Source of the DNA: a virus
Taxonomy: Duplodnaviria; Heunggongvirae; Uroviricota; Caudoviricetes
Reading direction: 5' to 3' (one strand)
Length of the DNA stretch: 64,000 nucleotides
Virus record (IMG/VR): IMGVR_UViG_2703718772_000011
Shown here: piece by piece, positions 1 to 64,000 of the stretch
Position numbering within the stretch: position 1 is the stretch's first letter
How the letters are laid out: the number at the start of each line of letters is the position of its first letter
Position numbers and translations under genes: made by a program
The notes under the pieces: model-generated
Database searches by the model: none
The model's input: the letters and a program-made list of their open reading frames with translations, nothing else
Told to the model about the DNA's origin: nothing

Positions 1-202
1 TTGACGTAGTGAACGAGGACGTTTAGTTGCAGAAGTGAAATAGGTTTGACGTGCCATGTGGACTCCATCCAGTGTCAGAAAGAGTTGCGGCTGGCGATTG
101 CCAGCCGCCTTTCTCGTTCCATCCTGGAACTGTGTCTTACCGACACATTGTCATCCTGACGCCGATAAGATACATGATTTAAAATGATAGGTAAACACTT
201 AC

Positions 203-847
203 TTACTGCTTGTTGTAAACAAAACCAATATCTTTCTTGTGAGGCATATCTGCTGCGGAAAAAGCTGCGATCTTCGCGAGTCGATCACATATTTCATTTT
301 CACGATGCCCGGCGTGACCTTTAACCCACTTCCAGCGAACATTATGTCGACTTGCAGCCTCATCCAGACGCTTCCACAGATCAACATTCTTTACCGGTTT
401 TTTGTCAGAAGTCACCCATCCATTGCGTTTCCACCATTTCATCCACTGTGTCATGCCGTTTTTCAGATACTGGCTATCAGAGTGCAAAATAACGTTGCAT
501 GGATATTTCAAACGCTCCAGCCCGATAAGTGCCCCCATCATCTCCATGCGGTTATTGGTGGTGCTATGAAAACCATCTGAGAACTCGCGTTCCTCACCAC
601 GATACTGGAGAACTATACCGTAACCGCCCGGGCCACCCGGATTTTTAAGGCAAGAGCCATCACTGAAGATTTTCACGGTTTTAAGCTGGGGATTGAACTC
701 TACGACAGGCGTTGTGGAATTGGTGCGGGGAGAATTTTTGTTTTTGGCTTTTTTGCGAGTTTTTTCTTGCGATCGGGCTGGTGTCTTCGTCGTCATATAA
801 ACTCCTGAATCAAGCGCCGCGCCGATTTTTTCCTCGCGCGTGCGCAC
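203..847 (-). CDS. rnhA: Ribonuclease HI
   Basis: Translation closely parallels E. coli RNase HI ([51 protein letters not shown]). Basic N-terminal extension; true start may be the internal Met near 796. Confidence 0.9.
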
Positions 848-1379
848 ACGCGTGCGTGTTAATAATTATTAAAATAAACAAATTACTTCCCAGAACAGGT
901 TTTTATAAACCTGAACTGAACGAACGAAGTGAGTGAAGTTCACCTCGAACGAAGTGAGAGGTTGTCTTTTCAGGTAATACTCTCCCAGGGAGGTGAGTAT
1001 AAAAATCCCTCACCAACCTGGTCGTTTCATAACCTGAAAAGTTATGGCCTAAGTCTACTGCCAGCTTAGACTTGGGAAGTTATGGATGACAGCACCCCAG
1101 AACCGAGATCTTCCCACACTTTATGAAGGGGAGTACTGGATTCAACCTCTCGAAACACCCCAGACTCGACAATCATAAAGTGACCCTTGTCTCCGCTCAC
1201 TTTGGTTCCCCCTTCCCCGACACCTAAACGGCACCGGTTCTACGCTGGTAGTGAGCTTTTTTAAACCTGACGCCAGTGACGCTTACCCCCACCCATCAGG
1301 TCGAGTCTCCAGTCTACGACTGGAAACTATCAGATCTTAGCACTTACAATTCACTTTATGAATAGTTTGTACTTATCTA

Positions 1380-1634
1380 TCATTTCGATTGATTATTTTC
1401 TCGACCATGTAGTTGAACATTCAAGGCAAACACCTCGTTAATCAACTCACCTAAAAGCTGTTCAACAAGTTCGCGATGCTCCCCAAGATGCAAGCACTTA
1501 ATTGCCCATTCGTACAAGTTGAAAGCCTGCTCGCGATCTTTCATCATTTCACGGGCCTGGGCCAGAAAATCGCTCTCTACGAGCGCAACGACATTAGTCG
1601 GGTATGACATGTTAGTTTCCTTAAAGTGATTCAT
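1380..1634 (-). CDS. hypothetical protein (84 aa)
   Basis: ORF in co-directional gene array; no recognisable motif. Confidence 0.45.
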   Translation of the reverse strand: MNHFKETNMSYPTNVVALVESDFLAQAREMMKDREQAFNLYEWAIKCLHLGEHRELVEQLLGELINEVFALNVQLHGRENNQSK

Positions 1635-1715
1635 AAAATCGATTTTAAAGCGTCTGGGAAGGGGTTCTAGTGGATTCTGTAGTGATGTTCAGGTCTGGAG
1701 TCTCTGATACAAAAC

Positions 1716-1776
1716 AGCCTGCTTCCGTATATTAATAATTAATATGTAGTTATTTATATATATACAGAAGCAGGCT
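1716..1776. repeat. 17-bp inverted repeat with AT-rich loop (agcctgcttccgtatat ... atatacagaagcaggct), copy 1 of 2
   Basis: Read directly; arms near-identical to the element at 48093..48147. Confidence 0.8.
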
Positions 1777-1797
1777 AATTACAGACGCCAGAACAAA

Positions 1798-2391
1798 CTA
1801 AGCAGCCTTCTTTGATGGTCTTTTTTTCCTGATCACATTCGCAGGATCATACCCTCCCAGACTTTTCATGACGTCCAAAGGGATCTTGCTTATAGAGTGC
1901 CCAGCGTCCTGACAGAATCCTCGAAAAACAACGAGCATACTGCCACCTGGGTTGATGTTTACTTCTACCTGACCCAGATTGACGTCAGGCTCGACAAACG
2001 CTACGCGGCCACCAGACAGAATAATCGTCTCATTCGCACACTCTGTTGCACGCTCATACCACTTTGTATCTAGGGATTGAGGAATTAGCATCACTGTTGT
2101 AACTCCGCGAGCCTGCTCACGTATAGCCGCATCAATCCAGGGGGAGATTTTGGAGTAGGGGGGATTGAGGAAGGCAATTGTACCTGGCTGTCCCCATTCA
2201 GATTTCAAAGCATCACGCTCAACGCCTATGAAATTAGGCAGCTTTGCATTGTCCTTGTTGCAGGCAACGTCAACATCAAATGTCACCCCAAGATAACGTT
2301 GAATGGCAGAAAACAGCCAGTCAGGTGTTCTCCAGAGGTCACGAAGAGAGTTGTCGCGCTTTCGCTGTTTGATTTTTTCGGCTGCAATCAT
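1798..2391 (-). CDS. dam: DNA N6-adenine methyltransferase (phage Dam-like)
   Basis: FLNPPYS catalytic NPPY motif; size and layout typical of phage Dam-family MTases. Confidence 0.8.
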   Translation of the reverse strand: MIAAEKIKQRKRDNSLRDLWRTPDWLFSAIQRYLGVTFDVDVACNKDNAKLPNFIGVERDALKSEWGQPGTIAFLNPPYSKISPWIDAAIREQARGVTTVMLIPQSLDTKWYERATECANETIILSGGRVAFVEPDVNLGQVEVNINPGGSMLVVFRGFCQDAGHSISKIPLDVMKSLGGYDPANVIRKKRPSKKAA

Positions 2392-2574
2392 CTTCTTTCT
2401 CGATAGGTAAGTAAATACCTATTTTTGCATTTGATTTTATGTCTGGCAATCAAATAAAACGCGCCAGAAATGCAAACGAGAAGCTCTCTGGCGCGTTTTT
2501 GTGGTGCTGGGTATGTGATTGGCTTGCCCAGCACTATAAAGCTCTCTATGGGCTTTATTTTCAGTAGGGGAACG

Positions 2575-3384
2575 TCATCCAATAGTGTACTCCGCGACAA
2601 ACTTCTTAACGATCGGTGATTCTTCGTTCAATGTTAGATTTCCACCGTCTCTAACGGCAATTCCTGTCGCTGGAAATACAGCCATCATTTGCCCAGCCTG
2701 AGTTGACGCAGTGTTAAGCGGATACGGTTTTTCTGGATTGCTCATTAAAGCAATCTTAATACTATTACTTGTAGCCTTCTTTTCTGTGAGAAGGTGTCTC
2801 ATGGAAATTACCGTGTAAACACTAATATCTGGACCTCCGCTAAACCAATTAAGAAGGTTTAATATCTTATCCTTTGCTTTGACAGGCGCGTTATCGTAAG
2901 CGTCTAAGAAAATATCTTTTTCTAAGCCCGCTTTATTGAAAAACGAATCATCTTTATCACTTAAAGTAAAACGAGGACCTCTTGCAGTACGAGCTTTTTT
3001 ATTTGTATTGCTATCATTTGACTGTTGAACTTTTAATTCATCATTAACCTCAACACACTCTTCAACCTCAATAAATCCCAATTGTTCTGGCTCGTTTTCG
3101 GCAGCTTCAACACTTTCAGCGTTAATTACGTTTATAGGCTCATGCGCTAACTCCAACTCATTTAAAGCAGAGCTGAAATCACCTGCTTTTTCTTCATTGA
3201 ACAGTTCTTCGGCAACATCATCAGAACTCATGGCTACGCCAGCATCTAGGCCGAGCTGCAGATCGTCAATATCATCAGTATTTTCAACCTGTGCAGCTTT
3301 TTTTACTGGTTCATCAAGTGATTGCAACATGGCTGTCAGCTCGTCCAGATCATCATTTGTCATTACATTTTCAACCGAACTCAT
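2575..3384 (-). CDS. acidic hypothetical protein (269 aa)
   Basis: Long ORF with strongly acidic N-terminal half (D/E-rich); function unknown. Confidence 0.6.
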   Translation of the reverse strand: MSSVENVMTNDDLDELTAMLQSLDEPVKKAAQVENTDDIDDLQLGLDAGVAMSSDDVAEELFNEEKAGDFSSALNELELAHEPINVINAESVEAAENEPEQLGFIEVEECVEVNDELKVQQSNDSNTNKKARTARGPRFTLSDKDDSFFNKAGLEKDIFLDAYDNAPVKAKDKILNLLNWFSGGPDISVYTVISMRHLLTEKKATSNSIKIALMSNPEKPYPLNTASTQAGQMMAVFPATGIAVRDGGNLTLNEESPIVKKFVAEYTIG

Positions 3385-3542
3385 GTAAGTCTCCTTCTGT
3401 TTGGTTACATTTGCGTTTCGATGGCTACATTTTGACTAAACCTATCAGGCGGAAAAGTATTAAATACAGGCAGGAAATGATTGAAAGGCGACTGTTCTTT
3501 AAAAGAAAGCCTACTTTAAACTTTTTAAAGTAGGCTTTTGTT

Positions 3543-4100
3543 TTACACAATTTCAGAGGGTAATTTAAAAAATCCGTACTTATTACGTGCCTTAAAGAAG
3601 CATTGCATCATTAAGTTTGTGTCATATAAGGCACTATGTGCTTTGGCATGATCGTATATAAAGCCAAGAGAGAAGGCCAACTCTTCAAGGCGGGGACGTT
3701 TACCGTCTTCTGTGGCCCACAATCCCGATAACATAGTATCTATAACAGGAACTTCTGGCAGTCTTACTCCATACCCTGAAAACTCGTGTCGAATAAATGG
3801 TATATCAAATGCTTCGCCGTTATGAGCAACCCACACACTACATGCCCCCATATAAGCGCCAATTTCGCTGGCATGATTTGACAACAAAGGTTCAGCTGCG
3901 AGCTGTTCCAATGAAATGCCATGAACGGCTTGAGCTTTCGGATCTATGTTTCTGCGAGGGTTAAAACGCATCTCCAGACTATCAATATGTCTCTGTGTCT
4001 CCAGTTCATAGCGGGTAATTGCGATTTCAATAATTTTATGACCAGCAAGGAAATCCAGTCCCGTAGACTCGATATCGATGCCTGCAACAATCGTTGTCAT
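3543..4100 (-). CDS. DEDDh 3'-5' exonuclease (DnaQ/epsilon-like)
   Basis: Exo I motif GIDIESTGL, later H-x4-D (HSALYD); DnaQ-like fold expected. Confidence 0.8.
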   Translation of the reverse strand: MTTIVAGIDIESTGLDFLAGHKIIEIAITRYELETQRHIDSLEMRFNPRRNIDPKAQAVHGISLEQLAAEPLLSNHASEIGAYMGACSVWVAHNGEAFDIPFIRHEFSGYGVRLPEVPVIDTMLSGLWATEDGKRPRLEELAFSLGFIYDHAKAHSALYDTNLMMQCFFKARNKYGFFKLPSEIV

Positions 4101-4109
4101 CAGAACTCC

Positions 4110-4529
4110 TTACAACTTCTTAGCGCCCTTAAGTAGTGCGCTACGTACAAATTGAGCCGCTTTTTTCAAAGTTTCTTCACTGGTTTCACAGACAATCGGA
4201 TCTTTCCACTTACCTGACACAGTGTTGAGAATATTGATTTGGTTGCTATCCAGACAAACAGAGATATAAAGCACCGTGCCACCAGCCAGTATCAAATGCA
4301 TAGGAAACAGAGGCTTTTTACTGCCTTCACTGAACTGAGACATGGCGATGTTAATGGCTTCACCCACTTGTGTACCAACAAGCCCCTGCGCAGTTTCGAA
4401 TATGGCACGAATAGCCAGACGAGCCTCTCGATCGCTCATAAGCGACCGGGAATGTTCGTCCGCTACACGAATCAAAGCCTCTGTTGTTTTCCGATCCAGT
4501 TCATCTTCAAGCAACATTTCACTAAACAT
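4110..4529 (-). CDS. hypothetical protein (139 aa)
   Basis: ORF in operon context. Confidence 0.5.
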   Translation of the reverse strand: MFSEMLLEDELDRKTTEALIRVADEHSRSLMSDREARLAIRAIFETAQGLVGTQVGEAINIAMSQFSEGSKKPLFPMHLILAGGTVLYISVCLDSNQINILNTVSGKWKDPIVCETSEETLKKAAQFVRSALLKGAKKL

Positions 4530-4590
4530 TTTTTATCCTTAACCCATTTTGAGAGTTTTATTGTCGCAATGTCGAAGAGGCGAACAATTT

Positions 4591-5235
4591 CTAATGAACG
4601 GTCACTCGGCCACAGAACCGGTTTTCTATCTTTTCTACAGCGTTATCTAGCATTCTCATCACTGATCTGGCTCTTGCTTCAACCGTGCGATATCGGTTGG
4701 AAACGACGAAGGTTTGCAGATCTCCCCTTTGCGGATGCAGGTGAATTTTTGTCAGTTCCCCGCACATCAACGCATCAATACGAGCGACATACAGACGGTC
4801 TAATGATGCTCGTTGTGATCGCAAGTAATCTCGCTCTGAGAGAGCGACTCCCGGGCGTAAGCCAGCAATGGCGTTAAAGTTTGAAATAGCAGTTTTGTGG
4901 CAAAACTTTTCGATATCGAGGGCTAACTCAATACACCGATCTTCATTTGTATGGCCGACCAAATCCAACGTGTAGGCCATAACATCAGCAGGTGTGCGAT
5001 CGATAACAAAGCCTTCAACACCACGCGTAAGTAGCTCTATATGCTTTGCTATTTCCATTTGAATCTGAAGCCGCTCATATAGAGGCATAGAATCACCTAC
5101 TCGAACACCGAGGCGGCTCATCAAACTTCCGACACCAGCATCCACGTAAGGGATTCCGTAATGTTTGTCGATATATTTAGCCAGGGTTGTTTTCCCACTG
5201 CCCTGAGCACCAGTGATCCCAATCCGGTAATCCAT
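4591..5235 (-). CDS. P-loop nucleotide/nucleoside kinase-like protein (putative dNMP kinase)
   Basis: N-terminal Walker A GITGAQGSGKTT; sits among dNTP-synthesis genes. Confidence 0.55.
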   Translation of the reverse strand: MDYRIGITGAQGSGKTTLAKYIDKHYGIPYVDAGVGSLMSRLGVRVGDSMPLYERLQIQMEIAKHIELLTRGVEGFVIDRTPADVMAYTLDLVGHTNEDRCIELALDIEKFCHKTAISNFNAIAGLRPGVALSERDYLRSQRASLDRLYVARIDALMCGELTKIHLHPQRGDLQTFVVSNRYRTVEARARSVMRMLDNAVEKIENRFCGRVTVH

Positions 5236-5711
5236 TACGACCTTCTGTATACGATCTGCGAAAAGCCAGGCTCTTCCTCGCTGGCTCGTTGGGTATAAGC
5301 TGTTTCAACAGGCACAAAGCCTAAATTACGCATCATGCTTGCCGGGAAGAATGCATCGGCGTTTGGCACATCAACGCCGATGTGGGAGAGCCAAATCTCT
5401 TCAACATGCGGCATGAATAGCGAGTAAATTTGTTCCCCGCCAATCACCCACACAGGCTCTGGTAATCGCAACACATCATCCACACCAGCAGGATAGAATC
5501 CATTTGGTACAAAGCCATGAGAGCGCGTCAAAACGAGGTTATGACGCTCTGGAAGAGGGCGTTTGAGACTTTCCATCGTTTTACGCCCCATAACGACAGT
5601 GGCGTTTTTGGTGAGTCTCTTAAATAGCTTCAGATCGGTAGAACAACGCCAGGGCAGTTCGTTCGCTATGCCGATCTCATAGTTACGGCCAACAGCAGCT
5701 ATCATCTTCAT
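5235..5711 (-). CDS. folA: dihydrofolate reductase
   Basis: Collinear with E. coli FolA (IAAVGRNYEIG..LPW, VVMGRKT.ES, VIGGEQIY). Confidence 0.85.
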   Translation of the reverse strand: MKMIAAVGRNYEIGIANELPWRCSTDLKLFKRLTKNATVVMGRKTMESLKRPLPERHNLVLTRSHGFVPNGFYPAGVDDVLRLPEPVWVIGGEQIYSLFMPHVEEIWLSHIGVDVPNADAFFPASMMRNLGFVPVETAYTQRASEEEPGFSQIVYRRS

Positions 5712-6121
5712 TTGCTCACCTCATAGATGACCGGTCTATGATGAGAGTCAGCTAAAGCGGCACGGAGTCGAGGATCGTGCACCAGCGCAGCGATAAGCAG
5801 ATCGCCTTTATGCTCCGCTAATGTGCGCTTAATATGCTTCTCATAACTGGTGCCATTCGGTACGAGATGAAGCCAGTCATAATCAACGCCAAAATCTTTC
5901 AGCCATCGTTTAGTTGGCGCTTCAAGAGTTTCAGAGCGGCTACTGATAAGCACCACTTCAGCCCCTGAGCGAGCAAAACCACGCAACATACGGCTGGTGG
6001 GGAAAATGAGTTCATCACCGGCAATGAGCTGGCCTGCATCCGCGTCAGATACTGATTTACGATGGCTGGCATTTGCCAGCACACCTTCAATTTCGCATAA
6101 GACATACATACCTCTTGCCAT
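5708..6121 (-). CDS. hypothetical protein (possible HAD-like phosphatase)
   Basis: ORF between thyA and folA; start placed at the Met (MARGMYVLCEIEGVL) immediately after the thyA stop; motif only loosely HAD-like. Confidence 0.45.
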   Translation of the reverse strand: MARGMYVLCEIEGVLANASHRKSVSDADAGQLIAGDELIFPTSRMLRGFARSGAEVVLISSRSETLEAPTKRWLKDFGVDYDWLHLVPNGTSYEKHIKRTLAEHKGDLLIAALVHDPRLRAALADSHHRPVIYEVSK

Positions 6122-6122
6122 A

Positions 6123-7253
6123 TCACACCGCCACTGGAACCTTGATCCACGATAGAGGGTCATAGCCAAGAATTAAAACCTCGTCCCATTTGAAATCATC
6201 CAACTCTGACCATTCATGAGGGAAAATAACGACCGGATCTGAATGCTCTGGAGCCTGTCGTTTCATTAGCTCACACACACCTTCCATGTGGTTGTTGTAC
6301 AAATGCACGTCAAAGCCAAAATGCACAAATGCACCGGCCATGTGACCCGTAATCTTCGCGAGAAAATGAGTGAGAATGCCATAGCCAGCAATATTGAATG
6401 GCATACCAACAAAAGTGTCTACGCTACGCTGTACGAGGCAGGAGTTGAGGATGCGTTTGGGGATTCCAAGTTCATCCAGTTCAGCTTCAGTAACACTGCC
6501 GTCCATCTCCAGATCGTATAGCATCTTGGTGTAGATAGACTCGTAACCGAGGCGACTGTGTTGAAGACCAATGTCAGTTGCCATCGTTAAACGGGTTTCA
6601 AAATCCAGCTCACGACTCCACAAAGAGAAGACAAAGTGGCAAGGTGGCAGTTTCATATCCTCAAGCTCGCCTACGTTCCATGCGTTAAGCATGATGCGAC
6701 GATCGGTAGGGTTCGTGCGCAGTGTATCGACAATACGCTGTAGCTGATCGATTTCACGGGACAGCACTACGCGATCTTCACTGATACCCAGGTATCCCTC
6801 GACTTTGTACCCGCGTTCACGGAAAGTAGCGATCTTGCTCAGATATTCACTATGGCTCACGATGCGGGTATCTTCCCATCGACGCCACTGCTTACCGTAA
6901 ACCGGCCCCAAATCGCCATTCTCATCGGCCCATGCATCCCAAATCTTAACGCCGTTATCCTTGAGAAATTGGATGTTGCCCGTGCCTTTCAGATACCACT
7001 CAAGTTCGACAAGCAGTGGCTTAAGATTTACCGCCTTTCCAGAAATAAGCGGCACAGTCCCACCAGTAAGCATGTAGTAAGAGGGAACGTAGCAGGTGCT
7101 TAAAGTACCAGTGCCTGTGCGATCATCAGCCTGCACGCCGCTTTTAAGCACCGTCTCAATAACTTTTGCATACGATGCGTTTGTTACCTGACCGTTCGTA
7201 TGCTCACGATTCAAAAGGAGTGACACAAAAACCTCACAAAGATAAGTAACCAC
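6123..7253 (-). CDS. thyA: thymidylate synthase (ThyA family) with internal insertion
   Basis: DRTGTGT, WADENGDLGPVYGKQWR, LPPCH, MPFNIA motifs. About 45 extra residues between the PPCH and PFNIA motifs relative to E. coli ThyA. ORF begins with GTG; true start uncertain. Confidence 0.9.
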   Translation of the reverse strand: MVTYLCEVFVSLLLNREHTNGQVTNASYAKVIETVLKSGVQADDRTGTGTLSTCYVPSYYMLTGGTVPLISGKAVNLKPLLVELEWYLKGTGNIQFLKDNGVKIWDAWADENGDLGPVYGKQWRRWEDTRIVSHSEYLSKIATFRERGYKVEGYLGISEDRVVLSREIDQLQRIVDTLRTNPTDRRIMLNAWNVGELEDMKLPPCHFVFSLWSRELDFETRLTMATDIGLQHSRLGYESIYTKMLYDLEMDGSVTEAELDELGIPKRILNSCLVQRSVDTFVGMPFNIAGYGILTHFLAKITGHMAGAFVHFGFDVHLYNNHMEGVCELMKRQAPEHSDPVVIFPHEWSELDDFKWDEVLILGYDPLSWIKVPVAV

Positions 7254-7311
7254 TTATTCATTGCGTGAGTTTACATTTATTGAGAGAACAAGACCAGACA
7301 GATAAAAAAAT

Positions 7312-7345
7312 GGTGGCCATAGGCCACCAAAAACGAATAGTTGTT
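7312..7345. terminator. bidirectional rho-independent terminator (tggtggcc-ata-ggccacca flanked by A/T runs)
   Basis: Perfect 8-bp stem with A7 upstream and A-run downstream. Confidence 0.6.
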
Positions 7346-7397
7346 TCAGAAATTTAACGCGCCAACGCAATATACACAGATAGATAACTACCTACAA

Positions 7398-8267
7398 TTA
7401 TTTTTTGATCATTCCGTACATTGCTGAGGCTTTAGCTTGCTCAACAAAGGAGGATAAATCGACATCACTATAGGTTGGAGACTTCAGAATCTTTCCATCG
7501 GAAATTCGAAAACCGATCATCTTATCGGTGCCATCAGCATGGCGGAATCCCAGATCTGAAGAGTCGTATTTGCAGTTGGCCACAGCCTGGCGACGTTCCT
7601 CAACATCAGCAGGCCATAATTTTGTCATGTTAGACCGATGAATTTCGCCAACCAGCTCGACTACATTGATACCGAGGAAATCAGCCAGTCGATAGGTCAT
7701 CATGCACGCCACATAGATTTTGTTCATGACACGGCGCAGTTCCTGAATCAGCTCAGAATCCTTAACAGTCTTGTTCTCAAGTTTATCTGCCAGCTCTTCG
7801 AGCATACATGACGCCTCACGAGCTTCCTGAAATGGCATTGCCATATCATCGAAAACAGTGTTACCGGGCACAAAAATTGTCTGCATAAAGCGATCAATGC
7901 TCTGTTCCTGCGTGTAATAGGTCATGCCGGTAGAAATACCACCTTTGATGGCGACCATCGTACCAACACCAACGTATAAAAAGTCGGCCATTGCATCCAG
8001 CAGTTGCTCAATATCCCCATTCATTGCGGCTGGAATACCTTCCACTACAGCTTCTTCATGAATCAGGCTTGCACGGAGACGAAGCAGCTCTGGTGTCGGC
8101 ATAACGCGTCTCGGATGCTGGAAGAGTTCATGAAACTGATCGACCATCTTGTAAATACTTTCAGTAGCTACACCATGACCTTCATGCAACTCATATGGTT
8201 CTGGCTTAAATCCAATGAGACGATCGGTGGCAAGTTTCAGGTGGTCAGTCAGTTTGGTAAAGTTCAT
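7398..8267 (-). CDS. hypothetical protein (possibly all-alpha NTP pyrophosphohydrolase-like)
   Basis: Start moved to the internal Met (MNFTKLTDHL) preceded by an AGGAA RBS and lying after the nrdB stop; several E-x-x-E stretches; function unverified. Confidence 0.5.
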   Translation of the reverse strand: MNFTKLTDHLKLATDRLIGFKPEPYELHEGHGVATESIYKMVDQFHELFQHPRRVMPTPELLRLRASLIHEEAVVEGIPAAMNGDIEQLLDAMADFLYVGVGTMVAIKGGISTGMTYYTQEQSIDRFMQTIFVPGNTVFDDMAMPFQEAREASCMLEELADKLENKTVKDSELIQELRRVMNKIYVACMMTYRLADFLGINVVELVGEIHRSNMTKLWPADVEERRQAVANCKYDSSDLGFRHADGTDKMIGFRISDGKILKSPTYSDVDLSSFVEQAKASAMYGMIKK

Positions 8268-8344
8268 GCTAGTTTTGTTCCTTCTTAATTCTTGTGATCC
8301 ATTGTGGCCCAGCGTTGCCAGGCCACATAATGCTTTGTATCGGT

Positions 8345-9487
8345 TTACAGGTCTGCAAACTGGCTTAGAGAAGCCTTGTCCACGGTAGAATCGATCTGAC
8401 CTACCAGATATGTGCTTTGCTCTGCCTCTTGTGGTGCAATTTGCAGTGTGTCGGTTAACAACCACTTGTTCATCCAGACCAGCGGATCAGTGGTAACTTC
8501 TGGAAATAAAGCCTTCAGGCCAAGACGATTCATAGCCAGATTGGTGCGGTATTTTACATAGGTCTTCAGAATATCCGCGTTTAAACCAATCATCGAACCG
8601 TCTTTGAAGAGATAGTCTGCCCAGTTCATTTCTTGTTCGGCGACTGATTTCATGGTGTCGTAAATGACGTTTTCTTCATCAGCAGCAATCTCTTTCCACA
8701 ATAAACCTTCGCGACCGGTACGCATGAAGCGGATCATGCGTTCAGTTCCTTCGCAATGCAGAGCTTCATCACGGGCAATAAAGCGCATAATTTTGGTGTT
8801 ACCCTCAAGCAACTTCCGTTCGCCAAAGGCAAACGTACATGCAAAACTTACATAGAAACGGATCGCCTCAAGCGCATTAATGGACACCAACGTGCGGAAA
8901 AGCTGACGGTGCAAAGGGTATGGCTCCCAGCCATATTCATTTACGTACAGACGTTCAAACTCTTTCTCACCTAACGACTGGCGCTCGCAGGTCATCCCAT
9001 AAAGCCTGTCATATTCAGCAGAGATACTGATCGCTCGGTTGATGATTTCTTCATCCGTAACAATACCGTCAAAAACAATACTCGGATCGTCCACCATGCC
9101 ACGAATAATGTGGGTGTAGCTGCGGCTATGGATAGTCTCAGAGAAAGACCATGTTTCAACCCACGTTTCCAGTTCAGGAATAGAGATAAGCGGCAGAAGC
9201 GTTGCATTTGGGCTACGTCCCTGAACTGAATCGAGTAACGTTTGATAACGGAGATTGCTCAGAAAAATGTGACGTTCGTGGTCCCGCAGCTTCGTGTTGA
9301 AGTCGATACGATCACTCGAAATATCAACTTCTTCCGGCCGCCAGAAGAAAGACAATTGACGTTCAATCAACTTTTCAAAATCACGGTATTTTTGCTGATC
9401 GTAACGTGCCACGTTGACAGATTGTCCGAGGAACATAGGCTCTTTGGTTGCATCATTAGCACCCAAACGGAACGTTGAATATGACAT
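8345..9487 (-). CDS. nrdB: ribonucleotide reductase class Ia beta subunit
   Basis: Near-collinear with E. coli NrdB ([53 protein letters not shown]). Confidence 0.95.
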
Positions 9488-9587
9488 GTGTTTTTCCTTT
9501 TTTGATGTGTTTAAACAAGTTGTTATCTTATGTGTTTAAACAAGGCTTACAAATCAAAGATAAGGTGGGGATATACCCCACCATATG

Positions 9588-11903
9588 TCAGATTTTGCAG
9601 GCTCCGTCGCACTCATCTTCTGGCTCGACGGCTACAGCTTGCGTAAGTGGATTCTGCGCTTCGTCGTCATCACGCTTTCCTGCACCATCTCTGGTGTTGT
9701 GGTAGTAAAGCGTTTTAACTCCCATCTTGTAGGCGAGAAGCAAATCTGACAGTAGCGTCATCATTGGGACTTTATCGCCTTCAAAGCGAGAAGGGTCATA
9801 GTTGGTATTGGCTGAAATAGCCTGGTCAAAGAACTTCTGGATGATCGCCACCTTTGTCAGATAGCCGCGGTTGTCCGGCATATCCCACAGGTATTCATAC
9901 TGTTCCTTCAGTTTTTCAAACTCAGGCACGACCATCTTAACGATGCCGTCCTTAGAAGATTTCACCGACACCGGTCCACGAGGCGGTTCGATGCCGTTGG
10001 TGGAATTAGTGATCTGGCTGGAAGTCTCGCATGGCATTTGTGCCGTCAGTGTGGAGTTGCGAAGGCCGTATTTTGCAATACGTTCACGGAGTTCTTCCCA
10101 CGGCATCTTTAACTCAAAGTTGGTTTCGCCACTTTCGTCTAATGAAGAACGGTAATGGTCGATCGGCAACTGACCAATTGCGTACTTGGTCTGCTCAAAC
10201 CAGTCACACTCACCTTTTGCTTCAGCAAGTCGGCAGCTGGCATCAAGAAGGTAATACTGGATAGCTTCGAACGTTTCATGCACCAGTTTATTGCCAGCGG
10301 TATCAGAATAAAGAACGCCATTCTTTGCCAGGTAATAAGCAAAGTTGGTTACACCAATTCCCAAGCTACGACGAGCTTTGGCAGGCACTTCGGCTGCCTC
10401 CATCGGATAGTCTTGATAATCCAGTAACGAATCCAGTGCAGCAACGGCATAGAACGCCACCTCTTTAAGAGACTCCAGTGAACGGATGGCTCCGAGGTTA
10501 AAAGCGGATAAAGTGCATAGCGCGATCTCACCGTTCGGGTCGTCGGTAAATGCCAGTGGACGAGTGGGTAGAGTGATCTCCATGCACAGGTTTGACTGGC
10601 GAACAGGTGCAAGAGCAGGAATGAAAGCGCCATGCTCGTTAATATGATCGACGTTCGCAATATAAATTCGGCCCGTGGACGCTCGTTCCTGCATCAGAGA
10701 TGAGAACAGCTCAATGGCAGGTACTGACTTCTTGCGAATTGAATCATCGGCTTCGTATTTATGGTACAGCTTTTCAAACAGCTCCTGGTCTGTGAAGAAG
10801 GCTTCGTACATATCAGGCACATCATGCGGGCTGAACAGAGTGATGTTCTCGCTTCTGACGAGTCGACGGTACATTAGACGGTTACTCATGACGCCGTAAT
10901 CAAGATGGCGAACGCGGTTTTCATCAATACCACGGTTATTTTTCACCACCAGCAGACTTTCAACTTCAAGATGCCAGATCGGGTAAAACGCTGTTGCTGC
11001 GCCACCACGAACACCACCTTGCGAACAAGATTTAACAGCCGTCTGGAAATGCTTCAGGAATGGAATAACTCCAGTATGGGTGGCTTCACCATTGCGGATC
11101 TCGCTGCCCAGCGCACGGATACGGCCAAAACCAATACCAATTCCAGCACGACGTGAAACGTAGTCGATAATTGCGGCTGAAGCTGCACTAATCCCTTTCA
11201 GACTATCGCCAGACTCAATCAGCACACAACTGGAGAACTGACGGGTTGGAGTACGGACGCCGGCCATGATTGGTGTGGGCAGAGACAGTTTGAACGTACT
11301 TGTAACGTCATAGAAACCTTTGACCATCTCCATACGTGTTTTGCCAGCGCAGTCGTCTTCCCAATTCTGGAACAGACACATGCCTACCAGCATATAGATA
11401 TGTTGCGGCCCCTCATGAATCTCACCAGTAACACGGTTTTGAACGAGGTATTTGCTTTGCAACTGCACCGTAGCTGCATAGCCAAAAAGATCGTCACGTT
11501 TCGGCTTAATGTAATTGCCGAGTTCTTCGATCTCTTCAAACGAATAATGTGTCAGCAAATCCTTGTCATAAACGCCCTTGTTAACGTTCTTGACAATGTG
11601 TTGGTAGAAGTTCGGATAGTCGTAACGACCGAAGGCATCTTTGCGGATTTTAAAAATGTTCAGGCGGGCAGCCACCTGTGAGTAATTTGGTGCTTCTGGT
11701 GAGATCAAATCAGCGGCAGATTTAACCAAAGCCTCATGCAACTGGCTGGTGGTAATCCCATCAAAAATGCTGGCCGCAGCTCCCATTGCTACAGCGGATG
11801 CGCTTACACCACGAATGCCTTCTACGCCATACATTACGACGCGGTTGTATTTTTCTTCGGATAACGGCTCTGTTTGGCCGTTACGTTTTACGATGCTTAT
11901 CAT
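9588..11903 (-). CDS. nrdA: ribonucleotide reductase class Ia alpha subunit
   Basis: 771 aa, N-terminal ATP-cone (VKRNGQTEP), catalytic-core motifs (SNLCMEI); size matches NrdA. Confidence 0.95.
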   Translation of the reverse strand: MISIVKRNGQTEPLSEEKYNRVVMYGVEGIRGVSASAVAMGAAASIFDGITTSQLHEALVKSAADLISPEAPNYSQVAARLNIFKIRKDAFGRYDYPNFYQHIVKNVNKGVYDKDLLTHYSFEEIEELGNYIKPKRDDLFGYAATVQLQSKYLVQNRVTGEIHEGPQHIYMLVGMCLFQNWEDDCAGKTRMEMVKGFYDVTSTFKLSLPTPIMAGVRTPTRQFSSCVLIESGDSLKGISAASAAIIDYVSRRAGIGIGFGRIRALGSEIRNGEATHTGVIPFLKHFQTAVKSCSQGGVRGGAATAFYPIWHLEVESLLVVKNNRGIDENRVRHLDYGVMSNRLMYRRLVRSENITLFSPHDVPDMYEAFFTDQELFEKLYHKYEADDSIRKKSVPAIELFSSLMQERASTGRIYIANVDHINEHGAFIPALAPVRQSNLCMEITLPTRPLAFTDDPNGEIALCTLSAFNLGAIRSLESLKEVAFYAVAALDSLLDYQDYPMEAAEVPAKARRSLGIGVTNFAYYLAKNGVLYSDTAGNKLVHETFEAIQYYLLDASCRLAEAKGECDWFEQTKYAIGQLPIDHYRSSLDESGETNFELKMPWEELRERIAKYGLRNSTLTAQMPCETSSQITNSTNGIEPPRGPVSVKSSKDGIVKMVVPEFEKLKEQYEYLWDMPDNRGYLTKVAIIQKFFDQAISANTNYDPSRFEGDKVPMMTLLSDLLLAYKMGVKTLYYHNTRDGAGKRDDDEAQNPLTQAVAVEPEDECDGACKI

Positions 11904-11976
11904 GTATCACCAAATAAAGAGGGCCACTAAATATAGTGGCCCATGTTAATAGATAAGCACTTACCTATCAATGAAA

Positions 11977-12546
11977 TCAAATGAGAGACTTAAGAACATC
12001 GCGCACCTGGCGGAACTGATCTGTTTGCATACCGGTATGGATGGCAGCCACCGCATCAGCCAAATGTTCGTTTTTGTTCACGAGAACATCCTGTCCAGAT
12101 TGCTTACGACGCAGCCACGGTGCTTTAGGGTGTTTTTTCGTAGCCCACTGGATAATCTCTTCTTTCGATGTAGTAAGTTTATTGCCGACAAAATGCTTGA
12201 TTTCGTTTGGAGTGACCTGGATCAATGGCTTATCCACACACGCAAGTACACCGATACAAATACCGTAAGACGTCTGCGAACGAGAGTTTTGGCTCCCAAC
12301 CGGTAGTTCACAAAAAACCATATTCGCCTTATCAATGATTGGCTTCGCAACACGCCATATTTCACTGGCACGGCGCAGATCGTCACTGTTCACACGAACG
12401 GTCTTTTTGTTACTCCCCGCTTTAGTCTCAACAAGAGTAAGGCCGTGAATCTCAAGTTCGTCCGTCTCAAGGTCTAAAGTGCCCACAGCAAGCCCAAAGT
12501 TGCTCATTGAGGGATCAACACCAACTACGCTGATTTTTTTACTCAT
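11977..12546 (-). CDS. RuvC-like Holliday-junction resolvase (putative)
   Basis: N-terminal VVGVDPSMSNFGLAV and C-terminal HLADAVAA resemble RuvC catalytic motifs. Confidence 0.55.
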   Translation of the reverse strand: MSKKISVVGVDPSMSNFGLAVGTLDLETDELEIHGLTLVETKAGSNKKTVRVNSDDLRRASEIWRVAKPIIDKANMVFCELPVGSQNSRSQTSYGICIGVLACVDKPLIQVTPNEIKHFVGNKLTTSKEEIIQWATKKHPKAPWLRRKQSGQDVLVNKNEHLADAVAAIHTGMQTDQFRQVRDVLKSLI

Positions 12547-12555
12547 ATAGTCTCC

Positions 12556-13299
12556 TTACCATGTTCCCCATATAGGGTTTTCCAATAATCTCGCCTCCAA
12601 CGAATTGGCTACTATTGCCGTTTGCAACGTTGGTTGGGGATAGTTTGCAAAGTCTGAATACTCATTTTCCTGCGTGACACGTTTATCTACGGCATGTTTA
12701 ACGCCACTTGCTATGAAATGACGCATGATGCCCAACAGCCTCCGACTGTCTGCACTATCGTTTGCTAAAACATGAGGGAGCTGAAGTTCGATTTCTACCA
12801 TTTCTCCATACTTACCAACAAACTGTAGTTTGTCCGCACTGTACTTTTTATCCCTCCTTTGGATAAGGAAACCAGTAAAAGCATCACCTGGCGATGCCAA
12901 ACTATCCACCCGCTTATTGGCAAGTCGAATAAGGTTCGTGAAAGCCATACAGTGATGCGCACCCATTCCCCCAAAGAACCCTTCGCTATTAATGTTAAGA
13001 TCTTCAGTTTCATGGGATGCAATAAACCCAGGCCCGACGTTGGGAAGATATCCCCCCTCAACAAAAGGATTAATCAGGATCGGCGCAATACATCCAGGTG
13101 GTAGTGATTTCAAACTTTGCATCAATGGCGTCTCGGATATTAGACCAAGCAACGCGGCGAATTGTACTCCGTCAATATTGTTGCTGCCCCACAGAATACG
13201 TGGAGCCGCACCATTGGAAGTATGCCCATTGATCAGTTTTATCGACTGCATCACTGCAAATACCTGCAAAAACTGCGAGCGGCTTAATTTAAACGACAT
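12556..13299 (-). CDS. hypothetical protein (247 aa)
   Basis: ORF immediately downstream of the SbcC-like gene. Confidence 0.5.
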   Translation of the reverse strand: MSFKLSRSQFLQVFAVMQSIKLINGHTSNGAAPRILWGSNNIDGVQFAALLGLISETPLMQSLKSLPPGCIAPILINPFVEGGYLPNVGPGFIASHETEDLNINSEGFFGGMGAHHCMAFTNLIRLANKRVDSLASPGDAFTGFLIQRRDKKYSADKLQFVGKYGEMVEIELQLPHVLANDSADSRRLLGIMRHFIASGVKHAVDKRVTQENEYSDFANYPQPTLQTAIVANSLEARLLENPIWGTW

Positions 13300-15205
13300 A
13301 GCTGCGCCCCTCTTTAACTTCCAGCGTAATAGTTTCCCGGAACCATGACTTCATCTCTTTATGGGAGATAATCAGCACAGTACCTCGCTCGCGAGCTTTG
13401 GACTCCAGAATACCCATGAGGCGTTCAAGACCGGCTGTATCGAGTGCATCGTCAATTTCGTCGCCGATAAACAAATCGATGTTTTTACTCGCCCGGTTAC
13501 TAACCAGATCCTGCAATGCCAAAGAACACGCAATGCGAACCTTCCGCTTCTCACCACCAGAGAGGGTCTGGAACGACTTACTTGAACCTTTCTTCTGCAC
13601 ACTAATGTTGAATTTGTCGCGATACTCACCTTTTTTAGTGACATCCATCGTCGACCACTCAGCAGTAATATTCCCGTCAGACAACGTATTGAGATACTCG
13701 GCAGTGCGTGTATTCAGGAAAGGCGTAACAGACGTCAAAATATGAGAACGCACCCCGGCAGGAGAGTAGACCTGACGAGCTTTTTCCAATAGCAACGTTT
13801 GTTCCTGAATAGCCTTCAACTCATCTTTTAAGGACTTGAAGGTAGACTTACTGGATACCAGGTTATCTTCGTGTCTGGCGATAAGAGCAATAAACGGATT
13901 AATCTCTTTTGATATACGATCGACCTCAGTACGAGCACGAGTCACAAGAGACTCAATAGCAACAACCTCCTTCTCACGATGACGCAAAGATGAGAGTTGT
14001 TTCGTAAGCTCTTCAATCCGGGCAATGATAGCCGTTACATCAGGTGTCGTTTTAACAAGGGCAGACTCAATGCTTAACGCTTTCTCAAGATTCGTTTTGT
14101 GTTTAGCCATTGCCTCTGCAAGTGTCTTCGCCTGACCAATTTCCTGACGTGCTTGTTCAATGAAACTCTCCTTCACCGTTGATAGATCTTCTTCGCAGTA
14201 GGCTTTGCCACAAGTAGGGCATGGTGATCCCACTTTAGTACCAACCTCTTCTGCTTTGGTCTTAAAATTACGCGCGCGGTTCATTGCATCAGCCTGACTA
14301 TTTTCTGTAGCTTTGATGCTTGCCCGAATATCAGTTATCGCACCACGAACTTTGAGCAACTTGGCGTCATGTTCTTCTTTTGAGGCTAACTTTTTGCGCT
14401 CACTTTCGATTGCCTTCTCGGTATCACGTATCTGTTCGGGAAGAGTGCGGATCTCAAGTTCAACTTCCGTTAACTCAACTTCGGCACTGGCCAGCCCAGC
14501 CAGGGCATCGTCATAACGTTTAGAACGCTCTTGCTCCCATGATTCAGAGGAGGCTTTCGCTGACTCAATTTCTGACTGTGTTGCCTCAATGGTCGAGATT
14601 GTCGACTCCAATTTGGTTTTAACCACATCCATACGTGCGGCAGCTGCATTAGCTCGCTCACGAGCAATAGCGTAGGCGCGTGTCAGTCTGTCAACGCCAG
14701 CGGCTTCTTCTACGATGGTTTTGAGGTTTTTGTCGGACATTCCAGGTAAATCTGGCATAGCTTCTTGGCTCGCATAGATGGAAGCCATGAAAACCTCTTT
14801 AGATGCACCGATCAGACGCTCGACGAACTCCTGCGTCAGCGCATCTTTGCCTTTCGTCATATCGCCATCTTCACCACGAACGATAAGACGATTTTTGAAC
14901 TCTTTGTGTTTACGGTGACGAATGATTGCGTATCTCTTGCCTTCATCCTCGATGGTTACTGCAACACGACAGTTCTTTTCATGGTCGGTAGACAACACAT
15001 CGTCACCCTTCACACCATGAGCTGTTTCGCCATAAAGACACCACATCAGGCTATTCATTAGAGTTGACTTTCCAGAGCCATTACTTGATGCGGAACTATC
15101 ATCACTATTAACACCCTGAATAAGCACTAAACCACGCTGATCTAACTCGACCTCCGCGCTGGCGATAGCCATAAAATTCTCAACCTGGAGCTTTAAAAAC
15201 TTCAT
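13289..15205 (-). CDS. SbcC/Rad50-like recombination ATPase
   Basis: Walker A (SNGSGKST), long coiled-coil middle, ABC signature LSGGEKRK, Walker B LFIGDEID. Confidence 0.85.
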   Translation of the reverse strand: MKFLKLQVENFMAIASAEVELDQRGLVLIQGVNSDDSSASSNGSGKSTLMNSLMWCLYGETAHGVKGDDVLSTDHEKNCRVAVTIEDEGKRYAIIRHRKHKEFKNRLIVRGEDGDMTKGKDALTQEFVERLIGASKEVFMASIYASQEAMPDLPGMSDKNLKTIVEEAAGVDRLTRAYAIARERANAAAARMDVVKTKLESTISTIEATQSEIESAKASSESWEQERSKRYDDALAGLASAEVELTEVELEIRTLPEQIRDTEKAIESERKKLASKEEHDAKLLKVRGAITDIRASIKATENSQADAMNRARNFKTKAEEVGTKVGSPCPTCGKAYCEEDLSTVKESFIEQARQEIGQAKTLAEAMAKHKTNLEKALSIESALVKTTPDVTAIIARIEELTKQLSSLRHREKEVVAIESLVTRARTEVDRISKEINPFIALIARHEDNLVSSKSTFKSLKDELKAIQEQTLLLEKARQVYSPAGVRSHILTSVTPFLNTRTAEYLNTLSDGNITAEWSTMDVTKKGEYRDKFNISVQKKGSSKSFQTLSGGEKRKVRIACSLALQDLVSNRASKNIDLFIGDEIDDALDTAGLERLMGILESKARERGTVLIISHKEMKSWFRETITLEVKEGRSYVV

Positions 15206-15434
15206 ATAACACCTCTGATACCGTGTGTTAGCTTTTGGCCTTCTTTCAATCTGAACTCCGTATGCGCCGGGAAGGATCTGCGCCTCAATACGCCTTTTCT
15301 TGTTAACCTTCCAAGATAAAACGCTACGGGATTTCCTTGTGGCGGGTAGGGCTTGTGAAACATCACCGTCTGGCCTCGTTCAAGTCTTTTCATCGTGATG
15401 GCAAAGTCTCGAAAGCTCCCATAACGACTTTGCT

Positions 15435-16520
15435 TCACACAGCCTCCGAACTCTCCGCTTCGGTGAGGATTTCCTGACACAAAATATCCAATTTGCTCAG
15501 ATCAAATCCGCCGTCAGTATCGTGGACAATCTTGCAATAAGCAGATACCGACGCTCCCAGGCTATCGATTTTGCTGGTTTCAGTTGTGCTGGCTGTACCT
15601 TCCATCATTGATGACTTACGGATGAAGTTGCACACGACACCTTTTGCACCCATTGTTTTGAGGATGTTCTGGTACTTAATGCCTTCTTCATCGTTCTCAA
15701 TTACGGCGCGGAAACGCACGTAGTTGCCGCGAATTTGGTCATCAGCAACATCATCTTCCAGGTTAATGAATTTAGGCGCACTGGTTTCGTAGTGACTGAA
15801 ACTGCCGTCCGGGTTTACGATCATGTAGCCCGCCAGAGATCCAACATCTCCCCAATTTTGATGAGTCAGTGCACCGACACTGATAACTCCAGGAATGACC
15901 TCTTTGTGGTTGTGGTAATGCCCACTAAGCACGAGACGAAAGCCGATATCCTTTAACTCCTGCGCATCGATACCGACGTCAGGCATTGTTGGAATGGCTT
16001 TGTTAATGGATGTATGGATAACAACGTCATGATTATCACCTTCTACGCTCTTACGTAATGCTTTCAGATCGCTGATAAGCTCCGCATGATTGTTACGCCA
16101 GCTAATCAGGTGGACAGTCACATCGCCAATTTTTATTGAGTGTGGGCGCTTGCCACATACGATTACCACGCCGATAGAACTCAGCGATGCTGCTGCGTTG
16201 GCGCTATATACTGAATCGTTGGTTTCAAGATCGTGATTACCGGCCAGCATTACTACTGTCAGATCAAGCTCGTTGATAATCCACTTGTACGTTTCAGTTA
16301 CGTAATGCAAAACAGAAGGGGACACAGTTCCTCGGACGTGAAATGTATCACCGGCAACCAACATGTACTTACAACCGGCCTTCTTCATGGCGATGGCTGC
16401 TTCTTTCGTTGCTTCCAACTGTATTTCAAGTATGGAGTTAAGCCCCTCAGCGTTCGTCGTGGAGAACGCATCCCATTTATGGTAGTGGCAGTCAGAAATG
16501 ACGCCGTATGGCAAAGTCAT
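15435..16520 (-). CDS. SbcD/Mre11-like nuclease
   Basis: Calcineurin-like phosphoesterase motifs (SDCHYH, AGDTFH, GNHD). Confidence 0.85.
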   Translation of the reverse strand: MTLPYGVISDCHYHKWDAFSTTNAEGLNSILEIQLEATKEAAIAMKKAGCKYMLVAGDTFHVRGTVSPSVLHYVTETYKWIINELDLTVVMLAGNHDLETNDSVYSANAAASLSSIGVVIVCGKRPHSIKIGDVTVHLISWRNNHAELISDLKALRKSVEGDNHDVVIHTSINKAIPTMPDVGIDAQELKDIGFRLVLSGHYHNHKEVIPGVISVGALTHQNWGDVGSLAGYMIVNPDGSFSHYETSAPKFINLEDDVADDQIRGNYVRFRAVIENDEEGIKYQNILKTMGAKGVVCNFIRKSSMMEGTASTTETSKIDSLGASVSAYCKIVHDTDGGFDLSKLDILCQEILTEAESSEAV

Positions 16521-16774
16521 GTGTTTTTCCTTTGTGGTTATTTTGATACAAATTCTAAGAGCAATGAGGAGGTAAACAACTATGCATAACGGTATGTTAG
16601 GAATGAAACGAGCGCCTTAATATACAAAATTTATAAGTAAGTATATACCTATTTATCGTGGCGCAACTTTGCTTGTCTGTATGACTAAAAATAAGACAGG
16701 ATCACTGTAGAACGCTATGAGAGCTATTTTGAGGGGGCGTAGATTCTATCTACGCCAATATACGATCTGGAGGG

Positions 16775-17419
16775 TTACAGCGCGTCAGTGGGCTTTTTAC
16801 GCGCTGCATTTATGCTTATGACGCCAGCTTTAGGACGTGGATCGACAAGGTTCAGTTCTTCTTCGCTATGGTATTCAAGGTCGAACTCACGTTTTACATG
16901 TCTGATGTAGATTGCAGTGAGCAGGCTATCTTTGGTCAGGAAGTGTCCGTAGGATTTGCGGATCACTTCTTCAACCTTCTCGATTTTCTCACCACCCATG
17001 CAGAGGTGATTAAACCGGCTGTGTTTCCGCAACATCTCGTCAACTGGGCCTGAGTAAACCTTGTCTACTTTCCCAAAACGAATGATTTTTCCTGTATCTG
17101 CGGATACAAGGCAAATCAGTTTGTCTGGTGATAAACGATCTCGCCACGTTACTCCTGAACGGAGTGTGTTGAAGTAGGGCGCATCCAATCCGATGATCGG
17201 TTTACGAAATGCGAGCAATGGAACGTACCTGATACAACTATTCAAATGAAAGTTCACACCAGCCTTATCAAGTTTAATTCTGGTTTCGTAGATCGGGCAC
17301 TTCGCCGCTATACCGCAGATATCACAAAGTAACTTCTGCTTATTCAGGTTGGAATTTGATTCGATAGTGTAGGAGCCGTCCTCAAGACGACGAACCCAGC
17401 GCGTGCGTTTTAGATCCAT
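16775..17419 (-). CDS. hypothetical Cys-containing protein (214 aa)
   Basis: ORF; CDICG...C cluster; no confident family. Confidence 0.5.
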   Translation of the reverse strand: MDLKRTRWVRRLEDGSYTIESNSNLNKQKLLCDICGIAAKCPIYETRIKLDKAGVNFHLNSCIRYVPLLAFRKPIIGLDAPYFNTLRSGVTWRDRLSPDKLICLVSADTGKIIRFGKVDKVYSGPVDEMLRKHSRFNHLCMGGEKIEKVEEVIRKSYGHFLTKDSLLTAIYIRHVKREFDLEYHSEEELNLVDPRPKAGVISINAARKKPTDAL

Positions 17420-17520
17420 AATCGTTTTTTCAGTAGTTATTGGCCGATGCTACGATAACTCATTAGGCATACCTTAATCTGCATTTGCCTGTTTTACTTA
17501 TCCCAGTTATCCACTGGATA

Positions 17521-17578
17521 GATCCAAATAAGAGATCCCAAGTAAGATCAAATAGAAGATCCAAAGAGATCCCCGATC
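17521..17578. promoter_or_regulatory. cluster of six GATC sites in about 12-bp AGATCC(A) repeats
   Basis: GATC at 17521, 17534, 17546, 17558, 17568, 17575; resembles Dam-methylatable heptamer repeats of P1 oriR. Confidence 0.6.
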
Positions 17579-17617
17579 GCCTCTAGCCGTTGCGGTTACT
17601 GGTCTGAAAGGGTGTTG

Positions 17618-17725
17618 CCATCCACTATGGAGAGCAAAGAAACCTCTGTAGAGAGCTGAATAACCGCTATGAAGAGTAAAACAACCACTCTGGAGAGCTG
17701 TATATATCCACTGTAGAGAGTAGAG
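17618..17725 (+). repeat. iteron array A: five direct repeats (consensus aaCCACTATAGAGAGc) at 21-22 bp period
   Basis: Repeats at 17621, 17643, 17663, 17685, 17707. Confidence 0.8.
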
Positions 17726-17879
17726 CACATTGTCTTTTATGGATAACTTAATGACTTAATTCTTCATTAACATACTGATATACATAGATATATTTTAAAC
17801 TCTACTCTTAGTCATGATTCTTATGTCCTTAAATATCCACAGAAGAGTAGAGTTACCTGTTCTTGAAATCCTCTGATTT

Positions 17880-17888
17880 TTATCCACA
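17880..17888 (+). promoter_or_regulatory. consensus DnaA box TTATCCACA
   Basis: Exact 9-mer; one-mismatch copy ATATCCACA at 17833..17841; inside AT-rich segment 17730..17880 followed by GATC sites at 17894, 17908, 17949, 17994. Confidence 0.55.
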
Positions 17889-18000
17889 GGCCCGATCCAG
17901 TAATTCAGATCACAAAGAGAACCAAAGAGACCCATAAAGACCCAATAAGATCCCCGCCCACCTCAAACCGTTGTGCCATCTGCCTTCAGACATGATCGAT

Positions 18001-18122
18001 ATCCACTATAGAGAGCGAATAATCCACTATAGGGAGCAAAGCAACCACTATAGAGAGGAGAAAAACCACTATAGACGGTAGGATAACCGCTGTGATGAGT
18101 GCTACTATCCACTGTAATCAGC
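18001..18122 (+). repeat. iteron array B: six direct repeats immediately upstream of the rep gene
   Basis: atccactatagagagc-type units at 18001, 18022, 18043, 18064, 18085, 18107. Confidence 0.8.
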
Positions 18123-18162
18123 AAAGGCCACCAAAGCCGTCGAATAACAAGAGACATTTGGA

Positions 18163-19218
18163 ATGAGCGAAAACGGCAATAAAAACATAGCGATCGTTGA
18201 AGCATTTTCAGAAACAGATAAAAAGACAGGCGAAGTTGTTACGTTGGTTCCTAACACTAATAACACTGTTCAGCCTGTTGCTTTGATGCGTCTGGGCCTC
18301 TTCGTTCCGACGCTGAAATCGACATCCAGAGGAAGAAAGGGGCAAATGGTCTCTATGGATGCCTCTGCTGAACTCAAACAGCTGTCTCTGGCAAAAGCCG
18401 AAGGGTACGAAGACATAAGGATCTCTGGCCTTCGGCTTGATATGGATAACGACTTTAAAACGTGGGTGGGAATAATCCACGCGTTTGCCAAACACAAGGT
18501 TGTTGGCGATACTGTCACGTTGCCGTTCGTTGAGTTTGTAAGGCTGTGTGGCATTCCGACCGCCAGGTCATCAGCGAAGTTACGCAAACGCCTGGACAGT
18601 TCGCTAAGCCGTATTGCCACAAATACCATCTCGTTCCGTAGCAAAGGCTCTGATGAGTTTTACGTAACGCATCTTGTGCAAACGGCAAAATATAGTGTCA
18701 AGCACGATACGGTCGAACTGAAAGCAGATCCCAAGATTTTCGAACTCTACCAGTTCGACAAAAAGGTTCTTCTGCAACTCCGGGCTATAAACGAACTCTC
18801 AAGAAAAGAATCCGCTCAGGCGCTTTATACTTTTATTGAAAGTTTGCCGCCTGATCCGGCACCAATATCACTAGCCCGTTTACGCGCCAGACTTAATCTG
18901 ACAAGTCGCACTATTACTCAGAATGCGACGGTAAGAAAGGCTATGGAACAGCTGCGAGAGATAGGATATCTCGATTACACGGAAGTTAAGCGCGGAAACT
19001 CGGTCTACTTCGTCATCCACTATAGGCGGCCAAAGTTACGCCAGGCACAAATATCAACAAAAATCGATAATGATGAGACGGAATATAGCCTCCCAGATGA
19101 GAATCAAGATGACATTATCGACGTTGTGCCTGACGAAAAAGAAGGCAAAATGGTCATGTTGAGTAAAGAAGAACTGGCGCTTCTCGAAGAGTTGCGCAAG
19201 GCAAAGACTCGCAAATAG
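18163..19218 (+). CDS. repA: iteron-binding replication initiator (RepA-like)
   Basis: Only plus-strand gene in this region, flanked on both sides by iteron arrays with origin-like elements upstream; P1 oriR-repA-incA-like layout. Assignment by context. Confidence 0.6.
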
Positions 19219-19219
19219 C

Positions 19220-19703
19220 CCAACCACTGTAGTTAGTAGTAAGGCTCACTATCCACTGTAGTGAGCCTTACTTATATCTGTAATTCGCTATCCACTATAG
19301 TGAGTATCGTTATCTGTTGATAACCACTGTAGGCAGTAGAATGCAAATACTGAATTAAATGTTAGTGATCACTAACACTGATGAAACAAGGGCTGCGAGG
19401 TTAGTGGTCACTGGGTATCTTGGAAAATTTACTGTCTATAGTGGTTGTTGTCGCCCTCATCTTTGAGCGTATCCACTGTGGCGAGTGGATATCCACTGAA
19501 AACAGCAAAGGCTTACTCACCATAGTGGATACCCGCTGGACATCTCACTCCAATACTCACCATAGTGGTTGTTTGATGCGAATGAAAGGCTGTCTACTCG
19601 CTACAGTGGTTAGCAGATATGTAGGAAGGTTTTGTTACTGACTACAGTGGATAATGAGCTGGATACGAATGCGGTGAGCAGACTACTCACCGCAGTGGTT
19701 GGT
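19220..19703. repeat. iteron array C: about 12 CCACTRTAG-type iterons in both orientations downstream of the rep gene
   Basis: Direct copies near 19225-19335 and inverted copies (CTAYAGTGG) near 19432-19703. Confidence 0.75.
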
Positions 19704-19707
19704 GCTA

Positions 19708-19920
19708 TTAGTGTATTTTCTTCAACAGACCCCAAAGTGTTCCGGCTTTTGTAGTCAGTTTTCCTGTTTCTGGATCGTACATACGCCATTCACGCCGCTG
19801 GTGGACGATATACCCATCTTCACGTTCCAGACGCTCAAGAATGCCAGGCTGCTTGAAACCCTTAGCACGCCAGTAGCCGCTTGTTTTCTCGATTTCCAGA
19901 CCTGCCAGTGTTAATGCCAT
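19708..19920 (-). CDS. hypothetical protein (70 aa)
   Basis: Small ORF, start overlaps the stop of the upstream gene. Confidence 0.4.
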   Translation of the reverse strand: MALTLAGLEIEKTSGYWRAKGFKQPGILERLEREDGYIVHQRREWRMYDPETGKLTTKAGTLWGLLKKIH

Positions 19921-20255
19921 TATCCAACCTCCTTGCAGTCATCGAAAAGGTAGCTTTGCTGAGAAGCGTGAACGCCATAGAAGCCCTTGTATTTGTTGTA
20001 TACGAAGTGGTCTTCTCCGACGCCGGTTAATTTGCCATTACGATTTGTGAGATATGGGGATGACAACACTCGATCGTCACGCACAACATAGAACTGGTCG
20101 CCGCTGTCTACGACCATCGCTCCATATGGTGCTTTTATGACGTCGGTAAGAGCGCCATTCTTAACGTCGGCTACAGACATTTCACACTGATAAACAGTGG
20201 TGTCGGCCACAACGATCGAAGAAAGGAACAACAGCGCGAATGGGATGGCCTTCAT
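19920..20255 (-). CDS. predicted secreted protein (111 aa)
   Basis: N-terminal signal-peptide-like segment MKAIPFALLFLSSIVVA. Confidence 0.5.
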   Translation of the reverse strand: MKAIPFALLFLSSIVVADTTVYQCEMSVADVKNGALTDVIKAPYGAMVVDSGDQFYVVRDDRVLSSPYLTNRNGKLTGVGEDHFVYNKYKGFYGVHASQQSYLFDDCKEVG

Positions 20256-20431
20256 GCTGCCACCTCTTTGATTACATCAAATGCTGAATTAAATACGAGC
20301 ACGATAGCCAAAGCGTTTATGACTACGTCGTGCACCGGGGAAAAGACTTTACGAATGACACCAGTGAAAATGCAGTCGATGACAAAAGCTATTGAAACGA
20401 TGAGTAACAAGTATTCAATAAAAATCTTCAT
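20252..20431 (-). CDS. small membrane protein (59 aa; below the ORF-track cutoff)
   Basis: Hand translation MKIFIEYLLLIVSIAFVIDC...; two hydrophobic segments; stop overlaps next start as ATGA. Confidence 0.3.
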   Translation of the reverse strand: MKIFIEYLLLIVSIAFVIDCIFTGVIRKVFSPVHDVVINALAIVLVFNSAFDVIKEVAA

Positions 20432-20470
20432 GATAGGTAGATACTAACTTATATAAATTTTACTGTAAAC

Positions 20471-20746
20471 TCACTCAAAAGTGCTGATGCTTAAAATACG
20501 CTCAAGATGTTCGGCATCTTCATCACTGATTTGTTGAGTCTCTTCTACGTACCAACAGTTGCCGTTATGCCAACAAACACCATCATCATCAACCATCACT
20601 GAATCAGCGTCATGACCTGTATATTCAACGAGAATACGCTGGATCAGCGCGTCAGTTTCTTCGTCGTTAAGGCCATCGGCTTTGACCATAAAAAGCGGAA
20701 ACACGTCATAGACAGTGCTGGTAACGATTCGAACTAAAACTCTCAT
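20471..20746 (-). CDS. hypothetical acidic protein (91 aa)
   Basis: ORF preceded by the conserved initiation motif. Confidence 0.5.
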   Translation of the reverse strand: MRVLVRIVTSTVYDVFPLFMVKADGLNDEETDALIQRILVEYTGHDADSVMVDDDGVCWHNGNCWYVEETQQISDEDAEHLERILSISTFE

Positions 20747-20801
20747 GTGTTTTTCCTTTTGTGGTTAGTGTTTACTTATTTTGTTAGTTATGAATAGGCG
20801 A

Positions 20802-21227
20802 TCAATCTTCTTGTTTAGGGAAAAACTGTTCAATAACTCTGTCAACGGCTGTGTCTATATGGAGTAGATGCCACACAACCATATCTTTGCTTCCCATGCC
20901 TTGTGTGAATATCACGTCATACTTACGCCATGCGCAGTGGAACCAATATGCTGAGTCATCAATTGGTAAATCCTCTCCCGCCTCTTTGAAGTATTTCAGC
21001 AGCATTGCCTGCTCTGCCGTTGGCGTTGGACCTATTTCCTGAGCGTACATACGGATGAATCGCTGCCAGTCTGTCTCGTCGGGGGTTGGATCTGGTGGGG
21101 TCATTTCTGCGATAGCGTTTCGTAGCTGATGCGCCCAATCAGGTTCAGGAAAGCCTTTTGCTACTTCATCATCAATAACATCCAGAGCCACGTTTGCGGC
21201 ATCGTAGAGTTTCTTAATAGCTGTCAT
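20802..21227 (-). CDS. hypothetical protein (141 aa)
   Basis: ORF; TTAAACAAATTGTTT palindrome just upstream. Confidence 0.5.
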   Translation of the reverse strand: MTAIKKLYDAANVALDVIDDEVAKGFPEPDWAHQLRNAIAEMTPPDPTPDETDWQRFIRMYAQEIGPTPTAEQAMLLKYFKEAGEDLPIDDSAYWFHCAWRKYDVIFTQGMGSKDMVVWHLLHIDTAVDRVIEQFFPKQED

Positions 21228-21275
21228 GTTTTCTTATCCTTTTAAACAAATTGTTTTCTTAATAAGATAATTGCG

Positions 21276-21301
21276 ATAAAAAAGGCGTCCAACTGGACGC
21301 C
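21276..21301 (-). terminator. rho-independent terminator (ggcgtcc-aact-ggacgcc plus T-run on minus strand)
   Basis: Stem-loop followed by T-run after the SPFH gene; same stem sequence as terminators at 22416 and 26022. Confidence 0.7.
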
Positions 21302-21318
21302 TGAACTTTTTAGGGGAG

Positions 21319-22149
21319 TTATTTCACTGTAATGAAAGGAGTGTTAGCCCCTTGAGTCATGTACTGCGGTAACTGGCCATTCCATTTATTGATGGCTTCC
21401 AGTTCCATAACGTTCGGGTTTTGACGCAGAGCTTCACCGCGCAGACGAATGGCGTCTGCTTCTGCTTGCGCACGAGCACGGATAGCATCAGCTTCACCAT
21501 TAGCCTGTTCACGTAGCATATTCGCCTCAGCTTTACGTTGTTCAACTTCCTGCTGACGTTGCAGAGTACGCTGGTTAGCCGTTACTTTGGCGTTAATAGA
21601 TTCAATGACAGTTTTTGGGTAATCAGGCTTTCCAACCCATGACAGGCTCAGTACCTCAATACCAACCGGAGACATCTCTTTCTGAATATCTTTCAGTGCG
21701 TTGTCCAGCAATTGTGCCTTACCACCGTCGATAAATGAGTCAGTGGTCATACGGCTGGCCAAACGGTTTAGAGAGTCGGCAATTTTCTGACGCAGATCTG
21801 ATTCGGTGATATCGTCTACGCCTTTGCGATAGGTCTGGAACACCGTCGTTACCTTGTCACGATTAACCAGATACGCAACGCCAATTTTGTGACCAATAGC
21901 AGTACCGTCACTCATCTGGAATGTGAACGGCTCGTCGTAGGTCTTCATTTGTTTGAAGGTCGGGAATACGTAAAGTTCGGTGTTAAGACCTGTCCATTGG
22001 CGACCAACGCCAACCACTTCACCAATCCCTTTGTCTTCACCTAATTTGTTTACTTTGATGCCAACGTATCCAGGCTCCACGCGATCACAGCCAGTAAGAC
22101 CCATTGTGCAAATAGCCGCCAGAGCAACTGCAAGTAAACCTTTCTTCAT
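21319..22149 (-). CDS. SPFH/band-7 domain lipoprotein
   Basis: Lipobox LTGC after signal peptide; prohibitin/HflC-like core; C-terminal coiled coil (EADAIRARAQAEADAIR). Confidence 0.7.
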   Translation of the reverse strand: MKKGLLAVALAAICTMGLTGCDRVEPGYVGIKVNKLGEDKGIGEVVGVGRQWTGLNTELYVFPTFKQMKTYDEPFTFQMSDGTAIGHKIGVAYLVNRDKVTTVFQTYRKGVDDITESDLRQKIADSLNRLASRMTTDSFIDGGKAQLLDNALKDIQKEMSPVGIEVLSLSWVGKPDYPKTVIESINAKVTANQRTLQRQQEVEQRKAEANMLREQANGEADAIRARAQAEADAIRLRGEALRQNPNVMELEAINKWNGQLPQYMTQGANTPFITVK

Positions 22150-22152
22150 TAC

Positions 22153-22353
22153 TTATTTCCCCTTTGCTTTGATTAATGAGTTGATAAACTTACGACCAGC
22201 AATAAGACCGATTACAGGAGCACCAAAACCAACGATAACTCCAAACATGACGGCTAAATCACTCTTGGTAGAAATCAGCGACGGAACCAGTAAACCGTAG
22301 ATGAGAGCCACTGAAAGGCCTGTGGCTACTGCCAATAGATAGATTTTGATCAT
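22153..22353 (-). CDS. small membrane protein (66 aa)
   Basis: Two hydrophobic helices; immediately upstream of the SPFH gene. Confidence 0.5.
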   Translation of the reverse strand: MIKIYLLAVATGLSVALIYGLLVPSLISTKSDLAVMFGVIVGFGAPVIGLIAGRKFINSLIKAKGK

Positions 22354-22415
22354 GTGTTTTCCTATGTGGTTGTTATGCGAAAATAATAAGTAAGTACTTA
22401 TATATTTTCAAGAGA

Positions 22416-22440
22416 TAAAAAAGGCGTCCTGTGGACGCCT
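22416..22440 (-). terminator. rho-independent terminator (ggcgtcc-tgt-ggacgcc plus T-run)
   Basis: Directly after the recA-like gene stop. Confidence 0.7.
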
Positions 22441-22445
22441 TGTGT

Positions 22446-24785
22446 TTACTCTTCTACTGACTCGGTGGGGTTGTCTTTTGCTCTTCGGTCGTCGATTGCC
22501 TGCAAAGCCGCAATGATTTCAGCCAGTGGCTTCTCCCGATACATCTCGACGATCTGCGATTTGGTGTATTTCTTGTCACCAATTTCAACTCGCCCGCTGG
22601 CGTTCTTTGGCAGGTATCCTTCTTCCAGCATGTACTCGACGAGCGATTCGATAACGTCGAGGCCACGAGTAGGATCGAAGTAGAATTTCCAGGTGCATTT
22701 GCCATACGGTGGTGCAACTTTGTTTTTGATGCATTCTGCGCCTACGTCCTGGCCGATCTTCTCTTTACCATCCTTCATCACCGATGCACCAAGACGGATA
22801 CGTACAGAAGCGTAGAACTTCGGTGAATCTCCACCTGGCGACGTAGTAGGGTCGCCAAACATTACACCGATTTTTGTGCGAACCTGATTCAAGAAGATGA
22901 TGCAGGCGTTGTATTTGCGTGCCCACAAAGCCAGAGTAGGGAAGTTCGCACTCGTCGCACGAGCCAGTGCCGTATTGTCGTTCATGTTTAGCTGATCTTT
23001 GTCTTTGGCAGTGCCTTCAGCCATCTTTTCGAACTTCTCGGCTTTGGAGTTCGGAACCATAGACGCAAGAGAGTCAGCCACGATACAGATTGGTGCTGAT
23101 TCGGGGATAAGCTCTTCATCACGAACCAATTTAAGTATTGTGCCGATCAACTCTACAGAGTCTTCGAAGGTATCTGGCTGCTTGTATACCCACTGACCGT
23201 CATCCTCATCTGCGTTCAGGCCATTGGCTACAGCCAGGCCAACGTCAAAACTGTTTTCATGATCGAGGAATACCGCCAGACCATCTTGTTTTTGAGCGGA
23301 GATCATCGCTGCTGTTGCAAGGAATGTGTTGTGGCTGATAATCCCGTTAGACCAGAAAGAGTGTGTTTCCGGCATCGCTACGTCGAACGTTGGCGCTTCA
23401 CCTTCCTCAATAGCCACGACTTCGTCGTAGAACAAGTTAGAGCCAATTACCGCTGCCAGTTGTGCAAACAGATGCTCGTTAAAACGATTCTTTCTGCCAA
23501 TGAAGGAGACATAGATTTCTCGCAGTTTGTCTATTCCGACACGATCGCCGCGGCCAATAACGTGGTCTACCAGAGCGTAGTCTTCACGGGTGGTCTTGGT
23601 GAGCGACTCGTAGAGTGATTTCACTAAGCCGCTGATGTGCGGAACATAGCCTGAGTAAGTGCGGTCAAAACCAATGTCCCGTTTGGTTGCCACTGATAAA
23701 CGTGCCGGAGATTCGAAACCAATCGTTGACAGAAAAAGGTCGTAATTAGAGCCACTGAATGACAGCCGGTAATATGTATTTTCATAACCCGCGACGTGTT
23801 TTTCAGAGATAGTTGACGTAATCCCCAGATTCAGGAGCATGAGGCGAATTTGCTGTAGCAGCAGCCCACTCGCGCTCACAACCTCAATGCAGCGACCATC
23901 ATTGACGTGGCATTCCAGCTCAAAGTAGCCGCGAAGGAATGCAATTTGAGCCTCGCTATTGGCGCGACGCACACTCAACGGAACCTGCTTGCCAGCAGCT
24001 TTCTCATACTCCAGACCATATTCTTTAAAAAGCAGCGAACGCACCTCTTTGCTAAACAGCACATGGTCTTCCGAGCCGTTATGTTTTCTCGTAACTGGCA
24101 TCTTGTCTGATACCAGCGAAATGAGGCGGTAGTACTCATCCTTGATGAAAGGATCTGTGTTAGAAAAATTCACTGAATTTTCAGAGGCCACGTATCCGTC
24201 AGCAATTAAATAGCCCATCAGTTTTGCGATATTGGCATCCAGGTGCTGATCGCCGAATTGATGTGTGCCAACCATTGAAGGAATCGTGTCGCCTACACTG
24301 ATTTTTTCAGCATGTCGCCAGACGACATTACCTAAGTCGTCAACCACACGGATTGGGTGACGGAACGTAGCCTCGATATAACCGCCTGATGCCAGCTTAA
24401 TACGCTTGAATTTGCGACGGTTGTTCCATGTCAGGTGTGAGGTCTTCTCTATCACGCCATTTTCATTGATGAGTCCAACGTTATGCTCTACATCGCGAGT
24501 AGTGCATGTCGCTTTGTACCCTTCAATCTCAAACAACTCTTTCACTGTTACCATTCCACGCTCCGTCAGCAGCATGGTGTCTGCGGTAACACATTTCCCC
24601 GCACTTGGAGGACCGAATACTTCGACGATACGACCACATGGGAAGCCGCCATCGTAACGACCAGAAATAGCTTTGTTTAACGGTGGAAAGCCTGTATCAA
24701 TCCAATGAGTTACTTTCTGAATTTCGTCGTTGCTACCGATTTTCTTTTTCAGAGCAAGTGCCAGTGCGGATTTTCCTTTTGCCAT
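22446..24785 (-). CDS. recA: RecA-family recombinase interrupted by an intein
   Basis: Exteins (about 357 aa) align with E. coli RecA (GRIVEVFGPPSAGK / TFLATAAMISAQ..., IIFLNQVRTKIGVMFGDPTTSPGGDSPKFYASVRIRLG). A 422-aa insert splits the Walker A loop. Confidence 0.85.
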   Translation of the reverse strand: MAKGKSALALALKKKIGSNDEIQKVTHWIDTGFPPLNKAISGRYDGGFPCGRIVEVFGPPSAGKCVTADTMLLTERGMVTVKELFEIEGYKATCTTRDVEHNVGLINENGVIEKTSHLTWNNRRKFKRIKLASGGYIEATFRHPIRVVDDLGNVVWRHAEKISVGDTIPSMVGTHQFGDQHLDANIAKLMGYLIADGYVASENSVNFSNTDPFIKDEYYRLISLVSDKMPVTRKHNGSEDHVLFSKEVRSLLFKEYGLEYEKAAGKQVPLSVRRANSEAQIAFLRGYFELECHVNDGRCIEVVSASGLLLQQIRLMLLNLGITSTISEKHVAGYENTYYRLSFSGSNYDLFLSTIGFESPARLSVATKRDIGFDRTYSGYVPHISGLVKSLYESLTKTTREDYALVDHVIGRGDRVGIDKLREIYVSFIGRKNRFNEHLFAQLAAVIGSNLFYDEVVAIEEGEAPTFDVAMPETHSFWSNGIISHNTFLATAAMISAQKQDGLAVFLDHENSFDVGLAVANGLNADEDDGQWVYKQPDTFEDSVELIGTILKLVRDEELIPESAPICIVADSLASMVPNSKAEKFEKMAEGTAKDKDQLNMNDNTALARATSANFPTLALWARKYNACIIFLNQVRTKIGVMFGDPTTSPGGDSPKFYASVRIRLGASVMKDGKEKIGQDVGAECIKNKVAPPYGKCTWKFYFDPTRGLDVIESLVEYMLEEGYLPKNASGRVEIGDKKYTKSQIVEMYREKPLAEIIAALQAIDDRRAKDNPTESVEE
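23328..24593 (-). mobile_element. intein with LAGLIDADG homing-endonuclease domain inside recA P-loop
   Basis: Starts with Cys right after GPPSAGK, ends His-Asn followed by Thr (+1); internal KLMGYLIADGYV and FLRGYFELECHVNDG blocks. Confidence 0.8.
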
Positions 24786-24787
24786 GA

Positions 24788-25060
24788 TCAGGCTCCTTTT
24801 GTTTCGTTGATTCGTTTTAAAGCGGCGGATTCGTCGAATACAATCGCATCGTGATTAAGGAGTCTGGATACACGAGCGAGGATTTTTACGACCTGCTCGC
24901 TGACTAATCCAAACTCGCGATCTGTCGCTTTCATTCCGGCAGCGCCTAGAATTGACGGCAGTGCGATGACAGCGTACTCACCGTGATAAAAGACAATCTC
25001 TTTTGCCAGTTGGGTGGGGGTGGTTGTAGCGCCATTAATAATCGATTTAAGCATTAGCAA
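24788..25060 (-). CDS. hypothetical protein (90 aa)
   Basis: ORF between FEN and recA genes. Confidence 0.45.
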   Translation of the reverse strand: MLMLKSIINGATTTPTQLAKEIVFYHGEYAVIALPSILGAAGMKATDREFGLVSEQVVKILARVSRLLNHDAIVFDESAALKRINETKGA

Positions 25061-26049
25061 TACCTTTCGAATGGAAGAACAAACACTTCAAGGTCTTCAA
25101 GGAACGAACGGAAATTCAGCTCGTAGCACAGTTGCTCGAATGCTTTCACGTCACGATTGCCTTTGATTGTTTCGATTTCGGTAGGCGGAAACTTCGTCTC
25201 AATCAGGTTCATTAGCGTGATGTTTCTCTTGAACGCTTCGAGCATTCGACAGCCTGTTTTCTCGTTGAAGGCATTCTTCGCTAGTTTGTTGAAGGCGGTC
25301 TTATGACGCCCTTTATTAACCACGATTGAGCCGTCGTTGATGCCGCGTACCATCGTTGCGACACTTCCCCATTCATGCAGCAGCTCTTTCGCACCGCCAG
25401 CACCAATGCCACCAACACCGCTAATGTTGTCCGAGTTATCGCCTTGTAATGCTTTTGCTTCCAAAAATGCGCGAGGCGTGGCGAATCCTGTCAGCTCCGC
25501 AAATTGCTCAAAATTAACCTGCTTGTTTTTGGCGTCTTCACGCAGGCTTACCCAGCTTACGTTTTCACGAACTAACTGAAGCCAGTCGCTATCGCCTGTT
25601 AACAGATAGATGTGTTCAACGGTTGGCTGCGGTGCCATGCGGGATACCAGCAGCCCGGCCAGATCATCCGCTTCTGCATCTTTTGCAATGAGTTGGGTAA
25701 CTCCAAGCGCGGTCATCATTTTGAGGATGTATGGCTTCTGGATAGCAAAGCCTTCCTTCATCTTTTTCATATCAGGATCGTCGTCGCGATTTGCTTTGTA
25801 GTCCGGGTAAAAGTCGCGACGCTTGTCACTAAATCCATCCCAAAGAATCATAGGTCGGGCATGGAGGATGGAGGCATAACGACGGACGTTCTTAACAAAG
25901 CCGAAAGCAGCCTGTACTTCCATTTCGCCGTTGTGCAATTTGTCAGATTGTTGGTGGTAATAACCCAGGCTATTGCCATCTACGAAGAGATAATTCACCG
26001 GTACATTCCTTCCAAAAAGTAAGGCGTCCGTAGACGCCTTACTGGTCAC
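25054..26049 (-). CDS. 5'-3' exonuclease / flap endonuclease
   Basis: YLFVDGNSLGYYH, LTGDSDWLQLV, GDNSDNISGVGGIG motifs of the Pol I 5'-nuclease/FEN family. Confidence 0.85.
   Translation of the reverse strand: MTSKASTDALLFGRNVPVNYLFVDGNSLGYYHQQSDKLHNGEMEVQAAFGFVKNVRRYASILHARPMILWDGFSDKRRDFYPDYKANRDDDPDMKKMKEGFAIQKPYILKMMTALGVTQLIAKDAEADDLAGLLVSRMAPQPTVEHIYLLTGDSDWLQLVRENVSWVSLREDAKNKQVNFEQFAELTGFATPRAFLEAKALQGDNSDNISGVGGIGAGGAKELLHEWGSVATMVRGINDGSIVVNKGRHKTAFNKLAKNAFNEKTGCRMLEAFKRNITLMNLIETKFPPTEIETIKGNRDVKAFEQLCYELNFRSFLEDLEVFVLPFERYC
26022..26047 (-). terminator. rho-independent terminator (ggcgtc-cgta-gacgcc plus T-run)
   Basis: Directly after the SSB-like gene stop. Confidence 0.65.
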
Positions 26050-26058
26050 GTAATGGGA

Positions 26059-27087
26059 TTACAGAGAGTCCAGCTCTCTCAGTAGGTCATCCAGACCTTC
26101 ATCTTCCGTCGCAGATGCGGCTGCTACAGATGTCGCTGCGACTGCTTCAGACTCTTTGACTGATACGGCAACGGCAGCGGAACTTGCTTCTGGTTTAAAT
26201 TCAGTTTCAACGGCACGGAGGATTTCTTCATCAACCAGACTGGTTGGTTCAGAAGCTGGGGTGTGAGCGGTTGCTACAGCAGTCGCACCCTCCGTATGAC
26301 CAGTGACAGAGCCAAATCCAGGTAGTGCCGCAGCCGATGTTTTCGCGGTTGAGGAAATTGCTGGTGCAGATGCTGCGGCAGTTGGTGCAGCGATGCCAAT
26401 CAGACGACCCATAGTGCGAACTGTCGACAGAAGACGAGTTTCATCAGCCTGATTTGCGTATGCGATCAGATCATGCTGGGTGTTCCAGAATTTATCTTCG
26501 ATATCGCCTTTGTAGACTTTACGCTTAGGCGAGACGTCATATTTGGTATCGCGACCAGAGCCAGTACGTTTAATCAGGAATGCGTAGCCTTCCTCTTTGC
26601 TCAGTGGATTGCCGATATCATCAGCGATGTCTTCGGTGATTGCTTTGCAGATATCATCGAATACAGTAGACGGCAGCTCGATTAACTGGCATTTCTCAGC
26701 ATCTGCGAAATCCTCACGAGCAGAAAGAATGCCGTTGACCAGGTAGCGAGGAGTGGCACGCATTTGACCGATGCGTTCTTCCATTGCTTTGTTACCCTTG
26801 TGACGAGCGCGACCTTCCATCACCATTTCGCATAGCTGACAAGCGCGACCGTGAGTATGTTGCTCACAAATATAAGCGTTGGTTGCTTCTTTACCTTCCT
26901 CGTTCTGATACTTAACGTAGTGCATACCGAAAGTCTGGAAGAACTTACCGTTTGGGTCGTCTTTATTCGGGAAGATGCGGATATAGTTGACGCCGTCTTT
27001 TAAGCGAGTCAGATCAACGTTGTTGCCACGTTTGGCGGCAATGTCTTCACGAGTTTTGTTAAGCAAATCAAGTAATGTCTTAGACAT
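26059..27087 (-). CDS. single-stranded DNA-binding protein (T4 gp32-like, putative)
   Basis: His/Cys spacing H56..C74..C83..C86 like the gp32 zinc site, Ala/Ser linker, acidic C-terminal tail EDEGLDDLLRELDSL. Confidence 0.55.
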   Translation of the reverse strand: MSKTLLDLLNKTREDIAAKRGNNVDLTRLKDGVNYIRIFPNKDDPNGKFFQTFGMHYVKYQNEEGKEATNAYICEQHTHGRACQLCEMVMEGRARHKGNKAMEERIGQMRATPRYLVNGILSAREDFADAEKCQLIELPSTVFDDICKAITEDIADDIGNPLSKEEGYAFLIKRTGSGRDTKYDVSPKRKVYKGDIEDKFWNTQHDLIAYANQADETRLLSTVRTMGRLIGIAAPTAAASAPAISSTAKTSAAALPGFGSVTGHTEGATAVATAHTPASEPTSLVDEEILRAVETEFKPEASSAAVAVSVKESEAVAATSVAAASATEDEGLDDLLRELDSL

Positions 27088-27204
27088 GTGTTTCTCCTTG
27101 TTGTGATTTGGCCGATGGCGCTATGCGCGTTGGGCTTTCGTTCATTCGTGGCTCTTTCGAGCTGTTAAATGATAGATCAGTACTTACTTATTATCTATCA
27201 AAAA

Positions 27205-27636
27205 TCAACGGGGAGTAATAAAGCGTTCAGAGCCTAATCGCTCTAATTCAACGATGGCCATCTTTGACGCCTGAACGATCATGTCTCGGCGATGCGAAAA
27301 GGCGGCGACAGCATGTTTGTATATGTCTGCGATGTGCCGTGCTTCATCCAACTTCTGCCGTTTAGACAGATACTGTGGGTTTGTTTTAACCTTAGCGTCC
27401 AGTACAGACTCGTTGAACTTAATGCCGTTCATACTCAAGTTCTTACGCTCTGTGTCGTATAGCTTTGCTTCAACAGCTTCAAGGTTAAGTTTTGCCTCTG
27501 CGACATCTCGATCTGCCTGCGCTAGTTTTGACCCATACTCCATTAAAAGCCGTGGCTGTTTACGCCATACTTCCTCAAGGTTGTCGCGGTCGAACTCCAG
27601 ATCGGCCATGATTTTAGAAAAAATATCAGTGTTCAC
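27205..27636 (-). CDS. hypothetical protein (possible UvsY-like recombination mediator)
   Basis: 143 aa coiled-coil protein next to SSB and RecA-like genes; similarity to UvsY is only by size and context. Confidence 0.4.
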   Translation of the reverse strand: MNTDIFSKIMADLEFDRDNLEEVWRKQPRLLMEYGSKLAQADRDVAEAKLNLEAVEAKLYDTERKNLSMNGIKFNESVLDAKVKTNPQYLSKRQKLDEARHIADIYKHAVAAFSHRRDMIVQASKMAIVELERLGSERFITPR

Positions 27637-27844
27637 TCTAATAGGTTCCTACTTATAAAATCTGTATCAATTATATCAAACAGAGAACGGGTTTATGGCG
27701 TCATGTCAACTTTGTTCAGGGGAAAATATTGAGATCACCGAAGATAATTAGTTGTCTTATTTTGGTAAGCTGTGCTGACCATCTTTAGGTCACATACATG
27801 AGATGGATGGGGGTGTGGCATGAACGGATGAAATTCAGTCGCCG

Positions 27845-27873
27845 TTGACAGATGTCAACACTGTGAATAGAAT
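27845..27873 (+). promoter_or_regulatory. consensus sigma70 promoter (TTGACA-17-TAGAAT) with overlapping palindrome TTGACAgaTGTCAA
   Basis: Hexamers at 27845..27850 and 27868..27873; GGAGG RBS at 27883; ATG at 27891. Confidence 0.7.
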
Positions 27874-27890
27874 ACTATTATCGGAGGCGA

Positions 27891-28115
27891 ATGAAGCAAC
27901 ATCCGAATAAGCATATTCAAGCAGCCATTGACTATGCATTAAGTAAAGGCTGGATCTGGGTAGCAGCTGGTGGTGCTGCACATTGTTTTTGCAGACTGCG
28001 ATGCGGTAATCCAGAAGGTGAACACAAAACTCACCAAATGAGCGTATGGTCGACTCCGGGTAATCCCGAAAACCATGCCAAACAGATCAAACGAATGGTT
28101 GATCGTTGTAAATGA
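27891..28115 (+). CDS. small His/Cys-rich protein (74 aa; HicA-like toxin candidate, unverified)
   Basis: First gene after the promoter; KGW...GGAAH pattern loosely HicA-like. Confidence 0.5.
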   Translation: MKQHPNKHIQAAIDYALSKGWIWVAAGGAAHCFCRLRCGNPEGEHKTHQMSVWSTPGNPENHAKQIKRMVDRCK

Positions 28116-28175
28116 TTTCAAGGCGGCATTAGCCGCCTTTTGCAGAAACTGTCCAACTATCTTCAAAGGAAAACT

Positions 28176-28739
28176 ATGGCGCTTTATAACTTCACTCTGA
28201 CGCTCTCAGGCGTATCGTATGAGACGGAAGGACTGGAAGACGCGCTGTACCAAAACGGCTGTGACGATGCGCTAATTTGCGCATATGGAAACTCCGTCTA
28301 TGTAGAATTTGACCGCGAAGCACAATCACTTGATGCAGCTATCGCATCTGCGGTCGACAATATTGAATCAGCCGGTATCGGTGCAATTGTTGAATCCGTC
28401 GACTCGGCTCTTGTGGGCTTAAGCGATATCGCGGAACTGACAGACCTGTCTCGCCAGGCAGTGGCGTTGCTCAAAGACGGTAAGCGCGGAAGCGGCGACT
28501 TCCCTTGCCCTGTACAACGCATAAAAGGCCAGTCTCCTCTCTGGGATTGGGCTGATGTGGCTGAATGGCTCATGAATAACGGACGACTTAAAGAGGGCGA
28601 TCAAATTGTCCAAAATGCCCGAACTTTGAGTAAATGGAATCTGGCGCTTCGAAACAGCGTCTCGAAAGATTTCAACGAAATAGAGCAAATTGCGGAGAAA
28701 CTGATTAAACGCCGCAAAGATATTGCGAAATGCGCATAA
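28176..28739 (+). CDS. HTH-containing protein (187 aa; HicB-like antitoxin candidate, unverified)
   Basis: AAGGA RBS then Met at 28176; helix-turn-helix-like LSDIAELTDLSRQAVALLKDG. Confidence 0.5.
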   Translation: MALYNFTLTLSGVSYETEGLEDALYQNGCDDALICAYGNSVYVEFDREAQSLDAAIASAVDNIESAGIGAIVESVDSALVGLSDIAELTDLSRQAVALLKDGKRGSGDFPCPVQRIKGQSPLWDWADVAEWLMNNGRLKEGDQIVQNARTLSKWNLALRNSVSKDFNEIEQIAEKLIKRRKDIAKCA

Positions 28740-28740
28740 T

Positions 28741-28772
28741 GATGCCCGCCAATTGGCGGGCATCTGTTCTCT
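28741..28772 (+). terminator. hairpin terminator (gatgcccgcc-aatt-ggcgggcatc)
   Basis: Perfect 10-bp stem 2 nt after the stop; weak T-tract. Confidence 0.5.
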
Positions 28773-28855
28773 GTAAAGGTGTCTGGCATCGTCTGGTTCG
28801 TTAACGTTTACTAAACCAATGGTGACAAAAATTAGTTATCTTTGAAAAATAAAGG

Positions 28856-28884
28856 TTGCATGAAAAGAAGGGGTATGCGTTAAT
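28856..28884 (+). promoter_or_regulatory. candidate cspA-type promoter (TTGCAT-17-GTTAAT) with AT-rich upstream element
   Basis: Hexamers resemble the E. coli cspA promoter as I recall it; would give a 5' UTR of about 180 nt. Confidence 0.4.
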
Positions 28885-29068
28885 AGCATCGTTGGTTTGC
28901 AAGACAGACCTTATGTAAGCAGTTTTAGTAAAGCAGTCTCAGTTCAGTGTTATCTTCTGATTTCCCTTCTTCGTGAGTCTCCTCCTTAAGTGCCTAAGTA
29001 AGTCCCAATCTATACAGATCAAATTCTCGCCGCACTATGTGGCTCACAAAATTAAGAAGGTAATATCT

Positions 29069-29284
29069 ATGTCTAATAAAATGACTGGTTTAGTAAAATG
29101 GTTTAACTCTGATAAAGGCTTTGGCTTTATTTCTCCTGCTGATGGCAGTAAAGATGTTTTTGTACATTTTTCGGCAATTCAGAGTAATAATTTCCGCACT
29201 TTGGAAGAAGGCCAGCAGGTCGAATTCTCTATCGAGAATGGTGCTAAAGGCCCAGCAGCAGCAAATGTCGTTGCTCTAAGCTGA
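29069..29284 (+). CDS. cspA: cold-shock protein CspA family
   Basis: [38 protein letters not shown]..., near-identical in pattern to E. coli CspA; start at the internal Met preceded by AAGAAGG. Confidence 0.9.
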
Positions 29285-29559
29285 TTCAACGCTGATGATC
29301 CTCATTTCTACAATAACGAAGACGGTGTAAGCCTGAGTGGATAGATTTGTAGGATTGTACAAGTTGAATAAATTAGCATGGTAAGGCCATGCTAATTAAA
29401 TCGACACAACGGCCAGTTTATTCCATAAAAGTGAATTGCCCATTGTGGCGAAATGCGGGGTTGCCGCATGAATAGTCAAAGGCAGAAGCTAACTGCCGGC
29501 ATGGCAAAACAAAGTGCGTAAGAGGAGTGACTTCCTCAACAAGCGCCATAATTCTTTAT

Positions 29560-29587
29560 AAACCCGCCAACAGGCGGGTTTTCTTTA
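29560..29587. terminator. terminator hairpin (cccgcc-aaca-ggcggg-ttttcttt), probably bidirectional
   Basis: Between convergent cspA island and dnaE stop. Confidence 0.6.
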
Positions 29588-32500
29588 TTACTTATTTATT
29601 GTCTCCGCGATATCAGCCAGAATGGCCTCCAGTCGCTCTCCTTCTTCCGGTCGGAAGTACAGGATATTCGGGTTAAATCCGTAGAAGACGGTTGCATCAA
29701 GCTCTGGGAAGTACTCCTTACGACCAATCAGATCTGATGGTTTACTCTTATTGTTAAATAGTGCGGTTGAACGACTACCACACGTCAAAATGTAGGTCGG
29801 ACGCACCAGATTGATCTCTTCACGTATAAAGTCGGTGAACTGGCCGATCTCGTCTTTGGTATAGTCTTTCTCTTTGTCCTTAACCTTCTTACAAACACCC
29901 GTGACATAAAGATCGCCCATGCGCAGATCTCCAACTGTCAGTAGTTTTGCCTTAAAGTCGTCGTATCCGTTCTCCATGAAGTAGCCGGTACGAGCGTCAT
30001 TGCCGTTCGCATTGTCCAGAATGATCATGATTTTGGGTTTAATACCAATAGTCGGGCGTATCAACTCCTCACCCAAGCCCATTTCAGCCGCCATACGTGT
30101 CATGAGTACGTTGATTTCGGCAGAACGCTTAGGATTCATTTCGAACGGACGTGATGCTTTAACAGCGTCAATGATGAGATTGCCCATCAGCTCAGCTTGG
30201 TCGCGCAGTCGTTCAGGATCAGTTGCTGGCAGACTGCCTGGCTCAATTGACGCAAAAGCCCCTACTTTATGAAGCGACTCGCGTACACGACTGTTACATG
30301 CACGCTTCTCGACCGCTTCATCGAATTGTGCCACTGACTCGAATTTGCCACCAACTTTCTCACGCGCACGCATAATTGCCTGACAACCATTTTCAGAACA
30401 GCCTTTCACAGCAGAGAATGGCGCATACAGTGCCTGACTGCCGTCTTCGAGTGTGCGGATCTCAATTCGGTTAGATGACACATTAACGTCTGGTGGCAAT
30501 ACGCGAATGCCATAGGTCAGCGCATCCTTCACCAGCCCCTGATGCTTATCCTCGCCCAGAATGGTGAGCGCAGCTGCGAAGAACTCAGCAGGGTAGTGCG
30601 TCTTTAGCCACATAGACTGATAACTGATTAAAGAATAAGCAACGGAGTGTGATTTATTGAACTGATAGGCTCCGTTTTTCTCAAATGCGGTCCAGATCTC
30701 CTTCGCTTTCATCTCTGATAGCCCTGGATGTGACGCTGTAACGCGTACTGCGTTTATAGGTAGTTTTGCGCCGTGCTCAAGTGCCTCTTCGACAGTTTTC
30801 AGAGTTCCGTCTTCGCATTTAAAATGTTCCGCACGGTGAATGCGCTGTGTAGTGCCATCTTCCAGCTCAACGTCTATCCAGCCAGCTTGAGCCTGAACGA
30901 TGAACTTCTCGCCCATGCTCTTCATTTTTTCCATGTTCTTCTTACCGATTGCGGAACGCACAGCGTCAGCTTCAGCCATTGTGAAGCCGGCAAGCAATCG
31001 AGTCGCGTTCATCGTCTGTTCCTGATAGAGAATCACGCCATTTGTTTCCGCGGTAAGTTCATCAAGAACGGGGTGTAATGATTCCGGCGTCATAAAGCCT
31101 TTGGCGACAGAAACATAGTCATCCAACATGCCTGATTGAATTGGCCCCGGCCGGAAGAGCGCAGTTGTAGCGACGACCGTTTTAAAGCTCATTGGCTCAA
31201 TTCCACCACCTAAATCTTTAAGCAGCTTGCGCATTGGGCCTGATTCAAGCTGGAAAACACCTTGAGTGTACCCAGCAGCAAAACCATCCAGCACCTTGCG
31301 ATCTTCAAGAGAAATGGCATCAAGATTGATATCTTCACCTGTGTTCTCTTTTATGTAGCGTTTTGCACTATCGAGCAAATCGAGAGTTGCCAGGCCAAGC
31401 ACGTCCAGCTTAATTAGGCCCATAGCCTCGCAGTAACGCTTGTCAAATGCGATACAACGCGCGTCACCACGGCGCTCAACCGGTGTACGTTCTGTCAGAG
31501 GAACACCTGCTACGATCATCCCTGCCGCATGTCTACCAAAGCCACGCATAAGGCTTTGTAACTTGCAGGCTGCATTGAATGCATCAGGATATTTTGTTGC
31601 GTATTTGTCGAGACTTGCCAGTTGTTCGCGCAGTTCTTCCAATGGAAGGCTATCATCCTCAGCGTTCTTCAGTTCTTTTGATACCGCCATATCTGCGGAC
31701 TCCACACCATAAATACGAGCGGTATCACGTAGTGCAGAGGCTGCGCCCAGGTAGGTGAAGTTCGGAATACCCGCAACGTAATCTTCGCCGTAGCGTTCAT
31801 TCAGATACTCGATCACCTCATGGCGACGTGCCTGGCTGAAGTCCAAGTCCGCATCCGGCAAGTCGAGACGCTCAGGGTTGATGAAACGCTCAAACAGAAG
31901 ACCGTGACGGATTGGGTCGACGTTGGTTATGCCTATGCACCACGCCACCAGAGAACCGGCAGAGGAACCACGACCAGGCCCAACGGGAATGCCAGTTTCA
32001 CGACTATGATTCATCAGATCGCGTACCATCAGGAAGTAACCACAAAATCCCAGGCGAGTCAGCGTGTCCATTTCGTACTTTAGCCGCTCAACATAAACCC
32101 TGTTCTCTGAAGCAGGTGGTGTGTATCCAAACTCTTTTGTGGTAAGACGTTTACGCAGCCCTGCAACAGCCAGTTTCATAAGCGTTGCAGGCTCGTCGTC
32201 TGCCATCTTTGGCAGTGCTGGCGGCAATTCATGCCAGCGCCATGTGCAGGCATCGATAATGGTATCCTGCGTTGTTGAGGCCATTGCAGCTGTTACCGGC
32301 ACATCCATGCGAACGGAGAAGGCTTTAAGCGCCTCAAGGAGATGGCGGCGACCATTGACGGCGTTATCTCGCTGGTGGGGGATACGCAGACGATGCGGCT
32401 GGTCGATTTTGATGTTGTTCGTAACCATGTGCGCAATGTCTTTAATGTCTGCATCGTCGATCGATTCGTAATAAGCGGGATAGAACGCCACTGGCTCTAT

Positions 32501-33106
32501 TTTCAATGCGCTGGCGACTTTCATCGCCCGGACGTTAATCTGGTCGTAGAATGGGGTAGGATGCGGATAAACCACACTATAGAAGTTGTCTTTTCCACCC
32601 GCTGTAATCAGTGTGCTTATGATTTTTGCAAAATCGTTGCGTTGGAACACGCTACCGATGTCGGAAGTAAGCAGGATGATGTTGCCTTTGGCATATGTAG
32701 AAACCAACTGTTCGAGCGAGAGACGCGGTACAAAGTAGAACTGTTCTCGTGTGTTGGCCACCGTCATTAGTTCGCAGATGTCGCGATATCCTTGCTCATT
32801 TTTAATTAGAGCGGTAAACGAGTAGTTACGTCCCCGCTCTAATGATTCCATACATCTCATAGATTCTTTAGCAAGTTTAGCCCGGTGCTCGTATGTGGGA
32901 TCATCAACGATATTTAGTTTCACACCACAAATAACCGCCATGTCGTCACCAGCGGCACGTTGTAGTGGAATAACACTCGCAATATTCATGCTATCTGCTG
33001 AAATTACAGCGGTGTAGCCAGCTTCTCTGGCAATCTTCACCGCGTTTTCTGCTTTTAGAGCCGACTCCCCAAGTGAGAAGTCAGTTCGAACCATCAGTGC
33101 TTTCAT
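29588..33106 (-). CDS. dnaE: DNA polymerase III alpha-type replicative polymerase (DnaE family)
   Basis: 1172 aa; GYFLMVRD..GIPVGPGRGSSAGSLVAW...LLFERFINPER and FNKSHSVAYSLISYQSMWLKTHYPAEF match DnaE catalytic-core blocks. Confidence 0.95.
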   Translation of the reverse strand: MKALMVRTDFSLGESALKAENAVKIAREAGYTAVISADSMNIASVIPLQRAAGDDMAVICGVKLNIVDDPTYEHRAKLAKESMRCMESLERGRNYSFTALIKNEQGYRDICELMTVANTREQFYFVPRLSLEQLVSTYAKGNIILLTSDIGSVFQRNDFAKIISTLITAGGKDNFYSVVYPHPTPFYDQINVRAMKVASALKIEPVAFYPAYYESIDDADIKDIAHMVTNNIKIDQPHRLRIPHQRDNAVNGRRHLLEALKAFSVRMDVPVTAAMASTTQDTIIDACTWRWHELPPALPKMADDEPATLMKLAVAGLRKRLTTKEFGYTPPASENRVYVERLKYEMDTLTRLGFCGYFLMVRDLMNHSRETGIPVGPGRGSSAGSLVAWCIGITNVDPIRHGLLFERFINPERLDLPDADLDFSQARRHEVIEYLNERYGEDYVAGIPNFTYLGAASALRDTARIYGVESADMAVSKELKNAEDDSLPLEELREQLASLDKYATKYPDAFNAACKLQSLMRGFGRHAAGMIVAGVPLTERTPVERRGDARCIAFDKRYCEAMGLIKLDVLGLATLDLLDSAKRYIKENTGEDINLDAISLEDRKVLDGFAAGYTQGVFQLESGPMRKLLKDLGGGIEPMSFKTVVATTALFRPGPIQSGMLDDYVSVAKGFMTPESLHPVLDELTAETNGVILYQEQTMNATRLLAGFTMAEADAVRSAIGKKNMEKMKSMGEKFIVQAQAGWIDVELEDGTTQRIHRAEHFKCEDGTLKTVEEALEHGAKLPINAVRVTASHPGLSEMKAKEIWTAFEKNGAYQFNKSHSVAYSLISYQSMWLKTHYPAEFFAAALTILGEDKHQGLVKDALTYGIRVLPPDVNVSSNRIEIRTLEDGSQALYAPFSAVKGCSENGCQAIMRAREKVGGKFESVAQFDEAVEKRACNSRVRESLHKVGAFASIEPGSLPATDPERLRDQAELMGNLIIDAVKASRPFEMNPKRSAEINVLMTRMAAEMGLGEELIRPTIGIKPKIMIILDNANGNDARTGYFMENGYDDFKAKLLTVGDLRMGDLYVTGVCKKVKDKEKDYTKDEIGQFTDFIREEINLVRPTYILTCGSRSTALFNNKSKPSDLIGRKEYFPELDATVFYGFNPNILYFRPEEGERLEAILADIAETINK

Positions 33107-33285
33107 GTGTTTTTACCTTTATGGTTTTTTTTGATTTTGTCATTGGGGAAGCCTACGAACTTCCCATACATCGAAATCGCAACTTCTTTTGCTGATTGGT
33201 GACAATCGGGCTTGTCTGGACACCCCAGACAAGCCTTGCCAGTTTCAGAAGCAGCGATAAGAGAGCCGAAACATCCTTTACGCAC
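33103..33285 (-). CDS. small Cys-rich protein (60 aa)
   Basis: Tightly packed between AAA+ gene and dnaE; four Cys. Confidence 0.35.
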   Translation of the reverse strand: MRKGCFGSLIAASETGKACLGCPDKPDCHQSAKEVAISMYGKFVGFPNDKIKKNHKGKNT

Positions 33286-33287
33286 GA

Positions 33288-34523
33288 TTAACCAAATATT
33301 TTTTGAACAACTTCACGAGCCGCTTGCGCAGAAGCTGAAGGGAGTTTGTTAATGAAAGAACGCTCAATACCTGTCACAAAGTCGCCTCGCATCATTCCAA
33401 TCTTGGCCGACAACAAAAGTTCACGAGGGCCAATTGGCTGACTGATAAGGTGTTCTTCGTATCCATCGCGAACGATACCGGCAAACTTAACCATCTTTTC
33501 TGCGTATTCATCCACGATACCGGCATTTATCAACATGTTGATCTCTGCCTCTTTGCTCATGTATTTCACATTCGAAACGATGCCAAAACGCGAAAAGTTC
33601 GCGGCGTTCTGGATGTTTGTACCCTGGTACAAGCCGGTTTCATCACCAGATCCGTTCGTGTTGCCAGTGCCAATGAAAGCAAACCGTTCATGCGGAGTAA
33701 TGCGACGCCATTCTGGAGTCGCCTCTTTGATGACCAACGCTTCACCTTCCAGCACTGGCTGATACACGCCAAGAATCTGTGGAAACGCAAAGTCGTATTC
33801 ATCCGCGAGGTAAACCCAGCCATGCTTCATTGCGAGCGCAAGCAAGCCAGGCTCGAAATACGTAGAGCCATCACGCGCCAGAATTTGCCCCGTAACATGT
33901 GCCTCTTCCATTGATGCTGTATGTTGGGCACGGATCAACGGACGATTGAGCAAAGCACATAGTTGTGTAGGCAATGACGATTTGCCTGTTCCTGCATGAC
34001 CCCACAAATAGCCAGGTATGCCAAGTTCAAGCATCATGAAAATGTCTTTGATCAGTTCGAAGTCGCCATATACGTAGCCCTTCTTCACTTCTGGAACGAA
34101 CTCTGGAAACAGCGTATTGACGTTGACGCTAACCATGAGCGGCGTCCCACGTTTTGTTCCGAGTTCTTTCACCGTTACATTTAGCAGTTCGTGAGCTGCG
34201 ACCAGATCTGTCTTGTACTCAACTGTGCCTGTGTAGCCTGGGCTACTGGTCACGCCAGATGATTTGGTCATTTCGCTTTTTTGCTCGGCACGTTTAGCTT
34301 GAATTGCATCAAGTGCCTTTTTCGATAGCGTTGGCTCATCTGGAAACTGTGTTGTGTACATTTTCAGTACGGTGTCAGGATCGGCATCTTTTACTGACTC
34401 AGGAATGCCCTCGCAATTACCATTGGCAACATGGGACTTAAAATAGTGAAATGATTTTCCGCACCACTTGCAAACAAGGTAATCAGAAGGATTTTTTTCA
34501 TTTTGCAGTGCAGTAGTAGTCAT
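33288..34523 (-). CDS. MoxR/CobS-like AAA+ ATPase with N-terminal zinc ribbon
   Basis: CKWCGKSF..C ribbon; Walker A GHAGTGKSS; Walker B LADEYD. Confidence 0.7.
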   Translation of the reverse strand: MTTTALQNEKNPSDYLVCKWCGKSFHYFKSHVANGNCEGIPESVKDADPDTVLKMYTTQFPDEPTLSKKALDAIQAKRAEQKSEMTKSSGVTSSPGYTGTVEYKTDLVAAHELLNVTVKELGTKRGTPLMVSVNVNTLFPEFVPEVKKGYVYGDFELIKDIFMMLELGIPGYLWGHAGTGKSSLPTQLCALLNRPLIRAQHTASMEEAHVTGQILARDGSTYFEPGLLALAMKHGWVYLADEYDFAFPQILGVYQPVLEGEALVIKEATPEWRRITPHERFAFIGTGNTNGSGDETGLYQGTNIQNAANFSRFGIVSNVKYMSKEAEINMLINAGIVDEYAEKMVKFAGIVRDGYEEHLISQPIGPRELLLSAKIGMMRGDFVTGIERSFINKLPSASAQAAREVVQKIFG

Positions 34524-34618
34524 GCGTTTTTCCTTTGTTTTCTAATGAGCGTTCAACTTCTTATATAAATATATCATTATCTATCGTAAGTGGTTACTTA
34601 TCGTTAAGGCTGTTTTGT

Positions 34619-36727
34619 TCACTTTAAAATGATACGAGATAGTTCAGTAACTACAGATGAACCAAGACTATCAACGCTCGTTACCAGGGCATGATTTGAG
34701 TAAAATCTCTCCGGTGCGTCAGTCATGATGCCAATTGCCATCAAATCAATGTCAGTCTGCGTTTCAATTTGCTTCGCAACCGAACGCAAATGAGCGTCAA
34801 AACCTCTCCCAACAGCCCACGGCGCGCCATCGCTCAGAACAAGCATGATCTTCCTGTCCTCCAAGCGACCGGAAAATAACGATGCAAGGCTGGCTATGCT
34901 TTCACCATCCACGTTATTAAGAAGTGGGAATGTGTAGCCTACGCACCCCATACGTGAGCGAACTTCGCGAGAATTTACCTTTTCATTCCAATTTTTGATG
35001 ATAGGTAGCATTAAAGATTCAAAGCGAGAGAACTCATACTTGACAGCCTTAAGTTCTCCTGCCGCCATATGACTACCAAATGTAGTGAAGCCGGTGATAA
35101 TGTTGGGAACATTTATTCGATCAAGGGCATCGGCGATGGTATATGCACTTGCAAGAGCTAGTTTTATCGTTTCGCCACTCATTGAACCTGATAAATCAAT
35201 CACTTGCTGAACACAGGCGTTAACGGCTTTAGATTCTTCTTTTTTACGAAACACGCGATCATCATTCATTGCTAATCTGTAGATACTAGAACCATGAATG
35301 CGCCCCCGACGCTGGCCCGGTATAAACTGAACTCTGTTTCTGCTTGCTATTGCTCGCTCCAGGTCTTTTGCCAGCGTCGACGAAACACCTGACGAAAGAT
35401 GCTTTTCAATATATTTGTCGAAGAGCTGGTTGCCTTCAGGAACGATGCGATAGCGGCTGATTGGACATCCTCCTAAATCAATATCGGAGAATGTTTTAAT
35501 AAGCCGTTTGATATGGGCTTCTGCCTGATCAATCGAGCCGATGAAGTCGTATGAGCGATTGTATGGCCTGTATTCGCTTTTCGAGCTTTCTGTTAACTCG
35601 CTTTTAATCGTTTCGGATAGCGCATCTTCTGTCATGCCTCCGACTTCATCTTCCATGCTATCCAACTCCTCTAAAGCCTCTTCCAGACTCATTTTTGACG
35701 GAGTTGGAATGTCTGAAGAGCCGTCTTCTGTCGTTTTTCTTTTTTCGTGGTCAGCGGTTAATGATTCTGACGCCGCGTTATCAGAAGCATCAGAATCTGA
35801 TACCGCTTTATCATTTTCTGTATCATCGAATATTGTTTCTGATGATTCAGGATTATCTGAATCATCACTGTCATTATTATCATGTTTGTGCTTATTGTGT
35901 GATTCTGATTTGATAGATTTGTGATTATCTAACGCTGAGGGTGTCTCATGATCTTCGTTATCTTCATTGTTTTCTCCAGAGGCATCCGTCTGGTCAGCGT
36001 CTGAAGGATCGGAAGTTTTTCCCGGAGCTGACTCCTTACCTTTGCTTTCACTTTCAGTGTCTTTGAGGATCTTAGCTATGGTCGCAGCCACCTTTACACA
36101 ATCCTCGGTGCAAGACATGTTACGCACGGCCACATCGATACCATGTTCTTTTAATAATGAAATTGGTTTCTCAATGACAGGCCAATATTCATCCATGAAA
36201 TCTACGAACGGTGCTTGGCCATCCCAGGCTCTTACAACCGGACAGAGAAAGAAGTTTAGAAAAAGCGCGCGCTGATCTTTGCCACAATAAGCAATAGCCT
36301 CTGAAGCCTTTGGTTTAAAGACTTTTTCGATTATAAGGCGCTGAGTTGCCATCAGATTACGTCTTGTTCCGTTAAAGACCTGACCCATTTTTCGCTCGAT
36401 GAACACGTCTTCTAAGGCATTCCATAGCGACCAGGAAGGAACGCGTCCTTTTTCTCTCATTTTGTTGGACACACGAATATCGGTAAACAAAATGTGAGCA
36501 ACCTCATGATCGAGAAATCCGCGCACAGCATTCATCAATGCCGGTGTTGCGTTATCCGGGATTGATGGGATGTTTACGAGAATTGGCTCTCCATCATCGT
36601 TATAGCGTACATAAGCGTCGTCCCCTCGTTCTGCAACAGGGATGTTTTTACCTGAAAGGAGAGCGACTACTCGTTTTACACTGTCACGGAAGTCCTGAAC
36701 CTCTTTGATGGAACGTTTTTTAGACAT
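34619..36727 (-). CDS. von Willebrand factor A domain protein (CobT-like partner)
   Basis: C-terminal VWA with MIDAS motif DLSGSMSG; central about 150-aa acidic Ser/Asp-rich low-complexity insert. Confidence 0.7.
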   Translation of the reverse strand: MSKKRSIKEVQDFRDSVKRVVALLSGKNIPVAERGDDAYVRYNDDGEPILVNIPSIPDNATPALMNAVRGFLDHEVAHILFTDIRVSNKMREKGRVPSWSLWNALEDVFIERKMGQVFNGTRRNLMATQRLIIEKVFKPKASEAIAYCGKDQRALFLNFFLCPVVRAWDGQAPFVDFMDEYWPVIEKPISLLKEHGIDVAVRNMSCTEDCVKVAATIAKILKDTESESKGKESAPGKTSDPSDADQTDASGENNEDNEDHETPSALDNHKSIKSESHNKHKHDNNDSDDSDNPESSETIFDDTENDKAVSDSDASDNAASESLTADHEKRKTTEDGSSDIPTPSKMSLEEALEELDSMEDEVGGMTEDALSETIKSELTESSKSEYRPYNRSYDFIGSIDQAEAHIKRLIKTFSDIDLGGCPISRYRIVPEGNQLFDKYIEKHLSSGVSSTLAKDLERAIASRNRVQFIPGQRRGRIHGSSIYRLAMNDDRVFRKKEESKAVNACVQQVIDLSGSMSGETIKLALASAYTIADALDRINVPNIITGFTTFGSHMAAGELKAVKYEFSRFESLMLPIIKNWNEKVNSREVRSRMGCVGYTFPLLNNVDGESIASLASLFSGRLEDRKIMLVLSDGAPWAVGRGFDAHLRSVAKQIETQTDIDLMAIGIMTDAPERFYSNHALVTSVDSLGSSVVTELSRIILK

Positions 36728-36825
36728 GGCTAATCCTTTGTTATGAAAACAAATTATTTACTAGTGTGTTTAATGTAGCACTGCGCGAACAGGGAACTAA
36801 GCCATTCGCGCAGGGAGAAGAGGGG

Positions 36826-37038
36826 TTAACAGATTCTGACGGCTAAAGACCCGGAGCCGGTATTGAGAAGCGTGAAGCGTTTGTTGTTAAGTTCGAATAT
36901 AAATCCAGTTGTGTCATTCACACCAACCTGAATCTGCTCATTCGGTAGATCGGTGAGGATGTCAGCTACACACTCATCAACTAATTTCTGTACGTGTCCG
37001 ATCTCAAGAGCGATTAGGCTGGAAATAGTGGTGTTCAT
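36826..37038 (-). CDS. hypothetical protein (70 aa)
   Basis: Small ORF. Confidence 0.4.
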   Translation of the reverse strand: MNTTISSLIALEIGHVQKLVDECVADILTDLPNEQIQVGVNDTTGFIFELNNKRFTLLNTGSGSLAVRIC

Positions 37039-37289
37039 TCAATCAATCCATTCTAACTTATACTATGGTAAGGAATACTACTAAAATTTGTATCAATACT
37101 GAATACATTCATATCATATGCAAGTTGATTTTCTTACCTATTTTTGGCTAATTTTTCTCCGTGCAATGGCCTTTAACCGGTCTTTTAAGTGCCTATCGAA
37201 AAAAATGATAATAGCTTTACAACCCTAACCTTTGATGTAATATCGGTAAGCACTTACCAGAGAGAATTGAACGCGCAAAGGTTGTAACC

Positions 37290-37676
37290 ATGTCTGATAA
37301 CAAGATTGAATTTATAGAAAGTCGCTACGCTGCTTTTATCGCAGGGTTGATTGAATCCTCACCTATGAGCCAGGCCCAGATAGCCAAAACAATTGGGTAT
37401 AAAAACGCCAACAACCTTTCTTTAATTAAAAGCGGCAAAATTCCTTTGCCTATCGATAAGGTTCGTCCGCTGGCGCTGGCACTGGGTATTGAGCCAAGTC
37501 GTCTTATGATGATGGTGCTGGAAGAACGCCAACCCGAACTCGCAGCATTTTTATACAAAGAAGGCACTGCTCCTCTTAACGAGGACGAAAAACAGGTTCT
37601 TGCTGCATATAACGAGCGATTCGGTAAAGAGAAAGGCGCATCACAAAAGGTTGTTGAGGCCATAAAGTCTCTATGA
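37290..37676 (+). CDS. XRE-like helix-turn-helix transcriptional regulator
   Basis: HTH segment SQAQIAKTIGYKNANNLSLIKSGK; palindrome GGTAAGcacTTACC about 30 bp upstream of its start. Confidence 0.6.
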   Translation: MSDNKIEFIESRYAAFIAGLIESSPMSQAQIAKTIGYKNANNLSLIKSGKIPLPIDKVRPLALALGIEPSRLMMMVLEERQPELAAFLYKEGTAPLNEDEKQVLAAYNERFGKEKGASQKVVEAIKSL

Positions 37677-38774
37677 AAAATTTACACGAATAAGCTCTGT
37701 TGATAGACGATCTCCCTTAAATTTGTGGTCAATTTCGTCTAAATCGGGTTGCTCTACGATTGATGCGATGTACGTCGAGAAACTTTCTAAGGCGTCTCGC
37801 ATCTCGTCCATATAATCGTGCCGGTCGTAGACCCGATCTATCCCCTCAAGACTGTGGTTCATGATTTTACGTGATACCTCCTGGCTTATGCCTAATGCTG
37901 GGAAGTAACTACGCGCAGTACGGCGCAAATCTCGGGGTGTAAATGGCTCAAGCTCCATCAGTTCTGGTCGTTCCAGAATACGACGTAATGCCTGGGCTAT
38001 TGCCACTTTAGACATAGGAAGGTCTTTCCCGATTTTTTTATTCGAAGGCACGAGCCACTGGCTGTCTTTACCATATTCGAACAACTCTTCAATACAAGTG
38101 CGCATTAATGAGCTTAAAGGCAGAGAATGCTCACGGGCAGATTTGTTCCTCTTGCCTTGATTCCAAACCCCACGCTTAAGATTGAACTCACTTTTTTTAG
38201 CACGCAGTACTTCGTCAGGTCGTCTTGCTGATACAAGACACAGTCTGGCCGCCCATTTTGTACCAGCGCACACATTGAAGTAGTCCCATATATTCCAGAA
38301 CACCCATACCTCTGCGTCAGTCAGCTTCCGCTCGCGGGGCGTGGGCTTTGCGCCACCGGCAACTTTGTTAAGTGACATATCGTTTAACGGTGACACGTCT
38401 ATCATCCCCTGGAAGGCGCACCAGCTAAGGAACTGCTTCATCAGAGAGAAAACGCGGCGGCCCATAACAATTTTGCCATCCAGTATTAGTGGGTTGACCA
38501 GTTGGTTCACCATGAACCTATTAATATCACTTACTTTTACATCGGCAATGTGCGGCAAAACATGTATCAAAATACAATGAACAGCGATCTCTGGCCGACG
38601 TCTGGTTATCAGCAGAGATAAGCGAGTGAATAACATGAATGCGTCCGAGAATCTCATGTCATTGCTGACCTGTGAGATCATAACGGCCTGCATTTGAGAT
38701 GCTCTTTCGAGATACTCTATCGCCTCTTTTGAGGTGTTCTCCGCAGCGCGTGCTCTGTCAAAGCTATTTTTCAT
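37671..38774 (-). CDS. tyrosine site-specific recombinase
   Basis: C-terminal box II-like TPRDLRRTARSYF...MNHS...RVYDRHDY with candidate catalytic Tyr. Confidence 0.6.
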   Translation of the reverse strand: MKNSFDRARAAENTSKEAIEYLERASQMQAVMISQVSNDMRFSDAFMLFTRLSLLITRRRPEIAVHCILIHVLPHIADVKVSDINRFMVNQLVNPLILDGKIVMGRRVFSLMKQFLSWCAFQGMIDVSPLNDMSLNKVAGGAKPTPRERKLTDAEVWVFWNIWDYFNVCAGTKWAARLCLVSARRPDEVLRAKKSEFNLKRGVWNQGKRNKSAREHSLPLSSLMRTCIEELFEYGKDSQWLVPSNKKIGKDLPMSKVAIAQALRRILERPELMELEPFTPRDLRRTARSYFPALGISQEVSRKIMNHSLEGIDRVYDRHDYMDEMRDALESFSTYIASIVEQPDLDEIDHKFKGDRLSTELIRVNFS

Positions 38775-38872
38775 ATGACAATCACCGAGTTACGCCGATG
38801 TACTGTATAAGTAAACAGTATATTAGGCATAGATTCTTATAGGATCAAGAGTAAAAGTAACTCATTTTTACT

Positions 38873-38905
38873 AATGATTCCATACATAGTAGGTATGGAA
38901 TCATT
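38873..38905. promoter_or_regulatory. lox/dif-like site: perfect 13-bp inverted repeats flanking a 7-bp asymmetric spacer (aatgattccatac-atagtag-gtatggaatcatt)
   Basis: About 100 bp upstream of the recombinase start codon. Confidence 0.5.
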
Positions 38906-38954
38906 TTGACGTTGTTTTTTGAATTTTAAGGGAAACGGGAGTGAGTTTGGTGGG

Positions 38955-38984
38955 AATAAAAACGGCTCCTGTGAGCCGTTAAAA
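38955..38984 (-). terminator. rho-independent terminator (acggctc-ctgt-gagccgt plus T-run on minus strand)
   Basis: Directly downstream of the glutaredoxin stop. Confidence 0.6.
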
Positions 38985-39230
38985 TCAGAGGGTGCTGACG
39001 TATGCAGCCAGTTCTGTGTATCCGCCAATCGGTTGGCCATCGATCAGCACTTGGGGGATAGTCTCTACCGGTTTACCAACAATTTCACTTAGTTTTTCCT
39101 TGTCGATACCGGCAGTGGTGATGTCGATGTACTCATAATCACCGTAGCCATGTCCCTTTAGTTGCTTCGCCAGCTCGACCGCACGTTTGCAGTATGAGCA
39201 GTTATCTCGTCCGTAGATAGTGATCGTCAT
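38985..39230 (-). CDS. grxA: glutaredoxin
   Basis: CSYC active site; GKPVETIPQVLIDGQPIGGYTELAAYV parallels E. coli Grx1. Confidence 0.9.
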   Translation of the reverse strand: MTITIYGRDNCSYCKRAVELAKQLKGHGYGDYEYIDITTAGIDKEKLSEIVGKPVETIPQVLIDGQPIGGYTELAAYVSTL

Positions 39231-39577
39231 TGCTTTGCCTCATGCCACTTTTGCTTCAGGAGATAGCCTTCCAGGGGCCAGATTTGATCGATAGCATCTT
39301 TTCGAGCGTACTCGCGACCAACATCAAAGTTGAAGATTTCTGGTCTTACGCACGCAGATTTTCCCGTTACGGTATATCCATTTTTGAGAACCATAACGCA
39401 GAACGTTAAGAGTTTTAACGACTCATGACATTTGTCGATATCTGTTTTTGAATTGTAAACGGAGATGAAGTTATCCCCGTGGCTGGCATCATATGCAGTG
39501 AAATAATGTTCACTTTGAATGAGTTGTTCAATGTGTTCAGGGGTGACTTTTAGTGGTGTGTTATCTTTGCTGGTCAT
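39227..39577 (-). CDS. hypothetical protein (116 aa)
   Basis: ORF overlapping the grx start. Confidence 0.5.
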   Translation of the reverse strand: MTSKDNTPLKVTPEHIEQLIQSEHYFTAYDASHGDNFISVYNSKTDIDKCHESLKLLTFCVMVLKNGYTVTGKSACVRPEIFNFDVGREYARKDAIDQIWPLEGYLLKQKWHEAKQ

Positions 39578-39619
39578 TATTTCTTCCTACAAAGTTCGTA
39601 GACTTGACTCTTTCAGTTG

Positions 39620-39650
39620 CAAAAAAGGGGCCGAAGCCCCTTTGAATTTT
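39620..39650. terminator. bidirectional terminator (aaaaaa-ggggc-cgaa-gcccc-tttgaatttt)
   Basis: GC stem flanked by A6 and T-rich tract; ends the tRNA/hairpin transcription unit. Confidence 0.7.
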
Positions 39651-39718
39651 GCGCTGAAAAAAAGTGTTGCTAGGATGTTAGCAAGCTATGGTTAAGAACG
39701 TCTGCCGTAATTGTCTAT

Positions 39719-39796
39719 CACAGCGTTGAGCGGTCTGGTTTATGTTAGCGGAGTCTTAATCTGGGTGATTAAAAGGCCAAACCGCTCAACGCTGTG
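39719..39796. ncRNA. tRNA-sized stem-loop element 1 (16-bp stem cacagcgttgagcggt / accgctcaacgctgtg)
   Basis: Related stem sequence recurs at 39986, 40116 and 40727. Confidence 0.35.
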
Positions 39797-39798
39797 TC

Positions 39799-39885
39799 TG
39801 GCGGAGAGTAATGGAATCGAACCATCATCGCTTGCGCAATGGGACGGTTTTCAAGACCGCTTGAGCACCATGCTCCCTACTCTCC
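39799..39885 (-). tRNA. tRNA-Ser (anticodon TGA), class II with long variable arm
   Basis: Hand-folded: acceptor ggagagt/actctcc, anticodon loop cttgaaa, T-loop ttcgatt, ends GCCA; D-arm somewhat atypical. Confidence 0.65.
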
Positions 39886-39985
39886 GGCTATTGTGATGGT
39901 CGGTGCTGAACTCCGACACAGGGTTGTAGCAAGCCCCGCAAAGCGCGCACTACTGTAGTTGCGGCACATCAGCCTGTGCATTCAT

Positions 39986-40064
39986 CACAACGGTAAGATC
40001 ACTACCTTTCGACCAGTCATTGTGCACATGAACGACGATTAACCGTAATGATCTTATCGTTGTG
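39986..40064. ncRNA. tRNA-sized stem-loop element 2 (cacaacggtaagatc / gatcttatcgttgtg)
   Basis: Paralogous to elements at 39719, 40116, 40727. Confidence 0.3.
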
Positions 40065-40115
40065 TTGTGAAGCCAGATGCTTATCTTCTGGTTGCTTCAA
40101 AGAGCTGCACTTCCT

Positions 40116-40204
40116 CACAACGGTAAGAGCACTGGTCTGACTCTATCGATTTACGGGCTTGTGGGTCAGTATCGCCGATTCGCCCAATGCTCTTACCTGT
40201 TGTG
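40116..40204. ncRNA. tRNA-sized stem-loop element 3 (cacaacggtaagagc / gctcttacctgttgtg)
   Basis: Abuts tRNA-Thr; no canonical T-loop found. Confidence 0.3.
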
Positions 40205-40205
40205 T

Positions 40206-40282
40206 TGGTGCCGGTTAACGGGATCGAACCGCTGACATCCTGCTTACAAGGCAGACGCTCTACCAACTGAGCTAAACCGGCA
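40206..40282 (-). tRNA. tRNA-Thr (anticodon TGT)
   Basis: Acceptor tgccggt/accggca, D-arm agctcagttggtagagc, anticodon loop cttgtaa, T-loop ttcgatc, CCA encoded. Confidence 0.85.
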
Positions 40283-40285
40283 ATT

Positions 40286-40372
40286 TGGTGGGGAGTGATG
40301 GAGTCGAACCACCCGAGTCGCAATGACAGTAGATTTACAGTCTACCCCGCTGCCCCTACGGACTAACTCCCC
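40286..40372 (-). tRNA. tRNA-Tyr (anticodon GTA), long variable arm
   Basis: Acceptor ggggagt/actcccc, anticodon arm gtaga-ctgtaaa-tctac, T-loop ttcgact, CCA encoded. Confidence 0.8.
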
Positions 40373-40377
40373 TAAAT

Positions 40378-40452
40378 TGGCGATGGTGGGTGGATTCGAA
40401 CCACCGACCAGTTGGTTAACAGCCAACTGCTCTACCGCTGAGCTACACCATC
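40378..40452 (-). tRNA. tRNA-Asn (anticodon GTT)
   Basis: Acceptor gatggtg/caccatc, D-arm gctc-agcggta-gagc, anticodon arm gttgg-ctgttaa-ccaac, T-arm ggtgg-ttcgaat-ccacc, CCA encoded. Confidence 0.9.
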
Positions 40453-40726
40453 AATTCAGCACTGCCAGTATTTATTACTCAACAGTGCCAATCGCGACGG
40501 TTTAGTTTCTGCCAGGAAACGCACCGCTACTTGCACTTTTCGTTAGTGCCAGACGCTTTCGACTTCGCTCAATAGTAGAAGGCAAAATCTTTAAGTAGAT
40601 GATGTTTCTGAGGACAGCACCTACTTTGTAATTTATACAATGTGATATATGGAATCATTTGTTGTGAAAACAGGCACCAATGGCAACAGTGGTTAAACCT
40701 ACACAACAATCCCGTCTTCACAACGT

Positions 40727-40841
40727 TGAGGCCACTACTCCGATTGAATGTTTGCCCAACATGTTACATATCAACGCTCGCCGGTATCTCTGTGAATAGA
40801 ACCTTAGAATTGATAAAAATGTAATGGCCTCAACGTTGTGT
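40727..40841. ncRNA. long stem-loop element 4 (cacaacgttgaggcc / ggcctcaacgttgtg)
   Basis: 15-bp perfect arms about 85 nt apart inside a 700-bp ORF-free region that also holds hairpins at 40921..40994 and 41003..41026. Confidence 0.3.
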
Positions 40842-41230
40842 GCTGGCTAACCATACCAGCCGGGCTACGTCGCCGCTTTTTAACCCAGTATAAACGACAT
40901 AATTGAACAAAATGACGTAACAGAATGGGCGGTCAGTGGCTAAGAATCCGGGAGTCATATGGAGTTGAAAATATACCAACCGCCCATTCTGTTACTTCAT
41001 CGGAGGGAACATGAATGTTCCCTCCTGCGTTCTGCAATCACACTCGCTCAGTGTGTCCCATTTCGGTAACGAGGCTGGAAACTGACCTCGCTGGTGTTTG
41101 GCTTATTAGGCTACTGCCAGATAGACTTCTTCGTTTGCACTTGTATTTAAGTTCAAACAGTCGCGTCTCAACGAAAACAAAGTCATCTTATACATAAAAG
41201 ATAAGTAAGTAAATACTTATCATGATGTTT

Positions 41231-41521
41231 TTATTCGGTTGTGACTTTTTTGATCAAGGCCACTCTACGACTAGGTGTTCTTGTGATGGTGGCAGTGAAT
41301 CGTTTCGCCTGGATAGTAATGGTTTCGTTCTCCTTAAGTTGCCCGTAGCGAGTTTCCACCAGGGTGCCAAGACGCCACAGACCATCATCGATACGTTTAT
41401 GACTAGCAAATTTAATCAGCAACAGTTTTACGACTAACTGACCTACGTAAAAGGCGAATGCGACTCCGGCCGCTAAGAAATAGGTGGCCAACCACCAGTC
41501 CCAAGAAGTTAAATTGCTCAT
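41231..41521 (-). CDS. membrane protein (96 aa)
   Basis: N-terminal transmembrane segment WWLATYFLAAGVAFAFYVGQLVV. Confidence 0.5.
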   Translation of the reverse strand: MSNLTSWDWWLATYFLAAGVAFAFYVGQLVVKLLLIKFASHKRIDDGLWRLGTLVETRYGQLKENETITIQAKRFTATITRTPSRRVALIKKVTTE

Positions 41522-41670
41522 TTTCTAACCTTTGTTTCATGAACTACCCGATACACACGCTTTCCGATGCACAGTGTTTTGGTTTTAAGTTCCTGCTTAA
41601 TTAAATCACGACAGATGCCGAAGCCGATAAGGAAGCCACCCATAAAAGCTAATGAGATGTATGGAATCAT
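41518..41670 (-). CDS. small membrane protein (50 aa; below ORF-track cutoff)
   Basis: Hand translation MIPYISLAFMGGFLIGFGIC...; stop overlaps next start (ATGA). Confidence 0.3.
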   Translation of the reverse strand: MIPYISLAFMGGFLIGFGICRDLIKQELKTKTLCIGKRVYRVVHETKVRK

Positions 41671-41882
41671 TTTAACACTCCTGATTCTACTAATTGCTGT
41701 AGCAATACTTTCCCTTTATCAGTTAACTGGTAGTTGGCCGAGCACCACGTTTCAGAAACGTTTGCAACCAACCCTAAACGCTCTAACTTAGCTCGCGTTT
41801 TAGGCTTCCAGTACTCAGGGAACTCCGGCCACTTACTGATTTCATGAAGCGTTTCTTTCTCCCTTTTACTTAATACGATCAT
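41667..41882 (-). CDS. hypothetical protein (71 aa)
   Basis: Small ORF overlapping ligase stop. Confidence 0.45.
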   Translation of the reverse strand: MIVLSKREKETLHEISKWPEFPEYWKPKTRAKLERLGLVANVSETWCSANYQLTDKGKVLLQQLVESGVLK

Positions 41883-43201
41883 TCTTTATCTCCGATTCGA
41901 TCTTCGGTATCGCGTAAGCAACGCGGCCATTTCAGTCGTGGGTGGCGTAAGCTGCCGTCCGGTGTTTTCTCGTGACAATGAACCTCGACAATACGACCAC
42001 GGTACTTCTCTTTGTTGTTCCAGATCTCGTCCAGATATTTATGCTTAATGCCGCTCGCACGAACGATGACGCCGTTTTCAAGACGAATAACAATTTTTCC
42101 AAGTGTGTTGGCAAAACCAGAGTCCGGGTCGCCCGGCTCAAAGTCGATAATTTCACCATCTTCTGAATCTTCGTCTTTTAACTTCCACCAGCTGCGGGTA
42201 CGTTTAAACTCGTAAACAGAGTTCGGATCTTTGCCCATCTCCCCTTCTTCGTTATCGTCCAGGCGTTTCATGAAGCGTTCGATGAAGTCTTCGTGGCTAT
42301 GGATGATGTAGAACGGATGCAGGTGAATGTCTCGTGCGTAGCCTTCACTGCGATCGTTTTTGAACAACGCCACGAGCATAGCCAGGCGCTCTTTCAGCTT
42401 CATACCTGTCTTTGCATACTCTTTGGATTTAGCCTGTGCCCGCCATTCCGGTAGGAAGAAGTCGAAAACATGATAAATAGCGCCAATTGCCTGCACGTTC
42501 TTTTTGCGCAATGCAGATACGGACTGGTTAAATGAACCGGCTGTTCCTTCACCATCGAAGAAGATGTGTTTGTGGCCTGAAAGTTTGCCTAATTCGAGCA
42601 TTGCTGGCTTTAGGTGATCGAGAGACGTGATTGGATTACCAGTACGAGAAAGGAAGTTAACCTCTTCCTCGTCAACAATAACCTCGCAAATTACTCGCAA
42701 ACCATCGAGCTTAAGACTGCCAATCATCGGCCATTTTGCTTTAGGATTTGGCTTGAAGGGGTATTTGTCGCCTTTTTCTTTATACGGTGACGCCAGCTGC
42801 ACCTCGAATTTCGGAATGGGATTTTCAAAAACCTTGTTGCATAGGCTAATCCCAACACCTGCTTTCGGGTCTTTTAAGAGGAAACGACGGAACACGTCCT
42901 GCCCATCGGCGCACATTGACGCCACGATAGACTCAACAGCTGCTATTGCTGCGTTCCCCGTCAGCTCGCGAGAGGCCAGCTTATTCAGTACATCAATGGC
43001 TTTTTCGTCACTTGGGACGGACTCACTAAGCGGCTCTGCCACTTTGTATTTCTTTACCCCAAAACGGATGAAAGGGTTGAGCATCAATGAAACCATGCTT
43101 TGTTCAAAGTCATCCATGTTGGCCAATGCCTCTTTTTTTGCATTGGTTCCCATAGCTTTCATTTCGTCCAGCTTATGCTTAAGTGCGATCAACTTTTTCA
43201 T
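41879..43201 (-). CDS. ATP-dependent DNA ligase-like nucleotidyltransferase
   Basis: Motif I KLDGLR (K-x-D-G-x-R); 440 aa. An RNA-ligase identity cannot be excluded by eye. Confidence 0.7.
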   Translation of the reverse strand: MKKLIALKHKLDEMKAMGTNAKKEALANMDDFEQSMVSLMLNPFIRFGVKKYKVAEPLSESVPSDEKAIDVLNKLASRELTGNAAIAAVESIVASMCADGQDVFRRFLLKDPKAGVGISLCNKVFENPIPKFEVQLASPYKEKGDKYPFKPNPKAKWPMIGSLKLDGLRVICEVIVDEEEVNFLSRTGNPITSLDHLKPAMLELGKLSGHKHIFFDGEGTAGSFNQSVSALRKKNVQAIGAIYHVFDFFLPEWRAQAKSKEYAKTGMKLKERLAMLVALFKNDRSEGYARDIHLHPFYIIHSHEDFIERFMKRLDDNEEGEMGKDPNSVYEFKRTRSWWKLKDEDSEDGEIIDFEPGDPDSGFANTLGKIVIRLENGVIVRASGIKHKYLDEIWNNKEKYRGRIVEVHCHEKTPDGSLRHPRLKWPRCLRDTEDRIGDKE

Positions 43202-43680
43202 TGTTGTTTTGCCTCCATATGTTGATCGATTTGCTCATGTGTTTCTTTTGTTGTTTCTTCAAGCAACGCCGCATACACGTCAGTGATCGCTGTTTGTGAT
43301 GTGGCGCTCTTCTTAACCATGCTATTAATCGTTACACTGTCACGTTTTCGTTTTATAGTTCTGGCTTGTTTATTCCGTTCTTCAACCTCCTTAATGAGTG
43401 CGGTCATATCTTCGAAATACAGAGATTCTCCTTTACGAATCTCTTCAACCATCATTTTTAACGCCTTGCATTTGCCTGCTTTGATAGCGGTTGCGCACGA
43501 CTGGAATGAAGTTCGAGGAAGACGGTTTTCTTTGAAGGCAAGAATGGTGTGCTGGCAAACGGAGTAGCTGCAATATGCCGACTCACCGTTTATCTTTACT
43601 TCCTCACAACGAAGTGAATAACCATTATTTCCTGAAATAGAGGGGATTTTTGACAAATCAGCTTTCACAACTACCGCCAT
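43198..43680 (-). CDS. hypothetical protein (160 aa)
   Basis: ORF. Confidence 0.5.
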   Translation of the reverse strand: MAVVVKADLSKIPSISGNNGYSLRCEEVKINGESAYCSYSVCQHTILAFKENRLPRTSFQSCATAIKAGKCKALKMMVEEIRKGESLYFEDMTALIKEVEERNKQARTIKRKRDSVTINSMVKKSATSQTAITDVYAALLEETTKETHEQIDQHMEAKQQ

Positions 43681-43735
43681 AAATAATCTTGTACTTACCT
43701 ATCGTTATTTGCGTAAAAAACGACGCGCGGAGAGA

Positions 43736-44512
43736 TTACCAACTTCCCCAGCTAATCATCTTGCGCTGATTGCTTTCTAAGCGATAGGGGGCAAGAAGCT
43801 CTGTGACATGATTGGTGGCGTATGATTTAGCCTCTTGCTCTATCATCGGTAATTCGTTAGCAATCCTGACCACCTTCCAAGCAAATTCCGCCATTACGCC
43901 ATCACATGCCTTCCCAGCATCAATAACGATATGCACCAGATCCAACTGGCTTTTGCACATGTCGCAAAGAGACGCATACTCACTCTCTCTGATTACATTT
44001 ACGGCATCATTAGCCCCTTTATTAAGCAAGACTTCCAACAGATTTTTCGGGGTAACGAAATCTGCTTTCAGAGATAATGTCTTTTCACCACTTATCGAAC
44101 GCAAGTACTCTTCGTAGTTATTCTTCATCAAACCGCTGCTGCGCATTGCTAGAACTGCTTCTTGAATGGCCGCTTCAATAGTTTCGTCGTTTGAAAGACA
44201 AAAAACGGTATTTGTGTAGATCACTCTGCCATCAAGCCATGCTCCAACCTGCACTTTAAGACTGAGCGGGTTTTCTTTGCTAATAAAAACAACTAATGCA
44301 GAACGTCGTGCACAAGAAGGTTCACCCCATACGTGTAACTTAACCTTCAGATAAGGTAGCCCCGGTAGCGGGATCTCGACCAAACGAGTGGCGATATGAT
44401 CCATTGCTGTTTTTACCGCTTTTTCAATGATGTCTAGTCGATTGCTCTCGCTGATTTCTAAACCAGTTTTATCAATGATGTCGCAGGCTAATTTCTGAAT
44501 TTCGTCTTTCAT
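43736..44512 (-). CDS. hypothetical protein (258 aa)
   Basis: ORF. Confidence 0.5.
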   Translation of the reverse strand: MKDEIQKLACDIIDKTGLEISESNRLDIIEKAVKTAMDHIATRLVEIPLPGLPYLKVKLHVWGEPSCARRSALVVFISKENPLSLKVQVGAWLDGRVIYTNTVFCLSNDETIEAAIQEAVLAMRSSGLMKNNYEEYLRSISGEKTLSLKADFVTPKNLLEVLLNKGANDAVNVIRESEYASLCDMCKSQLDLVHIVIDAGKACDGVMAEFAWKVVRIANELPMIEQEAKSYATNHVTELLAPYRLESNQRKMISWGSW

Positions 44513-44587
44513 ACCAACTCCTAGCTAACAGATGAAAGTATTCTTACAGAAAGATAAGTAATCATCTACTTATTTTAGCGGCACTTG

Positions 44588-45769
44588 TTACGATAGCGCC
44601 TTAATGCCCAAAACCTTGCTTTGCAACTCCAACTGTTTGGTATACGGTTTTGCCCGATAATAGGCTTTGATAATTTGTTCTGGCGTTGCATCGCCTGGGT
44701 CGAGTCCTTCCTCGCCCAAACATGCTACTTTGACATTAAGACCAATACTGGTCAGTCGCCTGGCTGCGGCCATAGTGTTGCGTATAGCTTGCTTTTCACT
44801 ATCCCACATCATGATCACATTACGTAATCCACGCGCCTTGAGCGTCAGGAACGCGCCCAACTGATCTTCTGCATCCTGAGTGGTGTTACCAGATAGATGC
44901 ATCCCGAACGTTCCTATCGGTTCCACGTAGTCACGTAATGTTTCTTCATCAAAAATAGCTCGTTTAACTCCCATAACATCGAACGCCCCCTCACAGACAA
45001 CTACAGTCTGTTTGCCGACCGCATTATGGCCGTTGTAGAGAAACTTACCTGAAGCTGGAAGCTGCATAGGAAAGAGGTAGCGACGTTCAGCTGTACCGGT
45101 AATGTCTCGCCCCTGAAATGTCTTCATTACCCCATCCAGATCGTAAACCGGTATCAGTATTCGCATATCGAATATCTGTCCTTTAACCTGATCTGTATAC
45201 GGATCTACATAAGCGTGCTTGCCTTCGACGCAGTATCGTAGGTCAAAATACTTTGCCATTTCAGGCGATATGTTTCGTTCAACCAGATAGTCTGGAAGAC
45301 GGCCATCTATAGGAAGTTCGTAATGACGAGGGAGTGCAAGTGGTCCCTCTAACTCGACTGTGCTTGCAAGCACTATCTCTTCTTTCTTTGGTGCCCACCC
45401 CTGGGAAAGAAGGGCGTTCTGCACATATTCCTCGAACTGTCGTCGTGATTTGCCGCTGTAGTGCTTGAGGAAGACCAGCTTATTGAACTGAATCTCTTCG
45501 GGATGATCACCAGCGAAGCATTTACCGACGCCACTGGTCAGATTGAAATATACCTTCCAGTTGGAGCTGCCACATACCGGACACTCCTTGATATTCACTT
45601 CACGACCGCGAGTACTCACGCCTCCACGTCGATAAACGATACCTTCAGTATCCAACCATTGTTCAAAATCTAATTCGGTAATTAGCTCTTTCAGCTCGCT
45701 CACGATAATTCCACTTTTAACAGGCAATATTGTGACCAACCTAAATGTTGATATAACATAAAGGCTCAT
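44588..45769 (-). CDS. DNA primase (zinc-ribbon plus TOPRIM, DnaG-like)
   Basis: CPVCGSS...C zinc ribbon; TOPRIM blocks VVVCEGAFDVMG and MMWDSE. Start reset to the Met preceded by the conserved AAAGAAAAACACATG motif. Confidence 0.75.
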   Translation of the reverse strand: MSLYVISTFRLVTILPVKSGIIVSELKELITELDFEQWLDTEGIVYRRGGVSTRGREVNIKECPVCGSSNWKVYFNLTSGVGKCFAGDHPEEIQFNKLVFLKHYSGKSRRQFEEYVQNALLSQGWAPKKEEIVLASTVELEGPLALPRHYELPIDGRLPDYLVERNISPEMAKYFDLRYCVEGKHAYVDPYTDQVKGQIFDMRILIPVYDLDGVMKTFQGRDITGTAERRYLFPMQLPASGKFLYNGHNAVGKQTVVVCEGAFDVMGVKRAIFDEETLRDYVEPIGTFGMHLSGNTTQDAEDQLGAFLTLKARGLRNVIMMWDSEKQAIRNTMAAARRLTSIGLNVKVACLGEEGLDPGDATPEQIIKAYYRAKPYTKQLELQSKVLGIKALS

Positions 45770-45807
45770 GTGTTTTTCTTTTGTGGTTTGGCAAAAGAAA
45801 AGTTGTT

Positions 45808-45840
45808 TCACCAATGAATCAAGCGTGGAGGTGTTCTCCA
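45808..45840 (+). terminator. hairpin with plus-strand T-run (gcgtggag-gtgtt-ctccacgc-ttatttttt)
   Basis: Between two minus-strand genes; may terminate antisense transcription. Confidence 0.4.
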
Positions 45841-45850
45841 CGCTTATTTT

Positions 45851-47191
45851 TTAGGTAACGTCTAAGATTCGCTCAATGAAGCGCATTTGTTCGAGGTTTT
45901 GTTTAACACGAATGCTGATCCCTCCCTGCTGGTTACGTGAACCAGCAAAGTAGAGACGAGCCTCTCCTTTCGCTTCTTCTTCTTCGGTTTTGTTGATCGT
46001 TATTACCAGGTCAGCAATACGTACTTTTTCGATGTTGTCGGCAGCGTGCATCATTGTGGCAACTTCTGACGCGCCACCTTCACGGTTTGTCTGCGATGCC
46101 GTGATCCCAGCAACGTTATGCTTGTCATAAAGAGCACGTAAATCGGTGTAGATACTACGAATGTTGGCGCGATCATCACGAAGGTCATAACTGGCACGCA
46201 TCAAATCTGCGTAGTCGACAACAACCATGTCAGGCACCATGCCGTTGGCTTTCATGCTGTTAAGCATACGGTCCAGATCTGCCGGTGACATACTTCCTGA
46301 CGGACGCTCAACCACCCACAAACTACCAATCCCCTTCGTGGCTCCCAACTCTGCCAACTTACGATGAACCTCATCGCGCCGTTCCACCAGCTTGGACATT
46401 TCTGTCTCCGACAATCTTGCATCAAAACGGTCGGATAAAATGGTGGTGTGAACCTCCAGCGAGAGATACAGAACATTGTAGCCAGCAAGCGTTGCGTTTA
46501 TGGAAAACTCACCCATTGCGGTCGATTTACCGGATTTAGCGAACCCCATGAAGAGCACCATTTCGCGCTTTGCCCAGCCTTTTTGGTACAGCAACCTATC
46601 GAGAAGAGGGAGTCCAGTTGTAATACTGTTTGGTACATACTCCTCTGAAGCCTCATATTCACGCGCTTTCAATCGCTCACTTGCGGAGGTGTAGTAGTCA
46701 TAGATTCCGGTCGCTTCGTTCGATCCAATCTGCTGAACCTTGGCCATGATTGCCATCGCCCCCTGAAAGTCGCCCTTCTCTTTCAGTTCAGCAGCCTTAA
46801 TCAGAGCATCATCAAACGCTACGCTTTTTGCGAAGGTTGATACCTGGTCAACCATGTACGAGGTATCGGACAATTTTTCTGCAAGAATGCGCTTAAACGC
46901 AGCAACAACATCGGCGAATAGTTCCTCACGGATAGTCTTATCGCGTTTCGCACGCTTAAGCATATCCAGAATCGCAGATGAAGAGGGCGCGCTCTTGTAC
47001 ATACGGTAATAGCCCGAAACCATATTAACCAATATGGCATTGGCCGCATTGGCAAATTGGCTAGGTACAACCAGATCTCCAGCACGAGTAAGAAACTCGT
47101 GATCACGACAAAAATAGGCCGTCAATCTGTTCTGAAAATCTTCATCAAACTCTTCGGACAGCCCGCGTCCTGTATGGCAAAGTTCGGTCAT
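45851..47191 (-). CDS. replicative DNA helicase (DnaB family)
   Basis: GLPLLDRLL, Walker A GFAKSGKST, DYADLM, ASQTNRE blocks. Confidence 0.8.
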   Translation of the reverse strand: MTELCHTGRGLSEEFDEDFQNRLTAYFCRDHEFLTRAGDLVVPSQFANAANAILVNMVSGYYRMYKSAPSSSAILDMLKRAKRDKTIREELFADVVAAFKRILAEKLSDTSYMVDQVSTFAKSVAFDDALIKAAELKEKGDFQGAMAIMAKVQQIGSNEATGIYDYYTSASERLKAREYEASEEYVPNSITTGLPLLDRLLYQKGWAKREMVLFMGFAKSGKSTAMGEFSINATLAGYNVLYLSLEVHTTILSDRFDARLSETEMSKLVERRDEVHRKLAELGATKGIGSLWVVERPSGSMSPADLDRMLNSMKANGMVPDMVVVDYADLMRASYDLRDDRANIRSIYTDLRALYDKHNVAGITASQTNREGGASEVATMMHAADNIEKVRIADLVITINKTEEEEAKGEARLYFAGSRNQQGGISIRVKQNLEQMRFIERILDVT

Positions 47192-47234
47192 GTGCTTTCC
47201 TTTGTTTTTTAAACAAATTGTTTTCTAGTATTAG

Positions 47235-47984
47235 TTAATTAGATAGGGGATCAATAAACCGCCGTGCTTCTTCCAGTTCTTCTGGAAAGTGGGCGGAAAT
47301 AAGGCGCTCTGGAACGATTTCCATTAGCCAGATAGCGGAGAAAATTGTGCGTATGCGCTTGCTGCGAGGGATGGTGCGCAAACGCTCCAGAATCCACTCA
47401 AAATAGCTTTCCTGAATCGGGTTGAACTGCATGTCTCCCATATGCTTAAAGCTAACAAGAGAGTCATCCAGACGGGTTGTTGCGCGTCTGGCTAATTTCT
47501 CTTCAAATATCTCAATCAGTTCTGGCTGCCACAAATGCTGTGGGCGCGGCAGCTTGTCCCACAGCCGTCGTGCAGCTGCGGAAAGAACGGTGGAGATAAA
47601 GTAGTCGTATGAGCAGCAATAGCGATCCGCAAACTGGCGTGCTTTCCATAGCGACGTTTTATTGGCAGTCGACAACTCCTGATAAGGCAGACGTTTTAAC
47701 CCGGTGGTGAACGGAGCTGTTTCAAAGTGTTCGCGACCGTGCGTCAGCATGATATTTGAGTACTGACGTTTGTATGCCTCCGTAAAAAGACAGGTGGCCA
47801 TGAGAGGATGCATGTCGCGGTAATCAAACCACTTCGTCTCGAAGAGTTCAGCCTCGTCTTTACAGCGCGACAAACCAATGTTTTCAGCGACCCACTTGTC
47901 CATAACAGCGGTATTCCACTCTGTCATGAAGTCGTACTGGTCGTTGTCGATGGTATCGAAAAAGATTTGGCTCATGTGGCTCAC
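47235..47984 (-). CDS. hypothetical protein (249 aa)
   Basis: ORF upstream of the helicase gene. Confidence 0.5.
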   Translation of the reverse strand: MSHMSQIFFDTIDNDQYDFMTEWNTAVMDKWVAENIGLSRCKDEAELFETKWFDYRDMHPLMATCLFTEAYKRQYSNIMLTHGREHFETAPFTTGLKRLPYQELSTANKTSLWKARQFADRYCCSYDYFISTVLSAAARRLWDKLPRPQHLWQPELIEIFEEKLARRATTRLDDSLVSFKHMGDMQFNPIQESYFEWILERLRTIPRSKRIRTIFSAIWLMEIVPERLISAHFPEELEEARRFIDPLSN

Positions 47985-48092
47985 CTGGTAGGTAGTTACT
48001 TACTTATCACAATGAGCGGATGATAGCGACTGGTGGCAGTTTTTGGAAGTGGAAACGGAAGGGAGTTGTTCTGGTGGTGTCTTTTTAAAAGA

Positions 48093-48147
48093 CCTGCTTC
48101 TGTATATATTTAATAAGTTACTTATTATTTATATATACAGAAGCAGG
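48093..48147. repeat. 17-bp perfect inverted repeat (cctgcttctgtatatat / atatatacagaagcagg) with 21-nt AT-rich loop, copy 2 of 2
   Basis: Arms match the element at 1716..1776; loop contains AATAAGTTACTTATT. Confidence 0.8.
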
Positions 48148-48258
48148 CATAACTTGTCGTCTTAGACGCCCAGAAGCTCTACACTTTGAGCCTGTTAAAT
48201 TGATTAAAAACTTATGTGTAAAATAGAACGCATTAGTCAGTAGCTAAGAGATGCAATA

Positions 48259-49026
48259 ATGGACGATTTATCGGTATACGCGAGATCATTGGATAAGGCT
48301 AAATACTATGTTTACTGTCTCTATGATACAGAAGACAAGATGAAAAGACCGTTTTACATAGGAAAAGGCAAATCGACTCGTTGTCTCGATCACATCAAGT
48401 ATCCCGATGACTCTCCCAAATCCATGCGGATCAAAGAACTTTTGGCTAATAAAAAATTAGGCATAGATATACTTCGTCATGGTATGGATGAAACCACAGC
48501 CAAACTTGTTGAGGCGACATGCATCGACCTTATGGGGGTCGGAGAGCTTACGAATAAGGTACGAGGAAGTGGTTCCATGATGGGCAGAATATCACTGGAC
48601 GCCTACCATCACTTAGTGCTGCAAGAGGAAACTGAAATTGCTCCTGAGCACGCCGGTCTTGCCTTCCTGCTAAACAGCACCTACAAGTCAGGAATGTCCG
48701 CTCTGGCATTATATGAAGCTACGCGTGGCGTATGGGCAAAGGTTCCAAGAGACGAGAATCTCAAATATGCCTACGCTACATATGGTGGGCTGATAATGGA
48801 AGTTTATCAGATTGAATGCTGGGTCAAAGCCGGTTCTCAGCAGTACTTTACAAGGGATATAGCTCTTGGCCCCGACACAAAACGTTATGAATTTGTTGGC
48901 AGAATAGCCGATGAGCATATTAGAAAACTGTATGTAGGCAAATTAATCAAGAAGCCACCAAGCTACGGTAGCCCTTTTGTGAAGGTTGGGGTGGTTAGGA
49001 CTGAACATAGTGTTAGCGCGGCATAA
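48259..49026 (+). CDS. GIY-YIG nuclease domain protein
   Basis: N-terminal YYVYCLYDTEDKMKRPFYIGKGKSTRCLDH fits the GIY-(x10-11)-YIG...R...H pattern. Confidence 0.6.
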   Translation: MDDLSVYARSLDKAKYYVYCLYDTEDKMKRPFYIGKGKSTRCLDHIKYPDDSPKSMRIKELLANKKLGIDILRHGMDETTAKLVEATCIDLMGVGELTNKVRGSGSMMGRISLDAYHHLVLQEETEIAPEHAGLAFLLNSTYKSGMSALALYEATRGVWAKVPRDENLKYAYATYGGLIMEVYQIECWVKAGSQQYFTRDIALGPDTKRYEFVGRIADEHIRKLYVGKLIKKPPSYGSPFVKVGVVRTEHSVSAA

Positions 49027-49078
49027 AGCTGACACTGTAGTTATGCATTGGCGCAATGTACGCGCCAATGCATGATTT

Positions 49079-49438
49079 TTAACCTTTCTTCATCAACTCT
49101 CGTTTGATTTCATCGGTACGCATCGTGACATCGGCAGCGGTGATCGCCTCATTCAATTTCACGATGTCCTCGATTTCCTGCGGTGACTTCTCTGCCAGAT
49201 GGAAAATGGCTGCTCGAATCACGTCAGAACGAGTGAACTTCTCGAAGCGAGGGATGAACTTCATCATCTCCAGCAGTTCGAAGTATTCGTCCTCCAGTGA
49301 CATTGTGCGGCTTTTAATTTTCTCTTTGCCACGAGTCGGGCGTCCCTGTGGTCTGACTGGTTGGCGCAAAGGAGTTGTGTTCTTAGCCGGTGCATCAGGC
49401 TCTTTGCGCTTTGCTAGGTCACCCATTTTCATGGACAT
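49079..49438 (-). CDS. putative partition adaptor / centromere-binding protein (ParG/ParB-like)
   Basis: Small basic protein immediately downstream of parA; assignment by context only. Confidence 0.4.
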   Translation of the reverse strand: MSMKMGDLAKRKEPDAPAKNTTPLRQPVRPQGRPTRGKEKIKSRTMSLEDEYFELLEMMKFIPRFEKFTRSDVIRAAIFHLAEKSPQEIEDIVKLNEAITAADVTMRTDEIKRELMKKG

Positions 49439-50106
49439 TATTCTTCTTCCTCCAGACTCAACAGATAATCTACAAATTCTTCAAACTCGGCTTCCGCCTT
49501 CTTGTCGCGTTCGCTACCGGTCATTTCAAAGATAGAACGACCTGACTCTTCCGCATCATCGTAGACGTTGCGGTTATATAGATTGACTGGCGCAGACTCG
49601 ATGCCGAACGTCTCGACAATCTCTTTAGCCGCCAGAATGCGAGACACTTGTGATGGCAAAGCCGGGCACTGGTTCATGACCGCGCGGACCTTCACTTTAT
49701 CGTTTACATTGCGAACATTGTCGATAATAGGATCGATGTCACGTAAAGATTTCAAATCACGACGCTTAGGACGCAGCGGGATAATGATAACGTCAGCCAT
49801 CAGCATCGCTTGTCGCTGAATTTCGGAGTCGAAGCCACCAGCATCTACCACTACAAACTCAGCTCTACCCTGAAGCGATTTTAGGTGCTTAATGATGTCA
49901 TCCTGAACGTATGCAAAAGGAATCAGCTCAAGGTCTTCGTTCTGTCGACGGTCTTCACACCAGCTCGTTGTCGTGCGCTGAATATCTATATCGGTAATAT
50001 AAACCTTCTTCTTCTTTTTGACTTTCAGGCAAACGGCAATTTGCTGGGCAACGGTGGATTTGCCAGGCCCGCCCTTTGTGCCGCCAACCACAAAGATCTT
50101 GGTCAT
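49438..50106 (-). CDS. parA: ParA/ParF-type partition ATPase
   Basis: Deviant Walker A GGTKGGPGKST; 222 aa small ParA. Confidence 0.85.
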   Translation of the reverse strand: MTKIFVVGGTKGGPGKSTVAQQIAVCLKVKKKKKVYITDIDIQRTTTSWCEDRRQNEDLELIPFAYVQDDIIKHLKSLQGRAEFVVVDAGGFDSEIQRQAMLMADVIIIPLRPKRRDLKSLRDIDPIIDNVRNVNDKVKVRAVMNQCPALPSQVSRILAAKEIVETFGIESAPVNLYNRNVYDDAEESGRSIFEMTGSERDKKAEAEFEEFVDYLLSLEEEE

Positions 50107-50424
50107 TGGAGAGTTCCCTTTGCGTATATAATTATCGTCTGAAACAACTTGTTTTCTTATATGTGATATAGCCTAAATGCCTACGGCTGCGGTGTAAAGG
50201 TTAAATGGTAGGTTGTGATTAACAATTGGCAATCATAGCTTGTATTTGTCTGTTGAAAAAAGTAACAATGACCTCTATATTACAAGTACGGTGATATGCC
50301 GTACACAATTTGATAATGCACACGTAATGGGCTATAGCCTTTTAAAGTAATTTTTGAGTCGAAAACTCAGTTTGAACAGAGGAGATTGATGGCCTTCCTT
50401 CATCACGGCCATCAGGAGGAATAC

Positions 50425-50694
50425 ATGTCAGCACTAAAAAAGCAGCGCATCGATTTGAGATTAACCGATGACGATAAAAGCATCATCGAGGAAGCTGCCG
50501 CAATGTCTAACCAGAGCATTACTCAGTTTATGGTTAGCAGTGCATCTGAACGTGCCGTGAAAGTTATAGAGCAACACCGTAGACTAGTTCTGAATGAAGA
50601 ATCCTGGAATCTGGTTATGGACGCTATAAGCAATCCTCCGGCACCGAACGACAAGCTGAAACGAGCTGCTGATCGTCTGAAAAGCATGGAGTAG
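50425..50694 (+). CDS. DUF1778-type antitoxin (TacA/AtaR-like)
   Basis: Start at Met after AGGAGG RBS; RLTDDDKSIIEEAAAMSNQSITQFMVSSA...EQHRRLVL typical of antitoxins paired with GNAT toxins. Confidence 0.75.
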   Translation: MSALKKQRIDLRLTDDDKSIIEEAAAMSNQSITQFMVSSASERAVKVIEQHRRLVLNEESWNLVMDAISNPPAPNDKLKRAADRLKSME

Positions 50695-50701
50695 TTTACT
50701 C

Positions 50702-51223
50702 GTGAGCAATACAACGATAGAGATTTTCTCTGGAGAGAAAGATTATGATCTAAACGGTTTTGATTGCGGCGAAGAGTCACTAAACGCCTTTTTAGCCAAC
50801 CACTTAAAAAGGCAGCATGAGGGAAAAATTCTTCGTGCTTATGTGCTTTGCACTCAAGAAGAAAGGCCAAAAGTGTTAGGATATTACACTTTGTCAGGTA
50901 GTTGTTTTGAAAAGGAGTCCTTACCTTCAAGAAGCAAACAAAAGAAGGTTCCTTATCGGAATGTTCCAAGTGTTACTTTGGGTAGGCTGGCTTTGGACAA
51001 GTCCCTTCAAGGTCAAGGATTTGGCTCAATGCTTGTAACACATGCAATGCGCGTTGTGTACAATGCATCTCTTGCTGTAGGCATTCATGGACTTTTCGTT
51101 GAGGCGTTAAATGACAAAGCCAAGGCGTTTTATAAAAGTTTAGGCTTTATCCAGCTGGTTGGTAACAACGAGCGTTCTTTGTTCTATCCTACAAAATCTA
51201 TCGAAAAATTGTTCGAAGAATAA
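50702..51223 (+). CDS. GNAT-family acetyltransferase toxin (TacT/AtaT-like)
   Basis: GTG start 8 nt after antitoxin stop; FDCG motif and GNAT core (QGQGFGSMLV). Confidence 0.75.
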   Translation: MSNTTIEIFSGEKDYDLNGFDCGEESLNAFLANHLKRQHEGKILRAYVLCTQEERPKVLGYYTLSGSCFEKESLPSRSKQKKVPYRNVPSVTLGRLALDKSLQGQGFGSMLVTHAMRVVYNASLAVGIHGLFVEALNDKAKAFYKSLGFIQLVGNNERSLFYPTKSIEKLFEE

Positions 51224-51255
51224 TGTGTTCCCCTCATTTGAGGGGAACTTCGACA

Positions 51256-51471
51256 TCACCAACCACAAACCCTCTCTCCCATCGTATTGTGAAAAAGGAT
51301 TTGGCGTTCGGTTTCTTCAGTCATTACATCATTATTGCTGATATAGATAGGCTCAGCCCCATCGCAGAACAACACGCTGGCTGTTTGTGGTTTAATGACG
51401 CACCCACTTATCATACAACTCACGATGAACGGCAGAAGCATCTTTCTGACGTATTTTACTGCTCGTCTCAT
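51256..51471 (-). CDS. o-spanin (outer-membrane lipoprotein, Rz1-like)
   Basis: Signal peptide plus lipobox MISGC; C-terminal Cys; embedded in alternate frame overlapping the i-spanin gene. Confidence 0.6.
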   Translation of the reverse strand: MRRAVKYVRKMLLPFIVSCMISGCVIKPQTASVLFCDGAEPIYISNNDVMTEETERQILFHNTMGERVCGW

Positions 51472-51643
51472 TCACCACTTTCACTGTGTTTTGAAGTCGT
51501 TTTCTGTCTTCCTGTTTTGCCTTCTCTTCCATTGCTCGTCGCGCCGCATTCCCGCCCATCGTGTAAGCGCCGACAAGAACGAAAAGAACGGCAGCCAGCG
51601 TAATCAAAGCAACTTTTAGCTTTGTCATCAGGCTGCCTAGCAT
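51392..51643 (-). CDS. i-spanin (Rz-like)
   Basis: N-terminal TM helix then charged helical region; overlaps o-spanin ORF by 80 nt. Confidence 0.6.
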   Translation of the reverse strand: MLGSLMTKLKVALITLAAVLFVLVGAYTMGGNAARRAMEEKAKQEDRKRLQNTVKVVNETSSKIRQKDASAVHRELYDKWVRH

Positions 51644-51644
51644 A

Positions 51645-52364
51645 TTAGACCATCCCTTTCTGGTGTTTTCTTACCTGCGACCAGGCAATGAATCCTGCCA
51701 CAACAATAGTGGCAATACCGAAGATGATGCGTACTGTATCCCCGCTAGAGATATGACCTTGTGCTTTATCCATAGCAGCGGAAACCTGCGGCATAACATC
51801 GGCCAGCTGCGCCAGACCAATACCTGCTGTAACAGTTGCGCCTGCGGTTTCTTTAGTTACAGGAACAGCCTTCACGGTTTTCACCGGCTTAACAACGCCA
51901 GCTCGACGCAGACCTTCCTCAATAACTTCTGCCGCATACCAGGTGTTCAGCGTTTTTAGCGGGCCTCGGCCATTCTCGTGGCGAATGATTGCCTCAACCA
52001 AAGGTCGAAGGATGTCGTAATCATGCAGATCGATGATCATGTCTGCGGTTACACCAACGGCTTTAGACACCTCATTAATGTAGGCGTCAGTATTGTTTTC
52101 ATTCGGCGGTGCCCAGCGTTCAATAACTTCACGAATGGTATCGATACTTGTGCCGTCTTTTGCGCGACGTTTATCGTGGTAGGTAATTAGAGTCACCGCC
52201 AGCGCACGAATCCCCCAAACAGGGTCTTTAAACGTGCAAAAGCGCGGTTCGTCTGGATTCGCAACCAGACCTTGCCACGGTGATCCTTTATCAAGATTAC
52301 CGGGGTTATTATTACGAATGCCTCTCGGAGTCTTCATCCTTGATCTCCTGTTATTGCAGTCCAC
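51645..52364 (-). CDS. lysis-cassette protein with C-terminal TM anchor (candidate muralytic enzyme)
   Basis: GIRNNNPGNL motif near N-terminus, C-terminal hydrophobic helix; function inferred from position. Confidence 0.45.
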   Translation of the reverse strand: MDCNNRRSRMKTPRGIRNNNPGNLDKGSPWQGLVANPDEPRFCTFKDPVWGIRALAVTLITYHDKRRAKDGTSIDTIREVIERWAPPNENNTDAYINEVSKAVGVTADMIIDLHDYDILRPLVEAIIRHENGRGPLKTLNTWYAAEVIEEGLRRAGVVKPVKTVKAVPVTKETAGATVTAGIGLAQLADVMPQVSAAMDKAQGHISSGDTVRIIFGIATIVVAGFIAWSQVRKHQKGMV

Positions 52365-52686
52365 TTTTTACGCCATACGCGGCTAACCCCAAAAGCAGTG
52401 CGGTAATAATGAACGACGTTATTTTAGAAACAATGCCGCCAAAGAACCCACTTGAGATGGAATCTAACCGGTTAAGGAGTTTGTCCAGATTGGAGTGTTG
52501 AATACTATGTTGCGCCGGGGTCATATCACCAAAGTAGGTTTTCAGCTGATCATTGACCTCCTGGCCAATTTCTTCACGTAGCTCTTTACCTAATTTGCCA
52601 ACAACCTCCCGAGCAACGATCGCGGCAATACGCTCAACTTGCTCTGTTGTAACGCCCGCCATCTCGTTCGACATGTTTTCCTCCAT
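52351..52686 (-). CDS. membrane protein (holin candidate)
   Basis: 111 aa with C-terminal TM helix, first gene of the lysis cluster. Confidence 0.4.
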   Translation of the reverse strand: MEENMSNEMAGVTTEQVERIAAIVAREVVGKLGKELREEIGQEVNDQLKTYFGDMTPAQHSIQHSNLDKLLNRLDSISSGFFGGIVSKITSFIITALLLGLAAYGVKSGLQ

Positions 52687-52876
52687 GAAAAGTCAAATCG
52701 GGATGGCGGATTTATATCACACTTCCCCTTTCAATTATAGGTATATACTTACCTATCTATGCATATACCGTTTAACGGCTGTTCAAATTCGTATCTAGTA
52801 ACTCACTAATATATCCCTATGATTGCGGCTGTGAGATCGCATTTTAAACCTCACAGCCATATAAATAATGTCTAAA

Positions 52877-53119
52877 TCAGTTACTTGTTGCCCCAACAGT
52901 ACCTGCAAATTTCAGCCATTGACCTGACGGACTTCTATTACTACGGTAGTGATAAACGAGGATTGCGTTTGTAACTCCACCGTAGTCAGCTTTATGTGAC
53001 GTTGTTAAACGAATTGTATAATCACCGTTAGGTAGATTAAAAACTTCGATTATAGATTCTGCTAATTCTACAGCACCAAATCCCGTTATATTGTTGATAC
53101 TGCCAGCATTGAATCCCAT
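52877..53119 (-). CDS. small beta-rich protein downstream of tail fibre (possible fibre accessory protein)
   Basis: 80 aa ORF in the position of lambda tfa; weak RBS. Confidence 0.4.
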   Translation of the reverse strand: MGFNAGSINNITGFGAVELAESIIEVFNLPNGDYTIRLTTSHKADYGGVTNAILVYHYRSNRSPSGQWLKFAGTVGATSN

Positions 53120-53150
53120 AGCATCGCCAAAGCCAATCCAATAACTTTTG

Positions 53151-56100
53151 CTAAACGCCCCATTTGATTTTAGGTGGGGATATGGACAAACTCATGCCCA
53201 TATCCCCACCTGAAACAGAGGAAGTTCGCACAGTCATGCTTGGAAGAGCACTGCTCTTCACATAGGAACTTAGAAGGTTTGTTACCTCTGTTTTCGTATA
53301 AGCATTAACATTAGCCGCAGTCAAAGTTATATCGGCAGAGCCATCAAACGCCACACCAGCAATTTTCCTTGCTGTCTGCAATTTTGTGGCGGTGGCAGCA
53401 TTACCAGTAGTGTTCTGATTACCGGTTGTATTCACACCAGGTATTGAATCCTTAGCGGTATATACCTGCGCCCACGCTGACCATTCCGAACCTACGGTAT
53501 CTCTTCGTGAGCGAATGAAAACTGGCGCATGTGCACCGCTCGTACCACTCCAGCCAATAAGCAACTCTCCCTCACCAGAAGCACTCGCACCTTTCATGTG
53601 CAATACGTTGCCATACATGGTCGGGTAGCTATTGTTGTACGCCTCATACATTTGAATGCCAGCAGTGCCTTGAGTAGAGCCGCTTAACGCCGTAACTCGG
53701 CCACGAGATACCAATGTATTAATATTGATATCGCCTGAACCATCAAACTTAACACCATTGATGTTTCTCGCTGTTTGCAACTTCGTAGCTGTTGAAGCAT
53801 TACCGTTCAAACTACCATTTACGCCACCAGTAACATTTAGTCCATTACCAATGGACACAGCACCGCTGGTATTATTAATTATAATAGGTCGCAAACCGTT
53901 CCATGAACCTAATGTGTTTCCTGATGCTGTTAGCATGAAATATGTGTTCGATCCATCATTACGGATAAAGAACCCAAAGCTACCGTAAGCAATGCGGAAA
54001 CCATTTGCATATTTTGAAACGATCTCACCAGAAGACGTTAATCCGCCAGTTAACGCTCCTCCAGATAGTGGTAAAGCTCCGACATCAGCCGCAGTAGGCT
54101 TGTTTTTAGTGTTATACGCTCTGCGCCATCCTGGTGAATAGCTCGTCCCGTTAAATACATAGATAAACTCCGCATTAGTGAGAGCACCAGAGACACTCGT
54201 CGTTGTGGCCGTTGTTATTCGAATGGTGTAATAAGTTGCACTGTGGCTGAATACTTCTATCACCGCCCCCGCAAGTGGAATAACGCCACAACCAGTTTCA
54301 CTATTTGGTATGGTTGCGCTATTGGCATAGGCCCACGCACATCGAGCAATCCATGACTTTGTGTTAAATGCTCCATTATTTTGCAATAACGTCACTAACT
54401 GTGCTGTTGTTATTGCTCCGCCATTACTTCCTGTAGTTAACCAACCAGTAGGAGATGCCGGGCAACCTATATTTGTTGGCGACAAGGAAATATTTGCCGA
54501 GCCGTCAAACGACACCCCATTGATAGTACGCGCAGTCTGCAACTTCGTAGCAGTAGCCGCGTTGCCCGTTGTATTCTGATTACCAGTCGTATTAACACCT
54601 GGCAAATTAATATTCGCAGTACCATCAAAGCTCACGCCGCCGATAGTTCTTGCCGTCTGAAGTTTTGTAGCAGTTGCAGCATTACCAGTGGTGTTCTGAT
54701 TACCCGTAGTATTTACACCTGGAAGGTTGATATTTGCAGAACCGTCGAAACCAACTCCACCGATAGATCTTGCCGTCTGCAATTTCGTTGCTGTACTCGC
54801 ATTGCCATTCAATGAACCAGTTAATCCACCAGTAACAGACAACGGACCTGAAACCGTCCCTCCTGATGTTGATAATGCACCTATATCCGATGGCGTAGGT
54901 TTGTATTTTGTATTGTAGTCTCGTCGCCAGCCAGGAGCGTAAGCATCACCATGATTAATATAAGTGAATTGAGCGTTAGTGATTCCGCCATCGACGGAAG
55001 TGCTTGGTGTTGTTACACGGATGGTCATGGCACCTTTATGGCCCATAACTTCAATAACGCAACCCGCAAGGTGAATAAGTCCACATCCGGTGTCAGTAAT
55101 AATTTTATTATTGCCGTATGACCATGAGCATTTACACATCCAGTATGGATGATTGAAGGCCCACTGAGATTCCAGCCATTCAATAAATTGCGCCGTCGTC
55201 CAGTTTCCTGCACCTGTGCTAATAGAGCCATGAAAAGAGCGGCAAGCACCTATTGTTTGCGTAAATTTATCTTTGTTTGGAATATCTGCGCCATTCTGAT
55301 TCTTCGCCAATCGGCTATTCGCATTGTCATTCGCAGCTTTAACTGCCTTTGGAGTTGCAGCCAGTGATTCGCTGGTGCTATCGACAGCACTGCTAAGTTT
55401 CACAACACCTTTAGTTGTAAGGCTTGCGTCTTCCATCGCAACTGCACCGGCAATCTCTTCAGCACGATCAGCGGCAGCTTCTGCACGGGTCGCAGCGGAT
55501 TCAGCAGCAGTTTTGCTCTGAGATGCAGCCGTCGCACTGCCTGCCGCCTCTGTTGCTTTCGTGGATGCCGCCGTGGCGCTGCCCTTCGCTGCTGACGCCT
55601 GTCTGGTCGCCTCATCTTTTGAAGCAGACGCAGATGATGCCGATGACGCTGCCGAACTGGCGGACGATGCGGCTGCCGTTTTTGAGGATTCTGCACGGGT
55701 TTCCGACGCTTTCGCGTTCGTTTCGGATGTCTTCGCTGCGGAAGCAGACCTCGCTGCTGCGCTGGCCTGTTCAGTGGCTTGGCCAGCCTTCGTTGTGGCT
55801 GTTGAAGCAGACGATGCGGCACTTTCTGCCGATTTTCCGGCGGCGGTGGCACTGGCTGAGGCCTGCCCGGCACTTGTTGACGCGGCACTGGCAGACGACG
55901 CAGCCGCTGTTTTTGAGCCTGCCGCAGCCGAGGCACTCTGTCCCGCTGCCGTTTCAGAAGACCTGGCGTTCGTCTCGGACGTTTTTGCCGCCTTCGCGGA
56001 ATTTCCTGCCGCCGTTGCCGAGGAAGCGGCATTACTGGCGCTCGAGGCTGCGCTCGTTTCTGATGATTTCGCTGCCTCTTTTGAGGCCGCCGCATCCCGG

Positions 56101-56798
56101 GCTGAGGTGGCAGCTTCTGACGCCTTCGTGGTCGCGGTGGATGCAGAAGTGGCTGCAGATTTTTGTGACGCTGCAGCATTCGTTTCAGATTTTTTCGCAG
56201 CAGTTGCACTCGCACTTGCGGCACTTTGTGAGGATGCCGCAGCGGATGCACTTTGAGACGCTTGAGAGGCTTTTTCTCCAGCGGCATTGGCGCTTTTTGC
56301 TGCTGCGGCAGCACTGGCCGCCGCCTCACGAGCTTTGTCGCCAGCAGCATCAATCGCGTCAGTGTTATTTTTATACCACTCAACGTTTTCGTTGTGCTCG
56401 TTGACGATCTGCATTAGCGGCTTAACGGTCACTTCTGTACCGTCTTCACGCTCGATTGTCACCTCATCCAGCGCAGTCAACCAACTGCGCATGGACTTGG
56501 AATCAGCCGACATACGCGACATTAGCGCAGTAAAGCGCGCGCTAAACTGTGTTAAGTCGCCTTCATAGGTCGTAATGATTCGGCACGGAACTTCAGACTG
56601 AGTTTCGCCGGTATAAGGTTCTGAGAGAACAATATTCGTATCGCTTGTTACGCGCTTGATCTCATACAGCTTATTGTCGGGGCCAATGACGATCATCCCC
56701 GGCAACACACCATTAGCTGTTACGTTCCAGGCTGTCCCTGCCCCAACCAGAGTATTGCTACCCTGTGTAAATGTGATAGTACCTTCCCTGTACCACAT
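53151..56798 (-). CDS. tail fibre protein
   Basis: 1215 aa; Ala/Ser-rich low-complexity region, repeated NAATATKLQTAR-I-GV-FDGSANI units; follows the J-like gene as in lambda. Confidence 0.85.
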   Translation of the reverse strand: MWYREGTITFTQGSNTLVGAGTAWNVTANGVLPGMIVIGPDNKLYEIKRVTSDTNIVLSEPYTGETQSEVPCRIITTYEGDLTQFSARFTALMSRMSADSKSMRSWLTALDEVTIEREDGTEVTVKPLMQIVNEHNENVEWYKNNTDAIDAAGDKAREAAASAAAAAKSANAAGEKASQASQSASAAASSQSAASASATAAKKSETNAAASQKSAATSASTATTKASEAATSARDAAASKEAAKSSETSAASSASNAASSATAAGNSAKAAKTSETNARSSETAAGQSASAAAGSKTAAASSASAASTSAGQASASATAAGKSAESAASSASTATTKAGQATEQASAAARSASAAKTSETNAKASETRAESSKTAAASSASSAASSASSASASKDEATRQASAAKGSATAASTKATEAAGSATAASQSKTAAESAATRAEAAADRAEEIAGAVAMEDASLTTKGVVKLSSAVDSTSESLAATPKAVKAANDNANSRLAKNQNGADIPNKDKFTQTIGACRSFHGSISTGAGNWTTAQFIEWLESQWAFNHPYWMCKCSWSYGNNKIITDTGCGLIHLAGCVIEVMGHKGAMTIRVTTPSTSVDGGITNAQFTYINHGDAYAPGWRRDYNTKYKPTPSDIGALSTSGGTVSGPLSVTGGLTGSLNGNASTATKLQTARSIGGVGFDGSANINLPGVNTTGNQNTTGNAATATKLQTARTIGGVSFDGTANINLPGVNTTGNQNTTGNAATATKLQTARTINGVSFDGSANISLSPTNIGCPASPTGWLTTGSNGGAITTAQLVTLLQNNGAFNTKSWIARCAWAYANSATIPNSETGCGVIPLAGAVIEVFSHSATYYTIRITTATTTSVSGALTNAEFIYVFNGTSYSPGWRRAYNTKNKPTAADVGALPLSGGALTGGLTSSGEIVSKYANGFRIAYGSFGFFIRNDGSNTYFMLTASGNTLGSWNGLRPIIINNTSGAVSIGNGLNVTGGVNGSLNGNASTATKLQTARNINGVKFDGSGDININTLVSRGRVTALSGSTQGTAGIQMYEAYNNSYPTMYGNVLHMKGASASGEGELLIGWSGTSGAHAPVFIRSRRDTVGSEWSAWAQVYTAKDSIPGVNTTGNQNTTGNAATATKLQTARKIAGVAFDGSADITLTAANVNAYTKTEVTNLLSSYVKSSALPSMTVRTSSVSGGDMGMSLSISPPKIKWGV
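53172..53211. repeat. perfect 14-bp inverted repeat inside the last 20 codons of the tail-fibre gene (aggtggggatatgg-N12-ccatatccccacct)
   Basis: Read directly; encodes GDMGMSLSISPP. Confidence 0.8.
55388..56363 (-). repeat. GC-rich low-complexity coding repeat (Ala/Ser/Thr-rich segment of tail fibre)
   Basis: Generates long spurious ORFs in other frames on both strands. Confidence 0.8.
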
Positions 56799-56891
56799 GT
56801 TGAATATGCTCCTTGATTTGGCGGGCTATCCTTGCCCGCCATTAAGTAATTACTTACCTATTTTTACCGATATAAAATTTTTTTTCCACCA

Positions 56892-59800
56892 TCACAGACG
56901 GCCAATTCTTACTCGTAAGACGTTGTTATCGTCATAAACGTCAATCCGCTGACCATTTATAACCAATCGCCCATTGCCGCCGCTATTACCGTTGATCTCA
57001 AGCGTTCCATTTTTGCCGAACCGCCATCCAGATCTACCGCTAACAAAATTGGTAGATTGCAGATCGCCTACTTTTGCATTGGTGATTGTGCCATCCTTGA
57101 TATACGCTCCATTCATATAGGCGATACTGTTTTCGATAACAAATGGCGTTGTGATCTTCCCGTTAACAGAGTTGACCAAACCAAACCTGTCCGCCTGAAC
57201 CAAAAACTGAGATAGCCCAGTGGTGTCAATACCAAGCGCAATACCGGCAACATACTTCTGCCCTCCGCTCGTTGAAGTCTCCATTTTCAACGTCCACGCG
57301 GTTGACACTTTTTTGTTGGTATCAGCAATAGCTGTTGCCTGCTGTTGAATTGTCGCGGTATTTCCATCCACCTCTGCTTTCAGAGTATCGATTCGCCCAC
57401 TCAGAGCATTATCTGCCTGCGTTCTCGCTGTCGTTTCAGTTGTTACCGCCGCGGAAATGTTGGCTGCCGTTTGAGACTCTAAGTTTGTGATTTGAGTCGC
57501 CAGTGCCGCATCTTGCTCTGTACGCGTTTTCGTTTCGGTTGCTACAGCCGCTTTAATATCCTCTTTGTATTGAGAGGTCAGCTTGGTGATCTGAGACGAC
57601 AACGCCGAGTCAGCATCAGTTCGAGCCTGCGTTTCAACTGCAACGGCCGCACTAATATCTTTCGCAGTCTGTGCTTTTAAACTTGAAACCTCTTTTGTTA
57701 AAGCGGTATCACCATCTGCACGAGCCGTTGTTTCTCTGGCAAGAGATGCCTCAAGATCATTAGCTTTTGCTGTAAGAGACGTAATCTGAGTGGACAATGC
57801 ACTATCGGCATCAGTCCTTGCCTTTGTCTCTACAGCAACCGCTGCGGCAATATCAGTTCCGGTCTGTGCTCGCAGGCTGTTAATTTCTCGTGAGAGCGCC
57901 TGGTCAGCACTTGCCCTGGCCTCCTGCTCCTGAGTGATGGCAGCGGATATATCACCGTCAACCTTTGACTGAAGCTGGTTTATTTGTTTGGCTAACGCAG
58001 AGTCCCCGCTTGCTCGAGCCTCCTGCTCACTACGTATTGCAGCAGAAATATCATCATCAACCTTTGCCTGAAGTTGGGTGATCTGGCTTGCCAGAGCCGA
58101 ATCTTCCGTTGCTCGGGCTTCTTGCTCTTCCTTAATAGCTGCGACGATATCGTTGCTTACTTTCGACTCAAGCTGAGTGATCTGTGTCGTCAGAGCTTCA
58201 TCGGCAGATGTACGAGCCTCCTGCTCTGTACTAATCGCCGCGCTGATATCTCCTTCAAACTTAGATTGCAGCTGAGTGACACGCTTTGCCAACGCTTCAT
58301 CGCCATCGGCACGAGCGGTGGACTCTTCCAGAATACTGGCCTTAATGTCTTCGCCAATTTCTACGCGAATTTCCTCAACCTTCGTGGCCATTGCAGACAT
58401 ATCATCAGCAAAGGTTTTCTGTGTTGTTGCGATCTTCGCGTTATTGACCATCTGCTTGTGCTGGTCTTCATCTTGACGAAGAGCCAGGTCAATATTTGTT
58501 TTGGCTAACGCCTCAATGTTCGTAGTCAGTTCTGCACTGGCACGATCGACCTCTGCAACCGTCTTTTTCATTTCTTCAACGGCAGCGGAGCTTTCCTCTA
58601 CCGTTGACTGCAACACTTCCAGTTGTTTAGCGTTTGCAGCATCGCCTTCAACACGAGCCTCGCTTTCCTTAGCAATAAGAGCCGCCGCTTCATCTCTTGC
58701 AGCCTTTATTGCCTCGACTGTATTAGCGAGAGCTTTATCGTGTTCAGATACGGTGTTTTCGATTTCAACAATTGCAGCATCAGTAGCATCAATTTTTTCA
58801 AACGCTTCATTGACCTTGTCGATCGTTGCCGAAACCTCACCTTTAAGCTCGGTTTGTGCGTTCTCCAAAGCATCGCTACGCTCGTTGAATTTTATTTCAA
58901 AATCCGCGAGGTTATCGCTGAACTGCTTATCTAATTCAGCTATATCTTCCTTAACGTCGTTTACCGCCCCCTCCAAAGATTCGACGCTCTGGTTGATATG
59001 CTCATTTAACTCGTCAACTGCTTCTTGAGAGGCTTTGCTGTTGATGTCCTCAAGCAGAGCCTGACCAAGCTCGGAAGATGTAATTTTGCCAGTCAGGAAC
59101 GACAGTACATCGCGAGTTGTCGCCTCTGTACCCAAGTTTGAGTTCGGAGGACTTAACATACCTCGCTTGTTCGATGCTCGAACCCAGTAATACCACGTTT
59201 CGCTATCCCCAAGACCAGCATGTGTAAAGGTGGTGCTTGCAGACTCTGCGATCAGTTTCGCCGTATCCAGATTGTTGGTCTGGGATGCGTAAACATTAAT
59301 GTGATCAAGGTCTACCGAATCTGGATTAACCCAATTCAGTATCACATTACGATAGTCTCCAACGGCCGTTAATGACGTTGGGGCATCCGGCGGTGTCATT
59401 GTGCCCAACACCTGATAAACGGTACTGATAATCTCTGTTTTTTTACCGTTGAATGAAACCGCATACAGCTGGAAGTCGTAGCGTCCATTCTCCGCGACAT
59501 TAACGATTTCGTATTGCTCTTCGGTTACACGCGCCGATTGCCAGTTCGATACATTGTTTTCATCAGAACGTCGCCAACTGATCCAATACTCTGGAGATTT
59601 CCCTTCCCATGTTGCAGTCAGTTTTACTGACAGGTTGCCCGGGCTTGAGAGATAAGTCCCTTCAGTGATTTGTAGATTAGATGGCTTGGAGTAAGTTGGG
59701 TCCAATACCGTCGTATTCTGCGGGATCAGCGTTGCACCATTGTCGATTGCCTCATATTTAGACGGATTGTTCTCAACAGCGGTGATGTCAAAGCTACCCG

Positions 59801-61625
59801 GCGTTTCCCCCTGCGCGATGTTAACGATGCGAACGCGCATAGGTTCGAGGTCTGGTTCTGTAATAGTCCAGACGCCGTTCAAAACAGGCGTTTCAGCCGA
59901 AGACAGGGCTTTTGAAAACGTAACTTTTGTTATATTTTCGCCAGTTTCAAGAACATCGCGTTCAACGATTTTGCCTTCCTGATTCAGTATTCGAATAAAG
60001 CAGCCGCCTTTGGCTAACGACACAGGCGCATCGAGTGTGACGCTGTTTTTGGTAAACGCCACAATTCGACCTGAGTTACGTTTGCCTGCGCGATATTTGT
60101 TCTGAATCAGAACGGTTTCACCAGGCATCAGAAATGACGCGTCTAAGCCGGCAGTAAATGTAATTACATCCGACTCCATTCTGGCGGTATATAAAAGCCA
60201 CAAACCAACTCGGTGAGCCTGCCCTCGGCTTGTACAGCCAAATGCTACGACTTCTGTTTTACGCTCACCATAACGGCGCATTGCGTCCTGATCTTCGACG
60301 TACTCGATGTTTTGCTTATAACCGTCCTCCTTGTTGTTGTAGGTTACGAGCGCAACGGATGGGCGATCTTTACGCGCAGAACCTTTATAGGTAAACAATC
60401 CATCTTTGACGTTAGAGTTGGTAAACATCATTACCGGATCTGATGGGCTATCCTGCATGATGTTAACCATCCCACCAGCCCAAAACACCATGCCGCGGAA
60501 TGCTCCGGCAATATCCTGAATTAGCCGGTATGCGTCCTGTCGACTGGTGATCTGCGTATTGATTGCAAAGCGTTTCTCTTTGCCACCAAAGCCATCATCG
60601 ACCTCTTCGTCACAATATCGACCAATCTGGTACAACTGGCCAAGGTCAATCATAGATTCCGACACATACTGACCAAGGCCATATCGAGCATTGGTAAGCA
60701 AATCAAAGAGAATCCACGCGGGGTTTGAAGAAGACAACAGCTTAAAAGTGCCATCCCATACACCATCATAAGTGTTGCTGGCCTCGTTGTAGTTTGACGG
60801 CACGCGAATTTTTAATCCACGTACCAAATACGAACGAGATGGCATGGTGCTACCAAACTGCTCAGAATTAACCTTCAGACCCACCAGCACAGAGTTTGGG
60901 TAGTTCATCGGTGTATCTACAATCTCACCTATTGAGTCCACCCATGTATCGTTATAGAGATACTGGCTTCTGTTATCATCGGTAATACGGACTACACGAA
61001 CCTTGTACGCGCGTCCAGGCTTAGGCAGCTTCAGCTCATAGCTACGGTAATAAACACCTGTCTTCTTTGCTGTTAGCTTAATGCCAACGCTTTTTTCACC
61101 TTCTGCGACCACATCTACAAATGTTGAGTCGCCATTTGCTATCTGGAACTTGTACTCAACGGTTGTACCGTTCGTGTCACCAGTTTTTTTATCTATGCTT
61201 CGCAAAGAAGGAAACTTCATGATGACACGAACCCGATCAGCTTCATCGTTATCGATTGAAACCGTTACATAATGTGTTTTTTTTAACTGGATATTGACGG
61301 ATTTAGGCGTTTCAACGAAATCAAAGCCAGACATTGGAGTCTGGTCTTGCGAACCGTCGCGAAAATCCCATGTGATTCCGCTGAAGTTGGAGGAACCGTC
61401 TTCATTTACAATCGGCAGATCGTCGACAAAAATAGATCTTGCGCCATTTACCAAGCCGCCAATTACACCTTCCCCAAGAAGATCGAGGATAGCGGCCATT
61501 GCACGAGAATTTACGGTATCGTCGGCTTCAACCGGTGTACGGCTAGAGCTTTTGCTGCTTTTTTTACCACCCGCACCTGCAATAAACAGCGGTAACTTTT
61601 TCTTCTTGAACTGTTCCATGTTCAA
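56892..61625 (-). CDS. central tail fibre / host-specificity protein (lambda gpJ-like)
   Basis: YPNSVLVGLKVNSEQFGST..RSYLVRGLKIRVPSNYN..YDGVWDGTFK matches the conserved gpJ block; 1577 aa. Confidence 0.9.
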   Translation of the reverse strand: MNMEQFKKKKLPLFIAGAGGKKSSKSSSRTPVEADDTVNSRAMAAILDLLGEGVIGGLVNGARSIFVDDLPIVNEDGSSNFSGITWDFRDGSQDQTPMSGFDFVETPKSVNIQLKKTHYVTVSIDNDEADRVRVIMKFPSLRSIDKKTGDTNGTTVEYKFQIANGDSTFVDVVAEGEKSVGIKLTAKKTGVYYRSYELKLPKPGRAYKVRVVRITDDNRSQYLYNDTWVDSIGEIVDTPMNYPNSVLVGLKVNSEQFGSTMPSRSYLVRGLKIRVPSNYNEASNTYDGVWDGTFKLLSSSNPAWILFDLLTNARYGLGQYVSESMIDLGQLYQIGRYCDEEVDDGFGGKEKRFAINTQITSRQDAYRLIQDIAGAFRGMVFWAGGMVNIMQDSPSDPVMMFTNSNVKDGLFTYKGSARKDRPSVALVTYNNKEDGYKQNIEYVEDQDAMRRYGERKTEVVAFGCTSRGQAHRVGLWLLYTARMESDVITFTAGLDASFLMPGETVLIQNKYRAGKRNSGRIVAFTKNSVTLDAPVSLAKGGCFIRILNQEGKIVERDVLETGENITKVTFSKALSSAETPVLNGVWTITEPDLEPMRVRIVNIAQGETPGSFDITAVENNPSKYEAIDNGATLIPQNTTVLDPTYSKPSNLQITEGTYLSSPGNLSVKLTATWEGKSPEYWISWRRSDENNVSNWQSARVTEEQYEIVNVAENGRYDFQLYAVSFNGKKTEIISTVYQVLGTMTPPDAPTSLTAVGDYRNVILNWVNPDSVDLDHINVYASQTNNLDTAKLIAESASTTFTHAGLGDSETWYYWVRASNKRGMLSPPNSNLGTEATTRDVLSFLTGKITSSELGQALLEDINSKASQEAVDELNEHINQSVESLEGAVNDVKEDIAELDKQFSDNLADFEIKFNERSDALENAQTELKGEVSATIDKVNEAFEKIDATDAAIVEIENTVSEHDKALANTVEAIKAARDEAAALIAKESEARVEGDAANAKQLEVLQSTVEESSAAVEEMKKTVAEVDRASAELTTNIEALAKTNIDLALRQDEDQHKQMVNNAKIATTQKTFADDMSAMATKVEEIRVEIGEDIKASILEESTARADGDEALAKRVTQLQSKFEGDISAAISTEQEARTSADEALTTQITQLESKVSNDIVAAIKEEQEARATEDSALASQITQLQAKVDDDISAAIRSEQEARASGDSALAKQINQLQSKVDGDISAAITQEQEARASADQALSREINSLRAQTGTDIAAAVAVETKARTDADSALSTQITSLTAKANDLEASLARETTARADGDTALTKEVSSLKAQTAKDISAAVAVETQARTDADSALSSQITKLTSQYKEDIKAAVATETKTRTEQDAALATQITNLESQTAANISAAVTTETTARTQADNALSGRIDTLKAEVDGNTATIQQQATAIADTNKKVSTAWTLKMETSTSGGQKYVAGIALGIDTTGLSQFLVQADRFGLVNSVNGKITTPFVIENSIAYMNGAYIKDGTITNAKVGDLQSTNFVSGRSGWRFGKNGTLEINGNSGGNGRLVINGQRIDVYDDNNVLRVRIGRL
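57275..58330 (-). repeat. about 10 tandem 99-nt (33-aa) coiled-coil repeats inside the J-like gene
   Basis: Repeated DISAAI..EQEAR...D.AL..QI.QL..KV units. Confidence 0.8.
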
Positions 61626-61637
61626 AAAAATCCTTGT

Positions 61638-62231
61638 TTACATTAGCTGGTCAATCGTGATTGAAGAACTCACAACCTGTGAGCCAACCAGAATTTCCTC
61701 GCCATAGATAAGTTGTACTGGGTTGCCCTGGTTTTCTGTATTTTGAGGGCCGTCGAAATAATAAGAGTTCGAGTTATCTGCCTGTCTCACACTTTCGTTA
61801 GTGGCTTGCGGCGATATGATTTGTGATATGCCGCCCATCATCAGTGACAAACCGAGAGGTGCTAAAGCAGGCATCACTACCGCCGATACAACCAACAAAG
61901 CGGCCCCTACTACCGTCTGAAACCACCCAAAAGCAGATCCACCGCTTCCTCGCGGAACAGGTGTAATGCGGATTTTGGCAATGTTGTCAGACTGCCCCAT
62001 CATCTGATATTCACTTTCGTCAACAGACCACTTGTGGCCCTGTTTATTGGTGATCTGGATGTGGTAACGGTCATAGGTTTTGATATTGCGCTTCATCCAT
62101 GCTTTAAACCCAGGCTTGTTGGCCTCAATTAAATCCAGAGCCTGTTTTGTATTGCGCACCTTTAGATGCCAGTGGCGGCCAAAATGTTTGGCCATAGGGC
62201 CGCCAAGCTGCACATGAACTAACTCAGACAC
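61638..62231 (-). CDS. tail assembly protein (lambda gpI-like)
   Basis: IYGEEILVGSQVVSS and hydrophobic Gly-rich middle parallel gpI. Confidence 0.8.
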   Translation of the reverse strand: MSELVHVQLGGPMAKHFGRHWHLKVRNTKQALDLIEANKPGFKAWMKRNIKTYDRYHIQITNKQGHKWSVDESEYQMMGQSDNIAKIRITPVPRGSGGSAFGWFQTVVGAALLVVSAVVMPALAPLGLSLMMGGISQIISPQATNESVRQADNSNSYYFDGPQNTENQGNPVQLIYGEEILVGSQVVSSSITIDQLM

Positions 62232-63043
62232 GTCTCATCTCCCTTGAGCAAGTCTCTGTGACGCAAGTGATGCGTCGTATGTTTCTGATACATTCCGCCG
62301 TAATAAGCACGACAACTAAGACGGTCGATCTGGTGATGAAGAATCATTCCATCGCCGATATAAACCGCGCAGTGATCTGGCATTTTCCCGTATTGAATAA
62401 AGAAGACGTCCCCACGTTGAGGCTCTGTTCCAGGTGCAAGCCGTACCAATCCCTCGTTTCGGTAGTTCTGGTCGAGAATGTCGTTATCGCCGGTGTACCA
62501 CGATGGAATATGCAGGTGTGCGTTCGGGTTAAGCTCGACGTTAAACTCACGCTTCAAATAGTCCCGACACAACATCCAGCAATCGAATACGCCAAATACA
62601 TACGGTCTACCCAGGTATGGCATTTCGAAACCATCAGGTGTGATCACATTCATCTCGCTAAAATGGAAAGGGGCATCTCCCTCAACATTCTTGCGAATAG
62701 CCAGAATCATCCACGGAACTTCCGTCGCTTCACAGCCTGCACGATCGGCATCAGATGCTTCTGCTGATTCATCAGTATGTGAATGCCAGATTGCGATTAC
62801 GTCACCCGCATCCTCTGCCGCCATAATGTCGTCAACGTGCATTACAAAAGTGTTCTGCGGGTTCTCCGAAACATTCCGCGCTTCCATAAAGCGATATTTG
62901 TCGCCATTAGTTCTAACCAGAAAGCCACACGCTTCATTAGGGTAGCGATTTATGGCGCAGAGATAGATTTGCTGCATAACGTCAGAGCCAAGCTCAGGGA
63001 TTGCTTTATTACCCATACCGCGTAGCTCCAATAAATCCGCCAA
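62219..63043 (-). CDS. tail assembly protein (lambda gpK-like; JAMM/MPN plus NlpC/P60)
   Basis: JAMM motif HSHTDESAEASDAD; C-terminal Cys/His papain-like domain. Alternative start at 63016 overlaps the L stop. Confidence 0.85.
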   Translation of the reverse strand: MADLLELRGMGNKAIPELGSDVMQQIYLCAINRYPNEACGFLVRTNGDKYRFMEARNVSENPQNTFVMHVDDIMAAEDAGDVIAIWHSHTDESAEASDADRAGCEATEVPWMILAIRKNVEGDAPFHFSEMNVITPDGFEMPYLGRPYVFGVFDCWMLCRDYLKREFNVELNPNAHLHIPSWYTGDNDILDQNYRNEGLVRLAPGTEPQRGDVFFIQYGKMPDHCAVYIGDGMILHHQIDRLSCRAYYGGMYQKHTTHHLRHRDLLKGDETCLS

Positions 63044-63740
63044 AATGGATCACACCGTCGGCAAAATAATTCCGACGCGCATTACAGGCGTCATAACGTT
63101 TTGTGCAGTAATCCGCACCAGACATAGACGTCTGCTGGTTATTTTTGTCGAAATATGGACCGGTATAGCCGCATTCTGGCCCTCGGTATTTCCACGGGCA
63201 GGTGTTTTTAATGATCTGACGATACGGCAGTTGCACCCCCATCAAATCGAACACACTGGACAATTCAAACTCGACAACCTGATGAGTTTCGAGAGTTTTC
63301 TGTTCGATAAACCACATTTCATCCGGGAAATGTTGGTTTGGATCTGCTGTTGGGTTGCCGTCTTTAAAATTAACGGCATCGAGGAAGCGAGCCAGCGTCA
63401 TCTTGCGAATAATGCGGCAGCCAACAAGATCGTCGTTTGCCTGAACTTCCGCAGAGACAGTTCCGGCAAAGTTCGATACCTGAATTTTTGGACGTGGCAA
63501 CGTTCCCTGGCCCGTTTTGTCAAAGCCTGATGCTTTGATTGGCCACGGCTCGTATGTCACTCCTTGCCAGACGACCGGTTGCATCAGTTCGTTTGTTCCG
63601 GCGTGGAAGAATAACTTCCCCCCTGAAGTTGTGTTCGACATATCCAGTACGAACAACTCAATGAGTGCAGAGGGAGATAAGCTCTGAATATCAGCTTTAA
63701 TTCCCATTGTTTCATCCTTGAAATAAGTAGGCGCTAACAT
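63009..63740 (-). CDS. minor tail protein (lambda gpL-like)
   Basis: WQGVTYEPWPIKASGFD, ARFLDAVNF, NTCPWKYRGPECGYTGP and C-terminal Cys cluster parallel gpL. Confidence 0.85.
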   Translation of the reverse strand: MLAPTYFKDETMGIKADIQSLSPSALIELFVLDMSNTTSGGKLFFHAGTNELMQPVVWQGVTYEPWPIKASGFDKTGQGTLPRPKIQVSNFAGTVSAEVQANDDLVGCRIIRKMTLARFLDAVNFKDGNPTADPNQHFPDEMWFIEQKTLETHQVVEFELSSVFDLMGVQLPYRQIIKNTCPWKYRGPECGYTGPYFDKNNQQTSMSGADYCTKRYDACNARRNYFADGVIHFGGFIGATRYG

Positions 63741-63789
63741 CCTGTCAGCGCCACAATGATAGTAAATTAGTACTTACTTATCCAGATAC

Positions 63790-64000
63790 TTAAGCCTCAA
63801 ATACTTGTCTGAATGTAGCAGTTAAGACACAGTACCCCTGATATCGCTTGACCGTATGACTGTCACATACAACTACAATCCGTTTTCCTCTTGGATTAAC
63901 CCAATAGAACGACTCAACGCCTGCTCGCTCAGTCAGGAAGTCATCGATTGCATTAATTTCGTTGTATGATCTGGTTGAACCGCCCCGGAAATCCTGGAGA
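63790..64000 (-). CDS. partial CDS, 3' end only (minor tail protein, gpM position)
   Basis: Frame open for 69 codons to the window edge, ending TAA at 63790..63792. Confidence 0.4.
   Translation of the reverse strand, partial: LQDFRGGSTRSYNEINAIDDFLTERAGVESFYWVNPRGKRIVVVCDSHTVKRYQGYCVLTATFRQVFEA

Follow-up and report, generated by a model that had tools for sequence, protein, structure and literature searches.

A candidate cold-shock moron cassette on the SSU5-like phage-plasmid pLF82/Cyrano with a conserved 3′ RNA domain

Organization of the csp locus

The DNA analysed here, a stretch of 64,000 nucleotides that we refer to as the window, is the E. coli LF82 plasmid pLF82, that is, phage Cyrano, with 100% identity to both OV696614.1 and NC_011917.1. 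This element is of the SSU5-like phage-plasmid type, and sequence that is 99–100% identical is found in 63 PLSDB plasmids and in 90 records of complete E. coli genomes. The copy number of Cyrano is 5.5 per cell (PMC9928086). Within it, a csp gene with its own promoter, leader and 3′ UTR of about 300 nt (Table 1) lies between a small two-gene unit upstream and dnaE downstream, and the surroundings form a replication/recombination block that contains a T4 gp32-like SSB, a UvsY-like mediator, a RecA-like protein, an exonuclease and dnaE. No tRNA or tmRNA was found in the csp region.

Terminators flank the cassette on both sides. The hairpin at the left border has perfect palindromic arms of 12 nt, and its core, CCCGCCAAnnGGCGGG, recurs at the right border of the cassette. 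The intrinsic terminator beyond the 3′ UTR probably ends the csp transcript and would be shared with dnaE, which is convergent with csp and has its stop codon at 29588 on the minus strand according to the ORF list. Homologous terminators lie 3′ of the structured RNA domain described below in the cassettes of K-12 cspB, Klebsiella and Citrobacter. Exactly this segment is missing from an otherwise near-identical E. coli plasmid, where only one such border hairpin is found. An origin of this empty site by simple deletion between the two CCCGCCAAnnGGCGGG hairpins at the borders was considered and rejected, as the left flank of the empty-site hairpin corresponds to the hairpin on the right rather than to that on the left.

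Table 1 Features of the pLF82 csp cassette (positions in the window).
Feature	Position	Strand	Details and basis
Left-border terminator-like hairpin	28741..28764	+	GATGCCCGCCAA/TTGGCGGGCATC; directly 3′ of the stop codon of the upstream gene; terminator scan
AT-rich UP-like tract	28836..28853	+	ttatctttgaaaaataaa; sequence, alignment with K-12 csp promoters
Sigma-70-type promoter	28856..28884	+	−35 TTGCAT 28856-28861, 17-nt spacer, −10 GTTAAT 28879-28884
cspA-type 5′ UTR, 178 nt	28891..29068	+	RF01766 aligned from model position 1 at 28891
csp CDS, 71 aa	29069..29284	+	ATG 29069, TGA 29284; one cold-shock domain
Perfect 11-bp hairpin, 3′ UTR	29371..29397	+	arms AATTAGCATGG 29371-29381 and CCATGCTAATT 29387-29397, loop TAAGG
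Five-helix RNA domain, 147 nt	29405..29551	+	alignment, covariation, covariance model R1
P1	29406-29446	+	helix of the 3′ domain
Closing helix	29447-29450 with 29544-29547	+	3′ domain
P2	29453-29469	+	helix of the 3′ domain
P3	29481-29497	+	3′ domain; invariant AAGCUAA loop 29486-29492
Invariant single strand AAAGUGCGUAAG	29511-29522	+	3′ domain
P4	29522-29537	+	helix of the 3′ domain
Intrinsic terminator	29560..29590	+	AAACCCGCC-AACA-GGCGGGUUU then UCUUUAUU; terminator scan (29560-29581)

The Csp protein belongs to a plasmid lineage

The Pfam cold-shock domain (PF00313) accounts for residues 5–69 of the 71 in the csp product, with a score of 115 bits against a cutoff of 27 (E = 1.4e-33). The RNP1 (KGFGFI) and RNP2 (VFVHF) motifs are present and align with those of all cold-inducible K-12 paralogues, the structure of CspA (PDB 2l15) is matched over residues 1–70 (E = 1.4e-32), and the protein also matches PHROG 729 (cold shock protein). 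An upstream GTG at 28973 would extend the ORF to 103 aa but was rejected as the start codon, since all homologues start with MSNKMTG and this upstream stretch falls within the RF01766 leader.

The initial annotation described the gene as a host-like cspA whose product is almost collinear with E. coli CspA. The alignment with CspA is indeed ungapped, with 72.9% identity over 70 residues, but CspG, CspB and CspI are nearer at 81–83%, and CspG (b0990) is the K-12 paralogue of highest identity (82.9%). RefSeq names the gene cspG, and the protein passes the NCBIfam CspG equivalog model NF007378, marginally (146.6 bits against a cutoff of 144), as well as the CspA subfamily model (140.2 bits against 130). 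In a distance tree, however, the plasmid Csp proteins form a clade of their own outside CspG, and the cspG neighbourhood, with divergent cspH and downstream ymcF-ymcE-gnsA in K-12 and BL21, is absent around pLF82 csp; the cspG label is therefore a best match and no sign of orthology. The same −10 region is found at cspG, but cspG lacks the 3′ domain recognized by model R1. Among the E. coli chromosome records in the collection, none matches the csp gene above the 60–80% identity band. Sequence comparison places the protein in the CspA family as a CspG/B/I-like lineage that is specific to SSU5-like plasmids, and the gene is neither a copy of host cspA nor a recent host copy. All the elements named in the initial annotation are found at the positions it gave.

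Relative to its Klebsiella and Citrobacter plasmid relatives, csp has a dN/dS of about 0.04, and the gene is under strong purifying selection.

A cspA-type promoter and leader

A TTGCAT-17-GTTAAT promoter with an AT-rich UP-like element had been proposed upstream of the gene, and both are present and align with the K-12 csp promoters. The UP-like tract contains an AAAATAA block that is common to the cspA, cspB and cspG promoters, the −35 hexamer is identical to that of K-12 cspA, and K-12 cspB, cspG and cspI have an identical ATGCGTTAAT at the corresponding alignment position. A TG at 28876–28877 creates an extended −10 element, TGcGTTAAT (28876–28884). The cspA promoter itself combines a TTGCAT −35 with an extended −10, and the sequence between 28836 and 28884 has every element of a cspA-type promoter (UP tract, TTGCAT, 17-nt spacer and TGn-extended −10). 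A generic promoter scan misses the site because the scan demands an A as the second base of the −10 hexamer. The promoter site is kept in the Klebsiella and Citrobacter plasmid copies.

The cspA thermoregulator model RF01766 matches the locus over model positions 1–428 with 187.6 bits, well beyond the gathering threshold of 78, although the coding region contributes most of this score. The same type of search gave 500.8 bits for cspA, 159.3 for cspG, 158.8 for cspB and 112.8 for cspI, so that pLF82 csp scores higher than the last three. By itself, the leader reaches 28.4 bits (E = 6.3e-6, model positions 1–159), which is significant but below the gathering score. The leader of about 180 nt in the initial annotation thus corresponds to 178 nt in the RF01766 alignment, and its proposed similarity to cspA-type 5′ UTRs is supported. 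Alignment with cspA, cspB, cspG and cspI of K-12 brings the UP tract, both promoter elements (−35 and extended −10), the cold-box hairpin and the Shine-Dalgarno context into register; identity to these four leaders is only 49–55%. The 5′ UTR is 85% identical to that of the Klebsiella copy and 95.5% identical to that of the Citrobacter copy, while the synonymous sites of csp are close to saturated.

In common with cspA mRNA, the leader contains a cold-box hairpin (28894–28910, GGUUUG-CAAGA-CAGACC), a GCC...GGC hairpin and a AAGGUAAUA-N-AUG ribosome-binding context with the Shine-Dalgarno sequence AAGG at 29057–29060. It also contains a C-rich, G-poor tract at approximately 28950–29010 (C/G ratio of 2.25). 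The cspA leader differs in being 159 nt long, and the cspA terminator position of RF01766 is unmatched here because the pLF82 csp mRNA probably runs about 300 nt further. The homologous leaders of cspA, cspB and cspG undergo temperature-dependent restructuring, Rho-dependent termination and Csp feedback (review PMC12360218), and both cspB and cspG have Rho-dependent 3′ ends within the 5′ UTR or ORF (PMC7815308). Equilibrium folding at 37, 15 and 10 °C produced a switch in neither the csp mRNA nor the two controls, cspA (the positive control) and cspB.

Relatives and distribution of the cassette

The nearest csp relatives are found on Klebsiella and Citrobacter SSU5-like plasmids, at the equivalent site adjoining dnaE, and the position beside dnaE is thus kept across plasmids of three genera (Escherichia, Klebsiella and Citrobacter). 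The closest DNA relative on E. coli chromosomes is the cspB cassette of Qin-type lambdoid prophages (K-12 b1557; TRITO_45 of the LF82 prophage Tritos), with 74% identity over 28874–29341. This prophage cassette has the same layout as that of pLF82, with a UP tract, a TGcGTTAAT promoter, an RF01766 leader, a 71-aa Csp and a long 3′ UTR that holds the 3′ domain (R1 score of 142–144 bits) and ends in a terminator, AAACCCGC...GCGGGUUUU. The two differ in sequence, as the 5′ UTRs are only 56% identical and the proteins 82%, and in location: the prophage cassette lies between the antiterminator Q gene and the lysis genes with cspF divergent and ynfU convergent, whereas the pLF82 cassette lies between the two-gene unit and dnaE and has neither cspF nor ynfU. 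Tritos lysogens express the cspB and cspI genes of this prophage as morons (PMC9928086).

Phage records with any Csp homologue number 85; SSU5-like elements are rare among them, and besides Cyrano only one record falls in the 90–95% identity band. The csp gene is unannotated in the curated ENA record of Cyrano, which accounts for its absence from the published table of LF82 prophage morons, and the present finding corrects that record. Horizontal mobility of the cassette and its carriage by a phage-plasmid are supported by the near-identical E. coli plasmid without the cassette.

This setting bears on whom the protein serves. The chief beneficiary of Csp could be the phage-plasmid and not the host, with the protein acting as an accessory nucleic-acid chaperone in the replication/recombination module that keeps plasmid replication or phage transcription working in the cold, or as an antiterminator for genes of the element; the embedding of the cassette in the replication/recombination block and its constant place beside dnaE in three genera point in this direction. 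However, the cassette is self-contained (own promoter, host-type cold-shock leader and flanking terminators), csp converges on dnaE and is not co-transcribed with it, and few SSU5-like records are among the phages that carry Csp. Some sister E. coli plasmids, p88COLEC-2 among them, lack the cassette altogether, and it is therefore dispensable for the element. We consider a role devoted mainly to the phage-plasmid to be unlikely.

The presence/absence polymorphism among closely related plasmids would also be expected of a neutral passenger, or of a decaying remnant with no current function. The ORF is intact, however, its dN/dS is very low, and the leader and 3′ structures are kept with compensatory changes across genera, which makes this explanation highly improbable.

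The 11-bp hairpin downstream of csp

A perfect 11-bp hairpin had been reported after the gene, and it is found there with both arms and the TAAGG loop. It occurs once in the window, with 0 matches in 100 shuffles, and a repeated REP-like element was rejected on account of this single occurrence. Its AT-rich stem leads into AAAUCGACAC; as no U-tract follows, the hairpin is not a transcript terminator, and the terminator scan leaves it unlisted and finds 29560–29581 instead. Structural conservation of the hairpin is confined to the SSU5-like plasmid lineage, and it is absent from prophage cspB cassettes. Within that lineage, the Klebsiella and Citrobacter copies show two compensatory pairs (U-A to C-G and A-U to G-C) along with two G·U pairs that are functional on the plus strand only.

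A conserved RNA domain in the 3′ UTR

The second structure in the 3′ UTR is a domain of five helices that is backed by covariation well above controls. In an alignment of 23 distinct sequences, 96.5% of the cells are paired, compared with 21–52% in slid controls, and 12 pairs are changed on both sides, compared with 5.0 ± 1.4 in shuffles. Covariance model R1 has a single match in the window, at 29405–29551, with a score of 128.4 bits.

We retrieved 132 occurrences of the domain using two exact core words, and conservation of the core is for this reason partly a matter of ascertainment. In 130 of these 132 occurrences the domain is found 153–220 nt downstream of a CSD ORF, and the distance of 198 nt from the pLF82 csp stop codon to the P3 loop is within this family range. 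The Csp proteins linked to the domain are as little as 62% identical to that of pLF82. The domain shows a strand bias in favour of the csp sense strand, is common to prophage cspB cassettes across the Enterobacteriaceae, and occurs once per genome in E. coli genomes, after cspB. No conserved promoter was found between the csp stop codon and the domain, which is thus probably co-transcribed with csp.

No Rfam family matches the domain, and the K-12 annotation of the cspB-ynfU spacer is likewise without it. The matches to known RNA families (sroH, isrK, Trp leader, P9 and others) are all sub-threshold and driven by the terminator hairpin, and were rejected. Literature searches on the core sequence of the domain, on RNAs of the cspB 3′ UTR and on csp in SSU5- or pHCM2-type plasmids returned nothing relevant except the LF82 prophage paper. 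The domain is apparently an undescribed RNA and the sole potentially new item at this locus. We see an even chance that 29405–29551 represents an undescribed RNA family with a specific function, carried on cspB-type csp genes of Enterobacteriaceae prophages and phage-plasmids, including the cspB-ynfU spacer of K-12.

Protein coding in the 3′ region was rejected, as only short ORFs are present and the reading frame differs from lineage to lineage owing to 1-nt indels near P4 and between helices P2 and P3. Possible contacts of the domain with the rest of the mRNA were likewise set aside. The word AAGUGCNUAAG, common to the 5′ UTR and the 3′ domain, is found in the pLF82 copy only (1 of 16 loci checked) and is probably due to chance; a 12-nt complementarity between CDS positions 29192–29203 and the invariant strand (29510–29521) is unconserved in K-12 cspB and the Klebsiella copies; and RNAduplex runs of the 5′ UTR against the domain gave merely meaningless full-length duplexes.

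It is possible that the domain controls the fate of csp mRNA during and after cold shock, perhaps by blocking 3′ exonucleases or by serving as a site of processing. Alternatively, it may be the source of a cold-induced regulatory RNA derived from the 3′ UTR, in which the AAGCUAA loop and the AAAGUGCGUAAG strand contact a protein or target RNAs. Prophage DLP12 encodes an sRNA, IpeX, immediately 3′ of its nmpC moron, and this offers a possible analogy only: the common layout would be a prophage cargo gene with a discrete RNA between it and the terminator. No sequence relationship between the two was found.

The domain might even be at least part of the cargo that is selected, either as a regulatory RNA or as a stability or processing domain in cis, with csp providing cold-regulated transcription. 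The covariation, the invariant single-stranded segments, the strand bias, the near-constant linkage to a CSD gene across divergent Csp proteins and the probable co-transcription with csp are all consistent with this proposal. The ascertainment in the core words weakens the conservation argument, however, and the csp CDS is itself under strong purifying selection, which argues that csp is more than a mere carrier of the RNA. We hold this view to be unlikely.

Proposed function of the cassette

Our preferred reading, to which we assign a probability of roughly 0.7, is that this segment of about 0.8 kb on pLF82/Cyrano is a cold-shock moron cassette, functional and transcribed autonomously. The cspA-type sigma-70 promoter would produce a transcript of approximately 700 nt, running from about 28891 to the terminator and consisting of the leader, the coding region for a CspG/B/I-like RNA chaperone and the structured 3′ UTR. 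By homology to cspA, cspB and cspG, at 37 °C the leader would be expected to hide the ribosome-binding site and expose the C-rich tract for Rho loading, so that little Csp protein would be made. On a temperature downshift the leader would refold, premature termination and decay would decrease and translation would rise, until the build-up of Csp presumably switches the system off again. The pLF82 protein, encoded on a replicon of about five copies per cell, would in this way supplement the CspA-family RNA chaperones and antiterminators of the host, with a possible fitness benefit.

Prophages are already known to carry CspA-family genes preceded by cspA-type leaders (cspB, cspI and cspF in Qin), and the pLF82 gene has its cspG label in RefSeq; pLF82 csp thus adds an instance rather than a principle. 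A distinct Csp lineage under strong purifying selection beside dnaE in SSU5-like phage-plasmids of three genera speaks for an advantage gained outside the warm gut, for instance in survival or in maintenance of the element at ambient temperature, and the cassette could matter for the environmental persistence of adherent-invasive strains such as LF82. Of greater use as a lead is the conserved RNA domain of the 3′ UTR: E. coli K-12 carries it too, which makes it directly testable in the best-studied cold-shock system.

Identity of the phage-plasmid Csp

The csp gene lies in a stretch of 861 bases that is 100% identical to phage Cyrano (OV696614.1) and to the LF82 plasmid pLF82 (NC_011917.1), each 108,379 bp in length. 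Cyrano is an SSU5-like phage-plasmid of the adherent-invasive strain LF82 that makes siphovirus particles and has a copy number of about 5.5 per cell (PMC9928086). Prophage csp genes are already established, a PHROG family exists for them, and RefSeq plasmid records annotate this gene, as cspG. What is new is that it is unannotated in the curated ENA record of Cyrano (OV696614.1 50570-50782), where it falls in the gap between CYRAN_49 and CYRAN_50, and is for this reason missing from the published table of LF82 prophage morons.

Features of the csp cassette and its neighbourhood (window positions unless a locus is named)
Feature	Position	Strand	Remark
T4 gp32-like SSB and UvsY-like mediator		-	first in local gene order
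Two-gene unit	27891-28115 and 28140/28176-28739	+	before csp cassette
csp cassette		+	after two-gene unit, before dnaE
Left border hairpin	28741-28764		GATGCCCGCCAATTGGCGGGCATC
AT-rich tract	28836-28853	+	
-35 TTGCAT	28856-28861	+	
-10 GTTAAT	28879-28884	+	17 nt after -35
5' cold-box hairpin GGUUUG-CAAGA-CAGACC	28894-28910		common to cspA, cspB, cspG leaders
Leader blocks AGUAAAGCAG and GUUAUC			common to cspA, cspB, cspG
Pyrimidine-rich leader tract CCCUUCUUCGUGAGUCUCCUCC			common to cspA, cspB, cspG
Leader GCC...GGC hairpin			common to cspA, cspB, cspG
Leader block AAGGUAAUAUCUAUG			common to cspA, cspB, cspG
csp CDS	29069-29284	+	71 aa, single cold-shock domain; Pfam CSD 115 bits (cutoff 27)
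Perfect 11-bp stem, 5-nt loop	29371-29397		unique in window, 0 in shuffles
First good terminator after csp	29560-29590		beside dnaE end
Right border hairpin	29560-29581		AAACCCGCCAACAGGCGGGTTT
dnaE	stop codon 29588	-	
3' domain in E. coli K-12 cspB-ynfU spacer	L009 3063-3224	-	

The protein contains both nucleic-acid-binding motifs (RNP1 KGFGFI and RNP2 VFVHF) and aligns without gaps to the sequence of the solved CspA structure (E 1.4e-32). The initial annotation had described a host-like cspA gene with a product almost collinear with CspA; the collinearity holds, though at 72.9% identity, while the gene name holds only at the level of the subgroup. Against the full set of nine K-12 paralogues in the MG1655 record, the protein is closest to CspG (82.9%), CspB (81.7%) and CspI (81.4%), followed by CspE (75.4%), CspA (72.9%) and CspC (72.5%), with CspD, CspF and CspH below 50%. 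These identities place it in the cold-inducible CspA/B/G/I subgroup, and it is no CspA orthologue. The RefSeq name reflects a score of 146.6 bits with the NCBIfam CspG equivalog model, whose cutoff is 144; orthology to CspG is nevertheless disfavoured, as the cspG neighbourhood is absent and the plasmid Csp proteins form a clade of their own. The nearest relatives are encoded by SSU5-like plasmids of Klebsiella (94.4%) and Citrobacter (88.7%), where csp also adjoins dnaE. A second small new point is that such plasmids of three genera maintain a dedicated Csp lineage. The Klebsiella quasipneumoniae plasmid (L006) carries a NUMOD4/HNH homing-endonuclease gene directly beside dnaE (L006 4438-5133) and an additional 444-nt ORF between this gene and csp, and it is without the two-gene unit that precedes csp in E. 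coli.

At the DNA level, a search of 5,426 complete E. coli genomes gave 90 records matching at 99% or more; among the matches listed, these are SSU5-like plasmids. All other E. coli records have their best match in the 60-80% band, the closest being the Qin-type cspB locus at 74%, and csp is thus host-like in kind without having been copied recently from the host.

The Cyrano record names the two genes directly upstream (27891-28115 and 28140-28739, + strand) HicA toxin and HicB antitoxin. Neither has a Pfam family at E<=0.01, PHROGs assigns them to phrog_5923 (unknown function) and phrog_2620 ("excisionase and transcriptional regulator"), and the toxin-antitoxin name looks insecure. The phage-plasmid also has three clustered tRNA genes, Thr(TGT), Tyr(GTA) and Asn(GTT), at window 40206-40452 (- strand).

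A cspA-type promoter and leader

The promoter and AT-rich tract first noted from the sequence alone occupy 28836-28884. The -35 is the cspA hexamer, the -10 is extended by a TG two bases 5' of the hexamer, and K-12 cspB, cspG and cspI carry an identical ATGCGTTAAT block where they align; the promoter motifs are also kept in the Klebsiella and Citrobacter plasmid copies. A generic promoter consensus scan, which demands A at the second -10 position, did not list the site.

Since the alignment to RF01766, the Rfam cspA thermoregulator model, begins at 28891, seven bases past the -10 hexamer, the leader is predicted to be 178 nt long, in agreement with the cspA-type leader of about 180 nt initially proposed. 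The full-length match scores 187.6 bits (gathering score 78), compared in the same search with 500.8 for K-12 cspA, 159.3 for cspG, 158.8 for cspB, 112.8 for cspI, 211 for the Citrobacter plasmid copy and 200 for the Klebsiella copy. Because this model includes the coding region, the leader was searched by itself, and it matches model positions 1-159 with a significant, if modest, score (28.4 bits, E 6.3e-6). The blocks that it recognisably shares with the cspA, cspB and cspG leaders are listed in the table. In the interval 28950-29010, C is abundant and G scarce (C/G ratio 2.25).

When the E. coli and Citrobacter plasmid copies are compared (window 28891-29284 versus L007 2100-2493), identity is 95.5% in the leader but 83% in the CDS and 74.5% in the promoter, which may reflect very strong leader constraint or else a mosaic produced by recombination. 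Given the leader and CDS values, a dN/dS of about 0.04 in the CDS and synonymous sites near saturation (27-34 of about 45 differing), leader and protein both appear to be under purifying selection. Just before the promoter, at 28807-28818, is a perfect 12-nt inverted copy (TGGTTTAGTAAA) of csp codons 6-9 (29086-29097), which may be what is left of a divergently oriented csp paralogue (compare cspF/cspB and cspH/cspG) or may be due to chance.

The regulation of the homologous leaders is outlined in a review (PMC12360218) that summarises Delaleau et al. 2024. At 37 C, the cspA, cspB and cspG leaders favour Rho loading and occlude the ribosome-binding site; in the cold, their conformation blocks Rho and exposes that site, and accumulated Csp protein exerts negative feedback (PMC12360218). 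For cspB, Rho-dependent 3' ends have been mapped at a point 80 nt before the ORF, and reporters for cspB and cspG are expressed more strongly in rho(R66S) (PMC7815308). By homology of its leader, the csp cassette would follow the same Rho, ribosome-site and feedback logic and would work like the cold-shock genes cspA, cspB, cspG and cspI. Equilibrium folding at three temperatures gave no switch in the csp mRNA, nor in the cspA control. We consider it probable, at roughly 0.7, that csp is a functional, cold-regulated moron; the initial observation is confirmed and its interpretation supported, with the qualifications described here.

The structured 3' UTR and its conserved RNA domain

The perfect hairpin initially reported after the gene is present. 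It can be ruled out as a terminator, as its stem is AT-rich and is followed by AAAUCGACAC. The Klebsiella and Citrobacter copies keep the structure through two compensatory pairs together with two G.U pairs that can form only on the csp sense strand. As the first good terminator lies beside the end of dnaE and the promoter scan found no promoter-like site between it and the csp stop codon, the 3' UTR of the csp mRNA is most likely about 300 nt long; it folds far better than shuffled controls (z = -6.1).

When the cassette is aligned with the cspB loci of K-12 and of Tritos, the Qin-type prophage of LF82, homology runs through the 3' UTR, with 78% identity at 29406-29547 versus 53% just past the stop codon. 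Occurrences of this segment were gathered from public collections using two of its invariant words, which returned 28 loci in species-representative genomes and more than 120 viral contigs. The domain follows cspB-type genes throughout prophages of Enterobacteriaceae and in SSU5-like plasmids; the genera include Escherichia, Shigella, Kosakonia, Enterobacter, Phytobacter, Kluyvera, Superficieibacter, Raoultella, Leclercia, Atlantibacter and Pseudescherichia. In 130 of the 132 occurrences with sufficient upstream sequence, the domain lies 153-220 nt past the stop codon of a same-strand cold-shock-domain ORF, and these ORFs encode 30 distinct proteins with 62-100% identity to the window Csp. In one of the two exceptions, an IMG/VR contig, an IS3-family insertion sequence (transposase ORFs of 99 and 288 aa) replaces csp, with the domain, terminator and ynfU still present.

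An alignment of 23 distinct sequences supports five helices: a long hairpin (P1), and a closing helix of four pairs that encloses hairpins P2 to P4. Standard pairs fill 96.5% of cells, versus 90.7% on the opposite strand and 21-52% in a control with partners slid. Twelve pairs are altered on both sides, versus 5.0+-1.4 in shuffles (0 of 500 reach 12), and covariation in the closing helix is clean (GUGGCG/CGCC, GUGGUG/CACCAC, GUGAUG/CAUCAC). Neither the P3 loop AAGCUAA nor the strand AAAGUGCGUAAG varies, in part through ascertainment, as both lie within the search words. Because the sequences differ by one-base indels between helices, a conserved reading frame is excluded. In Raoultella lignicola, about 8 tandem copies of an 8-nt unit (GAAAGCCT) occupy the P2-P3 linker, with the helices intact.

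A covariance model built from this alignment (R1) matches the window just once (29405-29551, 128.4 bits). Further matches follow cspB of K-12 and of Tritos and the csp genes of the Klebsiella and Citrobacter plasmids, with no match at the cspA, cspG/H, cspI, cspE, cspC and cspD loci. No Rfam family reaches threshold on the domain, nothing is annotated between cspB and ynfU in the RefSeq record of MG1655, and a full-text literature search for the core sequence returned nothing relevant. The domain may be the sole part of the cassette that is new in kind, and we put the odds at about even that this is a novel RNA family, linked to csp and serving a specific function. As to that function, the likeliest candidates are a cis-acting element for stability or processing and a regulatory RNA derived from the 3' UTR.

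Cassette borders and mobility

The closest build to the csp cassette is the prophage cspB cassette, which shares with it the type of promoter, the leader family, the length of the protein, the 3' domain and the terminator. They differ in that the csp cassette sits in a phage-plasmid replication module, whereas prophage cspB sits between Q and the lysis genes; in addition, the csp cassette is without the cspF and ynfU partners, contains an extra conserved hairpin, and encodes a protein in a separate clade.

The same-family E. coli plasmid p88COLEC-2 is without csp and has a single hairpin terminator between the stop codons of the upstream gene and dnaE (L005 2499-2528). At this empty site the window carries an 818-bp segment with a terminator hairpin on either side, the two being similar (CCCGCCAAnnGGCGGG). 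A simple deletion between these hairpins as the origin of the empty site is rejected, as the flanks do not fit. In PLSDB, the 3' part of the cassette is found at 99% identity or more in 63 plasmids, and in 17 related plasmids the match is confined to the 40 bases nearest dnaE; the 238 plasmid records that match include none from Salmonella. Csp homologues occur in 85 of 50,697 phage records. On these grounds the cassette is accessory and mobile.

What the first reader, a model, noticed from the sequence alone, without database searches (positions are those of the whole stretch)
33288..36727. CobS/CobT-like AAA+ ATPase plus VWA protein pair with zinc ribbon and long acidic disordered insert
A MoxR-class AAA+ ATPase with an N-terminal C4 ribbon is followed by a 702-aa protein whose C-terminal VWA domain carries a MIDAS motif and whose middle is an about 150-aa Asp/Ser/Glu-rich low-complexity segment. 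Such pairs act as chaperone-like remodelling machines; their role in phages is not established, and the acidic insert is unusual.
Basis: partly seen in the sequence, partly recalled or inferred. Interest (0 to 1): 0.5.

Follow-up and report, generated by a model that had tools for sequence, protein, structure and literature searches.

The report
Phage CobS/CobT-like motor-adaptor gene pair
Two adjacent genes of an SSU5-type E. coli phage-plasmid encode an ATP-driven motor and its adaptor, related to two cobalt-chelatase subunits; they cannot make vitamin B12 here, belong to a widespread and already described viral family, and have never been tested for function.

Summary
The genes are real. 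The window is 99.3% identical to Escherichia phage Cyrano (pLF82), an SSU5-like phage-plasmid. The 411-aa protein is a CobS-type AAA+ ATPase. The 702-aa protein is CobT-like, with a conserved VWA/MIDAS domain.

Three details of the finding need correcting:
- The N-terminal metal motif is a Ros/MucR-type Cys2-His-(His/Cys) finger, not a C4 ribbon.
- The acidic segment is not unusual. It is a family-wide disordered linker, also present in canonical CobT.
Its HExxH...E motif is invariant in 128 diverse homologues but lost in canonical CobT.

This is not a cobaltochelatase. Both proteins score far below the NCBIfam equivalog cut-offs, no CobN is annotated in Cyrano, and E. coli has only the B12 salvage route.

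The pair sits at the head of the operon that runs into dnaE. Equivalent pairs lie among replication genes in T4-like cyanophages and a Vibrio podovirus.

Most likely it is an ATP-driven machine that remodels, and possibly cleaves, a protein during lytic growth. The client is unknown. The family has been described in the literature but never tested.

The parts
34619..36727 (-). cobT-like gene (702 aa): zincin-like N-domain, acidic linker, pre-VWA 'shaft' region and VWA/MIDAS domain
   Evidence: ORF. Pfam CobT E 4e-27 and CobT_C E 9e-82. phrog_1576 E 1e-300. TIGR01651 scores 68.5 bits against a cut-off of 759.
36062..36727 (-). N-terminal M48-like zincin domain (aa 1-222)
36494..36508 (-). HEVAH (H74-E75-x-x-H78), candidate zinc-binding and catalytic motif
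   Evidence: D73, H74, E75 and H78 are 100% conserved in 128 homologues. Canonical CobT has S-M-A-L-R at these positions. Coordinates checked.
36395..36412 (-). EDVFIE (E106, D107, E111), candidate third zinc ligand helix
   Evidence: All three residues are 100% conserved in 128 homologues. They lie on helix 96-117 of the model.
35573..36061 (-). Acidic Asp/Glu/Ser-rich disordered linker (aa 223-385)
   Evidence: Composition. Identity to close relatives is 28%, against 75-76% in the flanking domains, and length varies 148-252 aa. Family-wide range is 59-327 aa. No tandem DNA repeat was found.
35228..35572 (-). Pre-VWA region (aa 386-500), by position the counterpart of the canonical CobT 'shaft' that enters the CobS ring
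   Evidence: 76% identity among close relatives with almost fixed length. Conserved E457, R458, G471, G475, D489, R491, F493. The shaft is described. The equivalence is inferred from position only.
34622..35227 (-). VWA domain with MIDAS (DLSGS at 35183-35197; T548/T549; D633)
   Evidence: Pfam CobT_C. PDB CobT C-domain 21vt, E 8e-16. MIDAS conservation. Coordinates checked.
33288..34523 (-). cobS-like gene (411 aa): Zn finger, linker and AAA+ module
   Evidence: ORF. AAA_5. phrog_249. TIGR01650 scores 85.2 bits against a cut-off of 558.55. PDB CobS 9ujv, E 2e-25.
34314..34481 (-). Ros/MucR-type zinc finger (aa 15-70; C18, C21, H26, H31, C37)
33291..34100 (-). CobS-type AAA+ module (aa 142-411). 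Walker A at 33978-34001, Walker B at 33792-33806
   Evidence: Aligned to solved CobS over aa 142-411. Invariant motif residues. Coordinates checked.
33103..33285 (-). 60-aa Cys-rich ORF between cobS-like and dnaE. It starts 2 nt after the cobS stop and overlaps the dnaE start by 4 nt
   Evidence: ORF. phrog_6337 E 2e-37. Spacing. Relatives carry different small genes at this position.
29588..33106 (-). DnaE-like DNA polymerase III alpha, the next gene downstream in the same tightly packed gene string
   Evidence: Pfam PHP, DNA_pol3_alpha, finger and HHH_6 domains. Synteny is kept at 35-47% CobS identity.
36826..37038 (-). 70-aa ORF directly upstream of cobT-like on the same strand
   Evidence: ORF. 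phrog_2627 E 2e-40.
37039..37289 (.). Divergent intergenic region between this gene string and the HTH repressor gene (37290-37676, + strand). It holds GGTAAG/CTTACC repeats that may be operators
   Evidence: Sequence and inverted repeats. Repressor HTH_19 hit. Cyrano annotates the gene as 'putative repressor'.

Best explanation
The pair is the viral form of the CobS/CobT motor-adaptor module.

Shown by sequence:
- The 411-aa protein has a complete CobS-type AAA+ ATPase site.
- The 702-aa protein has a complete MIDAS in a CobT-type VWA domain and a conserved segment just before it.
- It also has an N-terminal M48-like domain that keeps the HExxH...E zinc-site residues.

Inferred by homology with the solved CobS-CobT-CobN complex and with NorQ/NorD, CbbQ/CbbO and RavA/ViaA:
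- Six ATPase subunits form a ring.
- The adaptor docks on the ring through its N-domain and threads the pre-VWA segment into the pore.
- The MIDAS face holds a client protein.
- ATP hydrolysis transmits force to that client.

The element has no annotated CobN, and E. coli has no de novo B12 pathway. The client therefore cannot be the chelatase subunit CobN.

The viral adaptors keep the zinc-protease motif that true CobT has lost. I therefore infer that the machine also cleaves its client or a partner, working as a split AAA+ protease/unfoldase.

The pair heads the gene string that runs into dnaE, next to the repressor gene. Equivalent pairs sit among replication genes in two other phage lineages. 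I infer that it acts early in lytic growth, on a replication-, nucleoid- or takeover-related protein, and not in plasmid maintenance. In this lineage the ATPase also carries a Ros/MucR-type zinc finger, which may tether the machine to DNA or to a partner.
For: - Homology and intact motifs.
- Zincin domain: HExxH...E is invariant in 128 homologues from 50%-identity clusters and also present in T4-like cyanophage and Vibrio podovirus versions. The confident model's best structural matches are M48 peptidases. Canonical CobT_N is homologous but reads S-M-A-L-R at the motif and is described as M48C-like.
- Not a chelatase: scores are 85 against 558 and 68 against 759 bits for the NCBIfam equivalogs. 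No CobN or tetrapyrrole gene is annotated in the near-identical Cyrano genome. The encoded RNR is class I, NrdA plus NrdB; by established knowledge this class does not use B12. E. coli has only the salvage enzymes.
- Context: cobT-cobS-(small genes)-dnaE-SSB-exonuclease-RecA is kept down to 35% CobS identity. cobS, the 60-aa ORF and dnaE are 2 nt apart or overlapping. In P-SSM2 and pelagiphage Mosig the pair lies between gp46 and gp45/gp44. In the Vibrio podovirus it lies 2.6 kb upstream of helicase and PolA.
- Timing (weak evidence): the excerpt I saw of the published list of Cyrano genes expressed in the lysogen includes the repressor but not these two genes.
- General motor-adaptor mechanism.
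Against: - There is no experimental datum for any viral member.
- Synteny within the DnaE-type siphovirus lineage may simply be inherited. In small phage genomes, 'near replication genes' carries little weight.
- By host genus, most of the 870 phage records with DnaE-like polymerases appear to lack a CobS-like gene. Many CobS-bearing phages use other polymerases. Any replication link is therefore not tied to one polymerase type.
- In cyanophages, whose hosts have CobN and ChlH, the chelatase-hijack idea is not excluded.
Confidence: 0.5

Rival explanations
1. It is a metallochaperone. Like NorQ/NorD, CoxD/CoxE or CobS/CobT themselves, the pair opens a phage or host metalloenzyme so that a metal can be inserted. 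Candidates are the di-iron NrdB, the PHP domain of DnaE, or SbcD/Mre11. It does not cleave anything.
For: Metal insertion is the commonest documented job of this clade. The element encodes NrdA and NrdB, a metallophosphoesterase with an SbcC-like partner, and a PHP-bearing DnaE. The conserved HExxH...E could hold the metal to be delivered.
Against: No specific client is indicated by gene order outside one lineage. The HExxH...E arrangement on an M48-like fold is the signature of a peptidase. The one relative known to act in metal insertion, canonical CobT, has lost it.
Confidence: 0.15
2. It is a virion assembly chaperone and processing protease. This was proposed for the MoxR-vWA-metallopeptidase pair of group 2.2 jumbo phages, by analogy with the MoxR-vWA pair needed for tail development in Acidianus two-tailed virus.
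For: Published proposal for the same domain architecture. The phage has very large tail proteins: tape measure, J-like tip and fibre.
Against: In three lineages the pair lies with replication or early genes, not in the structural block. In Cyrano the structural block is a separate region at 0-26.5 kb. It is next to the repressor at the head of the dnaE gene string.
Confidence: 0.12
3. It is a DnaE-specific accessory factor. It loads, matures or exchanges the phage Pol III alpha subunit, for example by displacing host Pol III from the beta clamp.
For: cobS, the 60-aa ORF and dnaE are tightly packed. The order cobT-cobS-dnaE is kept down to 35% CobS identity. The zinc finger is seen only in this DnaE-type lineage. 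No clamp or clamp loader is annotated in Cyrano.
Against: 870 phage records have DnaE-like polymerases, mostly actinophages. Their host genera barely overlap with those of the 494 CobS-bearing records. Homologous pairs serve phages with PolB and PolA replicases.
Confidence: 0.08
4. It is a genuine cobaltochelatase motor that hijacks a host CobN or ChlH-like subunit to raise cobalamin supply. This is the auxiliary-metabolic-gene reading behind the 'porphyrin/cobalamin biosynthesis' annotations.
For: Clear homology to CobS and CobT. The proposal was made for viral cobST in general.
Against: No CobN is annotated in the element. E. coli has only the B12 salvage pathway, and heterologous cobN, cobS and cobT had to be supplied to build the route. 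By established knowledge Salmonella uses the anaerobic route and I expect the same of the other enterobacterial hosts. The phage RNR is class I, which by established knowledge is not B12-dependent. Scores are far below the equivalog cut-offs. The CobT_N surface that contacts CobN is highly diverged (16% identity by hhalign).
Confidence: 0.04
5. It is an anti-defence or inter-element conflict device that captures and destroys a host immunity protein. Alternatively it is itself a defence system carried by the plasmid.
For: vWA-MoxR modules are common in conflict systems. There is a weak local match of the N-domain motif region to anti-CRISPR AcrIIA26 (E 0.009).
Against: There is no meaningful PADLOC match. 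The pair is a conserved core gene in several phage lineages and not a variable island gene. In the excerpt seen, it is not among the Cyrano genes listed as expressed in the lysogen.
Confidence: 0.06

Closest known systems
CobS/CobT of the aerobic cobaltochelatase CobSTN (PDB 9ujv, 9uka, 21vt; bioRxiv 10.64898/2026.07.21.739949)
   Same: Same AAA+ subfamily and nucleotide-site residues. Same adaptor plan: M48-like N-domain, disordered acidic linker, pre-VWA segment and VWA with MIDAS.
   Different: No CobN partner. Far below the equivalog score cut-offs. The adaptor keeps HExxH where canonical CobT has S-M-A-L-R. The ATPase has about 140 extra N-terminal residues including a zinc finger. The linker is about 160 aa against about 90 aa.
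Viral cobST cluster, described as a 'MoxR-vWA pair with N-terminal metallopeptidase' (PMC8651126; PMC7824862; PHROGs 249, 1576 and 459)
   Same: This is the family the pair belongs to. The domain architecture and HExxH are the same as in the T4-like cyanophage 'peptidase' plus CobS and in the Vibrio podovirus CobT plus CobS.
   Different: The SSU5/Nickievirus/Rhizobium-phage lineage adds the Ros/MucR-type finger to the ATPase and places the pair directly upstream of dnaE. The host lacks any CobN, so the published hijack proposal does not apply.
NorQ/NorD, CbbQ/CbbO, CoxD/CoxE, RavA/ViaA (bacterial MoxR-class motor-adaptor pairs)
   Same: One AAA+ hexamer and one VWA/MIDAS adaptor encoded side by side, acting on a separate client protein.
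   Different: Sequence similarity is only distant: CbbQ E 5e-6 and NorQ E 1.5e-3. No zincin domain or zinc finger was reported for those pairs in the papers I read.
M48 zinc metallopeptidases (Ste24/ZMPSTE24) and the related BlaR1 sensor-protease domain
   Same: HExxH on one helix with a downstream conserved Glu. They are the best structural matches to the N-domain model.
Ros/MucR prokaryotic Cys2His2 zinc-finger DNA-binding domain (PF05443, PDB 2jsp)
   Same: CxxC-x10-H-x5-H spacing followed by T..(E)Y...(F/W)P.(D/A)(Y/A)P. It is the best sequence-profile and structural match.
   Different: It is fused to an AAA+ ATPase and is not a small transcription factor. In this protein the fourth ligand is Cys37 after a small insertion. 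There is no basic tail and the net charge is about 0. DNA binding is untested.

Membership tests
Aerobic cobaltochelatase CobS (TIGR01650 equivalog) | Whole-protein score above the curated equivalog cut-off | tested here: not met
   85.2 bits against a cut-off of 558.55
Aerobic cobaltochelatase CobS | CobS-type AAA+ fold with Walker A, Walker B, sensor 1, Arg finger and sensor 2 | tested here: met
   Aligned to solved CobS over aa 142-411, E 2e-25. G175/G178/G180/K181, D241/E242, N288, R312 and R367 are invariant. Canonical motif residues are listed.
Aerobic cobaltochelatase CobT (TIGR01651 equivalog) | Whole-protein score above the curated equivalog cut-off | tested here: not met
   68.5 bits against a cut-off of 759.05
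Aerobic cobaltochelatase CobT | C-terminal VWA domain with MIDAS, preceded by a conserved segment | tested here: met
   CobT_C E 9e-82. PDB 21vt E 8e-16. D511/S513/S515/T548/D633 conserved.
Aerobic cobaltochelatase CobSTN holoenzyme | A CobN (or ChlH-type) large subunit encoded in the element or the host | tested here: not met
   None is annotated among the 126 features of the 99.3%-identical Cyrano genome, and none was found among the large window ORFs scanned. For the host I rely on the literature: E. coli has only the B12 salvage enzymes. The host genome itself was not scanned.
Aerobic cobaltochelatase CobSTN holoenzyme | ATP-dependent cobalt insertion into hydrogenobyrinic acid a,c-diamide | not testable with these tools
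   Needs an enzyme assay or complementation of cobS/cobT mutants.
MoxR-class AAA+ / VWA motor-adaptor pairs | Adjacent genes for an AAA_5/MoxR-clade ATPase and a VWA protein with an intact MIDAS | tested here: met
   Genes are 95 nt apart on one strand. AAA_5 hit, with midasin, CbbQ and NorQ as further PDB hits. MIDAS conservation.
Viral cobST-like pair (PHROG 249 + PHROG 1576) | Full-length match to both viral family profiles | tested here: met
   phrog_249 E 2.5e-106 over aa 11-410. phrog_1576 E 1e-300 over aa 5-702.
Zincin (HExxH) metallopeptidase, M48-like | HExxH on a helix plus a downstream Glu ligand, on a zincin fold | tested here: met
Zincin (HExxH) metallopeptidase, M48-like | Zinc binding and peptide-bond hydrolysis | not testable with these tools
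   Needs metal analysis and a protease assay.
Ros/MucR zinc finger (PF05443) | Score above the Pfam gathering threshold, with Cys2His2 ligands at Ros spacing | tested here: inconclusive
Ros/MucR zinc finger (PF05443) | Sequence-specific or AT-rich DNA binding | not testable with these tools
   Net charge of the domain is about 0 across the family, which is uninformative.

The most novel reading that the evidence does not exclude
Viral CobT-like proteins may be active zinc proteases driven by a CobS-type AAA+ ring. That would make the pair a split, VWA-targeted AAA+ protease that phages of at least three replication types switch on with their replication genes to cut or strip a conserved host or phage replication or nucleoid protein. 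In the SSU5/Nickievirus lineage it would be tethered through a Ros/MucR-type finger. On this reading the widespread 'cobS' auxiliary metabolic gene of marine phages has nothing to do with vitamin B12.
Probability: 0.25. Interest if true: 0.7.

Novelty: already known. Interest (0 to 1): 0.38.

Why it matters
cobS is a core gene of marine cyanomyoviruses. It is routinely counted as a cobalamin 'auxiliary metabolic gene' in virome surveys.

The same pair sits in more than 700 plasmid records from Klebsiella, Escherichia, Enterobacter, Yersinia and Salmonella. E. coli has no de novo B12 route at all, and Salmonella uses the anaerobic route; I expect the other hosts likewise lack CobN. If the pair is really a remodelling or proteolytic machine of the lytic programme, that ecological annotation is wrong.

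An E. coli phage-plasmid such as Cyrano or SSU5 would then be a convenient genetic system to find the true client. For this window on its own, the finding is an ordinary, conserved and already catalogued gene pair.

Tried and rejected
- The search for related loci with a diverse CobS alignment returned only close SSU5-like loci. Distant contexts came from the look-up of encoding contigs and the annotated phage collection.
- Xanthomonas phage JGB6 looked like a CobS-DnaE fusion, but the record is fragmented into many short CDSs. I discarded it.
- The N-terminal extensions of cyanophage and pelagiphage CobS have no Pfam match. I could not test whether they are alternative DNA-binding domains.
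- PADLOC gave only a negligible DrmE hit.
- Net-charge analysis of the zinc finger was uninformative.
- No tandem repeat underlies the acidic linker.
- The promoter and terminator scan found fewer sites than in shuffled sequence. Operon boundaries rest on spacing only.
- No paper in the library linked pMT1 or pHCM2 to cobS/cobT, or MucR fingers to CobS.
- I rejected the idea that the pair is a DnaE-specific factor as a general explanation, because DnaE phages and CobS phages overlap little.


Full report
**What is there**

Both ORFs exist exactly as stated, on the minus strand: 34619-36727 (702 aa), then, 95 nt downstream, 33288-34523 (411 aa). A 60-aa ORF starts 2 nt after the second gene and overlaps by 4 nt the start of a 1172-aa DnaE-like Pol III alpha gene (29588-33106). 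Upstream on the same strand is a 70-aa ORF. Beyond it lies a divergent intergenic region facing an HTH repressor gene and an integrase.

The window is 99.3% identical over this region to Escherichia phage Cyrano (OV696614), which is plasmid pLF82, an SSU5-like phage-plasmid. Megablast finds the region in 770 plasmid records of Klebsiella, Escherichia, Enterobacter, Yersinia, Salmonella and others.

**The ATPase**

- It hits Pfam AAA_5 and viral family phrog_249 ('porphyrin biosynthesis', E 2.5e-106).
- It aligns over aa 142-411 with solved CobS structures (E 2e-25), with midasin, CbbQ and NorQ as weaker hits.
- Walker A (GHAGTGKS), Walker B (DEYD), N288, R312 and R367 are invariant in 34 homologues. 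By the alignment I read these as the counterparts of canonical CobS sensor 1, Arg finger and sensor 2 listed in the CobSTN paper.
- Against the NCBIfam CobS equivalog it scores 85 bits; the cut-off is 558.

**The N-terminal metal motif**

- This protein has C18, C21, H26, H31 and C37. In more distant homologues C37 is a His.
- Across 38 diverse homologues C18, C21, H26, H31, Y56 and S67 are invariant. The consensus is KIxCxICGxxxHxIxxHLKxxHPxxTxxxYxxxFPDAPxLS.
- Two of the eight N-termini scanned, both from relatives, reach Pfam ROS_MUCR above its gathering score, and three more are sub-threshold. The query itself does not reach it.
- The family profile finds the Ros zinc finger 2jsp as its best PDB hit, E 1.3e-4, about a thousand-fold better than the next hit.
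- I read this as a Ros/MucR-type Cys2-His-(His/Cys) finger. Whether it binds DNA is open, because its net charge is about zero.
- I found no paper in the library that links MucR fingers and CobS.
- T4-like cyanophage, pelagiphage and Vibrio podovirus CobS-like proteins lack this finger and have other N-terminal extensions.

**The adaptor**

- It hits Pfam CobT (aa 9-292) and CobT_C (aa 492-701) and matches phrog_1576 end to end. It scores 68 bits against the CobT equivalog cut-off of 759.
- In 128 homologues drawn from 50%-identity clusters, the MIDAS residues D511, S513, S515, T548/T549 and D633 are 95-100% conserved.

**The acidic segment**

It is real: aa 223-385, with 25 D, 25 E and 29 S. 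It is not unusual.
- Every family member has one, 59-327 aa long, with median D+E of 39%.
- Among close relatives it is 28% identical and 148-252 aa long, while the flanking domains are 75-76% identical.
- It is not built from DNA repeats.
- Canonical CobT also has a disordered linker of about 90 residues.

The N-terminal 222 residues carry D73-H74-E75-x-x-H78 and E106-D107-x3-E111, all 100% conserved in the 128 homologues.
- An AlphaFold model (pLDDT 92) has one helix, a three-stranded sheet and then helices. This is the topology reported for canonical CobT_N, which its authors call M48C-like.
- The canonical CobT N-domain sequence from PDB 9uka aligns with the viral profile (hhalign E 2e-5). 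It reads G-D-S-M-A-L-R where the viral proteins read L-D-H-E-V-A-H, so true CobT has lost the zinc ligands.
- The same intact motif is present in the cyanophage P-SSM2 'peptidase' (HEVGH...EDVRIE) and in the Vibrio podovirus CobT (HECYH).
- This architecture has been noticed before. Iyer et al. 2021 describe a MoxR-vWA pair with an N-terminal metallopeptidase in T4-like jumbo phages.

**Why it is not a cobaltochelatase here**

- The solved holoenzyme needs CobN, which sits on CobT between its N- and C-domains.
- No CobN and no other tetrapyrrole gene is annotated among the 126 features of Cyrano. The only very large proteins in the window are DnaE and tail proteins.
- E. coli has only the B12 salvage enzymes. 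Heterologous cobN, cobS and cobT had to be supplied to build the pathway.
- The phage's ribonucleotide reductase is class I, NrdA plus NrdB. By established knowledge this class does not use B12.
- The Cyrano labels 'cobalamin synthetase' and 'dimethylbenzimidazole phosphoribosyltransferase' are a name collision with the unrelated enterobacterial salvage enzymes CobS and CobT.
- The hypothesis that viral CobST hijacks host CobN therefore cannot apply to this host.

**Context**

- The order cobT-cobS-(one to four small genes)-dnaE-SSB(gp32-like)-5'-3' exonuclease-RecA is kept in relatives at 35-47% CobS identity. These include a Pseudomonas Nickievirus, a Rhizobium phage, and metagenomic and chromosomally integrated elements where the block follows an HTH repressor.
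- In T4-like cyanophage P-SSM2 and pelagiphage Mosig the pair lies between gp46 and the clamp and clamp-loader genes.
- In a 48.7-kb Vibrio podovirus it lies 2.6 kb upstream of helicase and PolA.
- The link is not tied to one polymerase type. 870 phage records have DnaE-like polymerases, mostly actinophages, while 494 records have CobS-like genes, mostly cyanophages. Their host genera overlap little.
- The excerpt I saw of the published list of Cyrano genes expressed in the LF82 lysogen includes the repressor but not these two genes. This is weak evidence for a lytic-phase role.

**Mechanism proposed**

Shown:
- intact ATPase site, intact MIDAS, intact HExxH...E;
- homology of all four adaptor regions to CobT;
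- tight gene packing with dnaE.

Inferred:
- Ring formation, docking of the adaptor N-domain on the ATPase lid, insertion of the pre-VWA segment into the pore, and client capture at MIDAS with force transmission. These come from the CobSTN structures and from NorQD, CbbQO and RavA-ViaA.
- Proteolysis of the client, and action early in lytic growth on a replication-, nucleoid- or takeover-related protein. These are inferred only from motif conservation and context.

I put about 0.5 on this. Rivals are a metallochaperone role (0.15), virion assembly and processing (0.12), a DnaE-specific accessory (0.08), conflict or anti-defence (0.06) and a true chelatase (0.04).

**Novelty and verdict**

The gene pair, its family and its odd peptidase domain are all already in the databases and literature. 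No viral member has been tested experimentally.

Three observations here were not in the papers I could read:
- the Ros/MucR-type finger on the ATPase of the DnaE-type siphovirus lineage;
- the explicit contrast between intact HExxH in viral adaptors and its loss in canonical CobT;
- the recurrence of the pair among replication genes in three phage lineages.

These make the long-standing question 'what does viral cobS do?' testable in E. coli. They do not make this window's feature new. I rate interest at 0.38.

Noticed in passing
window 22446-24785 (- strand): The RecA-like gene (779 aa) is interrupted by an intein with a LAGLIDADG homing-endonuclease domain. Pfam hits are Intein_splicing, LAGLIDADG_3 and RecA.
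   Followed up: no
window 29588-30250 (- strand; C-terminal ~220 aa of DnaE): The C-terminus of the phage DnaE has a weak uracil-DNA-glycosylase-superfamily match (PF03167, E 0.011). DnaE proteins of relatives hit PF03167 outright. The canonical UDG motifs look degenerate, so this may be a non-catalytic UDG-like domain fused to the polymerase.
   Followed up: partly
window 37039-37289: The divergent intergenic region between the cobT gene string and the HTH repressor gene has about five copies of GGTAAG/CTTACC, including the palindrome GGTAAGTGCTTACC. These are candidate repressor operators.
   Followed up: partly
window 33103-33285 (- strand): A 60-aa Cys-rich ORF (C5, C19, C22, C28, H29; phrog_6337) is wedged between cobS-like and dnaE, with a 2-nt gap and a 4-nt overlap. 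Relatives have unrelated small genes at this position, in some a sigma-70 region-2-like protein.
   Followed up: partly
window 36780-36815 (between the 70-aa ORF and cobT-like): A 9-bp inverted repeat, CTGCGCGAA...TTCGCGCAG, with a 15-nt loop and no T-run, read on the minus strand. It could be an RNA processing or regulatory hairpin.
   Followed up: no
L001 (OV696614.1) CYRAN_47 and CYRAN_48; equivalent to window 33288-36727: The deposited annotation calls these genes 'dimethylbenzimidazole phosphoribosyltransferase' and 'cobalamin synthetase'. This is a name collision with the unrelated enterobacterial salvage enzymes CobT and CobS.
   Followed up: yes
window 36395-36440 region of cobT-like (aa ~96-143): The profile of the N-domain gives a weak local match (E 0.009) to anti-CRISPR AcrIIA26 (PDB 9zq6_B) over the NxxEDxFIE motif region. 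It may be chance or a shared helical motif.
   Followed up: no
L084, L094, L095 (loci of distant homologues): The same cobT-cobS-dnaE-gp32-exonuclease-recA block occurs integrated in bacterial chromosomes, for example a 1.05-Mb Photobacterium ganghwense contig. It lies directly after an HTH repressor and next to ordinary metabolic genes. Relatives of this phage-plasmid lineage therefore also exist as integrated prophages.
   Followed up: partly
P0043 and P0045 (CobS-like homologues), N-terminus: Some homologues have C-x2-D instead of C-x2-C in the finger (for example 'CQLDGQPVHVIQTYLKKSH'). The second zinc ligand is therefore not universal.
   Followed up: no
window 8345-11903, 6123-7253, 13289-16520 (- strand): The window also carries a class I ribonucleotide reductase (NrdA with ATP-cone, plus NrdB), a thymidylate synthase and an SbcC/SbcD-like pair. 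This is a large self-contained nucleotide and DNA metabolism set for a plasmid-borne prophage.
   Followed up: partly

Follow-up and report, generated by a model that had tools for sequence, protein, structure and literature searches.

By function, the closest described systems to the locus analysed here appear to be Cre/loxP, which resolves multimers for P1, and ResD/rfsF, which does so for F. Its anatomy also recalls lambda-type integrases, of which a 7-bp overlap is typical, and the Rci/sfx shufflon of IncI plasmids, with its 7-bp spacer, arms of ~12–13 bp and sites that keep a single conserved arm and lie in opposite orientations. In the phage-plasmid literature searched, the recombinase of the SSU5 group is treated generically, as a persistent gene that "may" resolve dimers. 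We analysed a 64,000-nt stretch of DNA (the window) in which a tyrosine recombinase gene, int, is preceded by a 33-bp inverted repeat (IR), and from comparative sequence evidence we hypothesize, with a rough probability of 0.6, that the IR is the simple crossover site of the adjacent recombinase (Int) and serves multimer resolution through recombination of the site with copies of itself. That site and enzyme form a pair is quite probable, and more secure than the multimer-resolution reading as such; the biological role is the less secure part.

The system is of a known kind, a simple-site tyrosine recombinase on a plasmid prophage, and its core is the biology expected of a low-copy plasmid prophage, to which an SOS box and converging arm copies, both absent from the original prediction, are added as extras. 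In the literature searched, both the site of this recombinase and its role were undescribed for the clinically widespread SSU5/pHCM2/pMT1 group. Phage-plasmids of this type are common in E. coli, Klebsiella, Salmonella Typhi and Yersinia pestis and carry virulence and resistance cargo, and a defined site provides a testable maintenance mechanism for them. No paper in the literature searched contains the arm sequence of the TGATTCCATAC clade, and matches to the variant arm described below were unrelated primers.

The likeness to Cre/loxP of P1 is considerable, comprising a tyrosine recombinase on a plasmid prophage, a single simple site beside its gene, a plasmid-only lifestyle, 13-bp perfect inverted arms around an asymmetric spacer, and the presumed role in multimer resolution. 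However, the spacer is 7 bp long, in all relatives including the clade with variant arms, compared with 8 bp in loxP, and the Int/IR system differs further in having a LexA box, extra isolated copies of the arm and a site far from the packaging end.

The element belongs to the SSU5/pHCM2/pMT1 group of phage-plasmids and is SSU5-like: in this region it shares 97% identity with Escherichia phage Cyrano and 99% with many E. coli plasmids of ~100–120 kb, and the matching PLSDB plasmids number 730, with Klebsiella, Escherichia, Enterobacter, Yersinia, Citrobacter and Salmonella as hosts. The plasmid replicon and the ParA gene named in the original prediction of a lox-like site at this locus are both present (Table 1). 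Cyrano is inducible by ciprofloxacin, and its gene CYRAN_45, a homologue of the helix-turn-helix (HTH) gene convergent with int, is described as a "putative repressor" and is expressed in lysogens (PMC9928086).

Table 1. Features of the int locus and of the surrounding window (positions in the window; IR, inverted repeat).
Feature	Position	Strand	Remarks
RepA (Rep3) gene	18163..19218		
Isolated arm copy	32841..32853	+	Inside dnaE, antisense, ~250 nt from dnaE start; points toward IR
HTH (XRE-type) regulator gene	37290..37676	+	Convergent with int; CYRAN_45 homologue
Tyrosine recombinase gene int (Int, 367 aa)	37671..38774	-	Lambda-integrase-like core-binding and catalytic domains
LexA (SOS) box TACTGTATAAGTAAACAGTA	38801..38820	.	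Overlaps expected int transcription start
Putative int promoter	38820..38848	-	-35 TTGATC (38843-38848), 17-nt spacer, -10 TAATAT (38820-38825)
IR left arm AATGATTCCATAC	38873..38885	+	int-proximal; putative site for one Int monomer
IR spacer ATAGTAG, 7 bp, asymmetric	38886..38892	+	Presumed overlap (strand-exchange) region
IR right arm GTATGGAATCATT	38893..38905	-	Reads AATGATTCCATAC on the minus strand
T-run/GAA motif TTTTTTGAATTTTAAGGG	38915..38932	+	9 nt past right arm
Intrinsic terminator of gp49-grx operon	38961..38980	-	Far edge of cargo slot
Isolated arm copy AATGATTCCATAT	40647..40659	-	Intergenic, ~195 nt upstream of tRNA cluster; points toward IR
Isolated arm copy	41659..41671	-	Spans start codon of 50-aa ORF; points toward IR
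ParA-like (ParA-type ATPase) gene	49438..50106		

The 33 bp at 38873–38905 read AATGATTCCATAC-ATAGTAG-GTATGGAATCATT, a 13-7-13 IR with perfectly complementary arms, whose left end lies 98 nt from the int ATG (38772–38774, minus strand). The original prediction had described a perfect 13-bp inverted repeat with a 7-bp asymmetric spacer about 100 bp upstream of the recombinase gene, and the sequence agrees with it on each of these points. The reverse complement of the spacer, CTACTAT, differs from ATAGTAG at positions 1, 4 and 7, and the spacer is near-palindromic, such that the repeat search also returned the IR as 16-nt arms of 94% identity with 1 nt between them. The IR pattern occurs once in the window, even when three mismatches are allowed. 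The window has four perfect inverted repeats whose arms reach 13 nt or more and whose spacers do not exceed 12 nt, compared with 0.01 in sequences simulated under a Markov-1 model with the length and dinucleotide statistics of the window, and the perfect IR by itself is thus non-random, yet not unique within the window. What distinguishes the IR at 38873–38905 is its conservation, its fixed position and the extra copies of its arm; many alignments to relatives stop exactly at 38905, the end of the right arm. As single-stranded DNA, the IR would fold into a hairpin of -11.1 kcal/mol, compared with -2.0 ± 1.3 for shuffled sequences (z = -7.1).

Several ordinary identities for the IR were considered and set aside. 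An intrinsic terminator does not fit its AT-rich stem, the T-run that follows only 9 nt later and the lack of any gene reading into it in the window. The promoter scan found no sigma-70 promoter in or beside it, and hexamers fitted by hand near the T-run motif were inconsistently spaced among relatives. Rfam returned only tRNAs between 32000 and 43000, and the motifs of host Tus/Ter, Fur, IHF and sigma-E do not appear to fit.

The pairing of IR and int was examined from both directions. When viral contigs were scanned for both exact arms with any spacer between them, all 80 contigs recovered carried an Int homologue (59–100% identity) that started 44–130 bp from the site. Retrieval by protein, which is unbiased by the site, gave exact arms 95–99 bp upstream of int in 68 of 71 loci. 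One further locus, with an Int of 56% identity, had the variant IR cTTGATTCCATAC-ttatata-GTATGGAATCAAa, with outer positions changed in both arms, and the remaining two were an int truncated at its N-terminal (5') end and an unrelated integrase of 27% identity. All 69 full-length relatives retrieved by protein similarity thus carry an IR at the same distance; the original prediction had proposed comparing the position of the site with related elements, and it proved to be conserved, the same in all. In the clade with 59% Int identity, the IR abuts the 5' region of int, 44 bp from its ATG.

This linkage persists when the neighbourhood changes. In three loci (L169, L170 and L172), from Erwinia, Pantoea (on a 507-kb replicon) and Rahnella, the IR stays beside int among non-phage neighbours, ordinary metabolic or transport genes, with no convergent HTH gene. 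Given that the IR remains with int where the HTH gene is missing, it follows Int and not the HTH repressor.

By both profile and fold, Int is a member of the tyrosine recombinase superfamily. It matches PF00589 at 2.9e-10 (40.6 bits; cut-off 27.1 bits) and the integrase family PHROG 1 at 4.8e-47, and the P4-type NCBIfam profile PRK09692 aligns over residues 71–336 only. An AlphaFold2 model (pLDDT 83.4), in which residues 1–55 are modelled as helices, was closest in Foldseek to lambda Int 1z1b (E = 4.3e-7), with 1z19 also matched; Tn1549 Int, Xer and the integron integrase IntI (2a3v) followed, all with a probability of 1.00. Cre has no detectable sequence similarity to Int (phmmer against all PDB chains, Cre included, gave no match at E ≤ 1), and its fold match is weak, with chains ranked 39th or lower at E of 0.06–0.27, at least 0.06 against 4e-7 for lambda Int. 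The Pfam profile search gave no match to the arm-binding domains PF13356 or PF09003, whereas the nearest outgroup integrases, at most 34% identical to Int, do carry PF13356. As modelled, Int resembles the core of lambda integrase without an arm-binding domain and is not Cre-like; by descent it is a lambda/P4-type integrase in which this domain was lost or never present. The Cre/FLP/Xer-type architecture of the original prediction holds for the arms, but not for the spacer, which has 7 bp and not 8 or 6, nor for the enzyme with its lambda/P4-like core.

In an alignment of 29 homologues (42–90% identity), with the putative catalytic residues assigned by motif inspection, the motifs ARRPDE (Arg), RNKS (Lys), PRDLRRT (Arg) and DRVYDRHDY (Tyr) were invariant and MNHSL (His) was kept in at least 90%. 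The first His of the HxxR motif is replaced by Arg across the whole family in the same alignment, which counts against our preferred explanation.

The descent of Int raises the question of integration. With lambda/P4-type integrases the system shares its best structural match, the PRK09692 profile and a central region of 7 bp (C-O-C'), but it has neither the arm-binding domain nor arm-type sites, Xis, attB or integrated copies, and the core sites of those integrases are short and imperfect, whereas the IR arms are long, perfect and 13 bp each. The IR could in principle be the core of an attP at which Int integrates the element into the chromosome or another replicon, as might be expected of a gene annotated "integrase" that is distantly related to lambda/P4-type enzymes and has some homologues on contigs of 0.4–0.7 Mb. 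We consider this quite improbable and already largely refuted by where the site occurs. Among 5,426 complete E. coli genomes, 252 carried int with the site, at 255 places, all of them on plasmids and none (0/255) chromosomal. The exact 33-bp site was present in 206 E. coli genomes, once per replicon, on plasmids of ~100–120 kb, and on no chromosome among those 206; records with "two places" were cargo insertions or record-origin splits. In a set of 185,579 genomes, each representing one species, seven sites with the exact arms were found, all adjoining int (hosts Kluyvera, Chimaeribacter, Buttiauxella and, on pMT1, Y. pestis), and there was no attB-like site, with exact arms and no adjacent int. 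An alternative attP with arm-type repeats, which the original prediction had named as evidence against itself, was looked for around the IR and the repeat search gave none; a gene resembling xis was not recognised either. On the large replicons, the IR lies whole beside int and is not split into attL and attR. The original claim that this is not a chromosomal integration module is in line with these observations.

Variation within the site points the same way. At least 11 different spacers occur between identical arms among the relatives, always 7 bp long, while the flanks diverge freely; the forms include ATAGTAG, CTACTAT, CTAAAGA, CTAAGGA, TTAATAG, CTATTAA, CTTACAA and TTTATAG, as well as CTACCAA, TTACATA, TATATAA and CTTCCAA. 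In PhiR41_1 (L001), the spacer alone is inverted relative to that of a second locus (L039) with the same flanks. Such wide variation is incompatible with an overlap conserved in an attB, and the free drift of the spacer suggests a site that recombines with copies of itself. The arms change in a different manner. In Int relatives of 44–50% identity (Providencia, Xenorhabdus, Erwinia, Pantoea and Rahnella), the IR reads (A/G)TGACTCCAGAC-N7-GTCTGGAGTCA(T/C) and lies 50–110 bp upstream of int, the arm core having changed from TGATTCCATAC to TGACTCCAGAC at two positions in both arms while the 7-bp spacer was kept. Photorhabdus has an arm form intermediate between these types, and another locus (L164) has symmetric changes in the outer arm positions. 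Arm positions thus changed in both arms along with the enzyme, a co-variation with the Int clade. Symmetric changes would also keep the hairpin, and co-variation alone is compatible with a structural role as well, which is a point against the best explanation. With their 7-bp spacers, the TGATTCCATAC and TGACTCCAGAC arms would represent two naturally orthogonal enzyme/site pairs, and could serve as genome-engineering tools if the sites suffice.

One site per monomer, on plasmids, with the cognate recombinase adjacent, is the arrangement of a plasmid multimer-resolution system. Under this explanation, homologous recombination or replication would dimerise the ~108-kb plasmid prophage, creating two directly repeated sites; one Int monomer would bind each 13-bp arm, two sites would synapse as an Int tetramer, and strands would be exchanged across the 7-bp spacer between putative cleavage positions, presumably without accessory factors. 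The dimer would thereby return to monomers, which the ParA system would then segregate. A footprint of 33 bp would be more in keeping with a dimer of the recombinase than with one of an XRE-type HTH protein. The complete E. coli genomes gave no natural replicon with two sites and no dimer or cointegrate junction at the IR, and no natural recombination product (dimer, cointegrate junction or hybrid site) showing a crossover in the IR was found, which counts against the resolution reading. The original prediction had offered dimer resolution or cyclisation in preference to chromosomal integration. The conserved position, the drifting spacer and the plasmid-only occurrence of the site favour resolution over integration, as far as sequence can tell, while cyclisation of infecting DNA seems less likely because the site lies ~41 kb from the terminase end of the Cyrano record.

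Expression of int may be tied to DNA damage. Apart from the LexA box, the 64-kb window has no perfect match to TACTGT-N8-ACAGTA, and CTGT-N8-ACAG is kept together with both promoter hexamers in the clades of 83–100% Int identity; box and hexamers are missing from the clade with 59% identity and from the Providencia locus of the variant-arm clade. The promoter itself was read by eye, with 8/12 consensus matches, which is below the threshold of the promoter scan that called nothing here, and we regard it as plausible but weak. LexA would probably control int, such that Int would be kept low under LexA and would rise in the SOS response, when RecA-driven multimerisation would also rise. The reason for LexA repression of a multimer resolvase is not obvious, which also counts against the best explanation.

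The arm sequence occurs three more times in the window, 1.8–6 kb from the IR, at 32841 (+), at 40647 (-, with one mismatch) and at 41659 (-). The first lies in a poorly conserved linker of dnaE, where 25 loci (15 distinct sequences) share the same 13-mer but differ at the codon positions beside it. The second, which is exact in most relatives, precedes a tRNA-Asn/Tyr/Thr/Ser cluster, and the third covers the beginning of a 50-aa ORF (41518..41670, phrog_6302) that starts ATG ATT CCA TAC (MIPY). Every TGATTCCATAC clade has all three unchanged, whereas the bases on either side vary. Cyrano, whose complete genome measures 108 kb, has exactly five copies of the 12-mer core, compared with 0.017 expected, and none with one mismatch; the five (the IR arms and the three isolated ones) lie within 9.2 kb, all pointing to the IR centre. 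Variant-arm phage-plasmids have no isolated copies within ±10 kb, including at the homologous place in dnaE, indicating that the basic module is complete without them and that they were added to it. In phage SSU5, the entire grx-IR-int-HTH block is deleted but all three isolated copies remain, one of them with a core mutation seen in no Int-positive genome; this deletion may be recent. An arm-like sequence inside int, coding for V-W-N-Q, is most simply a by-product of codons.

Isolated copies are not predicted by a plain resolution system, and a regulatory DNA-binding protein would account for them no less well; their persistence in SSU5, which has no int, IR or HTH gene, is likewise a point against our preferred explanation. 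Options for their role are Int acting as a regulator, another protein that reads the motif, or a polar signal for replication or translocation. One reading of these options makes the IR and the isolated copies operators of a regulator, without strand exchange at the IR. This regulator could be the HTH repressor, another phage-plasmid protein or Int as a DNA-binding repressor only, and its targets int, the adjacent cargo promoter, the tRNA cluster, the 50-aa ORF and dnaE. Five copies of one 12–15-nt motif in 108 kb suit such operators, as do the conservation of the single copies beyond coding constraint, the placement of one copy over a start codon and of another upstream of tRNA genes, the 44 bp between IR and int ATG in the 59% clade, and the expression of the HTH gene in lysogens (PMC9928086). 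We nevertheless hold this reading to be unlikely. The IR persists with Int where no HTH gene adjoins, its arms co-vary with the Int clade, and variant-arm phage-plasmids keep the IR without single copies, which marks the latter as an add-on and not a core feature. Moreover, a centre-to-centre distance of 20 bp between 13-bp arms is unusual for XRE dimers, and the putative catalytic residues, all invariant in the Int family, suggest that catalysis is in use. The palindrome GGTAAGCACTTACC appears to be a better operator candidate for the HTH regulator: it sits in the promoter region of the HTH gene itself and has eight copies in the window at up to two mismatches, compared with 1.5 expected, several of them just upstream of operon starts.

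The common orientation of the copies could also mean that the arm motif has nothing to do with recombination chemistry and is instead a polar signal in the DNA. As a plasmid-encoded fork trap, the IR would form two opposed terminator sites as in R6K, with the outer sites co-oriented; as an insulator, its hairpin would separate the transcription of cargo and int. Five copies pointing to the IR centre within 9.2 kb of the replication-gene cluster, two of the arm-like sites lying to one side of the IR and one to the other, would be in keeping with the former, and a stable hairpin followed 9 nt later by a T-run with the latter. This is improbable. There are only three outer sites, so their orientation pattern would arise by chance in 1 of 8 cases, the IR accompanies int on replicons whose replication genes differ, the variant-arm clade lacks the outer sites, and no candidate terminator protein was identified. 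For the insulator, the T-run does not directly follow the hairpin, and no gene in the window is transcribed into the IR, itself upstream of the int promoter.

In a broader form of the crossover-site explanation, which we regard as rather doubtful, the five copies would be one system centred on the IR, and the functions of the recombinase, or of a partner, would go beyond multimer resolution. Int, or another reader of the same 13-mer, might exert polar control over the phage replication module; alternatively, the outer copies might be directional guide or fork-trap elements around the crossover site. Such an arrangement, if true, is not known from other simple-site tyrosine recombinases. The single-arm sites in opposite orientations, together with the 7-bp spacer and the arm length, are shared with Rci/sfx. 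However, no shufflon-type inversion was seen between them in ~80 loci, in which site order and orientation are constant, the 7 nt after the arm, compared between the 50-aa ORF and dnaE copies, do not match in other clades, and inversion here would destroy dnaE. Pairing of RNA from the 50-aa ORF start with dnaE mRNA was likewise set aside, the 20-nt identity behind it being confined to the window.

DNA just past the right arm, beyond a flank motif, is a cargo hotspot. In most relatives, a similar T-run-(G)AAATCTGA motif stands at the same offset whatever cargo follows; possible roles are those of a bend, an accessory site or a promoter element. In the window the slot is empty, and the grx terminator comes next. 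A hotspot beside a recombinase gene with a LexA box, such as integron integrases have, raises the possibility of integron-like capture, with circular cargo cassettes inserted by Int at the IR. IntI likewise combines an SOS box in its promoter with adjoining variable cargo, but attC-like second sites and cassette arrays are missing here, and 2a3v ranked below lambda Int and Xer in Foldseek. None of the cargo examined is closed off at its far end by a second IR or arm copy, the semi-conserved T-run/GAAATCTGA motif remains between IR and cargo, and the cargo pieces have their own promoters and look like ordinary morons. Cassette capture is therefore very improbable.

Irrespective of how cargo arrives, the IR marks the slot in which Y. 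pestis carries the plague F1 capsule operon, caf1M-caf1A-caf1. The same slot is occupied by an AraC regulator and a chaperone-usher system in PhiR41_1, by three ORFs in pJN2-26, by a colicin-type DNase with its immunity gene and a toxin-antitoxin pair in Xenorhabdus, and by CYRAN_43 in Cyrano, which is reportedly expressed at 723 times background in lysogens (PMC9928086).

Upstream of the tyrosine recombinase gene int lies a LexA box that is the only perfect one within the 64-kb window, and it was kept in relatives of the 83–100% clades, as grouped by Int identity to the window Int. Besides the perfect 13-7-13 inverted repeat (IR) upstream of int, the window carried the IR arm in isolation at three further places, each copy oriented toward the IR and kept across clades, and the 108 kb of Cyrano held exactly five arm copies versus 0.017 expected. 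Salmonella phage SSU5 (L176) also retained the three isolated copies, one with a core mutation, and was missing the entire gp49-grx-IR-int-HTH-70aa block, so that cobT directly followed tRNA-Asn (L176 42525-42761). The loss of this block agrees with the description of SSU5 as virulent. An arm-like stretch was detected within int as well, and its 11-nt core was exact in the 86%, 83%, and 56% clades; the Rahnella copy had one mismatch to Rahnella's own variant arm. This stretch could reflect coincidental codon usage or serve as an autoregulatory site.

Features of the window and of related loci (L-handles; window coordinates unless a handle is given)
Feature	Location	Strand	Remark
LexA box TACTGTATAAGTAAACAGTA	38801-38820		perfect match; overlaps expected int transcription start
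Isolated IR-arm copy	32841-32853	+	inside dnaE
Isolated IR-arm copy	40647-40659	-	upstream of tRNA cluster
Isolated IR-arm copy	41659-41671	-	on start codon of 50-aa ORF
Arm-like stretch inside int	38164-38174		codons for V-W-N-Q; one mismatch in 11-nt core
Arm-like stretch inside int, relatives	L091 (Y. pestis) 5268; L085 19612; L164 2119; L172 (Rahnella) 7635	all -	
T-run then (G)AAATCTGA	38915-38932		semi-conserved; 9 nt past right arm
caf1M-caf1A-caf1 F1 capsule operon	L091 40-3890		cargo in slot; Y. pestis pMT1-type contig
AraC regulator and chaperone-usher	L001 4708-7301		cargo in slot; PhiR41_1
CYRAN_43	L002 3443-3997		cargo in slot; Cyrano; highly expressed
Colicin-type DNase with immunity, and ParE/Phd	L175 6884-9666		cargo in slot; Xenorhabdus
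14-bp palindrome GGTAAGCACTTACC	37245-37258		in HTH gene's promoter region
Further GGTAAGCACTTACC copies	190, 2406, 11952, 26936, 52740, 56845, 57902		
Inverted repeat 12-7-12, ATGCATTGGCGC-aatgtac-GCGCCAATGCAT	49043-49073		perfect; end of parA operon
Inverted repeat 14-7-14	19238-19272		perfect; after repA stop
Inverted repeats 15-3-15 and 14-12-14	3506-3538; 53172-53211		perfect
Long inverted repeat CACAACGTTGAGGCCAyTAC / GTAGTGGCCTCAACGTTGTG	40718-40840		halves ~80 nt apart
779-aa ORF	22446-24785	-	annotated differently in relatives

The 7-bp IR spacer was inverted on its own between close relatives: between PhiR41_1 (L001 4274-4306) and L039 (4934-4966), as ATAGTAG/CTACTAT with both flanks common to the pair, and again between L041/L093 and the remaining 86% clade, as TTAATAG/CTATTAA with both flanks common. 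Such inversion, neutral at a site whose arms are symmetric, is most simply explained as a hairpin-mediated template-switch flip. Past the right arm, the T-run motif occurred at an identical offset in L002, L013, L018, L050, L065, L078, and other relatives, independent of the cargo that followed. This slot is a cargo hotspot, with ~630 bp separating the IR from the caf1 stop in Y. pestis.

At up to two mismatches, the palindrome from the HTH promoter region had eight copies in the window versus 1.5 expected, several of them directly upstream of operon starts. The HTH gene encodes a putative prophage repressor, and the palindrome is a candidate for its scattered operator. For the 12-7-12 repeat, a terminator or centromere function is possible.

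A 99% identical plasmid (L004) lists the 779-aa ORF as a LAGLIDADG homing endonuclease, whereas the Cyrano annotation is RecA, and these differing annotations suggest an intein-containing RecA. In Xenorhabdus, an AAA_5 gene likewise had a LAGLIDADG domain. The intergenic arm copy and the tRNA cluster both have the long inverted repeat directly upstream; near this repeat, we observed a weak, partial tmRNA-like Rfam match (41055-41157; 17 bits, far under the gathering threshold).
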